Origin: Yuukianura sp. NJ FZ-2021
Taxonomy: Eukaryota
Direction of reading: 5' to 3'
Length of the DNA stretch: 64,000 nucleotides
NCBI GenBank assembly: GCA_046563655.1
Contig: CM102285.1
Span: 12,710,001-12,774,000 of the forward strand
In this document: positions 1 through 64,000 of the stretch, piece by piece
Layout of the letters: the number at the start of each line of letters is the position of its first letter
Position numbering within the stretch: position 1 is the stretch's first letter
Notes under the pieces: model-generated
The model's database searches: none
What the model saw: the letters and a program-made list of their open reading frames with translations, nothing else
Told to the model about the DNA's origin: nothing
Position numbers and translations under genes: made by a program

Positions 1-1046
1 AGTGAAGAAATTGATGAAGAATTGGTGAAGCAGGATGCACAGGTAGGTCCACTGGGATAGCATGCAACTGTGAACTTGACGACGCTTGATGGTTGTATGC
101 AGTGAGTCACAGGTGAATATTACATCAAAGTCAATAGAGATTTCCTAATAATAACGTCCTTGACAGCATGGAATGAAATCGATTTGATGTCCACCGAGGA
201 CACAAGTCTATTATTACACCGTCATCAATTTCGCAACGACAGACACTTGAGCTAGGAAAGAAAAATATTGACAGCTAGTGAACACTGAGCATGCAGTTGT
301 GTTTCAATTGAAGTATAATCAATCAATCAATAAGTATGTTCTTACATGTCCATAGGATCTGTATGAAGCTAGTGTTGGGCCTGGAACGACAGAGTCTGTC
401 TTCAACAGTATTTTCAATCTTCGTAATACGGCGCAACTGCGTGATCTCTTTGACAAGTACCAAGACATGGCCGAGGGAAAAACGATTGAGGAGCTCGTCG
501 AGTCCGAATTTTCTGGAAATCTGAAAACGGCATACTTGACAATTAGTATGCACAAAACTCACTCACGAATTAAACATTTTAATCGATTAATTCATTTGAA
601 TTAGTTTGAAAACTCACAATTGTATTGTCTTTCAAGTCAAAATCACTCGGAACGCCGTTGTATTCTATGCCGAGCGTCTTCATGATGCGATGCAGGGAGC
701 TGGAACTGATGACAACACGCTGATGCAAATCATCGTCACGCGGTCCGAGGTTAGTTAAAAGCGTTTTCTAAAAAAAACACTTAATGAAATCAATTAGTAA
801 ATTTTGTTAATGAATTGTCAAATTGTGTAAATAGGTGGATTTACAAGATATTGCAGAGTACTATGCCATTAAATATGAAAAAACGTTGGCCGAAGCTGTT
901 GAGAAGGACACGAGTGGTAGGTGCTAATGTATCTCGGGAAGTACTAAAAATACAAGCTGGAAATTCAATTTGAATTTTTGTTTAAAGGCGACTACCGAGC
1001 TATTCTACTTCGTTTGATTGGTCAACCTGGCGGCGAGGCTGAATAA
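1..1046 (+). CDS. Annexin, 3' part (multi-exon, 5' end outside window)
   Basis: Spliced exons read DLYEASVGPGTTESVFNSIFNLRNTAQLRDLFDKY..., FYAERLHDAMQGAGTDDNTLMQIIVTRSE, VDLQDIAEYY...EKDTSG|DYRAILLRLIG...TAA at 1044-1046: annexin repeats 3-4 with the GxGT motif. Confidence 0.93.
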
Positions 1047-1373
1047 AAGTAAACACGGTAAGTTAATTGCAAAAGTAAATCCTACTTTAATCATTGTTGT
1101 AACTAAACTAAAATTTCAATTATCCAACGGTTAGTATAGCTTTACGTTCATTATCACGGAATGTTATGTAGGGCCCAGGTCAAAGGTCAATCAATGTCAC
1201 TCCCTTTCAACCAAACTAATTAAACTAACCTTAATTAAGTTAAAGCCATTGTAACAATTAACGTCAACGGTAGATGGCAGGAGAACAAATGCGATGGGAT
1301 AGTTTCCAAAACTGCTTCAGATTAAAACTTGCAGTTTCTTCAGTTGATTTGACAGGTCACTGGTTTGTCTCTT

Positions 1374-5839
<4,466 letters not shown>

Positions 5840-6111
5840 TGAAAATGATATCCTTTCACCTAGTTGATTAATTCTTCAGTTCACAACACCGACTTTCAAA
5901 TTGGCAATCCCTCAAGTCGCCAAACCAATTGTCGCATCAGTTACATTCATACGTTAACCTCCTTGCTTCGTTATGTCGTCCACCGTCAACAAGTTAAACT
6001 AACGTTAAACTAAAGTTAACGGTTAATTAATCATTAATTAACTGAACTTACGGAAGAATAATATAAAAAGTAAAATTCCCAATTGTCAATTCAAACACTG
6101 CGCGGAACGGG

Positions 6112-6128
6112 AACAGCTGATTTTTGTT
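6112..6128. promoter_or_regulatory. CAGCTG E-box-type promoter motif upstream of FAM91A1
   Basis: AACAGCTGATTTTTGTT; identical 17-mer at 12674-12690. Confidence 0.45.
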
Positions 6129-7182
6129 GTCATTTATGAAAAACAAGAAATTACACTCAAAAGTCTTCTTTTTGGCGTCGAGCTTTGGCAAAAAAAAATC
6201 TTATTTGTCCTTTTTTACTGAAGTAATTATCGTGTTTGTTATTTTATATTATTATTATTATTAAAACTGTTATAATTTTACTTTGCATTATGTTAAAAAT
6301 TTAATAATCCAGGTAGTTTATAATGAACCGCAAGCCAAACAAGAAAGCTATTAATTTTCATTTGGCGTTTCACTTGCAGTACTTAAAATATTTATTTGTT
6401 TTCTTATCTTTAGTAAAGAAATTCCTTGCTCGTAAACTCATTAAAAGTAAAATTGAAATCGTAAGTAAAATTGTAAGCTTTTTTTCAAGGTTTTTGTTAA
6501 AATTCAAAATTTTAAATTGCGTTTTTAGTTTTCATTTGCTACGGTGTAAGATCAAATGAAATTATTTAATTCTCTAACTACATTTTCTTAACTTTTCTTT
6601 TTAAATTTCTGTTTTTTTTTTTCACTTCTTGCAACGAAACCCCTTTAAAATGCCTATTTGCGGGTTCTCTAGTGTTCCAAGGTTTATTTACAGATGCAAA
6701 ACTAAAAATTATGCTCTAGTCTTCCAAATTAACTATCCGTTGTGTTCACACTCATTTTTTCGTTTTACATTCCAAAAAACTTCTTTCGACTTGTCACAAT
6801 CAACTCTAGAAATTCGAATTACGTAACTTTTCCAATTAAGAAGCGTCATTTTTAACTACTTGGCAAATTTTTTATTAGTAGCCAGAAAAAAGCGTTGAGA
6901 TACCTTAACCAGTTCACCTTGAAAATCTTGAGTTTCCAGAGTAATTCACTTTTTTATTTCTGCTAATCTGAACACGGAAGGGATTTGAAACATTAATCAC
7001 CATAAAAACTGGACTTTCGCGGTGACGGATGCGTAACATTAGATTTTGCAGAGCTAAGATGCTCAAGGATAAAACCAAGATTTTGTCATCATCATTTAGT
7101 AATCTGAAGGTTTCCATTTGCAAATTTTATTATCCTGGATGCAAATTGCATAGTGGCCTAGGCTAAAATTTCAAACCTGAAA

Positions 7183-10066
<2,884 letters not shown>

Positions 10067-10164
10067 ACAATGAGTTAATTATAAATTGTTCAAATAAGAA
10101 ATCACATAAATTCGCTATGCATATGCTATAAAATGAAGGAGAGATCCTACCTGTTTTTCGTTGG

Positions 10165-11760
10165 TTATCGAATCGCTTGTGACATGTGAAGCGGATTTAT
10201 CATAAGTTCCAGTGCAGCATTCTTCAAGTTGGCACCGCGTAGATTAGCTTCATGAAGATCACTGCCAGTGAGATCGCAATTCTCTAAGTCAGCACCTTTA
10301 GCAACGACAACAGTTTCATGAGATCATTCATAGTTAATGCAGTTCTTGAATTTTATTAACTTAGGGGAAAAAGTTTAATTGTACCTGCTAAGATTGCTCC
10401 TCGTAGGATGGTTGCTTTCAAGTTCGCGTTTTTCAAATTGGCAACACGGAGATTGGCACCAGTCAGATCAGAATCTTCCAACTGAGCATTTCGCAAGTTC
10501 ACTCCTTCCATGTTCGCATGCTGACTATTGGGATCCTAAACGTATCACAATCCGTGTATTTAAGCATTTTCAAACTACTACAGGAATTGAGTTGAGCTGA
10601 AGTAAATAATTCACCTGAAAGTTACAATTTATGCAACTTGCTCCTTCCATGATCGCATTGGTCATCCGGACTCCACTTAAAGTGGCAGAATTCATCTCCG
10701 CTCCTGTCATATCAGCACGTTCGAAATTGCAAAATGATAAGTTCGCAAAAGAGAGTTTAGCGTTCCGAAGTTTTGCAAATCTGAAAACAGACACATAAAA
10801 TAGGAAATTATAATAGCGTCCAACTCCATAACATAACAAAAAGAAAAACCAGTTAATTGAAAAGTTACTTGAAGTTGATATTCCGCAAATCGAGGTGTGA
10901 TAAATCTGCACCGTTCAAATTAACGCCTTGAAATCTCAAGACGGATGTGTTTGCTGTTCCAATTAAAACGTTCACAACGTCCCTTCTCGTAAGCGGAAAC
11001 TCTTCCTTCGGAATCAACATTTCCTCCAAAACCGTAATGCATTCCTGAATTCCAAAAAATTGGGCCTCCTCCAAAACTCCTGTAATTAGATTAATTAAAG
11101 ATATTAATGTTAACTTGGTCCAGCACACTAAACTAAAAGTATCTATGAAAAGTGCTGGCTGTTACCTTTTGGATTAATATTGGGGTTTATAATGATGTTT
11201 CCTGTTCTCAAATAGTTTAGAATCGGTTCGAAATAAGCTGGATCACGGTCTATGAGGTAAGCACCATCCGTATCCTTGATTCCAGGTTTTAAGTGCGAGT
11301 TTGGACAAAACATTCTCGCCAGCATCGATCCTGGTTCTCGAACTAGCAAAGTAGTCCTCGACGTGTAAAAAATTCGTCCACCAACGTTGAGTTTGATCCA
11401 CTCGTTGCTACATTCGCCTCTTGAGGGTGGGATGAAGTCTTCTCCTCTCGAAACAATTATCGACTCCTCATCCCTGAAATAGCAAATCAACCTCATAAGT
11501 CACGCCTTTATGATATCGGAGACTCAAACGGAATCCCAGTCCCAAAACAATACTTACCGTAGCAATTCTATGTCGTACATTTCTGCGCCTTGTAAAGTGA
11601 ACAGCCGCGTGTATCCATCGGCTTGGAAAACTTCTCCAATTTCAATCAACAGTTTCTGGATGGATTCACACCTAACTCCGACGACCTTCCCCGGATTTGA
11701 AGATCCATTCTCGTGTACAACTATCCTCTTCATGGCTCTTTTAGTAGCTAACGCTTCCAT
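10165..11760 (-). CDS. KCTD9: KCTD9 (KHA, BTB/POZ and pentapeptide repeats)
   Basis: WIKLNVGGRIFYTSRTTL...LIDRDPAYFEPILNYLRTG BTB domain; LRFQGVNLNGADLS pentapeptide repeats; C-terminus PLHMSQAIR*. Confidence 0.94.
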
Positions 11761-11768
11761 GTTCTTCG

Positions 11769-12614
11769 TTATTTTGTTTCAGCCTCGTGACTCAAGGGTA
11801 ATTTAATGATTTTGAGGCGAAGAATGAGCTCCAGAGCAGTTTCTTCGTATGGTCTCAAATTCTCCAGTGGCACAGTGGCAGGTTGATTTATAAAAGGTAT
11901 GCTGAAGTAATGTCTCAGGATGCTGATTCTAAAAATCACGGAATTTCAGTCCAGAGACGAATTCATTTACTGCTTTAACGTATCATATAGTCTTTGATCT
12001 TACTTTAATTTGAAGTACGTTAAGATTCGACGACAGTCTTCATGACAGGCAGTAAGTTCTCTGTTGTCAATCACCAAACGATTCTGTGAGCGAAATGCTT
12101 CGAATAGCCTTTGATTGAACGTCTCAGAAACCGTCTGAAGCTTTGCGACAGCGATTTCAATCTCGTCACTGTTAAAATATGTCCCAAAACATTAAAACAC
12201 AAGATGCGTCAAGATTTAGTTAAGACAAGAACGCAGTATACAGTCGTATCTGCTTACAGTATTGATACCGCTTGCTGGACTTCCTCTTCGTAACTGTCAA
12301 ATATGACGCGTCGCAGATCTCCCTTGTACTCTACCGGAATTCCAGGAATGAAGTCCGAGATATCTCCCACTCTGCACATAACAAGAACAATTTTTCGTAC
12401 ATTAGGAAACCCTGGAACTTTCTTAAGGACATAATCAAAGACAGATGACTAGAAGAACATGAACTTACGAATCAATTGCTTTGATTTTGGTTTTGGCGAT
12501 ATTAATTGGTCCAGAAATTAGTCCCTGGATTTGGTCAAACTTGCCTAAGATGTCCGATTGATAAATTTCTGCGACAAACTTCTTTATGGCATCCCCTGCA
12601 GTACGAGAACTCAT
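11769..12614 (-). CDS. Hidden 4-exon 194-aa helical protein, tentatively CINP/C1orf109-like
   Basis: Exons 12614-12469, 12371-12258, 12168-12004 and 11928-11769 join in frame through three GTAAG...AG introns; the family call rests only on remembered weak similarity. Confidence 0.75.
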
Positions 12615-12673
12615 AACCGATAAACCAATTAATAATCTAATAAATTCCACACACAAACCAAAATAAAATTACC

Positions 12674-12690
12674 AACAGCTGATTTTTGTT
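12674..12690. promoter_or_regulatory. CAGCTG E-box-type promoter motif ~60 nt upstream of the 12614 ATG
   Basis: AACAGCTGATTTTTGTT identical to 6112-6128. Confidence 0.45.
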
Positions 12691-13565
12691 ATGACAGAAG
12701 CATCAGGGATGGAGCGTACCACTAGAGGTCGCAACATTGGTTTGATTTTTGCAATAATTCTCTGCAGCGAACTTAATTTTTTACAGCAGATTAAACTGCA
12801 TAGCGTATTTCCAAAAATTCATAGCCCCAAAAATTTTCAAAATTTCGCAAGATTTTCAATTCTGAAGTTCAAATTACAAAATTTATTAAGTTTTAGAAGT
12901 TAGACAAAGAAAAAAGTCTCTTTTACGTTTTCCTTTTTTGTTTCAAGTTGACACCGCATGAAATATTAACTTTCTCAACCCAATATTTTATGTAGATGAG
13001 GAGAATTCTTCTCTCATGCATTTCTCTCATCTCCTCGCCTATCTCTCCTAATGCAATAAACCGAAACACTCTCGTCGTCGAGCCTTAAAGAAAGGCCATG
13101 AGGGCTTGGATTAATTTTTAACTAGTGTTGTGGTTAAGCATTGAAAATTTTAGTTTCGTTGTTCACATGTTCAATTTCTTTAAAGCAATCAATAGTTAAA
13201 ACGTGTAATTATTCCAGATTCTATTTTTATATGTACATTGTCTTTTCAAGTTTGTTTAAGTTTAGAATTTGCTTTTGCTTTTCAAAAGAAAAATGGTAAA
13301 CTATAAACTTTCTGGTTTACTTCTACATGTTGTTGAATTAAGGTTAATTTCATTGCTTTTGTTTTAGAAAGTTTACCAGCAACACAATGATGTTTTGATT
13401 ACAAAGTGAAACAATGGGGTTTTCAGTTAGCTAGAAAAAATGTAATGTTCACTTAGCAGCATTTTTGTTCTTGTTTTTCTAAAAGCCATATATACTTCCT
13501 CTTCACAATATGTGAGAACGCTTGTAGTTTTAGTTTAGGTCAAAGTCATTTTGTAAACCTGCGCT

Positions 13566-15133
13566 ATGATATGGAGAAAAGTTCAAAAATTGTTCAAACT
13601 TTTTGTTCTAATTGCAATTCTACTGACGATTTTTACCTCTTTCTCCAACTTTTCAAATTCTGCAAACAGTTCCAGTGGAAGCAGTGATAATAATAATACA
13701 TTTCCCAAATCTAGAAAAGTCGAAGCTGACCTGACGATTGACCCGGAAAATTCAATATTTTGGTCAAATTGTACTCGGATACCATTTGAAAATGAGGAAT
13801 GGGGCAGAATCAAACGAAAATTTGTCCAAATTTTATTCAATTTTATTCCAAGGGCCCACAATGCCTCTTGCAACGATTCCTTAATAACACTAACGACGCA
13901 TTCCGACTTTCGGTTTTTGGACAATTTGATTCCAATCGTTAATCGTTGGAGAGCTCCAATTTCAATTGCTTTGTATGTTCCATTTGACGATCTGAATCCA
14001 ACTTTACATCGAGTAGCTTACATTCTAAAGTGTGAAACCCCGTTAATCAAAAAATGGATTTCATTTCATTTTTATTCTGAAAAGAAGTACTGGAGATTTA
14101 GTGAAAATGAAGTTTCAGAACTTTGGAGAAAGTGGGAAGAAGTTCCAGTAAGTAAGTTTACTTAGTAAAGAAAAAGTTTCACAAATATTTCCAATTTTGA
14201 CTTTCTTCGAATTTTCAGAAAAACTTTGCTCATCTCCGCCAAAATTCGGGAATGACATGAAAACAAGTCGTCATCACCATAAAATCAAGTATCCAGTAAA
14301 CATTGGCCGCAATTTAGCTCGTGAAGCGGCTCCAACAAAGTATATTTTTGCTTCAGATGTGGAACTCTATCCAAGCCCAGGCTTTGTTCCTCAATTTTTC
14401 AAAATGCTTAGAACAAAACTCAACTTTTTTGAATCAAGAACTTCACCATACGTTTTCGTATTGCCAATTTTTGAAATTGAGGAATCCTTTGATCCACCAA
14501 TGACAAAGACCCAGTTGATTGACTTTCTCCAAAAGAATATTTCTATACCTTTCCATACGTTCGTGTGTCCAGAATGTCACATTATTCCAAAATATGCCGA
14601 ATGGGTCACTGCTGACACGAAGGTCAATGACCTCGACGTGTTCCATGTAGCAAAAAGACATGGGGAATATAGTACTTGGGAACCAATTTACGTGAGTACC
14701 AACGAGGTTCCATTTTATGACGAACGGTAAGACATTTGTGGGAAAATTTATGAAAAATTATGAAAATTCTAAAGAATTTCAAATTCTAAAAAAACAACAA
14801 CAATTTTTCAGGTTATCTTGGGAGGGATTGCGGGACAAAATGCCTCAAGTGAGTTGCAACGTTTCAAGTTTTGTAAGGTAGAAGATTAAGTTTTTCGAAA
14901 ATTGCAATGTTGTTTTTCAAACTTTGACTTTTCAGGGCTACAAGCTGTGTGTTTTGGATTATGATTTTATGATTTTGAACAACGCATTTTTAGTTCATAA
15001 ACCAGGAATTAAGAAAAGTGTTCATGAAAAAGAAGAAAATGACATTGTGATACAGAGGAACAATAGACTCATTGATAGAATTATTGACAAAGTCACAATT
15101 CATTTTGGAAATCGTAAAGGATGTAAGGCCTAA
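13566..15133 (+). CDS. GT49 glycosyltransferase (B4GAT1/i-beta-1,3-GlcNAc-transferase-like), copy 1
   Basis: Type II TM N-terminus; ITLTTHSDFRFLDNL, RWRAPISIALY, YPVNIGRNLARE, ASDVELYPS, WEPIY, YDERLSWEG, ILNNAFLVHKPG. Confidence 0.88.
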
Positions 15134-15448
15134 AAACATACGGTTAATGTTTTCAGCTAACATGAAAATTAGCTGAATTCTGAATTGTTTTGAAGATTTG
15201 AAAATAAAAAGTCCAAGTCAAAAAAAAGTTTTCGAAGAATTCATTTTTTCCAACTTTCTCTTTTATCCAAAAAATTTTATCACACTTTTCTTTGCTATGA
15301 AAACAAAAATTTCAAATTCGGTTCTTCTATTTATAAACGAATTTGAAATCGAGAATATTTTGAATTTGAATTGTTTGTGAATGTATTCCTTTTAGATCGA
15401 AACGATAATAGCATAACAGTACATGAAAACGTTTCCTTCTCCAGAAAA

Positions 15449-16993
15449 ATGCTACACTCACTCCTGTATTTCCTGTGTGGAGCCACTGTAGTAGTCACAG
15501 TTTTCTTCTACTGCTTCAGCATTCAGCACACTTATGGTTTTGATCCAAAAAATTTTGAAATTTCTCACACCCCGCTTCCCAAATCGTCTACTAGAGATCT
15601 TGACACTGGAGCTGACCTCAAATGCCATGAATTGGCATTGGAAGCAGAGAAATCCGGCAGAAACGGTCGAAATTTCACGGTCTACCTGAACTTTATCAAC
15701 AGAAGTCGCAACGTATCATGTGAAGATGACCTCATAACTTTAACTACGCATGGAGACTACAGATTTCTGGACAATTTGGTTCCACTTGTCCAACGCTGGA
15801 AAGCTCCAATTTCAGTAGCTTTGTACGTACCGTACGATGACCTTCGCCCAACACTGTACCGAATTGCTTACATCCGAACCTGTGAAACTCCATTGGTCAA
15901 AGAATGGATTTCGTTTCATCTCTACGCTAAATCTTTTCACTTCAGTGACAACGAGACTCACATTTTAAAACTATGGACAAATTGGAACAAAAAATTCGAT
16001 TCAAGTAAATTGCGAAACAAAAATTCAAAACCAAAAAATTCCAGAATTCACAAATTTTTGAAAATTCTAGATCGTAAATTGTGCTTGGCAGCTCCAGTAT
16101 TTAATACATCCGAAACAACTTCCAGGATTGGTCACAACCTAACGTATCCAGTCAACGTTGGACGAAATATTGCTCGTGAAGCGGCTCCAACCAAGTACAT
16201 TTTTGCGTCAGATATTGAATTGTTCCCAAGTCGGAATTTGGTTCCACAATTTTTCAAAATGCTTGCTACAAAACAAGAGTTTTTTGCTGCAAGAAAGTCA
16301 CCTTACGTTTTCGTTTTACCGCCGTTTGAAGTCAGGTCGACCTTTGACCTTCCGGAGACGAAAGGTCAACTGCTGAGACTTTTTAGAAGAAAAGCTGCAA
16401 TTCTATTTCATCATAGGTTGTGTGCACTGTGTCACATGGGGCCAAAATATAAAGATTGGGTTGCAAATTTTAGCAGAGGAGATGACAAGAAAGATCTTGA
16501 TGTTTTCTACATTTCCAAAAGGCAAGGTAAATACGAAGCTTACTGGGAACCAATGTACATCGGTTTGACCAACGTTCCATACTATGAAGAACGGTAAGTT
16601 GGACTGGAAATTGAAAAATCATAGCAGCAGAGATTCATTTTGTTGAAATTTTGAAAACACTTGCTACACGGTTTGTGTTTTTGATTCATCCGGCAGGTTA
16701 TCTTACGAAGGCAGAAGGGACAAAATGGTACATGTGAGTAATGCGGAAATTTCGTTTTTGGAAATTTTGAATTTTCTAAATCTAAAATTTGGTGGTTTCA
16801 GTCCTACAAACTGTGCGTTCTGGATTACGACTTTATGATCCTGAACAACGCTTTTTTAGTTCACAAAGCAGGAATTAAAAAGAAAAACAAGCCAATTGTA
16901 AAAGTGGAGTGGGAAAAAAGTAACACAATTATCCACCGAATTCGGCAACAAGTTCAAAGGAAGTATGGAAAACATAGTGAATGTCACATTTAG
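15449..16993 (+). CDS. GT49 glycosyltransferase, copy 2
   Basis: Same motifs (YPVNVGRNIARE, ASDIELFPS, YWEPMY) and same intron positions as copy 1; TAG at 16991-16993. Confidence 0.88.
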
Positions 16994-17751
16994 AAGCGAA
17001 AATAATGTTAAATAGAATATTTATTTAATTAAACAGATTTAGTTTCAAATGAATTTACTTATATAAAATGAAGCCCAAGTTTATCTGTGTGTGCGTTCCT
17101 TGTGTGTGCTTTATCTTGACGCCACATAAAATACCAAATTTCGCAACTGTGTTATGTTGCATGATGAAGAGCAGAATAATTCTGAATTCTTCTCCCATGC
17201 ATTTCGCTCATCTCATCTCCTATCTCTCGCAATGCAACAAAATTAAACAGTTTCAGTTTCATGGTAGAGCAGAGCTTACTAGAAACACATTTCAGCAACA
17301 TTAATTTTTATGCGGCGTTTCACTTAAACAATAAAAAAGTTTGTTTTACATGTCACTTTTTCAATTTCTTCAAATCAAAACCATTGTTAAACTGTGCAAT
17401 AATTACACATTGTAAATAGTTTTTTTTTTGCTTTTGCACTTCGAAACAGACGTAAAACTTAAAAAAATGAAAATTAGTAGTTGAAAAAATGTTGAAGATT
17501 TGAAAATAAAAATTTTAAGATTTCAAGTCTATGTCTATTTAATCAAGGAATCCAAAGTTTTCATCTCGACCAACTTTCTCTTTTATGGAAAAGAAAATTT
17601 CACACTTTTTTTTTGTTATGAAAACAAAAAGTTTTAATTCCTTTCTAACAAATCAAAAATATAATTGTTTGGAAAAGTTTCATGTTTCAATAATTTATTT
17701 CTTTTTGATCGAAACGCTGAAATGCATGAGAACGTTTTTCTCTCCATAAAA

Positions 17752-19354
17752 ATGTTGCACTCACTGATGTATTTTTTGTGTGGAGTCACTGTAACTACAG
17801 TTTTCTACTACTGGTTCAGCGTTCAACACACTTTTGACCAGAGATTGTTCGAAATTTCTCAAACTCCGTCCTTCCAAGCTTATGCTGGTGACCTTGGAAC
17901 TGGAGGTGATCTCAAATCTTCTGCTGGTGACCTTGGAACTGTAGCTGACCTCAAATGCCGTGAATTGGCATTGGAAGCTGAGAAATCCGGCAGAAACGGT
18001 CGAAATTTCACGGTCTACCTGAACTTCATCAACAGAAGTCGCAGCGTATCATGTGACGATGACCTCATAACTTTAACTACGCATGGAGACTACAGATTTC
18101 TCGAAAATTTGGTTCCACTTGTTCATCGATGGAAAGCTCCAATTTCAGTAGCTTTGTACGTACCGTACGATGACCTTCGCCCAACACTGTACCGAATCGC
18201 TTACATCCGAACCTGTGAAACTCTATTGGTCAAAGAATGGATTTCGTTTCATCTCTACGCTAAATCTTTTCACTTCAGTTACAACGAAACTCAAATTTTA
18301 GAAAAGTGGACAAAGTGGAGCAAAGCTGATCCAAGTAAATTGCGAAACAAAATTTCAAAGCCAAAAACATTCCGGAATTCACAAATTTTTTAAAATTCTA
18401 GGTAAATTGTGCGTGAACACTCCAGAATTTAATACATCCAAGAAAACTTCCAGGATTCGTCACAAACTAACGTATCCAGTCAACGTTGGACGAAATATTG
18501 CTCGTGAAGCGGCTCCAACCAAGTACATATTTGCATCAGATATTGAATTGTTCCCAAGTCGAAATTTGGTTCCACAATTTTTCAAAATGCTTGCTACAAA
18601 ACAAGAGTTTTTCGCTGCAAGAAAGTCACCTTACGTCTTTGTTTTACCGCCGTTTGAAGTCGGTTCGACCTTTGACCTGCCAGAGACGAAAGGTCAACTC
18701 CTGGAACTTCTTAGAAGAAAAGCTGCATTTCTATTTCATCTTACGTTGTGTGCACAGTGTCACATGGTGCCAAAATATGAAGATTGGGTTGCAGATTTTA
18801 ACAGAGATGACAAAGAAGATGAAGATCTTGATGTTTTTCACGTTGCGAAAAGGCAGGGTGACTACGCTGCTTTCTGGGAACCAATGTACATAGGCTTGAA
18901 CAATGTTCCATATTATGAGGAACGGTAAGTTGAATTGAAATTGAAAAATCATAGCAGTAGAGATTCATTTTGTTGAAATTTTGAAAGAAATCTTGACTTT
19001 TGAAAACATTTTTACTGCACTTTTTTTTGTGTTCTTGAATCGATCGGCAGGTTATCGTACGAAGGCAGAAGGGACAAAATGGTTCATGTGAGTTGATCGA
19101 ATTTGCTTGAATTTTGATTTTTTGGAAATTTAGAACGCTCTAAATTTAAAATTTTGTGGTTCCAGTCCTACACACTGTGCGTTCTGGATTACGACTTTAT
19201 GATCCTGAACAACGCTTTTTTAGTTCACAGAGGAATTAAAAAGAAAACAGAGCCAATTGTGGAAGTGGAGTGGAACAGAAGTGACATAATTATCGATCGA
19301 ATTATGAACCAAGTTCGGAGGAAGTATGGGAAACACAGGGAATGTCGCATTTAG
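17752..19354 (+). CDS. GT49 glycosyltransferase, copy 3 (recent duplicate of copy 2)
   Basis: Near-identical to copy 2 in exons, introns and flanks; intron 18335-18401 explains the ORF break. Confidence 0.88.
17884..17955 (+). repeat. 39-bp in-frame tandem duplication in the GT49 copy 3 stem region
   Basis: AGDLGTGGDLKSS followed by AGDLGTVADLK; copy 2 has a single unit. Confidence 0.75.
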
Positions 19355-19944
19355 AAGCGAAAATACTGTTTTGGATAGAATTAAATTTATTTAGACAGAT
19401 TTAGTTTCAAAAGAATTTAGAATAAAAACGTCTGTTTTCACTGGATATTTCGCAAAAACTTAGCGTTGGCGGTGGGTGTGCTCTGAATACATGAAAAACT
19501 GCTTGAAATAAATGTCGCAACAAAAAGTCTCATGAGCGGTGACGTTGTTTTAAACCTGCATTTTCACCCCAGACAAACACTGTTTTTGCTGTGCTCAACT
19601 ATGGCGGGAGTCGTATACTGGCAAATGGTTAAGCATTGGTTTATCCGAAAAAATACTGCTGCTTTAACTGCAACTGCTTTGGAATTTGTGTACTTTGTAC
19701 TGGTAAACGGTTAAGTCTGGCTCTTTTACCTGAGAGAAAGCACTATCGGTTTTTAACTCTGCGGGATTCTTAATATTTACTGTAAAATTGAGGTTTGGGG
19801 AATCTTGAGAATCTAAAAACTTATAAAGCACAGGAAGTGAAAGATTTCTTGAACAATTTTTTAAAGAAAGACTATGAAGTAATGAACTCTTTAAAAACTT
19901 TCAGTTTGTTTTGTCTTGATGAAAGCTAGGAAGTGAGAAGTTTT

Positions 19945-22900
19945 TCATTTGGATTGTTTCACGGGCACTGGGATTGCTGACTTTGATTGATTTTCGACAC
20001 GTCTTGTTCCGTCGTAAAGAGCCAGCGGTGACATTGGGCGACGTTCGAAGCGCAGCGGTGAAATCCGAATATCCTCGCACTTTAAGAAACTGGGTTGCCG
20101 TTCATCGTGACGCTGATACTGCCCGAGTGGAGTCGGCGGCATTGGGCGCGTTTCGCCTTGCTCAAACCCGTTTTCATTTTCGGAGTTTTTGCAGGTGACT
20201 TCCGGATGGAGTTCATTTTTCACCGGGGACAGCACTCCATTTTCAATTTTTAGCTCCTGGCTTGAGCAATTTGCGGAGTTGTTCAATTCGACTGTATTGA
20301 ATTGCACGGCTGAATTGACTCCGAGAACTGCTTCGGGAGCTGGCGACTTTTCTATGCGAGCAACTTCTGGAGCTGGTGACATTGGTCGCTCAATGTTCGG
20401 AGGTAGAGCTGGTGTTACTGGCCGATTTTCGTGGTCTTCGACACGAACTTGGACTGATTCAGTGATTGACTTTTCTGCTGTTGGCACAGTTCCGACTTGA
20501 GTCATCGGCTGATTCTGTGTATTCTGGGAAACAGTTCCAGCCGCAACCGATTGACTACAAGAAATTCAAAATTTTGAAAAAAAAAAATAAATTCAGTGTG
20601 CTTTGTTAGAATAGAACTGAACATACCGAATGTCTTCGTTCTCAATAAGTGTTTTATACTTCTTGAGCTCAGAGTCCAGAGTCACTTTGACACCAACGAG
20701 CTGCTGAAAATTTCCCAGCAACTCTTGCCTCTCGGATTTCATTTTTAGAAGAAGCTCTTCTAGCCGCATCTTCTCTTCAGCAAATGCTTTCTTCTCCGCT
20801 TCCCACCCAGATTTGACCTCTTGAGTACAACTTTCAAGTAACGCTTTTTCAGTTGCCAATTGCGAAATATTTTTCTCAAAAGTATTCAACTTCCATTGCA
20901 AATTTGACAAAGCGTTTCCTTGATTCTCAATTGTAGAAGTGAGTGCTCCAACTTCTTGTTGCAATTCTCCCTCTCTCTTCAATTTTAAACTCCACTGCTC
21001 ATCCTTATCTTCACGCAAGCGCATTTTATAATCTTCTTGCACTGAAGTCATTGTTTCTTTCAACCGTCGCTCGTATTGCTTTCGCAGCGCTTCAGCTTCT
21101 TGAGTTTGCTGAAATGTCGGTTGTGTTGGCACGGATCCGTTTGAACCCATAACTGACTTGGATTGGATTTCAGAAAAATTTCGAAATTCAGGTGATCCGT
21201 CACGTAAATTCGGTTGATCGGAGGAATTCAGAGTTTCAGTGACCTTCAAATTTGACAGCAATGGAGGAGTTGAAATCATCGCAGTTGCTGGAAGGTCACG
21301 TGATGATCCTGATGATTTTGGAATTGCCTCAAGCGAAATAAGTTGCGTCTTGGATTGGACCGTTGGAGGTGGCACTTGGAATCCTCTGGATACTTCATAG
21401 TCGACGTAATCAGTTGACCTCTGCTTCGGTCCTGGATAGCGAAGGTCATACGCTGACATTGTGTGTCTCATTAGCGGCATTTCTTGTCTGCTTTTTCCGA
21501 GTTGCAAGGTCAAAAAGTCCATTTTGCCTTCCAGCGATTGGATTTTCTGCAACAGCAGTTGCGATTCTCGTTGACCTCGAAAAAGTCTAACCAAGGGGTT
21601 TCAAAAATAACTTTACGAAAAGTGGGAATTTCCAATTGAAATTACAATTTTTGCTAGAAATTGTTATACCCAGTCATAATGTTGTGTGCTAAAGCTTTCG
21701 AATCGCTTCTCTCCGGATAATAATTTCGAACAAGTTCGAAAGTTTGCGGCATGACTCCTCGTCGAGTTATTTCCTCAACTTCTTCTGTTCTTGTGGTCCT
21801 TATGTTGTTAAAACTGCAATTAAGATGAATATTTGAGACTATTTTTCTACATTTTTGTTAAATTCGCGCATTACCCCATGTTTCCATAAATTTCGTAATT
21901 CGAGAGTGCTGAATCAGGTCTGACGATATTTGCGTTCCTATCAAAGACATGATGTGTCTTAACCGTAGGGAAGTTACTGGTGCCATTCACTGTTCCGGTA
22001 TCGTGACGATACGCCGAAGGCTGAACTCGTTCCGGTTCTGGTGACGATGACGAATTTGTAGTGATGTTCCGAGTATGCTGTGTGGCTTGGGCTCGTAAAT
22101 GCGTAGATTCTCCGTTAGGTTGTGGAGTATGCGCCCTGTCACCCGAAGTTCCTGCTGCAAATGTTTCAGGCAAGGCGTTACTTTGCACCGGCGTTTCTCT
22201 ACCGACGACTAGCAACGCTTCGTTAATGTCGTTAGAATTGAGCGATGATTTTCTACTGCTGCTGTTGACGGGGTCCGGCAGTTTCAAAGTTGTCGGTTCT
22301 GGAGTAGATGCCGTAGAGTTGCTTTGTCCGGAAGCCTCAGACGGTGTTCTATTTTTCATTCGGACTGAAATTCTCCGAAGGCTAAAGTCGATCACGGGTG
22401 GCTCAACATTAACTTGTACCATTTCCGGAGAGTGATCACTGCTACAGCAATAAATGTTAATTTTTACCCCAAAATGACAAATTTCGATTCTTTGTTATTA
22501 CACAAACTTACGCAAAAGGCTTTTCTAACTTCACAGAGTTAAAAGTTCGTTTGGGTTTCGGCGGAGTTGACTTCTGCTGGATGAGTTCTCTGATCACTGC
22601 CTCTTCCCTGAAAAAGAAAAAAAACTTCACAATTTTTTTTAGACAATCAAGGAGAAAGCAAAGGGAAAGCAATTTTTACCTTGAAAGCGGCGGACTAATT
22701 CCCGTGCTTTTGCTGTTCAAACAAAACTGAATTAGAGTAATCTGTAAAACATAATTAGTTTTTGATTTCACCTGGAAGCAGCTGGCAATATTGGTTTCGC
22801 AAAGCCGTTCGTTGTTGCGTGAGCACCAAATTTGACAACCGATTCATCTTGCCTGTATGAATAAGATGACAAGTTCAAAAAACAAACAACAAAATTGCTA

Positions 22901-23960
22901 AAATTGAAAATTGTTGTATTTGCCAAATATTTGCAGCACCTTGTTACAGTGTCTGGAACTGGCAACGGTGTCATCGATTTTGAATTGCCGTAAGCTTTAG
23001 CCGAGGTCACTGAGGTCACCGTCGTAGTTGTTTTCCAAGGCATTCGTACATGACTCACTAAACTTGGTGACAACCTTATTGAAAGTAATTGTTCATGAAT
23101 TAGTCGCAAAACTAGACTGCAAAAATATACTGTTAAAATTTTACTAACGGATATGCAGGTATTGTCCTAGTGTGTGCCGGTGTGCCTGACAGTGGTGACC
23201 ATGTCTAACAAAATCGTAATATTAAAAGTCACAAAGTTCGACAACACTCAAAGGTCAAACCGAAATCTTCTATGTACTTACTTGAGACTTTGCGTCGAAT
23301 TCTGGCGCAGAAGGAGTTTTCACCACTTGCTGTACGATTTGCTTCTCGAGTTCCACTTCTATCGGCGAAGTCGGCCAACTCTAAAGAAACAGCAACATCA
23401 TTTTCAGTTCAAAGCTTTTGCAGCATGTCAAAGGTCAAATCAGAGTTTCAGACTTACCGTTGGTGGCAATTTGTTTTGTGGCACAGGTAATGCTTGCACC
23501 ATTTCCGGTTCTTTTTCTGGAGGTTTTCGGCTGGGGCGCGTAGGTTCCATATATTCAAAATTTTTCGCTTGTTTTACATCGTTTTCCAGAGGTTGATCTG
23601 CATTGGACTTGTTGGGTAGTTTCACATTTCGTTTTTCCTCCACAATTTGCGATACAGTTTCAATTGGGTGGGAATTTCCAAGTCCTGGATATCCGACTTT
23701 CTCCGGAGGCTTCTTTTGCGCAAGTTTTTTCAAGTTCCGCATCTTCTGCGTCCTACTCAAAATTTCACAAAGGAAAAACAGCAAAGCCTGTGAATTACAA
23801 ACAACCAAATTTTGCTTATTTTTCAACAAAAACTACGAATTGGACTTTTTAATTTCAAAATTTTTGAAAACGTACCAGGATTCCTGCAAAGCCCACGACG
23901 GTTACGATGAGATACGAAAAATCACCAATGATCGGAGGCACTTCCGCCTCCAAACTGCAA
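19945..23960 (-). CDS. Multi-exon protein with an intermediate-filament/lamin-type coil-2 segment and long Ser/Pro-rich regions; 5' end uncertain
   Basis: ORF 20593-21594 is coiled-coil and ends FQQLVGVKVTLDSELKKYKTLIENEDIR, matching the IF helix-termination consensus; linkage of the upstream exons is inferred from splice sites. Confidence 0.7.
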
Positions 23961-25072
23961 TTACACGGTTTTTTGACCACCATCTTCAATAATTGACCTC
24001 TTCAAATGCAACTCAATAGAAATTTTTCATTTTTAAGAGAAAACTCGAGATAGTTTCAAAATGGCCAAGACGCTAGAAATCCATTTTCAAAATTTTTTGA
24101 AACAACTCTCTTAGTCCTATCTCTTTGTACGTCTTGCTTTCGTGTTAAGATGCTAATAAAAACTCCATTTTTCAAGGAGGAGTCAGTTAACCTGTTAAAT
24201 AACATCACAAAGTACTCCAATGACGAGGATCGTCCTTAGCCGCGTGTTATAACATTTCAAGCTTACATACATTATATTTAATTCCAATCAAATTATACTT
24301 AAAAACAGGTTTTTTAAACGAATCACCCCGTGATTTCAAGGCAAAAATCTAGTTTTCTGCAAAAATCCCAAACTGCAAAAAATTCGCAAATGTAGGAAGT
24401 TTGTGGCAAAACCTGCTGAAGAATATTAGCATTTTGTTTGTTGTCGCTCATCTCCTCTACTTTTTTGAGTTTAAAAAAAAGAAAAGATCGAAGTTCTTTT
24501 GGAAAGTTGTCATCTTCATTGGAATTCTTGATTGTTCAGTTTGCAAATATTCTGCAGTGGCAAGCCAGTAAGCTTCCACTGATGACTAATAAATTCTTAC
24601 TGTGACAAATAAAATTTAAATTTGAGATGCTGGAGTCATAAAAAGTGTTGGTCAATGTTCATTTTTAAATGTTTTTAGCAAAATTCACAAAAATAAAAGT
24701 TTACATCAATTCACACCAATGTAATAGTGTGATTTTCACAAAATAAAAACATGGCAAAGAAAACTTAACTTTTTAGAGAGGCTTCTTCACTCTGGATGTT
24801 CAGCTTCCATTACACCTTTGAATAGTAGCGCCGAGTTTCGATCTAATTTGGCTATTAATCAAAATAAACCAAACAAGTTCAACTTTTTAAAAATATTAGA
24901 CAAAAAGAAAACAACGAAAATTAAAAACAAAGTGTTTAAACACAAAGACAAGACAGCACAAAAAAGCAAAATGTTTCTACTTGAACGTGGCGACACAAAC
25001 GAAAGCGTTTGGCTTAAATAAGACAAAACTACAACGCTGGACAGGTACACAAAAGAAGCAGAAGATGCTGGA

Positions 25073-27723
25073 TCACGAGTAATCCTCGGTTTCTAAATCC
25101 TGAACAACAACTTCTTTCAAGGAAGTTCTCTTCGTCGGTTTATTTTCTGGATCCATTTCAGAATCTCCGAGAAGCGGTGTGGTCTCCTCGGCCTCGTCTT
25201 CGTATTTCAGGTGATACTCTTCGGGATACACAAGGTGCCCGAGATACTTGCGGCTTGTATCGATTCCTACGTTAAGTTAGGTAAGGCATCACAACATGGT
25301 GTTAGTAAACAAGTTATGGACAGCACAACAATTACTGACACAGTAGCAGTTGAAATGGTCAAAATAATTTGATGAAAAAGTGAAAATGCCAGCCGCTACA
25401 AAGAGTTAGGTTAGGTTTGGTTTTATAGCTTTTCATATTTTTGATCGTCTCACTTTTTGTTCTTTTCACTTTTTGACCAAATTGTTTTTGACCATATTAC
25501 ACAAAACCAGACAACATAATTGACATGGAAGGTTACGCGAATGGTGTCAACTTGAACGTTACCTGCCAACTTCCTCAGCCATATTGGTTTACTTGTCCAG
25601 AAGATGAAGATGAGGTAAATTGGAATTCCGGACAGGACGATTCCAACGGCGACTAGCAGTTCACCCGGCGAACTTGTGAAAAACGGGAGGATGAGTAGGA
25701 AGAGACAAATGACGAAGAATACAATTGGCAGCATTATGTTTATCTAAAAACAAAATACAAGCACCATTCGGGTGAATCATCTTATCCAGTTGTTTAGTTT
25801 GAGCAGTAAAACGTTTTTAAAAAATCATACGTCACCTTGATTGGTCTAACAGCATGAGGCTGTGTGTATCGTAGCAGGATGACGCCGAAGCAACAAGCTG
25901 TCCAAGCCAACGCCTCCGAAAAGGCAATGTAGTTGATCATGGTGTAAACGTCTTTGACAAGAAGCATGAGCAGGGATACCAAGGCCTAGACAAAAACAAA
26001 TCCAAAATGCCAAACTCTTTTCCAAATTTTGACTTTCAAAAAAAATTTCACCAGGAAAACCAGCGCTGGTATTGGTGTACAAGTGTCCATGTTGATAAGT
26101 GCGAGTGCTTTTGGCAAATGTCCTTCTCGTGCTCCCGTAAAGACTAATCGCGAAGGTGCAAAGATGTTGCCATTTAGAGCCCCGAAAGTAGAACTGCGAA
26201 AACGAAAAAAAACATCAAAACTCATGCCATTTTTTTCAAAAACGAAAATGAACAAAGAAATTGCGTCTCACCATGCAACGAATGCTGGCATAATCCAGGC
26301 CATTACTCCAAGAAGTTCGTCGCCAAAAGTCTGTTTATGGCAAAACCAAAAGAAAACACTTGAAAATCTGCGTGTCTGGACAAATGAGCTTAAGTTGTTA
26401 CGGGTCAGGAGTTGAGGTCATACCACAGCCACGGCATTTGAAGTCAGAATGTCTGTTTTGCTCAAGACAACAAAATATGACAGATTCGTCAGAACGTAAA
26501 CGACCGTAACAAGTGGCAGAGATATGTAGATGGACCTCGGTAGGTTTCTGAAAGCAGAGCAAAGGAAGATCGATAAAGAACGTCTGACAATTCAATTTGG
26601 TCAACTCACTTGAATGGATCCTTGAGTTCTTCAGTAACAAAGTTCAAGTAATTCCTAAAAATCAAAACAAACATGACATGTTTCGCGTGTCAGTTGACAA
26701 TAAATCTTCAATTTGTAAATGGCTAACCATCCAGCGAAAGAGAACAGTCCAGAATAGAAAGCCAAGGCAATAGAAGCTGGATCTTTGTTCGTGTCTTCAA
26801 AAGGTTCTGAAAAGTGTCCAAGGCCACTCGTCGCCATCACCACAACTCCAGCTACAATGATGACAACCAGAGCAATGAACTTCGTCACTGCAAATATATC
26901 TTGAATCCTTGCTGTCCACTTGACATTGTAGCAGTTGATGGCTGTCAGAAGACCTGTCAAGCAAAAGCAAAACACATGTGCCCATGTATCAACTAACGAA
27001 AAGACTGCGCAGAAGCAGCTCAGTTTACTTACAAATGACAACGGCACTGAGCAACCTCACTCCAAGATCTGGCGGAGCACAGTCTGGCCAAAATGGTTGA
27101 AGCGTGTAAGTGGAGAAGGTCAAAGCCAAAACAGCGTTTCCTGTTGGAATAATGATGAGTAGAGCTACCCAGAGGAACAGAAACGCTGGAAGTTGTCCAA
27201 GCGATTCCAGGATGTACTGGTAGTCTCCTCCTGATTTTGGAATCATTGTTCCCAGTTCGGCGTAGCAGAGAGCACCAACAAGCGACAGCACTCCACACAG
27301 AATCCATATTATCAAAGCGAGTCCAGGAGATCCAGCTTCCAGTAGCACACCTTTGGGACTAACAAAGATTCCAGCACCTGAAACCAAAATCAATTTTAAA
27401 AAAAAATTCAAAATTTCGAAATTTTCTGGTCAAATTGATGATAGCTTACCAACAATTACTCCAAAAATAATAGCAACTCCATCTACCAGACCAAGCTCTT
27501 TTTTCAAATGAACGTGAACCCCTTCCTAGCAAAATAAAAAGACGAACGTAATTAGAATTTTGATTGTTGCATCATGTTTCATTTCAAAATTCAAACTCCT
27601 TTCACAAAAATTCTGAAAATTGGTTTCGTAAAAAACATTTTAGAAAAACTTTACCTTTCCATCTTTGGAATCCGAAGAGCCGAGATCGTTTGAGATCTTC
27701 TCGTTAGTTGCCCGGTTCTTCAT
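25073..27723 (-). CDS. SLC7 L-type amino acid transporter light chain (LAT/y+LAT-like)
   Basis: [84 protein letters not shown]. Confidence 0.93.
25355..25500. mobile_element. Degenerate inverted-repeat element in the last SLC7 intron
   Basis: TGGTCAAAA/AAAAGTGAAAA motifs on the left, TTTTCACTTTTTGACCA...TTGACCATATTAC on the right, TTAGGTTAGG in the middle; resembles 61801-61983. Confidence 0.45.
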
Positions 27724-29267
27724 CTTGAATTTGTGAAATCACCAATTCAGTTCGGGAAAAATGGATTTACTGAAAATAAAAACTGTATTTTTCAAAATTT
27801 CAACTTTCTTGAAACAAAAACTTAAAATTTTTAGAACAATGCACTATTGCATTTCATTTCTGTTCTACCTGTGCTGCAAAAATGACGCAACGCAGGTCTA
27901 GACTTTCTGAGATTACTATTTTTACACCTTCTCAAGAGTGTATAAGTGTCCAAAAAATTAGCAATTCAAATTAGCAATTGAATTTAGCATTGAAATTGAA
28001 GAAGGCTATTGTTATCAAATTCTATTTTTGGTTAGTCCAACATTGTATTGCATGTTTGACCAAGACTTGATAACAATTGGCCCACATTTCCTAATTTCTT
28101 TTCAACTTGCAGTTTGGATTGATGCAATTTTTACACACAATTACTATAAAAGTTAAAGTAAATATTTACCCTTGCTCTTGAAATTAAATTTTCAAGGAGC
28201 TGGACAAGCGCGACGCTTCTTCTAATGCAGTCACTTTCCAAATGACATCAAATCGCTGCTAGAGCGCTGATAGTACAGTCCCTTTTTTAAAAATTGAATT
28301 GCGAAACTATCCATTCACGACTAGCAAAATTTTATGTCCAAGATAAGGACGTTCAACAATTAAATTTTAAGAGTCAGGCGCCTAAAAATCAGCCGAATTT
28401 GCAAATTGGAGTAAAAGGAATTGCAAATTTCCAATGCCCCACTTTATCTCTTGACCATAAAAGTTAGCCTGCAAAACCACAACAGACACTGGTTGATTAA
28501 GTGAGGATGACACGGGAGTCTTATGGACATGGAGAACATCAACTTCCTTGCGTGGGAGTACCGAAATGGCTTGTTCCAGAAGTTCCAATCGCTGCAAAAC
28601 TATTAATCCGCCCCAATGGTTTCCTCTTACCACAAAACTACAATAGAAGTCCAACCTCCACGTGTATTAATTACCACCCTGGGATTTAAAATCTCCAATT
28701 GAAAATGCAAATCCAATGTAACTGCAAAGAATACAAACAAGTTAATCGCAAACACAACGAGAATATAAGTTACTAACTTCAAATTCTAAAAATTCCATGA
28801 CTCAGGCAGCCGAGTCCAACTTTAGGCAACAAATCCCTAACAAAACACTTTTGAAATTGAAATTGACTCAATTCTAAGTATAGAAAGGAAAAAAGTTATG
28901 GATAGCATTTCTAAAAAAATAGAAGAAAAGAGGTACCCTTTCAGAAAAGTTTGGAAGTTTTATTAAGGCAGCCAAAATAGCATCATGCAATAGCGTCTAA
29001 GAGGAAGATCATTGATAAATATTACAATTGACTCATCAGATTGTTGGTTCAACTACTAAACTGTAAAGTTGTTAAGGCGTAAAGCAGACTTTTACTTTTA
29101 TAAGCCGTTTTACAGTTTAACGGCCTTGAAATCTAAAAACTTCAATCCTTCCCCAACAGCCTGTCCAAAGACAATTTATAAAAATTAAAACTTCTGTCGT
29201 TCTCACGCGTAATATAATCTGGCCATGTTTCCATTTCCATTCGCCAATTTCAATTTCGTTTCACTTT

Positions 29268-31091
29268 TCAACTTGTGGCTTCGTGTTTCAAATTGTAAAT
29301 GAAGGCAGACCCGTCTTCTGATCCCGAAGCAAGTTTTGTTCCATCCCTACAACACAAGACACATTTAGCACTGCAATTAAAAATAGTTAAGCTAAAATGT
29401 GTAATTTAGTTACTTTGTAATAGCTAAATCCAAAATTTCGGCTCGGTGCCTTCCGAGAATACTTTCTTGTTTACAGGATCTCGCATCAAAAGAGCGAATA
29501 GCACCGTCCATTCCTGCTGTGTAGACGATTGGTGTAACGTTGTCCCAAATCAGTTTCGTAAGACCAACTTCTTGAGTAATCCGAAGACGTTCGGTCTAAA
29601 ACACGGGATTAATCAGAGGAGAGCATTAGCAAAGCGGATCATAAGAATTTTGCAATTTTAATTTGCAATGTTTTAAATACCATTAGCGTAACGTCCCAGA
29701 TCACCAAATGTCCAGTTACAGAGCCAGCAGCTAAGTAGTCAAACTGAGAACCAGAGTAGAAAGCAACAGTTTCGATGCTATGAGCTTTGTCATCTTCGAT
29801 AGCTTCTGCCGATGGAACTCCTCCAGGAGTGCAATGCCAAACTGTAATTAACTAAATTACAAAGTTACCAATTAGTTCCAAGGAATTCTTAGATTAATAA
29901 ACGACGAACTATGAAAATTACGAGAAGTTGACATACTTTTCCGCTTTGGGTGTTGTAGAGTTTGACCGCACCGTCAGCACTTCCTGTTGCAATTACATTG
30001 AGCCTTTTGTGCCGATCAATTGAAATTACAGCGGACTGCTCTCCTTGTGGCATCGGTTTTACAAATTGAGTCAAAACGTCTCCAGAACGCAGATCGAACA
30101 TCTTCACTCCTCCATCTGCATAGCCAGCCACTAGACGCTTGCCTAGAAAAGACAAAAACACAAAGCTCAGCCAAAACACTAAACAAAAGTTTCAAAAATG
30201 TAAAAATATTATTCGCATACCGTCGGGGAGAAGCGTCCCACATTCGCATTTGGAGTTGCTACCGCCGTAGATTTTGCATTCTCCGCTGGGAATCTTCCAC
30301 ATGTAAATGGAACCATCTTCGGTACCCGCAAAAAGAACGTTACTTTGAGTGTGCCAAAAGCTCCACTAAAAGTTTTCAAATTCATCAATACGAAAAGTAA
30401 AATACGAACTTAGGAAAGTAGACCTTACCGATAAATCGCCAGTCTCGAAAGTGATGACATTTTCGGATGTGCTCGTCCTCCAAACTTTGACCATTCCACT
30501 CAGGTCACAGGTACAGAAAAATGAAGAATCCCAGCTGAAAGATGCACTCACGACTGAATCCTTAAAAACAAAAAATCTTTTAATCAGCGACACACGTAAA
30601 CGTCCACTGGGTCATTAAACTTGCACCAATTCTTACCACATGCCCTTTACATTTGCAAATTGGGAAATGCGTTTTGATCGATGTAGAATCCCAGACGTTC
30701 GCCACGTCGTCTTCTCCACCGGTAATTAATTTGTGCCCTGCAGAGTCGAACGAGAGGCAAAATACAGCTGACCCTGGAGATTTAAAACAAAAATTTTTTA
30801 AACTCTCCTCTTACGTTGGACACAAATTCAATTTTTTTTAATTGTACCCATATGAGCAGTCAGAATATAATCTGGTTTGATGCCAGTGAACCCTTCAAGT
30901 CCAGGACCAGTGGACATGTCATCGTCATCTTCAATTTCATCGTCTCCCAGATCTCCCTGGTCAGTTCCCGTTGTTCTTTCAAAGTCGTCATCATCCTCAT
31001 CATCAACAACTTCAATCATGTCAATTTCCTCGAAAGAGTCATCTTCTTCGTCCACAGTGAGATGATCATTTTCTCTTTTTCCGTCCGTCAT
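29268..31091 (-). CDS. AAMP: AAMP/Sqt1-like WD40 protein
   Basis: Acidic N-terminus followed by WD40 repeats: ITGGEDDVANVWD, DSVVSASFSWDSSFFCTCDLSGMVKVW, GKRLVAGYADGGVKMFDL, KLASGSEDGSAFIY. Confidence 0.85.
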
Positions 31092-31740
31092 TATTTCGGC
31101 TATTTGTTCTCGAAATCGCAGTCAATTTTTCCTGTAAATTAATCACAGGGCACAATAAGTTTTAAAATTATAATCAATGAATTATTATGTAGAACAAGGA
31201 GAAACAATTTTTATTTTTGTTAAGATATTCATTTATAGTAACGTTTTCTGCATAAGAGTAAATGCCTTTTCTGCCATCGAACTATACAGTACCACATGGT
31301 ACCCAGCAACGAGAAGAATTGAAAAAAGTGAACCGGCGGCATGTAGATGCAGATGAAACTCTCATAAATCAGCTGCTGCTGCTGCATTCATTCTTGCAAA
31401 AAATCTAACAATACACAAATGTATCTAGCAAAATAACTATTTCATTGCAGTCATTAGTGTTAGAATCATTATCAATGTCCATCAGTAGTGAAGAACCTTA
31501 AGATTTTGGAGTGAGGAAATAGACAGATTAGGACATGACAAAAGGTCAAGACAAAGGTCACGAGAAATCTTCGATAAGAAACGGACCAGCTCACTTGACG
31601 AAAAGGAGCCCAAAGTCAAATTTCTGAACACGCCAACCAAGATCTGTAGAAGACAAAGTTAAATACTGGTCCAGCGTGTTAAAATTTGGGCAGCATTTTT
31701 GAGAAGTATTCTGAATTCCTAAACATCAAATTCTGCGAAA

Positions 31741-32449
31741 ATGAGCATACTTTGCAGAGCCATTTTTAATGTTGCAAGAACCAGTGCTGCAAGCAACCTA
31801 CAACTGGCTAAATTCTCAACGACATCTTTCCTAGCAGGTAATTGAGATGAACAATTAGAAAATTGATTAACGCTGATCTAATTGATTCCTCTTTTTGCAG
31901 CCAGAAAGTTTACGGACAAGCACGAATGGGTGGAACTGAACGGAAAAGTAGGAACTGTTGGAATTTCTGAATACGCTCAAGGGTCCTTAGGAGATATCGT
32001 CTACGCTCAGCTTCCGGATGTCGGGACGGAGTATTCTCAAATGGGTAAAGCTGCAATTAGAAAAAAGCATTTATCATATGTTGGTCTGGAGCAATAATGA
32101 TTAACCTAACATAACTCTTTATACTAGATGAATGTGGTGCCCTTGAAAGTGTGAAAGCGGCTAGTGAATTGTTTTGTCCAGTTTCCGGTAAAGTGGTAGA
32201 GAAAAATATTGCTGTGGAAGGATCACCTGGACTAATCAACACATCTTGTTACGATCAAGGTATGCATTCGTAATTAATTGACATTTGATTTTTCAAGCAT
32301 GCCGTAATTTGATTTGCTGAATCCTAAACAATGTAATTTTCTTGTCAGGATGGCTGTTCAAATTGGAGCTGAGCAAACCAGAGGAAATGGACGGACTTAT
32401 GGATGAAGCGTCGTACGACGCCTACCTGAAATCCAGCTCCGATCACTGA
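31741..32449 (+). CDS. GCSH: Glycine cleavage system H protein, mitochondrial
   Basis: Presequence exon, [28 protein letters not shown], lipoyl motif [13 protein letters not shown]. Confidence 0.95.
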
Positions 32450-33598
32450 ATCCAAGATTAGACCTTGTTCAAGTGATGAAAAGATTTTGTGCCCTACTAC
32501 ATGTTTAGTTGCTTCTGTCAATTAAATACAGTTCCTTGGTTCTAGATATTCTGTCAATAAAATATTAAAAATGTAGATTGTAGATCAGCTGAGAAAAACG
32601 AAACCGGTCAAGTTTAGAAACAAAATCTAGATTCAATGCAAGCACGTTACCGTTTCGGTCATTTAGAATTAATACTACGCCAATGAAAATTTATATTAGC
32701 TCGGACTGGCTAAGATACTTTGTTGTGAAAGGTTGTCGCGTCACAAAATGACATCCCGATCCTAACTTAGGAAGTAATTAAGTTGCTTCAATCAAGCGTT
32801 GATATCAATAAATTTGATCTCTATAATCGTAATCTAACCGTTGTACTAGTAGTAGATGAAAAAAGACATTTCTCTGACCTTTGCTAATTTTTGCAGCTGA
32901 TGACGTCCGGTCTCCGTGTATACTTCAAAATCAATCTCCAAGCAAGGGTTGTCCTGGTCAAATTCAACTATTCAAGTAGTACTGATTAATCGAAGTAATC
33001 AATTAACTTAAGATATTCTACTAAAAGAAGTGTGAATGAGTTAATTAATTAAAGGTAAACGTGAACGTGAAGTGACAACGACAACCGCAACAGCCAAAAT
33101 TGCGTGTTTTTTTTCATGCTGAGGCAAATCAGCTGCAAGAAAAGCACTGAAAATCTCGATTCAATTTTGGCGGAATTTTTAAATCAAATTTGGGAAGGGT
33201 GAGATTTCGCGCCTAATTTCAAATGCAGCGTCAGTAACTCCTTATCCATATGAAATTTAAATTCAAAAAAAAATATTAATAAAAGTAATTAAAATTATTA
33301 ATAATCCATCAATTATTATTTCAATATCAATATCAATTAAAAATAAATTTAGTTATTTATTATTTTTGATCAAGCTGCAAATGCGAAGAAACATTTTTAT
33401 AAACACCTACTAAGAAAGAGATGCACTCCAGCTAAACCCCAAGAGAAAAGAGCACGCAAGGGCAATAGAATTAACGATTAGATCTTTGATTAGTACATAC
33501 CTGAATTCCCAGAACTAATTTTTATACACATACAATGATTGGCAGTTATAATTATAATGTAATTGTTAATTAACTTTGCTTTGACCTTTTAGCACCAT

Positions 33599-35645
33599 TT
33601 AGAACGTTTCGTAGAGCGGAAGTGTAAGAAACTCTTCAAAGTTATTGTCGACAGCAACTTTGGTAAACTCATGCGCAGCTCTGTCGAAAGGCAGCTTACT
33701 TCCAGTACTTTTAAGTCTAGCGACTTCTTCTTGCACAATTTCCTGCACCATTTGGGCCGTGACCTTCCTTCCGTCCGTCAGCACCCCCAAGGGGGAGTGG
33801 ATCCATTGCCAAAGTTGACTTCGACTGATTTCGGCCGTTGCAGCATCTTCCATCAAGTTGTTAATCGGAACACATCCGGTTCCGTTCAGCCAAGAAGCGA
33901 GATACTGCAAAGCAACTGTACAAAAAAAAATCGCTTGATCAGAACAGGTCAAAAGGTCACAAAAAGTCAAAGATCAATGAGTCCATGGCATTTTAGCTTA
34001 CTTGAAACGTTAGTTCGGAGTCCATTTTCAGTGATCTTCGGTGGTGTTGGTTGGAAGTTTAGCAAGTTCTGCGCTGTGACCTCAAGGTCATCCAGTTGTT
34101 TTGAAATTTGATTCGGATTCTGTTTCAAAACCGCTTCAAATTCTTGTTTTGCCAAATCGACCAATCCGGGATGAGCAACCCAGCCGCCATCGAATCTATT
34201 TTGCAACAAAATCCATACATTTTTAAATTCAAAGTTCAGTTACCCGTCGTCCACAGAACGGTTTTACATAAGTTAACGTTATGTTTTTTTCGTTAGGTTA
34301 GGCAAATTGTAACAAACTACTTAAAATCAGCCACTAAAGTAATTGATTTTGTCAATTACCCATCACGAACATCTCTCCGCTTGTCCTCCCGGACACCTTC
34401 TAGTGCCTTCTCATTTGCAGCAGGGTCATCTTTGATTGGAATCAGCGCACTCATGCCACCAATCGCTGGAGCGTTTCTTTTATGACAAGTTTTGACCAAA
34501 AGTAAAGCATAGGCACGCATGAAAGGACTGTTCATGGTAATCGTATGTCTGTCTGGAAAACAAAGATCTTTTTGATTCCGAAATTTCTTGATACAACTGA
34601 AGATGTAGTCCCATCTTCCAGCGTTGAGTCCAGCCGAATGCTCTTTCAATTCATACAAAATTTCATCCATTTCAAAAGCTGCTGTGATAGTTTCAATCAG
34701 AACTGTGGCTTTGATTGATCCATGTGGAACTCCGAGTTCTTTTTGGGAGAAAGTAAAAACTTGATTCCAAAGACGAGCTTCAAGATGATTTTCCAATTTG
34801 GGCAAGTAAAAGTACGGACCAAGCCCAACTTCCAGAAGTTTTTGAGCGTTGTGGTAAAAGTAGACTCCAAAATCAAACAGACTTCCAGACAATCGTTGTC
34901 CATCGATCGTAAGATGCTTTTCATCAAGATGCCAACCGCGTGGACGGACAAGGAGAGTGGCTACGGTTGGATTGAGTTTGTATTCTTTCGGACCAATTTT
35001 GAAATCAATTTGACGACGAATTGCATCAATCAGATTCAACTGTCCAGCAACTTGATTTCCCCATGTGGGAGCCGTGGAGTCTTCAAAATCGGCCATGTAG
35101 CAATTGGATCCTAAATTTTCAAAAAATATTTCAAATTTTCAAATCTTAATTTGAAGTTTGATGAGATTTTCCAAACCTGAGTTGAGCGCATTGATAACCA
35201 TTTTTCGATCAACTGGTCCAGTGATTTCAACCAATCGGCAGTGCAAAGGCGTTGGAAGCTCTGAAATTTTCCAGTCTCCATTTCGAATGTGAGCTGTTTC
35301 TGGCAAAAACCCGGGTTTTAGTCCACGGTCGAAATCGGCTTGTCGTTGAATCCGTGTCGACAGAAGGTGCTTTCTCTCCGGTTCGAAATTTTGATGCAAC
35401 TTTTTGAGAAATTCCAAACATCCTACTGTGAGTACTTCTTTTTGAATTCGATCATCAACTGGAATGGAGCTGGAAATGGATACACCTTGAGGCCAAGCGG
35501 TACTAGCGTACGAAGCCATCGCAATTCTCCAAATATTTTGAACTGAAAATCCGTCTGGGGCTTTCAAGGTTCCAAAATTGATTCTGTTTATGCTTGCGGT
35601 TTTGACGTGTCCAGAGTATTTGGCAAGTAGGCCACTACTCAACAT
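33599..35645 (-). CDS. aceB: Malate synthase A, bacterial type, 4 coding exons
   Basis: [81 protein letters not shown]; introns 35111-35176, 34196-34359 and 33916-34001 keep the frame. Confidence 0.96.
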
Positions 35646-36660
35646 TCTAAAACAACAAAAAATTAGATCAAAATTTTAAACATAAAACATTTAACATAAT
35701 TTTGAGTAGACACAATTTGTAGTGGAAGAACGGCCAGTGGAGGAACAACTAATAATTTGACAAATGTTTTTCGGTATTCTATGTTGAAAATAATTGCAAA
35801 TGGCGTTCTACTTCTTACCATGTTTGTCAAATTTTTACAAAATTCAGTAAAATATCAAAACAACTGACTAAAATGTGCCACTGATCACTTGATTTTATAA
35901 CTTTTTCAAAAGTGACTCAAGACAACGTGATCTGTCTTAATCTTGGAAAAATTCTCTTAGAAGTAGAACTCCAATAAGTCTGAATGTCAGTTTTTGCATA
36001 ATGAAAAAAAAACACACTTGGATACTGAAATTGCCTTCGGCATTTCACTAAAAGATGCGTTAACTCTGATACAAAGATTTTATCCAACCAGACGCTACGC
36101 AACCAGATTATCCACATGGCTTGTAGTACTCAAGGTCAGAGTTCAAAAACAATTACTTATGCTGAATTCGAAAAAAAAACTTCATATTTTGAAATACAAA
36201 AGGTCGAAGCGACTAAAAATGCAAAAATCAGCTCACGATTTTAATTGAATGCTTGTCGAAAATTGGAAGTGCGAAACATTTGAAAATTTGCAAGGCTTAC
36301 CTTGATGATGCGATGGTCGCCTGTTGTCGCCAACGTTTTTTCCAAAAACTATTGTATTTTGAAAACTGAAGATTTTATAACTATGTTTTGTGTTTAATGC
36401 TCTCGAAACTTTGTATCTTGCTGGGAGTGACACTGTTTCTGAATTTCGTTTGACTAAAAAGCTAAAAGTCTTGTTTTGTGTACCTTGTTTTCCTAGACAC
36501 GGGAAAATTTCATTTGGAAAATTTCTTGACAAAGCTTTTGAAAATATGAAAATATTTTGTTTGGTCCAAATTGTTTTTGAGTGTAAAGGTAATCTGTGTT
36601 TGCCTGAAGGCCAACCTTCCCAACTGACCTTTGGAAGATCTCGGTAAGTATTTTTCCTCA

Positions 36661-38715
36661 AGTTCAAAGTCCAAAGTGTCTCGTCTTGTGACTTTCCTTT
36701 TGACAAGTAACTGTTTGTGGTGGGTACGCTTACGGTAAACTAATATTCAGATATTTCTGGATCTGCTTACTACGCTCCCTCACAAATCGTAATTCATTAA
36801 TACCTTCGTCACGGGAACCTCATGACCACTGGACTATCGTCATCAAGTGACCTTTACACTGTCCAGTCCAAATGTTGTTCTTTGCATAACTGGAATTTGC
36901 ACAACTTCGTAATTTGAACAGGAGTCGCCCGACATCTCATCATTGCGCGTCTCTTCCACTAAACTTAGGCTTATGATTACATTTTTTACTATCTTTGTTG
37001 ATATTTTTGTAAATCCAATGTGCAAAGTACAAACTCTGGACGCAACGTGCTTACGTCAACAGCCTGGAACTGGACTTTGGCCACCCATTTTTTATGAAAT
37101 CTCAATTCAAATTGTCGCAAAATTTACAAAAACTTGTTTTTGTTTTGACTTCAAAACTGTTTTTATTTTTAAAATTATGACGAAAGCATACAATTCCCAA
37201 TAGTTTCTTCAAACCTTTTGTTTTTTTTAACTTCATGCTTTTTCAACTTTTAAAACAAAAATGTAAACAAAAGATTTGGAAATAGTCGCAGATTTCATAA
37301 TTCGCGTCGCAATTTACAGTTTTTAAAAAATACTCAGAATTCAGTTTTTAATTTCGAAAAATTGACTTGTTGAAATTTTTACTTGTAGGCTGATTTGTCG
37401 GTGTTTTAGATTGTGAACAATAGTTGAAGCTTAAGAGCCTAAAACAAGGTTAATGTTTGAAACGTGAGGTCAAAAATGCATTGTATTATTTTTAGTAGCT
37501 TTAAAATCAATCGCCGCTTTCACGATAACTGGTAAAAACTGGTTCTAACAATCATTGTCATTTCATTTTAGAATCGTCTGGAATTTTAAATACCTTTTTG
37601 CTATCATCAACATGTCTTAAAATTTCTAAAATTTCGTCATTTTCAATTCAGAACCAGTTCCGTTTGGGTTTTTTTAAAAGATAGTCTTGCCTTTTTGGAC
37701 TTTGGACCAATTTTGAAATTAGATTTCGACTTTGTCTAAGTCCGTTTCATAGATTTTAGTAATTACATCACGCAAAAAGTGACGCGCGAGAAGGCGTAGT
37801 TTTTGGAAAAATTTTAACAAATCCTGGCCAAGCTTTCACTGACGTTGGAGTCACACGCCTCAAAAATTTCCCAATAGCAGTTGGACTTGTGACTTTTCAA
37901 ATCAAAAGCAACGAAGACCCCTCTGAACTTTTTGGATCCTGTTTTAAAAGTTCCCTCGATCGAGTGACCTCGAGAAAATTCTACCCAGGAGTAATTTTGA
38001 CCCCTGCTGGTTAAAAGGACCAGCTCAAACTCAAACAGCATCAAACCACTTGTGGATTCTGAACTGTCAAGAGTTAACACTCAAACGCCCCAAGCGTTTT
38101 CTCCTCCTCCATTGTTTTGGTTTACAACCCAAACGAAAAAGAGACTATCACTTCACAACTTCCTCACTTCTATTCAACATCAACTGCTCCAGCTTTTACA
38201 ACCTTCACTTCAAAAAGGCTACACAACTTTGTCCATTTTTGAACGCAGCTTTTTAGCTCACAAAAACTCAAAATTTTGAAAAAATCAACATGATCAACAC
38301 AATTAAACTTCAAAGTTCTGGAGGACTGCAGATCCTGAAACGCTGCTTCAACTCCAGATCACAACAACGTATTGCTCAAATTGAAACCGTAAGTTTTTCA
38401 AAATTTCAAAAATTATAACAAATTTTTCAAAAAAAAAGTAGAATTTTGAAATTCTAAATAAGTTATATATGCCAAGAAAAGAAGATCTCCCAAAACTGCG
38501 GAGAAATTTTCTTTACATGGTTAATTTTCTTCTTTTTTTCAACTGGCGTGTAACTTCATACAAATTTTTATTTCCAAAAATCTTACAACTTAATAAATTA
38601 TTATAAACAGAAATTATTATAATATAATAGTACATTAGTTATAGTATTTTGGAGTGGTAGGCATCCAGGTCAAAGTTCAAAAGATGCGGAAGTGTGCTGC
38701 TCTTTGTACTTTGGA
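36661..38715. promoter_or_regulatory. Cluster of HNF4-type DR1 motifs in the aceB/aceA divergent region and aceA intron 1
   Basis: AGTTCAAAGTCCA 36661-36673 (+), TGGCCAAAGTCCA 37071-37083 (-), GGTCCAAAGTCCA 37696-37708 (-), AGGTCAAAGTTCA 38667-38679 (+), plus CAAAGTACA variants near 37023 and 38705. Confidence 0.5.
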
Positions 38716-40369
38716 TGTATAAAATCAGCGTTAACGAGCCTCGTGACATCGAACAAGGCTTATCTCCGTCTGTGTCCAGATTTCAAACTGGAAATTTCTG
38801 GACATTGGACAGGATGCTCTAGAATTACAAGCCATAACCAGTTTCGCTCTAGTTAGATCTAGGAAAAGTACTAAGAATATGACACACATCGCTGATTGGA
38901 TTGAATGGATGTTATTTTTAGGACTGGAAAGAAAATCAGCGATGGGCTGGAATCGAACGGCGTTACACCGCCGAAGACGTTGAGAGACTCAAGGGCTCCC
39001 TGGACATCGAATACACCTTGGCCAAGAAGGGCTCCGAAAAGTTTTGGCGCATGTTGCATGAGCTTCCTTATGTCAAGTCCCTGGGGGCCCTTACTGGAAA
39101 CCAGGCTGTCCAGCAGGTCAAGGCTGGTCTCAAGGCCATCTATGTCTCGGGGTGGCAAGTTGCTGCTGATGCCAACATGGCTGGAACGATGTACCCTGAC
39201 CAGTCACTCTACCCGGTCAACTCTGTTCCGAAAGTGGTCAAGTCTATCAACAACGCACTGGCCAGAGCTGACCAAATTCATTACGAAGAAGGTATTTGCA
39301 GTTGATCTCTCAAAAAAAGTGATCTAAAATTTTGAAAACTTAGAAAACCCCAAGTTTCATTTCTGTTTTCTGATTGGTCAGGAGACAACTGTGTCGAAGA
39401 TTGGTTTGCTCCGTTGATCGCTGATGCTGAAGCTGGTTTTGGTGGAGTGCTGAATGCTTTTGAGCTGGTCAAGGCCATGATTGAGGCTGGAGCTGCCGGA
39501 ATTCACTTTGAAGATCAGTTGGCTTCTGCTAAGAAATGTGGTCACATGGGCGGTAAAGTATTGGTTCCAACAAGAGAAGCCATTGACAAGCTCGTGTCAG
39601 CTCGACTTGCAGCGGATGTCATGGGAGTGCCAACGGTCCTTATTGCTCGAACAGACGCTGAAGCTGCAGCGATGGTCACGAGCAATGTGGATCCAAATGA
39701 TCGTCAATTCTGCACTGGAGAAACTACGCCTGAAGGATTCTTCCGAACTCGTCCTGGAATCGATCAAGCTATCTCCAGAGCCCTAAGCTACGCTCCATAC
39801 GCTGATTTACTTTGGTAAGAACAAACCTAAGCCGAAATTTAAAAAAAAATCAGAAATTCAAAAATCCAAAACTTTCATCATTTTCATTTTCCAGGTGCGA
39901 AACAGCCACACCCAACTTGGCCTATGCCAAAGCCTTTGCAAATGCAATTCATACTGACTTTCCCGGAAAAATGCTTGCTTACAACTGCTCACCGAGCTTC
40001 AACTGGAGAAAACACTTAAACGACAAGGAAATCCGGACATTCCAGGAGCAAATTGGAGCCATGGGATACAAATTCCAGTTCATCACACTCGCAGGGTTCC
40101 ATGCCCTTAACTACTCCATGTTTGAATTGGCCCTAAACTATGCCAGCAGAGGCATGGCTTCATATGTTGACCTCCAGGAAAAAGAATTTGCAGCAGCCAA
40201 CTACGGATTTACGGCAGTCAAGCATCAACGTGAAGTTGGAACTGGGTACTTTGATTCTGTAGTGAATACAATTCAACAAGGACAGTCCAGCACAACGGCC
40301 CTTAAGGGCTCCACGGAAGAAGCACAATTTGAACATGAAGGGCTTAAACAAAAAGCAGCGGCTCACTAA
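38290..40369 (+). CDS. aceA: Isocitrate lyase, short bacterial type, 4 coding exons
   Basis: [41 protein letters not shown], active site [41 protein letters not shown]; introns 38389-38921, 39292-39381, 39815-39894. Confidence 0.97.
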
Positions 40370-41051
40370 ACCACGGAATTATCGGGGAGAAAACGGAACA
40401 CTAAAAACCAAAATATACCGGATAAAGTTGTAAAGTACTTAACATAATCAATATTATTTTTAACTTAAGAATTACTTTTAGTTTTTTATACTCAATCGAT
40501 GTAAAGATAAAGTAATTGTAAACTTCGATTTTAAATTTCTTTAAGTACTCTTTCTTGTAAAATCATGTTTAAAATTTTAAAGTCTTTTAAACAAATTCAG
40601 CAAGAAACTTTCAGCAGATTCTCACAATTTGCTTAATTAGACTAAGACTAATGATGAACTTAAGTTAAGATATTAAGAAGTATGTTAATATAACTAATGT
40701 GTTAACAATTAAGTTAATATAACGAATATGTTAAGAATTAAAGTTAAGATACTTAATTTTACAATAAAGTTAATTGACCAAGATTCTGATTTTTTTTTCG
40801 CAAAAATTTGTGTCGTTGAAATTTTAGAGTAGAAAAGCTTCGTCATTTCCGCTGTTTTGAGCTCAATTGGACAAATGAAAAGCTCAAAGGAAAATTTTCG
40901 GAAATTTTGAAAATCGTGACGTAATAATAATGAGTTTACGAAATTAATTGGGACAAGGTCAAACACCTTTTTAATACTGTTTCCATTGCATTGCTGGAAA
41001 CTTTAAGCTTCGAAATTATCGGTTTTGTCAGAAGCAAAACGCGAAAGCAAC

Positions 41052-41817
41052 ATGTCGCAAAATTTTGGAAAATTCGGCATTTTCGGACTTTTGATATTTT
41101 TGAACATTTCTCCAGGAGTTGAGGTCACGTTGATCACAGGTATTCAAAATTTTGATATTCACACCAAAAATTTATGGTTAATTTTGATTTTGAAATTTAG
41201 TGGTTGCATCCACATGCGTCCAAGGAGCAACTTGGGTTCCGGCGGCGCTCGTAGCGCTGCAGAACAAGTGCTACAAATGTCTCTGCTTCGCTAACAACAT
41301 TTCAGTCTGTACTATCCAATTTCTAGGAAACCTCTGCGCCACTGTAAACCAAGTTGTAACTGACGTACCAACTACGGCACGACCTGCAGGTACGACCGTG
41401 GTTACACGAATTCCAATTCCAGTCTCAACAATAATTAATCTACCCACTGCTGTAACTAATCCTCCTACTGCTGTAACTATTCCACCCACTGCTGTAACTA
41501 ATCCTCCTACTGCTGTAACTATTCCACCCACTGCTGTAACTATTCCACCCACTGCTGTAACTAACCCGCCTACTGTTCTAACTAATCCGCCTACTGTTGC
41601 TCCACCAGTTACGATTCCAATTGGCATTGTGACGCCGATTCCAATTCCAGCCACGTTCATTCCTGGAGTTCCTACTGCAGTTACAGCCGTCCCAGGACCA
41701 ACAACTGCTGCACCAGCGACATTGTCGACTGCTCGAACTGTTACCCCACCACCACCCATCACTCCTGTGCCTATTGGTGGAGCCACCATTGTAACACCGA
41801 TACCTATTGGACGCTAA
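41052..41817 (+). CDS. Secreted protein with a small 6-Cys domain and a Pro/Thr mucin-like tail
   Basis: Signal-like exon 41052-41139, intron 41140-41200, then C-x17-CYKCLC-x7-CT-x7-C followed by P/T/V-rich repeats. Confidence 0.75.
41443..41598 (+). repeat. Coding 21-bp minisatellite (PTAVT[N/I]P), about 7 units
   Basis: CCCACTGCTGTAACTAATCCT / CCTACTGCTGTAACTATTCCA units. Confidence 0.9.
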
Positions 41818-42484
41818 ATTTGATTTTAGAGGCTTAAAAGTAAAGTTAATTGTTGCTAATTTAACTATTTAAGCGTAACTATTAATAAAACAAGTTCTGA
41901 GAATTCAGTTTCACACTTTGAAAAGAATTGTCATTTGGATTTTGCTTGTGAGAGTGATATTAAAGTTTTACCGTGGTCGAGTACTTAAAAAGTCTGATGT
42001 TTTTGTCACTAATTTTGGGAGTAATGCTAATTACTTTAAGAAGAGTTGCAATTAGTACTGGTGGGGAAAGCGTCAGGATATCCCTAGTGAGTGAAGTTGG
42101 TGAAACAATTGAAATTTTAGGATCCCAATGCAAAGGTGGCATGTACTTCCAGGAATCGGTTCTGGTTCACTGTGTTTGCGTCACAGGAATGTAAGTTTAC
42201 GTGGCATGTCAAGGCTGAGGTCAATTTTAATCACAGTTTGCAAGCAATTGGTTTCTTTAGATGGGCGATTTACAAATCCTGGTGCTCCGAACCTCTGCTT
42301 GTGATTGGTGGAATCGATCATTGCTTCCAGTTGGTGCAAAATGTCAGAGAAGCTAAATAACGTTGACCAATTCAGTCATAACTACAATTTCAAATTTTTG
42401 TTGACTTTCACCTTGGTCACTTAGGTCAGTCTGGTGACACTTTTGTCTTCACCAGTTTCAGCCAGGGATCCATTTCTGACCAGA

Positions 42485-44369
42485 ATGAGTTCCAAAATGG
42501 AAGTATTGAAGGACGTAGCAGTTGAAACTGACAGCAAAGTTTACTGGAATCCAAAACGTTCTGGTTTCCTTACATTTGGAGGTCATGACCTTAAAATTTT
42601 TCAAATCTAGCTCAAATTATGACTTCGGTTTTGAGTGACTTTGTAGAAACGAGTTGGGAATTTTTTGGAGCTGGAGGTCAAAGTCGCTGTCTTCTGGCAA
42701 ATTCAAACATGACCTCCTCATACTGCCATTTTTCAAATATTGGGCCAGACAAAATTGTACATATCAGACAAAGCTGTGATCCCAAGGTCAATGTCACCAT
42801 TCTACCAGACACTTGCTTTCCATTCATAACAGTCCAACACCCGAATACCGAAACAGGTAACGTTTCCGACTTCCGTATCCAAAATTTCAGAATTTTAAAA
42901 TTGAAAATTTCAAGATTTAAAAAATTTTTGGGACTCATAGAAATGAGAAACGTATGCCACGGGAGGGAAAACGAGGCGAACATATCTGTACGTGCGATTG
43001 GTTTAAGAAAACGCGGAGTCCTTGCGGAAATGTCAGAGAATGACCTTGACCTTGACGACATTGCGCCACCGCTAGCAAAAAGTAACACGTTTATACTAAA
43101 CCAACTCAGCCAGCACATTGAAAACGAAATACAGGAGTTGATTGACGGTAAAGAAGTGGAATTGAAGACAACTCAAATTCAAAAATGGCCGATTCTAAAA
43201 ATTTTAGAGATGAGCCTGGATATTTTGAAGGTTCCTTACAATCAAATCAAACTGATCTGTCTCATTCAATTTTTTAAACATTAAAAACTTTTTCGGAACT
43301 TTTCAGCGTACATGCACCGTAGTTTTGCCGAAGGTCTTTGACCTTATACTCTTGACCTTCGTTGACATTCAGGTCAACTCTATTCATATAAAGGAGCCAC
43401 CAGTTGATCCCGCTGCTTCTTCTAGAATTGAGAAAGCACTTACTACGTGTTTCAGTAGTGCAATAAGTCACAACTTTGTTCCAGATTTGGAATCTCTTGT
43501 GCCAAATAAAACTTTGAAAGATTATGAAGAAGATTGCACTCAGGTAGGTTTCAGGTTTAGTTGTTTGCAGTATTTTTTTCTATGTGTTGTTATTTGAATT
43601 TTGTAAAAAATATTAATTTTGGAGGAGATTGTGAACCTTTAAATTTTGAATTTTTTGAATTTTAGAAAAACATTGTTTCGGACATCATTGAAAAATATGG
43701 AGAACGATTTCAAGTATCTCTGCCCATAGGCCATAGAGGAGCAGGATTTGAACCCATCGTAGAAACTGTTTGGAAAGTTCTTGTCAATGCGCATTCGTAC
43801 TGCTACAAATTTTTTTCAGATTACTACAATGATCATCACACTTACGTCGTTGACCTCTTGCCGTTCTTTTCAAATGAAATTCAAGAAATATGGTAAAATG
43901 TCGCTGTAAATTTCTACATTTGCGCAGAAACGTTAAAACCGTGAACTAAACTGTGATTTTTATACGCAGGATGCCGCCATCCTATGACGGAGACTACATT
44001 GAACCACAACTGGGTCAATACCTCTATGGAGGATTGCTAGGTGACCACCGAGAGTTGTTAAGGAAAGTGGATTTGTGTGTAGCCGCAAGTAGGATCGGGT
44101 CACCTTACGCGTGGTACATGAACAGACCGCCGAGAGACCGCTCAGATCGCAGGTAAAGCTCTTTCAGCGAATTTTATTGAAATACGAAGTTTCGAAATTT
44201 GAATAAATTATGGAATTTGATTATTATTGATTTGATTTTTGTATTTTTAAACTTAAGGGAATGGAGAAAGCGAAGTCCTGATGCCGAACGAACATTTCTA
44301 TCCAACCGCCAATGCATTCAATCCACAACAGATTTTCAAAATGTGTTCCATTTTCCAAAGTGTGGGTAA
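42485..44369 (+). CDS. Uncharacterised multi-exon protein
   Basis: Open exon blocks with GT-AG boundaries (MSSKMEVLKDVAVETDSKVYWNPKR..., 43325-43543, 43666-43892, 43970-44152, last exon 44258-44369); no family recognised. Confidence 0.55.
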
Positions 44370-44725
44370 TTAATAGGAATTAAACAATGAAAAGTTCACA
44401 GAAGATTTGTCTTTGCACGACTTTTTAAACTAAAAGTTTGTATTAAATTGATTAATTAATTTTTGGTAAAATTGAAAACGGCGACGACGAATGAACTTTA
44501 GTAACGCTATTTTTCATTGGCATAAGAAAAAAAAACTTTTCTTAGAATTTGGGGCATCATGAGACACACCGCGAACTTTAAATTTTGACATTTAAAAAAC
44601 CGACACCCCTCTCCTGTCCCCACCCCAAAATTCCTCAGCTGTGAGAACCATATGTTTTGATTGTGTGGATTTTAAGTTAACTTTTTTACAGTTTAATTGT
44701 TGATTACCGGAGCAATTAGTTAATC

Positions 44726-46135
44726 ATGAAGACTGTGCAAGAATTGGAGCAGCGTGTTCGAGAGCTGGAGTCAGAGTTATTAAGTTTGAAGGGCGGAGTA
44801 GCACGGGAACGTATAGGTCAAATGTCATCGGAAGTCGTAGACTCCAATCCGTACAGGTAAATTGTGGCGTAAATTAAATGATTTGGTTCGTTGCGATCCT
44901 CAGGGGATGGATGAATGTGATTGAAAAATGATTTAATTTGTAAATTACAGTCGATTGATGGCGCTGAAACGAATGGGAATAGTTAACAATTACGAGGACA
45001 TTCGGAAATACACGGTAGCAATCGTCGGAGTCGGTGGTGTAGGATCTGTCACTGCGGAAATGCTAACGCGCTGTGGCATTGGAAAGGTATATTAAGAAAA
45101 CATTAATATGTTCCAGACGTAATGGCAGTTTATTTAATCGTCTGTTTTATTTTCAGCTGATTCTGTTCGACTACGATAAAGTGGAGCTGGCCAACATGAA
45201 TCGTCTGTTTTTCCAACCTCATCAAGCAGGGATGTCCAAAGTTGAAGCAGCAGCAGCAACCTTAGCTTTTATCAATCCAGATGTGACGTTCGAGACGCAC
45301 AACTACAACATCACAACGGTCGACAATTACGACAACTTTGTGAATCGACTTGAACATGGTTCGCTGACGGGATCTCGAGTGGATCTTGTTTTGTCATGCG
45401 TGGACAATTTTGAAGCAAGAATGACAATCAACACAGCATGTAACGACTTGGGCCAAATCTGGTTCGAAAGCGGTGTCTCTGAAAACGCAGTTTCCGGGCA
45501 TATTCAATTTATCAAACCCGGTGAAACAGCTTGTTTCGCCTGTGCTCCACCGCTTGTCGTAGCTACAAACATTGATGAAAAAACGTTGAAGAAAGAAGGC
45601 GTATGTGCAGCAAGTCTTCCTACTACAATGGGAATTGTTGCTGGCTTTCTTGTCCAGAATTGTCTCAAGTAAGTTATTCAAATTCAACCATCATCTTCAA
45701 TTTTCATTTCATTCGAATTTTCTATTTAGATTTTTACTTGGATTTGGAACAACAACGCATTACTTGGGATACAATGCTCTGGAAGACTATTTTCCAACAA
45801 TGAGCCTAAAACCCAATTCAAGTTGTGACGATCATCGTTGTATCAAGAAGCAAAAGGAACATCAGGAGTATTTAATTGCAAATCCTATTCAGGAAGAGAC
45901 AAAGAAGGAAGTTCCCGTTATAGATCCAACTAACGAATGGGGAATTGAAATTTTGGATGAAACTGATCCTGCACTGCTCACTCAAGACGATCAGGATCTG
46001 ACTTTATCCAAAGGAATTAAGCTAGCTTATACCATTCCCGACAAAGCATTGAATCTAAAAGAAGACGACAGCCAAGTTGAAGTCGATGATTCCGTATCTT
46101 TAGATGACTTGATGGGCCAAATGAAAAACCTCTGA
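44726..46135 (+). CDS. UBA5: UFM1-activating enzyme UBA5
   Basis: [88 protein letters not shown]. Confidence 0.97.
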
Positions 46136-46890
46136 AACATTTCTAATCGCTTTCAAACTTTGGGTATTAATTTTTGTTAATTTGGGTTCATATTAATTTT
46201 GGTACACAATAAAAATTCTCTATCCAGCTCAGCTCTTCAGAGACATGTTCTAGAATTTCAGTTTTTTAAGCCAAGAAAATGGATTCCGATGGTAAGAATC
46301 AATTTTTTTAATTTTCTAACCCATGTTGGACTGAATAACTTTGACTTGACCTTGTTTTTTCATTTAGGACTCCTCGATGGAATCAATTGCTTGAAAAGGC
46401 GGAGTCTTCAGTCTTAGCAGTTCGTGGGCAAATGGCATTGGTCAAAAAATTTACTTGTTCGCTTTTAAGCGGATATGTTGATGACTTTGTCTCAACATTA
46501 TGAAAATCAATAGTTCATAAAATCTTCAACCGAATTGAAATTGGGAGAACTTCTTTTTTTTTTCTTAAAAAACACGTTTTGGAAATTCATACCTCGTTAA
46601 ATATTCAGATCCAAGTCCAACCTCTACCCTGCCAAAATCGTCCAACTTCCCGGATAGCTTTGGAACACTTAATATTGGTGAGGAAGGCCATCAGAAATAT
46701 TCGTTCAATCTACTTGGTTATGCATTCAGTTCTTCATTTGACTCGTTTCTGTTTCTAGGTTCTGAATTTGAAGCAGGAAGAACAGAAGCGTGTCATTTTA
46801 GTATACGCCGAGTGAAAGTTGACTTTCTCCTGTACAGAAATCGTCTTCTACTTTCTATTGTTCCAAAGAAGATCATCCGGAGACTCCATT

Positions 46891-49349
46891 ATGGACAGAT
46901 TTCCCAAAGGAACTGTTCTGGGTGGAGCCTGTATTCTTGGATTGACGCTGGCAATGGGCTGGGGTGGAGTCACGATGATAATTAAAGGCCAAGTCCGCAA
47001 GGTAAGTCAAATAATTACATAATTACTTGTAATTACTCTGTAATTATTCCTACTTGGTCCTCCTCTGTCTGCATCCGACCAATCAGACAGTAGTGAAATT
47101 CACCTTCCATCGATCTTTAGCTGAAAATTTTCAAAAAAGAATGAAAAATTCCAAAGAAACATTACAGAAACAGAAAAAAAAGTAAAAAGTTGATGCGAGA
47201 TCGTCGAATTTGTTAATTTAAAAATTTTTGTACACAAGAAAATGTGGGGGCTCCAGTTTTCGGTTTTTTCTTGGGATTTGATTTGCATTTGAGTTTGAGT
47301 TGCAAATTGCGACTTAAGTTTTTTCGATACAAAACTAATTGAATTTGATTTCTGTTGATTTTCGAATGAAATTACAGTAATTTAGATATGTTGAAACGTT
47401 GTAACGCTACTTTCGACATTTGGATTACGGAACTTGGAAAAGTATTGATTTAAAAAAAAATGACAGTTATTGAAAATTCGTGTCCTTCAAAATTACATTT
47501 ATTTTTCAGATCCTTTTTGTAAAAATCACGCCATGTTAAAACGTAGCTTTAAGAAAACCGAATGATTTCCTTAGCTTTGTTTTTTGCTTTCTCTAAACAG
47601 GAAATTCGTATCATCAACAATACGGATACTTACAGGGCCTGGAAGGACTTTCCAATACCAGTGTACCTGAGCATCTACTTCTTCAATATCACCAATCCAG
47701 ACGAAGTCCATGCTGGAGCTAAGCCAAAACTGGAGGAAGTGGGCCCTTATGTCTACATGTAACTAAAAAATACTAAATTTTTTGGAATTTTTCTAGAACT
47801 TGTTTAGAAATTGGAGATTTTTAACCTCTTTTCGATTTCTAGGGAACGTCTTCACAAAACTGACTTGGCTCAAAATATTTCAACTGAAATCATCACATTT
47901 CGGCAGTTGCGGTTCTACTTTTTCCAGCCGGACATGTCAACTGGAAACGAAGACGACATTGTCACTATTCCTAACGTTCCATTGCTGGTATATCCACAAA
48001 AACTAAACATTTGCTTTGTTCCTTTGTTTCAATTTAAAATATGTTTTAGAGCATTGCTAAGCTGGCCCAAGACTTGAAGGAGGCTGGTCCAGCCGTTCTG
48101 AAGGGACTGGACGAAATGCTGTCCAAGAAAGAACAGACGATGACCGTGACACAACCTGTTAGAGACATCCTGTTTGAAGGCTACTCCGTCAGTGGCTTTT
48201 CGACTCTCGTCAAAGAGTTGACCGGTGACCCTGAACTTGATGAACAAGAGCCCTTCAAAATGCCGGATGTCATGTCGGAGGAAAAATATGGATTCTACCG
48301 AAACGTATTTCAAAACTCTTCATTCAAAATTTTAAGTTTACTCATTTTGGTTTACTTTTTCTAGAAAAACGGAACCAGTTGGGAAGGAATCTACGAAATC
48401 CACAATGGCCGAAACTTCAGTTGGCGATTTGGGGAAGTGATTACATACAATGGCGAAACGGAGACAACATGGTGGAAGGAACCTTGCAACAAAGTATATG
48501 GCAACGACGGACTATCGTTTGCACCGTTCATCAACACTACTGCGCCTATCACGACCTTTGAACCATTCTACTGTCGATCGCTGACTTATCGTTACCAATC
48601 TAGCAATCTCGTCCAGGAAGTTCAAGCGATGCGGTTCACTTTGGCTCCAGAAACGTTCCAAGGTCCGCACAAGTATCCTCCGAATGCTTGCTACTGCCCA
48701 GTTGAGAACTCGACAACCTGTGACAGAAATGGCGTCTATGACCTTGCTCCATGCTACGAAGGCTTTCCATTCCTACTGTCCAGACCACATTTCCTGGAAG
48801 GTGATCCAGAACTGATCAATGGGGTGGAAGGATTGAGTCCAAATCAGGAACTGCATGAAACATTCTTGGATATGCATTCGGTAATTAAAAAAAAAACTCG
48901 AAATTTTCTAAATTTTTGAAACTTTAAACTAAAATTTTACTTTTTATTAATAGATGTCCGGAATTCCTTTGAAAACTGCAAAGCGGTTTCAGTTCAACAT
49001 TGAAATGATGGCGTATCCAGGACTATCAGCATTGGGAGACTTTCCCAAGACAGTTGTTCCAATCTACTGGTACCAAGAGGTAAAAATTCAAATTCCAAAA
49101 ACTCAGAAAGCTGTCTCAACAACTTTCTAATTTTCAATTTTTAAACTTTAAAAATTTCGGATTTTGCAGTCTATCGAAGCAGGCTCGATGCACTTTCTTG
49201 TGTTTAAAATAATCGCCTGGATACAAAATGGATGGGACATGGTCAAGTATGGGCTGGCTGCTGGAGGCGGAGCTATCCTCGCTGCTGGAATCCTTATGGG
49301 CATAATGCGCAAAAGTACTGAGCCTGACAAAATGGTGCTCGTCAAGTGA
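46891..49349 (+). CDS. CD36/scavenger receptor class B family protein
   Basis: N- and C-terminal TM segments; YFFNITNPDEV...KPKLEEVGPYVY, CRSL, NACYC, LSRPHFLEGDP, GIPLKTAKRFQFNI. Confidence 0.93.
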
Positions 49350-49673
49350 TCTGGGACAAATGTCTCCAGCACTTAAACTGGTAGAAAGTTAAATAATCGC
49401 CATTTCATATACAAAAACTGCTTTCTCTTTAGACAAAACTATTTTCAGCATTTCATTTTACATAGTTCAGTTTCAGGAATTTAGAATCATTCGTGTAGAG
49501 ATCACAATTTGTCGCGCATTCCGTAATGTAAACAATGCGTGTTAAAGTAAAAAATCACCGTAGCCTAACTAACCACGTTATTCTAACTTAAGATTCACAT
49601 TAATTTAAAATATTAAGTTAATTCCCTAAATTAATTCAATTGTTAGTTGTTAGTTAATATCAGTCTTGACGTT

Positions 49674-50927
49674 TCACTTTACGTTGTATTTGATCCAGTT
49701 GACATAGGACGCAAGGTGAGTGTAAATTCCAGAGCGCATGTCCGTTCCACAACCGTAGCCACCGCTATGGATTCCAATCACACCTAGAGATTCGTTTGCT
49801 TTCTCCCAGCGCATTAGCGGTGAACCGCTGTCACCCTGCAAAAATCAACCATGGTGTTAATTAAGTTAAGCTAATTGATTAACTTCAATTATTTAAGAAT
49901 GGAAATGTCGTAATGTGAGCCTAACTTTCTTACCTCACAAGCTCCACGACCTTCATATGGTGTTCCAGCACAGATTTCTCCGTCTGTTGCTGTCCACTTG
50001 TCGTAGTCATCTTCACATTTAGTATTGCTCACCACTGGAATGTCCACGGTCATAAGCGTTCTGGAAACCTCAGGATTCTCTACACCAAAAAATATGGAGA
50101 CCATTTCAAACAAGTTACACAGTATTGGTACAATTTACCACTCCGAGTGTAGCCCCACCCGGCTACAAACGTTTTCTCTCCAACTGAAACAATGTCTCCT
50201 TCATTTGGAAGGCAAGCAGGTTGGACGTAAGGATTCCATTCAATAGCATCTTGCAGCCGAATAATTGCAATGTCGTTTCTAGCCTTGACGTTCTCGTCGT
50301 ACTCGGGATGCTTAATGATGTGATCCACGGCGACAGCAAAAGCGTTCAAAGGAATTTCTTGTACGCCAATAACATGCTCTCCAACAATCACATGCATTCC
50401 GTCCTTTGAAACAGTTCTGAAACAGAAAAGTTTCAAAATTTTGAAAAACAAAAAAAAAGTCCAAATTACGAAACTGTACTGGAGGCAGTGCGCAGCCGTG
50501 ATGACATAACGATTGTTTATGAGAAATCCTCCGCAGAAGTGTGACGATTGCGGCGGACCAGTAGTGTACTGGAGTGACACAATCCATGGAAATTCTCCTG
50601 GAAAATTCAAACAAAAAATGTTGGAACGATAATTTTTTGAATTTTTGAAATTTATTGAAACTGAACAAGTTTTCACCTCTCACTGCGTCTGCCCCGCCCA
50701 CAATTCTTGAAATCCTGGACGCTTTTGGAATGATCTTGACTGATCTCTGTCCGCATTTTGTGTCAGCAACTACAGCATTTAATCGAAACAAAAAAAATGA
50801 ATAAATAAATAAATGAATAAATGAAAACACAATAATTAAATTTCAATTCTCTTCACTTACAATTAGTCAGTCCAAATCCAGTCTCCAATAGACTGAAACA
50901 GAAAAAGGATAAGAAACAGTAAAGCAT
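49674..50927 (-). CDS. Secreted S1A serine protease (chymotrypsin-like pocket)
   Basis: Signal peptide, R-IVGG activation site, TAAHC, NDIAII, GACE|GDSGSP; Gly at the position equivalent to trypsin Asp189. Confidence 0.92.
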
Positions 50928-51513
50928 TTTGATGAAGACGCTGCCGATACTCGCTGAAAATGTTGCTGCTAAACATTAAATACGAAAGGTTATAGAGCCG
51001 GAGCATTTTATATTTTGGAGTAAGTAACGTGAAGGGCATTACCATGAATTAGTTATGAATCAACGCATTACAATTCTAAAGGTCTAGTTCATAGCTCAGC
51101 ATCCGGAACCAAAACGTCTGAACCAGCCTTGATGAGGTACCCGTTGTCCCAAGTACTTGACACATGAGTTGGTTCGTAAAAAAACGCTTGTTTCCGGAAA
51201 AAAAGCACAGGTACTACCGTATTGGATAGCACATAAGTACAACTTCGCAGTAAAAGTTAAGGAAACATTTTATCCATCCGCTTTTGCATCATCTCTGACC
51301 TTGCCATTGGAATAGAAAATAGCTCCATTGACCTACTTTTGACACATTTACTCCTGTTATACCGTGGACAATTATTCTCCGGATTTACATAAACAGGAAA
51401 CAAGTGAAAAAATATAAAAATTCTATATAAAATGAAAACAGAGCAAAAAATTACAAATTTTAAAATTCTGGAAGATGCTACTACTTAAGGTCAAAACAAG
51501 GTCAAAGTACTAT

Positions 51514-54500
51514 TCAAGTATTCTGAAAAGTTATAGGAAATGTAGTGCTGTCACCCGTAAAAAGCGCATGTGGCATCATATTCTGCTGCCGGAACGACAC
51601 AGGAGTGACAGGCGGTGGATCCGAAGATGTGTCACTACTGGCATTTCCCCCACGCCGACTAACGCTTGTCATGTCAGACATCACTGACATTGTCTCTAGT
51701 CTTTCGTCGCTTCGATCGCTGCCATTTCCATCAAAAACTGGAGCGTTTGACACTTCTTGACGAACGTCTCGCGGTGTCATAAGAGGTTGCAAGAATTGGA
51801 AAAGTGTGTGCAAGTATTCCTGGGGATTGATTTCGTTCAGATTTAGAGAAAGAAAGTTTTCTGCAACTTGAAGCATCTCTAATTCTTTTTCCGTTTCGAC
51901 GAAGTCCCGTGTTATTCCTCTTCCGGATTCGTCACGACCAAGGATATTTTGAATCTGAAAATGTCAATTAGGCAATGGTTAGTCAATATCATTGATTCAA
52001 TGATTTGAAATTTAAAGTGATCTTGAATGAAGCTGACCTCTCTTGCTCTAGCGACAGTCTCGGATGGAGTTCCTGTCTCAGTAGCCACCATGCAAGCAAA
52101 ACTAGATTCACAGCGTCCCTCCTTCAGCTTGTACAAATGAACAAGCTTGTCTTTCTCCATTATGAATTCCATCGTCTGCAATTCAAAAAACGTTTTTGCT
52201 TGTAAAGTTTGCAAAACTAAATAAAAATTGAATTAACCTGTGGTTTGAAAGCCGGAACGCGGGGCAAACGGTTTAGCAAGGAATTGTAGTGAGTCGATAT
52301 GAAGATCGTCGGGCATCCAGTACATTTTTCGGCAAAATACTCTAATGCAGCTTGCAGTAGACTGAGGCCATCGGCTTCCGCTGTTCCTTTACCAAATTCG
52401 TCGATAATTAACAACGACGCTCCCGTTGCATTTCTCAAGGCCAGTGACATCTAGACAAATCGAACAGTTTTTACAACAAAGCCTGAAATATGTTACTCAA
52501 TTTCACAATTTCCGTTCCTTGTAATAACTTAAAACTCACTCAATTGGATTTTACAGCTCACCTGACTGATATCGATCATAAACGTGGACAATCCGGCGGA
52601 AACAGACTCCTGAGCATAGATTCTCGAACAAATTCTATCAAATGCAGGAATGATTGCTGATGATGCTGGAACAAAAGATCCTGCCAGTGCCATTATCACA
52701 ATGATTCCAACCTAAAAACAAAGTTGTCAGGTCAGAGGTCAACGAAGTGTGAAGTTTCATTGGTGTCTTAAATAGGATTTTAAAAACTAACCTGCTTTAG
52801 GTAAATGCTTTTCCCCGAAGCGTTTGGACCAGTCAGAATTACTATACTCTCGTCCTCAGCAAACGTTGTAGAATTAGCTACAAAATGAGAGTTCAGCTCC
52901 ACCAATGGATGACGCCCGTTGACAATTTGTAGCTTTTCCAGACCGCTGACAATCGTAGGCCGAACGTAAGTGTTCTCCCTTGCAACTGCAGCCAACGAAA
53001 GCAAGCTGAAACACAATCAACTACTATTTAGTAGTGTAAATGGTTAAAACTGTGCTTTAAATTGTAAACAAACCTGTCAAGTTCTGCAATGAGGGAACTT
53101 ATTTTCAAAAGGTTGGATGAATACCGTAGAACATTCTGTATTAGTGACTGTTGAATGTAATTTTCCAATTCCAGTAAGGCGACCTGCAAATCTCCGAGAA
53201 GGTCATCCAATTCCTTGGTTCGAGGAGTCTGATAGTATGCAGCGTCTGAGCAAGTAAACTGAAAACCAGAAAAAAATTGACTGTTAATTTTGATTCAAAT
53301 TGTGATTAACGCTATTTTCCTGAACAAGGCGTCGTCATAACCCTGTCAGCTGTCATGTCACAGTGACATTGTCACTTTCGCCAGTTATGTACCTTGAAAT
53401 CGAGACCTTCTAAAACCATTTGTTCAGGGGTCAAGTTGTCACTCCAGAGTCGCACGCACAGTAAATAGCCAACTTCCGGTAGGTAAATAATTGAACATTG
53501 TTGAACGAACTCCGGAAGGTTTCGGAACTCCTCGCTCGCAAGGGTGGACATGATTGCTTGTAAGGCGTTGTACTGACTTCGTTCTGGATAAAAAACGGCC
53601 AAATTCTAAATTTTTTGTTCAAATTGTATTTTATAGTTAAGAAAATTACTCTCATCCAGTGTGTCATTGAGTCCGTTGTGTGGATAAAATCGTTTGTGAA
53701 TCGCCGACTGCTCGAAATCGATCACCTTTGAGATTTCTCGCGTAACTGAAGCTAACACAGTTTTTTCTTTGCATAAAGCTGAAATCTAGGATTCACAGTA
53801 AAAAATCAATTTGATGTTAAATTCACCTCCAGCACCAAACAATTTACCTCTTTGAACAACTCAATGGAAATCGGTTGGTTTGAACAGACTTCTCCAATAA
53901 GAGTACAACTTTGTAAAGTGCTGTACAAGTGTTTCCATTCCTTGACTGTTGGATGCAAACATGTCAATCTCTGTAGTAATTTCTGAAAATTAATCAAGAA
54001 ATAGAGTTAAACGTTTCAATATTGCACAATAACAAGCGTATTCTACCGGGATGTGATGGACTGCTTTCAGTGAATTTGTAACGGAGTCAACAAATGCAGC
54101 ATGGGTGATGCTGACGCAGTGCTGGATTACGTCATGTCGTCGATTGAGTATAGCAAAGCTCCGTGTTGGTCGTAAAAGCTGAAGTCGCAAGAAACTTGAA
54201 CCCTGCTGCGTCAAGCATCGATTCAGGACACTGTACAGACAAATGCCTTCGCTGTCTCCTGCCCCTGTAAATAGTGAGCCTTTTCCAACTGCCACTGGAT
54301 GGGCATCTTGATTGAAAATTTGAAGGCTGTCCCATGCTGTGTAGTCCACAATTACTAAATCAGTCCTGCAATATAATTCGATAGAGTTTATAAGATATTT
54401 CAGAAACAATAAGCTCCGTCCACTCACATCGTGCAAATTTTGACGTTCAATACTGGCGTTTTCCCAGTAACCATGTCAAGTTGAGTAAGTTCCAAACCAC

Positions 54501-55308
54501 GTTTGTCTAGGAACTTCAGCAGGGCACCCGCAGCTCGAACCATTCCAATGTTCGAAAATGGAATTAGCGATGTCACGAAATGCAAATGTTCTTGGAGATT
54601 GTCCGTTCGCGGTTCTTCAGGAAGGTGGATCTCTTGAAGTCTTCGTTTACAAGCGTCAGGGGCAAACTCTCTTCCGGGTTGAATGAACAAATTGGTTGTT
54701 CCAATTTGATCTTGCCCTACTGTATGTGTCGACGACTGAGTTCCGGATCCGGCTCTTGTAGATTGGCTTGCATGCGACAGATCCGTTTGAGTTTCAGGAA
54801 AAGCATCTCCACTGAGCTGTTTCAAAAGGGCAAGAAACCTTCCATCTTGACGAGCACAGCCGACTATTAATTTCGGCGTTACTTGCTTGAACAGTGCTCT
54901 CAAAATTTCAAAGTCTGGAACGGCATCAGGTGTATCCGGCAGCAAAAATAACTGAAAAATACGTTGCAAATCAAAGTCTAGCCAAGTCGAGGGAACGTAA
55001 ACATTTAGAAAGTTTACCTCAGATGTTTGAATATTATAGTAAGCTGCACCCAGTTTTCCAGCACCCCAAACCACAGATAATACTGTCTAAAAAACATTGT
55101 ACTGCAATTAAAAAACTGTCAGGACCATGATAAAACTTAATTGTTACATACAAAAACAATTCCATCTGAAATACGACTCGTGATTTACCTCTGCTAAGGC
55201 TTCCCTCTGTACTGCTGGCCCAACCGCATCAGCTTCGCCATCTTCTTCGTCAATGTCCATCGGAATCTGACCGCCGTCTTGTACTTGACCCTGTTCGTAC
55301 ACCTCCAT
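51514..55308 (-). CDS. MSH5: MutS homolog 5 (meiotic)
   Basis: [68 protein letters not shown]; no mismatch-binding domain I seen. Confidence 0.9.
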
Positions 55309-55614
55309 CTCACGTTAGGCTTAAATGCCTTCGAAAGTGTTGGCCACCAAAGGTCACGGAGAGTTACAAGGTCAAAGTTAAGCTTGAAGTTTCGAAAAAC
55401 GCAGAGGAAACAAAGAAAGAATGGAAAGATGACGGAACCCCGAAAAAATAAAAACGTCAAGAATCAACATGTGGTTTTCCTTTTTAAAAAATTCCCGCCA
55501 AAAATTGTCAGATACAAAAGCGTCGTCACTTTCTTATAAGGTCGAGTTTTTTCAAAAACTTTTTTTAAAAAAAAATCTGTTAAAACAGCATTTTTTTTAT
55601 ATTTAAAATTACAT

Positions 55615-55695
55615 TCTTATGCAAGATAATCAAACAAAATCCCTCTGCGTCTCACAGGTTTAAGAAATTGTTATCATAAATAGAAGATCGTGTCT
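55615..55695 (-). promoter_or_regulatory. Type II SECIS element in the TrxR 3' UTR
   Basis: Minus strand ATGAT-AACAATTTCTT-AAA-CCTGTGAGACGCAG-AGGGATTTTGTT-TGAT: AUGA/UGA quartet, ~11 bp helix II, apical AAA, extra mini-stem; helix I less clear. Confidence 0.8.
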
Positions 55696-55772
55696 TCCAC
55701 AACTTGCTTCAGAATGTCGCTTCCAAGCAAAATGTTGGCGATGACAGCTTTTCCAGCACGTCACCGCTTCCA

Positions 55773-57688
<1,916 letters not shown>

Positions 57689-57917
57689 TTATTTGAAGAA
57701 TCAACTTACGGTAATCGTTAACAAATCAAAAACTGAATACTCTGCTATGGCAAAATTCTAATTTCTAAGAAACGAGATTTGCTCATTTTTAAATTCCAAA
57801 TATTTATCGGATTTCAAAAACAATCAATGACATAAATAGTAAAGTAACTGTCGGACAATGACTTCTACTCAAGAGACCCCAAATTGATGAAGCAGCTCTG
57901 TTAATTAGTTCAAAAAA

Positions 57918-59709
57918 TTAGAGAATGATTTCGTTAGAGAAACTGCGAGTTAGCTCTTTGTGGGGCAAAACAATGGAGTTGAGGACAACAACTTCCGAAG
58001 GAACTCGAACATGACATCCTAAGAACAATTACATGATTGTTACGTTTTCATATTTCATTTTTCAAACCTTCAGATTTAATTCTAAGACTTACCAAGCACT
58101 GTGATGGAAGGATTAAGTCGACCTTCCTGATTGAACAGAGCCACGTTATCCATCTTTGCAAAAGGCTTGTTTGGATTAGGATCTGAAGGAGTTCCTTCAA
58201 TCCGAGTCCACTTTCCAATTGATCCACTCCAGCCAACGATAGTATACAGAATGAGACTGTGATCTTCAACTGTAGAGTCTCCCAGAATAATGGAGTCCCG
58301 AATTCGGACCCCCGGTCCGATCACAACGTTCTTGCCAATACTGACATTAGGTCCAAGCTGTAATCAATGAACAAAACAACCAATTTACATCAAAGTCTGG
58401 CAACGTCGTACCTCGTTGCGTTGTTTTTAATGTCCAACTTACCACACATGTAGGATGAACTTGTGCCGTCGGATGAATGAAAACATCTCCGATGATTTTG
58501 GCACTCGGAGCATCTCCAGCGCCCTTGGACTGAGCTAGTGGACATGGCTGAACTCGTCGGTAAAGTTCCAGATACTGGCGATTGGCGTAAATGGCACTGG
58601 CTGCCGTCTTGACCTGAGACCACATTCGGTTTGTCTGATAGACATAAATACTCGAATTTTTCCCCGAAAAGGGCATGATGATGTCCCTCTCAATCATTAT
58701 AGACTCAATCTGCTCCATAGTCTCTCCGCTAAAATAAAAAACAAAGTTTAATTTATCATTAATCCAACTGAGGAAGATAAGGTTTGGAATCGGAATTTAC
58801 TAGAATTCGGAAGTCTCCTGTCTGGTCTTCCGGATTTTAGAAATGACGTAAAAAATATCGGTACTGCAAATGTAAACGCCACAGTTGATGAGAGTTGAAA
58901 CAAATGTGCTGGGTTTGTCCACAAAGTGAATGACTTGTTTCGTAGTGTGGTCTTCAACGATGCAACCGTAGTTCACTGACTGTTGGCGTGTAGCTTCCGT
59001 AGCGAGCATCGTGATTAGCGGTTTAACTGGTTTCTTGACGCTGCTGCGATGAAAATCCAACATTTCTCTCAAAGGAAAATCACCGCTGACATCTCCGTTG
59101 ATCAAAAAGAAGCACGACGGATTTCCAGACTTAATTTGGTCTCTGAAGTGAAAAATTCCTGAAATATCATAAACAAATGTTACACAAGACTAACTACCCT
59201 GTTATACCAATACGGCCAAATCCACCAGTAAAATGTACCTCCAGCTGTTCCGAGTTTAGTATACTCTTGCAGATACCGAATTCGGACTGTCTTGAACTTT
59301 GGCCCGATCTCTGTCAGAAACGGATTGATGTCATCTGCCGGAAAGTAGCCCAAGATCAGTATTTCCTTTAGACATGGTACATTGACACATGCTTGAATCA
59401 GATGTTGGAGCAGCGGTACACCAGCGACTGGGAACAATGGTTTCGGGACATCAAGTGACAGGGGTCGAAACCTTGTTCCTAGCAATAAACGCATTCATCA
59501 GTATCGGTTATATCAAAAACACAATATTAATCTCATAATTCAACTTAATTAACACGCCGTATGTCCTGTCATACTCAATTTCAATATTCGCCAGTATTTT
59601 ACTAGAAATTACCTTTCTGTGGACCTCCGATTAAAATCACTGCTTTTATGACATCAGTTGACGCTTCAGCAGCGTTACTTTCGTTGTTGCTCGTTCCTTC
59701 TCCTTCCAT
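57918..59709 (-). CDS. GMPPA: Mannose-1-phosphate guanyltransferase alpha (regulatory subunit)
   Basis: [67 protein letters not shown], ends EIIL*. Confidence 0.95.
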
Positions 59710-59997
59710 TGCTTGATTCACTGAATCCGTCACTTACTGACTTTCGTCGTGTTAACGTGTTAATCGAGTTGTAATTACTACACACCCACAAATATCTAAT
59801 TGAAAATTCGAAATTATGCTAAAAATTCCAAGTGTAAAAAATGTTTGTTGACGTTTTCCAGCTGTTGAAATGAAACGCGGGAATTTTGAATCGAAAGCCG
59901 ATTGGACTTTGGAACAGCTGATGGTGACGACAGCTGTTTCGCTTGACAGTTAAAGTTAACGGTAACTACACAGCTGATTAATTTAAACTAATTTTAA

Positions 59998-61136
<1,139 letters not shown>

Positions 61137-61488
61137 AGTACTTAAGTTACTTCAAGTGTCCACATCCGATTTTCAAAAATGTTTCCTTTTATTATGAGAC
61201 CAAGATTAATTCAGTTTTTAATTTCTATAAAAGTGAAATAATTTTTAAAATTTCTAAAATTTATACTGGGAGTGTACGGGGGGTTATGTCTTTGCTTAAA
61301 AGTAAAATTCATTCCTATTCTAATTTTAAAATCGCTGATCCATCAGCAATGATGATCACTCTACTAATCTAAAAACTAAAGTTCAAGGTTAAAATTCTTG
61401 TTCGTTTGTTATTACATTTTGAGCAAACGTTGTGCAATACTAAATTTTGACTAATTTGTTCTCACAATTTCTTTAAAATTTCAAAATT

Positions 61489-62609
61489 TTAGGCAATAGT
61501 GCATGCTAAACCTCCTTCTTCACCGTCACCAGTTGGCTTATTCAATCTTCTTATTGGTTTGCGTCTAAGTTGTTGAGGCTCATCTTTTGATTTATCGTAG
61601 GCCACTTTTGAGCTAATTTCAACTTCATCCCTGCAAAACATTCACAGATCTCAAAATTCATGTCTTGGTTGAACTGAAGATCTGGTTGAAGTAAGCAAGC
61701 ACACACGCATGTACCCAACACTGTTTAGTTTTCAGTGGGTTACAATGGAAAGCGTGCAAAGTTACAGTGCTGCTGCTGCTTAGCAGGTAGTTTGGTCATA
61801 GTAATTTGGTCAACAATGAAAACATCAAACATGAAAACGTCAAAAGTCAAATGACCAAAATGTAAAAAGGTCACAGAGTGAAAACGCAAAAAGTGAAAAT
61901 GTCAAAATTACCGATAGATCTAGAATTTCATTTTGACATTTTGACCTTTTCACTTTTGACGTTTTCATGTTTGACCAAATTACATGGATTCTGCTGCGTA
62001 GCAACTAATTCTTAAGAACCTCAACACTTTTACCCACCATGGTGACTTCGTGTCATGCTGCTTGTGACCTGGATGGCCACAGTAGTTTGGAACTTTAAGA
62101 AATCGTTTATCCGTTTTCTCAACATTGTGATTCTGAACATCATCCGCCAGTTGATCAAATTCTGAGGTCAAGTTCTTCACAATGTTGGCCGTGACGCGGC
62201 GAGATCCTCTTCTTCGTTGTGGAAAATACTCCAGTGACTCATCCTATTCAAAACAACCAATAAATTAATTAATCACTGATTACTAATTATATTGATTTTT
62301 TTCAGATTCTGCAGCCTTTGCACTTACAGAAAGTCCATACACAGTTTGCTCATATTTAGGTGACGGTGGAACTGCCAGTGGCGTATCGAATCCGTTTAAT
62401 TTTGGAAGCGTCTCCATTGATCCAAAAACATCTTCATAATCCACATGAATCACTCGTCTTTTCCTGGTACTCGGACGATTAATGCTGGAATGCTGGGCAG
62501 CATTTTCTACTGGCGATAGATTACTATCCACATCCTGTTCTTTCCAATTAAAAATATTTCCAACATGGAGCACTTGGCGTCTGTAAGTATTCGAAATTTC
62601 AGAAGCCAT
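61489..62609 (-). CDS. Uncharacterised 3-exon protein ending in a CaaX motif (CTIA)
   Basis: Exons 62609-62328, 62243-61984 and 61630-61489 join in frame via GTAAGT and GTAATT donors; ends GGLACTIA*. Confidence 0.6.
61801..61983. mobile_element. Inverted-repeat MITE-like element
   Basis: GTAATTTGGTCAA...CATGAAAACGTCAAAAGT on the left; ACTTTTGACGTTTTCATGTTTGACCAAATTAC on the right; internal GTCAAAA/TGAAAA subrepeats. Confidence 0.7.
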
Positions 62610-64000
62610 TTTTTAATTTTAAAAACACAAATCTCTTAATCCAAAAACCAATTTGAAATTCAATTCTAGATTTTCTACTGTTTTGGCACAAACTAATCCA
62701 AAAGATGCAACTTTTGTGAAAGAGAAGCACAAACCAAGGAAGACAGGAAACTTTTTTGGTAAATACTAAAGTTTCCTTGTGACCACGAGAATTAATTATG
62801 GTCTTTCTAATTATTTTTTGTCCTGTTTCCAGCAGATTACCTCAAAAACTGACACAAAAAGATGATTACTCATAGCCTTGAAGCTAACCGATGTTGAGGA
62901 AGTTCCTATCTTACATGAACATGACATACATCTAAGCATCACTGACCTTGTGATGAAAATGAACTTTGCATCACACAAGCCTGCCTTGTCTGATGCTTTG
63001 TCCTTTGGTTTATGCAACTTTCTTGGACTTTGTTTGCTCAATTTCAGGTTTTTCCTTTCGAAATTACAAAATTTAAAGGCATCAGAGCGTAAAAGCATAA
63101 AATTAACATGGAAATGGTAAAACACAGGCCTAATTGTGGGAAATTGCTCCAGGGCAAGCAAAAGTTGCAGTTTCCAAAAAGGAGCAAAAAAGATGAGAAA
63201 GTGTTTTTCTAACTTTTTTTTTTCAGTAAAACAGCTTTGCAGAAAAACTTTTAAAAAAACACAATTTGGATCAAAATACAACTTTTAGATAAAAAATGAT
63301 GAAAAATTTGTAGTGTTCAACATGAAAAGTAGGAATTTTTCAGTTTGTTTTCGACTTTTGAAATGAAATTTTGAAATTACGCATTTCGCTTCAAGTTTTT
63401 GTTAAGTTTGGTCCTTCTTCCTGCTGCGTCCTGCCTAATTTTTGTTTGAAAACTTTCTTCTGTTTTTGACAAAGGAGAAAGTTAGGTTTATGGAAGAAAG
63501 TGTATAGAGACGTCCCAATCCCATTGTCTTCTTAGGGTGACAATGACAACGCTGGAGCGGATGCTATTTATAAAATTCTTTGAAGATTGTGCGACCTTTT
63601 TTTGAAAAATGAAGAATGTGAACTTTCTCCGCTTTTTCTATTTTGTTGAGCACAAAAGGTTCAATTTCCGCTTTGTCTTACCACAGCAGAACGTGTGGAC
63701 TTGATTAGAAAGGAAGTGGGACAGTGGAGGAAGCGAGAGCTAAGCACCACGGCCTTCCTACAAATCTGAAGGACGACAATTATACTGAAAAGGGGCCCGG
63801 CCCTGATCATGTCACATTTAATCACCAAGGGACCGCTTTTGACCCTTAAATCCCTTCACAAACAAAAATTTCGTTAAAAATTTTGTCTTTCGGAAAAATT
63901 CTTCCGACAAAGTTCGGAAGAGTCTCTGGAGAAAGGTCACTTCCAGCTAACGGTCAGTCAAAATCCGAATTTCTAAAATTCGAATTGGCCCGGGGGTTCT

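What the first reader, a model, noticed from the sequence alone, without database searches (positions are those of the whole stretch)
33599..40369. Complete bacterial-type glyoxylate shunt (aceB and aceA) as a head-to-head, intron-containing gene pair in an animal genome
Seen: intact malate synthase (-) and isocitrate lyase (+) genes diverge from a ~2.6 kb spacer. Each has three GT-AG introns that keep the frame, catalytic motifs are intact ([22 protein letters not shown]), and the neighbours are ordinary animal genes (GCSH, AAMP, UBA5). Established: most animals lack ICL; nematodes use a fused ICL-MS; fungal and plant ICLs carry a ~100-aa internal insert that is absent here. Inference: both proteins look bacterial (from memory, segments such as [32 protein letters not shown] and FLTLPLY resemble betaproteobacterial AceB). 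This suggests co-transfer and domestication of a two-gene pathway allowing net fat/acetate-to-sugar conversion. I cannot tell whether it has already been reported for this lineage.
Basis: partly seen in the sequence, partly recalled or inferred. Interest (0 to 1): 0.92.

Follow-up and report, generated by a model that had tools for sequence, protein, structure and literature searches.

The report
Bacterial glyoxylate shunt genes in animal
An animal genome carries working-looking, intron-bearing copies of the two bacterial enzymes that let a cell make sugar from fat or acetate; the same acquired pair is already annotated in springtails (and one of the two in fungus gnats), yet I found no paper that discusses it.

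Summary
A malate synthase A gene (minus strand, 33599-35645, 4 exons, 576 aa) and a short bacterial-type isocitrate lyase gene (plus strand, 38290-40369, 4 exons, 458 aa) diverge from a 2,644-bp spacer. Each has three GT..AG introns. Catalytic motifs are intact, and base composition matches the neighbouring animal genes.

Both proteins sit in well-supported clades. The named members are springtails (Orchesella, Folsomia) and sciarid flies (Bradysia); the unnamed members all carry N-terminal extensions. Both clades are sister to Betaproteobacteria-type sequences and far from the nematode ICL-MS fusion. A metagenome contig from a closer relative shares two of the three malate synthase introns in place and phase. 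Non-synonymous change between the two is low (pN 0.16, pS 0.83).

This is an old, domesticated bacterial acquisition, probably working in mitochondria, since it has presequence-like extensions and no PTS1. Co-transfer of both genes is plausible but not shown.

It is a new member of a known kind. Comparable acquisitions are published for nematodes and cnidarians. The springtail genes are annotated in databases and appear in one supplementary HGT table. In 2009 a springtail ICL transcript induced by dehydration was dismissed as contamination.

The host lineage and expression in this species remain open.

The parts
33599..35645 (-). Malate synthase A gene, whole span from start codon to stop codon; 4 exons, 576 aa counted from the first ATG
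   Evidence: Gene model. Pfam MS_N, MS_TIM-barrel and MS_C. Matches to solved structures 3cux_A (E 7e-112) and 3cuz_A (E 9e-82).
35177..35645 (-). MS exon 1. It encodes a 48-aa basic N-terminal extension (5 K+R, 1 D+E) and the MS_N domain. A second in-frame ATG at 35519 (codon 43) lies where the bacterial proteins start.
   Evidence: The extension aligns from residue 1 with the product of relative contig L124.
35111..35176 (-). MS intron 1: 66 nt, phase 1, GC 0.20. Absent from relatives L124 and L131.
34360..35110 (-). MS exon 2: TIM-barrel core with the motifs [14 protein letters not shown] and GRWDYIFS
34196..34359 (-). MS intron 2: 164 nt, phase 2, between DG and FDGGW. Same place and phase in L124.
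34002..34195 (-). MS exon 3: end of the TIM barrel and the linker
33916..34001 (-). MS intron 3: 86 nt, phase 1, inside the Ile codon of NVS-I-ALQY. Same place and phase in L124.
33599..33915 (-). MS exon 4: MS_C domain with [11 protein letters not shown]. The protein ends ...LPLYETF, with no PTS1-like tripeptide.
35646..38289 (.). Divergent spacer between the two start codons: 2,644 bp, GC 0.345. It has no Pfam-matching ORF, no tandem array and no inverted repeat.
38290..40369 (+). Isocitrate lyase gene, whole span; 4 exons, 458 aa, short bacterial type
   Evidence: Gene model. Pfam ICL. Solved-structure matches.
38290..38388 (+). ICL exon 1 (33 aa). It encodes a 20-aa basic extension with no acidic residue, then the first conserved residues (RIAQIET).
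38389..38921 (+). ICL intron 1: 533 nt, phase 0, GC 0.31
38922..39291 (+). ICL exon 2, with the motifs [10 protein letters not shown] and MYPDQSLYP
39292..39381 (+). ICL intron 2: 90 nt, phase 1
39382..39814 (+). ICL exon 3, with the motifs [14 protein letters not shown], the KKCGH catalytic loop and ARTDA
39815..39894 (+). ICL intron 3: 80 nt, phase 2, inside the Trp codon of LLW-CET
39895..40369 (+). ICL exon 4, with the motif NCSPSFNW. It ends in a clade-specific tail, ...KQKAAAH, with no PTS1.

Best explanation
The locus holds two nuclear animal genes that descend from a proteobacterial (Betaproteobacteria-like) isocitrate lyase (aceA) and malate synthase A (aceB).

Shown:
- Both genes are integrated among ordinary animal genes.
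- Both have gained spliceosomal introns and taken on the host's base composition.
- MS is under purifying selection.
- Both belong to a eukaryote-borne clade that also contains springtail genes and, for MS, sciarid-fly genes.

Inferred:
- The proteins are imported into mitochondria through their acquired N-terminal extensions.
- There, ICL splits isocitrate into succinate and glyoxylate, and MS joins glyoxylate to acetyl-CoA to give malate. This bypasses the two CO2-releasing steps of the TCA cycle.
- Acetyl-CoA from fat, acetate or ethanol can then give net C4 acids, and through PEPCK give sugar (trehalose, glycogen, chitin). This would be useful in starvation, cold or drying.
- Both genes came in one transfer from a donor with a linked aceA-aceB cluster, and one gene was later inverted.
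For: Anatomy and integrity:
- Gene models with six GT..AG introns and open frames.
- Pfam matches for 7 of 8 exons.
- Collinear alignments with conserved catalytic motifs to solved MS A (3cux, 3cuz) and ICL (3i4e, 7cmx, 6lrp, 1igw) structures.

Integration:
- Animal genes on both sides.
- GC3 of 0.40 and 0.48 against 0.42 for pooled native exons; intron GC of 0.20-0.36.
- Bacterial relatives have median GC3 of 0.84 (80 MS segments) and 0.83 (36 ICL segments).
- DNA contigs of 4 runs from 2 studies cover the whole 29-46 kb stretch.

Origin:
- The best 80 loci among the GTDB species genomes bear almost only betaproteobacterial or unclassified proteobacterial titles (a few say Gammaproteobacteria or Competibacteraceae, one Virgibacillus), at 64-72% identity.
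- Careful maximum-likelihood trees are reported; FastTree and quick trees agree.
- Named clade members are Orchesella cincta and O. dallaii MS, Folsomia candida MS, Bradysia coprophila and B. odoriphaga MS, and O. dallaii ICL.

Constraint and age:
- The L124 product is 77.5% identical and shares 2 of the 3 window MS introns in place and phase.
- pN is 0.158 against pS 0.832 over 563 codons.

Targeting:
- All 9 MS and all 12 ICL eukaryote-clade rows compared carry extensions of 4-85 aa that are rich in K/R/S/T with 0-5 acidic residues.
- None ends in a PTS1-like tripeptide; the bacterial rows have no extension.

Linkage in donors:
- 36 of the 80 nearest bacterial loci have ICL within 10 kb of MS.

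Expression in a related lineage:
- In the springtail Megaphorura arctica, a 2-kb contig of 14 EST clones was 71% identical to a bacterial ICL.
- Its clones are flagged as contamination in the Top-20 up-regulated lists of all four dehydration treatments (PMC2726227, passages).
- The published forward primer encodes ERRYTA, as in the window's ICL. The primers are 45-50% GC.
Against: - No RNA run was available for this species, so splicing, the start codon used and expression are not shown here.
- The mitochondrial location rests only on the composition of the extensions. No targeting predictor was available.
- None of the 36 bacterial loci with linked genes has the divergent orientation (all same strand; ICL upstream in 35 of 36). 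A single transfer therefore needs a later inversion, and two separate insertions cannot be excluded.
- The ICL clade is sister to the sampled Proteobacteria, not nested within them, and that sister branch has weak support (91/58). The donor of ICL is less well fixed than the donor of MS.
- No cnidarian MS or ICL and no animal MS-like/UGL sequence was in my trees under a name, so a link to the cnidarian genes was not tested.
- That the M. arctica ICL belongs to this clade is inferred from identity level and primers. I did not see its sequence, and the paper's supplements could not be read.
- M. arctica PCR showed no size difference between genomic DNA and cDNA across a span that holds a 90-nt intron in the window.
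Confidence: 0.85

Rival explanations
1. Bacterial contamination or an assembly chimera: the two genes belong to a betaproteobacterium living with the animal and were joined to animal DNA by the assembler.
For: The proteins are 64-74% identical to betaproteobacterial enzymes. The same argument was used for the M. arctica ICL clones in 2009. The laid contigs are short, and none listed spans from a flanking animal gene into MS or ICL.
Against: - There are six GT..AG introns that interrupt otherwise bacterial-like frames.
- GC3 is 0.40 and 0.48 against a median of 0.83-0.84 in bacterial relatives.
- The introns and spacer are AT-rich like the rest of the window.
- No bacterium is closer than 72% in exon 2 among the genomes scanned, one for each of 185,579 prokaryote species.
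- Eukaryote-borne homologues are closer than any bacterium.
- DNA cover is even across the locus in 2 studies.
Confidence: 0.02
2. Vertical inheritance: the genes are ancestral metazoan or eukaryotic glyoxylate-cycle genes, retained here and lost elsewhere. PMC10120013 proposes this for cnidarian MS and ICL.
For: PMC10120013 (passages) argues that MS and ICL were present early in Metazoa and lost by most lineages. The clade spans distant hosts (springtails, flies, the window's host). Its branching, with Bradysia plus springtails on one side and the window's group on the other, could follow a species tree.
Against: - The MS clade is nested among Betaproteobacteria with 100/99 support.
- ICL is the short bacterial type without the eukaryotic insert.
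- Intron positions differ between clade members, apart from the closest pair. This fits intron gain after a late arrival.
- Vertical descent would need loss in nearly all other insects and animals. Kondrashov 2006 found ICL only in nematodes and cnidarians among the sequenced animals.
Confidence: 0.05
3. The genes are real and acquired, but they do not run a glyoxylate shunt. ICL would act mainly as a methylisocitrate lyase in propionate breakdown. MS would act mainly to remove glyoxylate from purine or hydroxyproline breakdown.
For: From my own knowledge, not from any call: some AceA-type ICLs, such as M. tuberculosis ICL1, also cleave methylisocitrate. MS genes serve allantoin breakdown in yeast (DAL7, mentioned in PMC10120013). 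Glyoxylate detoxification is a plausible benefit for detritus feeders.
Against: - The two genes are kept side by side in the window.
- Both are present in Orchesella dallaii, and their records give the same longest-contig length of 7.48 Mb.
- The two trees are roughly congruent.
- The sequences are close to bacterial AceA and AceB, which work as a pair.
- These side roles do not exclude the shunt.
Confidence: 0.07
4. Two independent transfers landed near each other by chance or by selection for clustering, rather than one co-transfer.
For: - The orientation is divergent, unlike any of the 36 linked bacterial loci.
- The nearest bacterial rows differ between the trees. Chitiniphilus branches first in the proteobacterial sister group of ICL; a broad Burkholderiales/Rhodocyclales set is sister for MS.
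- Kondrashov 2006 saw the same discordance for Nematostella.
Against: - 36 of the 80 nearest bacterial genomes have the genes within 10 kb, some only about 130 nt apart, e.g. L004.
- Both clades have a similar membership and shape.
- Both genes are equally ameliorated in composition.
Confidence: 0.3

Closest known systems
Springtail (Orchesella cincta, O. dallaii, Folsomia candida) and sciarid fly (Bradysia coprophila, B. odoriphaga) malate synthase genes, and the O. dallaii isocitrate lyase, as annotated in public records
   Same: They fall in the same well-supported clades as the window's proteins (MS 100/100, ICL 99/92). They have the same kind of basic N-terminal extension, the same lack of a PTS1 and, for ICL, the same ...AAA.H tail. 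The Orchesella cincta MS is listed among that genome's 253 HGT genes in supplementary Table S7, with a Burkholderia best hit.
   Different: - Identity is only 62-68% for MS and 72% for ICL.
- The window lacks the 8-10-aa MS insert and the 6-aa ICL insert seen in the Orchesella/Folsomia group.
- The window falls in the other MS subclade, with unnamed sequences (98/90).
- Their gene order and introns could not be read here.
- No paper found by my searches discusses a glyoxylate shunt in these animals.
Nematostella vectensis ICL and MS genes (Kondrashov et al. 2006, PMC1630690; NvMS shown active in PMC10120013)
   Same: These are also animal nuclear genes of bacterial type with introns. The paper describes the two genes as lying in tandem on opposite strands in 5'-5' orientation, as in this window.
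   Different: The relationship to the window's clade was not tested in a tree. The paper places the cnidarian genes with different sets of bacteria.
Nematode bifunctional ICL-MS (C. elegans icl-1 type; Strongyloides record P0556)
   Same: It is a bacterial-derived glyoxylate cycle in an animal. The abstract of PMC2109822 (seen only in the search listing) reports that the Ascaris enzymes sediment with mitochondria, which matches the location inferred here.
   Different: It is one fused polypeptide of 967 aa, whereas the window has two genes on opposite strands. The Strongyloides ICL and MS parts are long outgroup branches, far from the window's clades. It is an independent acquisition.
Betaproteobacterial aceA-aceB clusters (e.g. 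loci L004, L063, L002)
   Same: They are the closest prokaryotic sequences: MS exon 2 at 64-72%, whole ICL up to 75%. The domain architecture and catalytic motifs are the same. The two genes are linked in 36 of 80 loci.
   Different: They have the same-strand order aceA then aceB, no introns, no N-terminal extensions and a median GC3 of 0.83-0.84.
Animal 'malate synthase-like' genes, now ureidoglycolate lyase (UGL; PMC10120013)
   Same: They share the same Pfam family and fold.
   Different: According to the paper, UGL has lost conservation of the acetyl-CoA site, carries Arg276Ile and Trp365Met changes and has a 2-aa insertion. The window keeps GRWDYIFS and DGGWVAHPG as in bacterial MS A and groups with bacterial MS A.

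Membership tests
Malate synthase A (AceB type) | Three-part architecture: MS_N, MS_TIM-barrel, MS_C | tested here: met
   Pfam matches: PF20656 (E 3e-14), PF01274 (1e-91 and 6e-9), PF20659 (2e-34) on exons 1-4.
Malate synthase A (AceB type) | Catalytic and metal-binding motifs. In E. coli MSA these are R166, E250, D278 and D447; this numbering is recalled, not taken from a call. | tested here: met
   [22 protein letters not shown] and [11 protein letters not shown] align identically or nearly so with 3cux_A.
Malate synthase A (AceB type) | It is not the UGL (MS-like) branch: Arg276 and Trp365 are kept and it groups with true MS. | tested here: met
   The R of GRWDY and the W of DGGWVAHPG are kept. 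The clade is nested among bacterial MS A. The UGL criteria come from passages of PMC10120013. No named UGL sequence was in my tree.
Malate synthase A (AceB type) | Acetyl-CoA + glyoxylate -> malate activity | not testable with these tools
   Needs an enzyme assay.
Isocitrate lyase, short bacterial type (AceA) | ICL family match over the whole length | tested here: met
   PF00463 matches exons 2-4 (E 6e-16, 1e-47, 1e-33). The exons align collinearly with 3i4e_A residues 18-139, 144-288 and 289-433.
Isocitrate lyase, short bacterial type (AceA) | KKCGH catalytic loop and the acidic metal-binding motifs | tested here: met
   [23 protein letters not shown] and ARTDA are conserved. [10 protein letters not shown] and NCSPSFNW are also conserved.
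Isocitrate lyase, short bacterial type (AceA) | Absence of the roughly 100-aa insert of fungal and plant ICL | tested here: met
   There is no gap against bacterial chains. Fungal chains show a gap of about 125 residues between the parts matching exon 3 and exon 4.
Bacterial ace operon (aceBAK / aceA-aceB cluster) | Co-directional, co-transcribed aceA and aceB | tested here: not met
   In the window the genes diverge from a 2,644-bp spacer. All 36 linked bacterial loci are same-strand.
Bacterial ace operon (aceBAK / aceA-aceB cluster) | AceK kinase/phosphatase controlling isocitrate dehydrogenase | not tested
   No AceK family appeared in the Pfam scans of ORFs, but those scans did not cover every ORF of the window.
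Nematode bifunctional ICL-MS | A single fused polypeptide, with ICL N-terminal and MS C-terminal | tested here: not met
   The window has two genes on opposite strands. The Strongyloides parts are distant outgroups.
Horizontally acquired gene domesticated in an animal nucleus | Physical linkage to native genes, spliceosomal introns, host-like composition, and a position in the tree next to or inside the donor group | tested here: met
   Transcript evidence for this species is missing (one search listed no RNA holder).

The most novel reading that the evidence does not exclude
One ancient capture of a betaproteobacterial aceA-aceB cluster gave rise to a mitochondrial glyoxylate shunt. That shunt is now shared by several unrelated soil microarthropod lineages: springtails, sciarid fungus gnats and the window's host. 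It spread either by very old descent with massive loss or by arthropod-to-arthropod transfer, which has been proposed for terpene synthases with a similar Sciaridae/Collembola/Acariformes distribution (PMC11665903 abstract). The shunt is switched on during drying and cold to turn stored fat into trehalose. On this reading, the 'bacterial contamination' among the top up-regulated clones of the Arctic springtail in 2009 was the animal's own gene.
Probability: 0.35. Interest if true: 0.8.

Novelty: new member of a known kind. Interest (0 to 1): 0.6.

Why it matters
Textbooks say animals cannot make net sugar from fat because they lack the glyoxylate shunt. Nematodes and cnidarians are the published exceptions, and both acquired it from bacteria. 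This locus shows a further, independent acquisition. It is intact, intron-bearing and selected, and it sits in a clade that includes springtails and fungus gnats.

It gives a concrete, testable route for lipid-to-trehalose conversion in small soil animals that survive starvation, cold and drying. It also suggests re-reading older data sets in which such transcripts were discarded as bacterial contamination. Finally, it is a clean example of two functionally coupled foreign genes kept side by side in an animal genome.

Tried and rejected
**Runs and reads**
- RNA evidence: the look-up of sequencing runs listed 5 holders from 2 studies and no RNA holder. Expression in this species could not be examined.
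- Laid contigs are short. Joints with sides of 20-23 letters near 38283-38419 were set aside as repeat or low-complexity artefacts. No listed piece bridges from a flanking animal gene into MS or ICL.

**Host lineage**
- No whole genome is held for the window.
- A 325-aa thioredoxin-reductase exon gave at best 48-50% identity. The top named hit was a shrimp and most of the rest were vertebrates.
- An Atlas look-up of the UBA5-like exon returned only generic ThiF clusters.
- The lineage stays open. A mite or a springtail outside Entomobryomorpha is a guess, not a result.

**Earlier findings of this scan**
- Nothing was on record for this genome, and the sequence look-alikes were all bacterial or phage loci.

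**Metagenome scan**
- I scanned for a clade-specific peptide (CYMADFED).
- Only 2 of those 80 (L124, L131) were eukaryote-like. The other 78 were bacterial or too distant (39-62% identity).
- Neither contig reaches an ICL gene, so synteny in relatives could not be tested.
- My first script to model L124 failed because I set wrong intron ranges. It worked after I read the sequence.

**Spacer**
- No tandem array and no inverted repeat; one weak 27-nt direct pair.
- Its 168-aa ORF has no Pfam match.

**Literature**
- The Folsomia candida genome paper's 3 held supplements contain neither 'isocitrate lyase' nor 'malate synthase'.
- One supplement file of the O. cincta paper could not be searched.
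- The M. arctica supplements are old .doc files and unreadable here.
- PMC2667189 (Brachionus) and PMC8460440 (Enchytraeus) mention glyoxylate only in passing.
- The bdelloid rotifer ICL in PMC12220480 has an alphaproteobacterial (Tepidicaulis) best hit, so it is a different acquisition.

**Not run**
- Structure prediction and complex prediction. Identity of 60-75% to solved structures made them unnecessary.

Full report
**1. What is there**

Stop-to-stop ORFs and direct reading of both strands show four collinear coding blocks for malate synthase (MS) on the minus strand and four for isocitrate lyase (ICL) on the plus strand.

Joining them at GT..AG sites gives two open frames:
- MS: exons 35645-35177, 35110-34360, 34195-34002 and 33915-33599. 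Introns are 66, 164 and 86 nt in phases 1, 2 and 1. The product is 576 aa.
- ICL: exons 38290-38388, 38922-39291, 39382-39814 and 39895-40369. Introns are 533, 90 and 80 nt. The product is 458 aa.

The start codons face away from each other across 2,644 bp.

Pfam matched 7 of 8 exon translations (MS_N, MS_TIM-barrel, MS_C, ICL); the 33-aa first ICL exon had no match.

Against solved structures:
- MS exon 2 matches 3cux_A (E 7e-112) and E. coli MS A 3cuz_A (9e-82). MS exon 4 matches 3cux_A (1e-25).
- ICL exons 2, 3 and 4 match 3i4e_A residues 18-139, 144-288 and 289-433 without a gap.

The motifs [22 protein letters not shown] and [11 protein letters not shown] (MS) and [38 protein letters not shown] and NCSPSFNW (ICL) are intact. 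My assignment of these motifs to catalytic and metal-binding residues is recalled from the structural literature, not taken from a call.

Fungal ICL chains leave a gap of about 125 residues between the parts that match exons 3 and 4. The eukaryotic insert is therefore absent.

**2. The surroundings are animal DNA and the genes look at home**

Pfam on neighbouring ORFs found FAM91, BTB/KCTD, Glyco_transf_49, an intermediate-filament-like protein, an amino-acid permease, a WD40 gene (29.9-30.8 kb, minus strand), glycine-cleavage H protein (31.9-32.3 kb), ThiF/UBA5-like (45.2-45.7 kb), CD36, trypsin, MutS_III, thioredoxin reductase and an NTP-transferase.

Composition:
- GC3 is 0.40 (MS) and 0.48 (ICL). 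Eleven native exon pieces pool to 0.42, with a range of 0.36-0.49.
- The six introns have GC of 0.20-0.36 and the spacer 0.345.
- RSCU of the pair correlates with the native exons at r = 0.80 (MS 0.82, ICL 0.57).
- The coding segments of the nearest bacterial relatives have median GC3 of 0.84 (80 MS segments, range 0.29-0.96) and 0.83 (36 ICL segments).

Five public runs from two studies hold the stretch, and none is on record as RNA. When I laid four of them, 29 or 30 of 30 bins across 29-46 kb had depth in each run. The contigs are short, so they show presence in a second study but do not bridge the locus edges.

**3. Relatives**

MS exon 2:
- The best hit is 80% identical (P0001, unnamed).
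- Next is a cluster at 78% that contains Bradysia coprophila XP_037048615 and B. odoriphaga KAG4074938.
- Then come Orchesella cincta (75%) and O. dallaii (74%).
- Another cluster holds Folsomia candida OXA43644.
- Named bacterial hits, mostly Burkholderiales and other Betaproteobacteria, reach 70-74%.

ICL exon 4:
- The best hits, at 73-87%, are unnamed proteins, many with N-terminal extensions.
- One cluster holds O. dallaii CAL8123177. Its record gives the same longest-contig length (7,479,325 bp) as that species' MS record.
- Named bacteria (Achromobacter, Bordetella, Frateuria, Thiomonas and others) reach 70-76%.

Over the full spliced proteins:
- MS is 69.7% identical to P0001, 67.9% to Bradysia and 63-65% to the best bacteria.
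- ICL is 71-78% identical to clade members and 72-74% to bacteria.

A scan of one genome for each of 185,579 prokaryote species returned 80 best loci at 64-72%. Their titles are almost all betaproteobacterial or unclassified proteobacterial; a few say Gammaproteobacteria or Competibacteraceae and one says Virgibacillus.

**4. Trees**

A FastTree of 127 MS rows included 76 full-length representatives from an exhaustive search (4,376 proteins at E <= 0.001).
- It put the window in a 14-row clade (support 100) with the named arthropod sequences.
- That clade was sister to 38 betaproteobacterial rows, with the joint clade also at 100.
- The nematode fusion (P0425, Strongyloides; named) fell in the other half of the tree.

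The careful IQ-TREE run for MS had 47 rows; I dropped 28 near-duplicate or very long rows beforehand.
- The eukaryote-borne clade of 11 rows has support 100/100.
- Its sister is 24 Betaproteobacteria (100/93), and the two together have 100/99.
- Three more betaproteobacterial MAG rows lie outside that pair.
- The Strongyloides MS part served as the outgroup.
- Inside the clade the window pairs with metagenome contig L124 (100/100), then with two unnamed rows (98/90).
- Bradysia plus P0001 join the springtails (90/88).

The careful run for ICL had 55 rows, with 11 dropped beforehand.
- A 13-row clade (99/92) holds the window, the O. dallaii ICL and unnamed proteins.
- Its sister is 40 beta/gamma-proteobacterial rows (91/58, weak), in which Chitiniphilus eburneus branches first.
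- Strongyloides ICL is a long outgroup branch.

Quick and FastTree versions agree.

I had no named cnidarian, fungal, plant or UGL sequence in these trees. This is the main gap.

**5. Signs of long residence and selection**

- Two of the 80 are eukaryote-like: L124 (2,430 bp, GC 0.43) and L131 (1,229 bp, GC 0.45).
- The other 78 are bacterial or distant.

L124 encodes a 565-aa MS that is 77.5% identical to the window's. It has three introns:
- One after PFMR (phase 2), which is absent from the window.
- Two at DG|FDGGW (phase 2) and NVS-I-ALQY (phase 1), identical in place and phase to the window's introns 2 and 3.

The window's intron 1 is absent from both L124 and L131. L131 also lacks the window's intron 2 and has two other introns. 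Introns were therefore gained piecemeal after arrival and are shared only between close relatives.

Between the window and L124, pN is 0.158 and pS is 0.832 (saturated) over 563 codons. The first 45 codons evolve faster (pN 0.40) but still align from residue 1.

**6. Where the enzymes probably work**

All 9 eukaryote-clade MS rows and all 12 ICL rows compared carry N-terminal extensions of 4-85 aa beyond the bacterial start.
- The extensions are rich in K, R, S and T, with 0-5 acidic residues.
- The bacterial rows have no extension.
- No protein ends in a PTS1-like tripeptide.
- The ICLs share a short ...AAA.H tail.

This fits mitochondrial presequences. It is an inference from composition only.

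A Met is kept at or near the old bacterial start in the MS rows, at codon 43 in the window. A second, shorter product is therefore conceivable.

**7. One transfer or two**

In 36 of the 80 nearest bacterial loci an ICL gene lies within 10 kb of MS.
- It is on the same strand in all 36.
- It is upstream of MS in 35 of the 36.
- It is sometimes only about 130 nt away.

A linked donor cluster is thus common, but the divergent layout seen here is not. One capture followed by an inversion and two separate captures both remain possible. The similar membership and shape of the two clades favour a shared history. I put one capture at roughly two to one.

**8. What is already known**

- Kondrashov et al. 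2006 (PMC1630690; I read the abstract and Results sections 5 and 7). Among sequenced animals they found ICL only in nematodes (fused ICL-MS, bacterial origin) and cnidarians. They noted that the Nematostella ICL and MS lie on opposite strands in 5'-5' orientation. They dismissed mosquito ICL as contamination.
- PMC10120013 (passages only). The widespread animal 'MS-like' gene is ureidoglycolate lyase, while Nematostella MS is a true MS.
- The Orchesella cincta genome paper (PMC4987106; passages and one row of Table S7). It lists Ocin01_09539 malate synthase among 253 HGT genes without comment. One of its supplement files could not be searched.
- The Folsomia genome paper. Its held supplements name neither enzyme.
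- Clark et al. 2009 on Megaphorura arctica (PMC2726227; passages only, supplements unreadable).
  - They found a 2-kb contig of 14 EST clones that was 71% identical to a bacterial ICL.
  - Clones of it are flagged in the Top-20 up-regulated lists of all four dehydration treatments.
  - They called it bacterial because an 800-bp PCR product had the same size from genomic DNA and from cDNA.
  - That identity level is what this clade shows to Alcaligenaceae ICL. The forward primer encodes ERRYTA, as in the window's ICL, and the primers are 45-50% GC.
  - I therefore think it was the springtail's own gene. This is inference, because I did not see the contig.
- Eight full-text searches found no paper that describes a glyoxylate shunt in springtails, sciarid flies or mites.
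- A bdelloid rotifer ICL with an alphaproteobacterial best hit (PMC12220480) is a separate case.

**9. Verdict**

Its reading as a bacterial-derived, domesticated ICL/MS pair in an animal genome is supported.

It is a further independent animal acquisition, distinct from the nematode one. Its relation to the cnidarian one is untested. It is shared with springtails and, at least for MS, with Bradysia.

I class it as a new member of a known kind. The genes are already in public annotations, but their biology appears undescribed.

Still open: the host lineage, expression and splicing in this species, the organelle, and whether there was one transfer or two.

Noticed in passing
window 13557-18928 (+): Three tandem paralogues of a Glyco_transf_49 (dystroglycan-type glycosyltransferase) gene. 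The ORFs at 13557-14730, 15347-16597 and 17665-18928 have very similar translations. Pfam was run only on the middle one (E 9e-70).
   Followed up: partly
window 41194-41817 (+): An ORF rich in Pro, Thr, Ala and Val, built on a 21-nt tandem repeat (7.9 copies at 41432-41596; unit PPTAVTN/I). It lies just downstream of ICL and has no Pfam match.
   Followed up: partly
window 29000-46000 (runs X1-X4): The laid DNA contigs fall into identity classes. For X1, 164 pieces are at 99% or more, 112 at 95-99% and 64 at 90-95%, with hundreds of variant sites. This indicates high polymorphism or divergent haplotypes in the sequenced material.
   Followed up: no
proteins P0002/P0361/P0362 (Bradysia) in the MS tree: A fly family (Sciaridae) carries an MS of this clade, placed next to the springtails (90/88). 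The Sciaridae/Collembola part of this distribution recalls the Sciaridae/Collembola/Acariformes pattern reported for canonical terpene synthases, which was explained there by arthropod-to-arthropod transfer (PMC11665903, abstract). Whether Bradysia also has the ICL is unknown.
   Followed up: partly
window 35519 (-), codon 43 of MS; clade alignment: A Met is kept at or near the ancestral bacterial start in the eukaryote-clade MS proteins, downstream of the added N-terminal extension. This would allow a second, extension-less product, and so possibly two cellular locations.
   Followed up: no
PMC2726227 (Megaphorura arctica), not in the window: ICL clones called 'bacterial contamination' are flagged in the Top-20 up-regulated lists of all four dehydration treatments, alongside trehalose-6-phosphate synthase. 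They were probably the springtail's own acquired ICL.
   Followed up: partly
window 56376-57350 (-): A 325-aa thioredoxin-reductase exon is at most 48-50% identical to any protein found in the search. The host therefore has no close annotated relative for this gene, or the gene is a divergent paralogue.
   Followed up: no
loci L001-L080: In the Betaproteobacteria-type genomes nearest to the window's MS, ICL lies upstream of MS on the same strand in 35 of the 36 loci where both genes are within 10 kb. L064, a MAG labelled Virgibacillus, has the reverse order with a 38-nt gap and sits on a long branch.
   Followed up: partly
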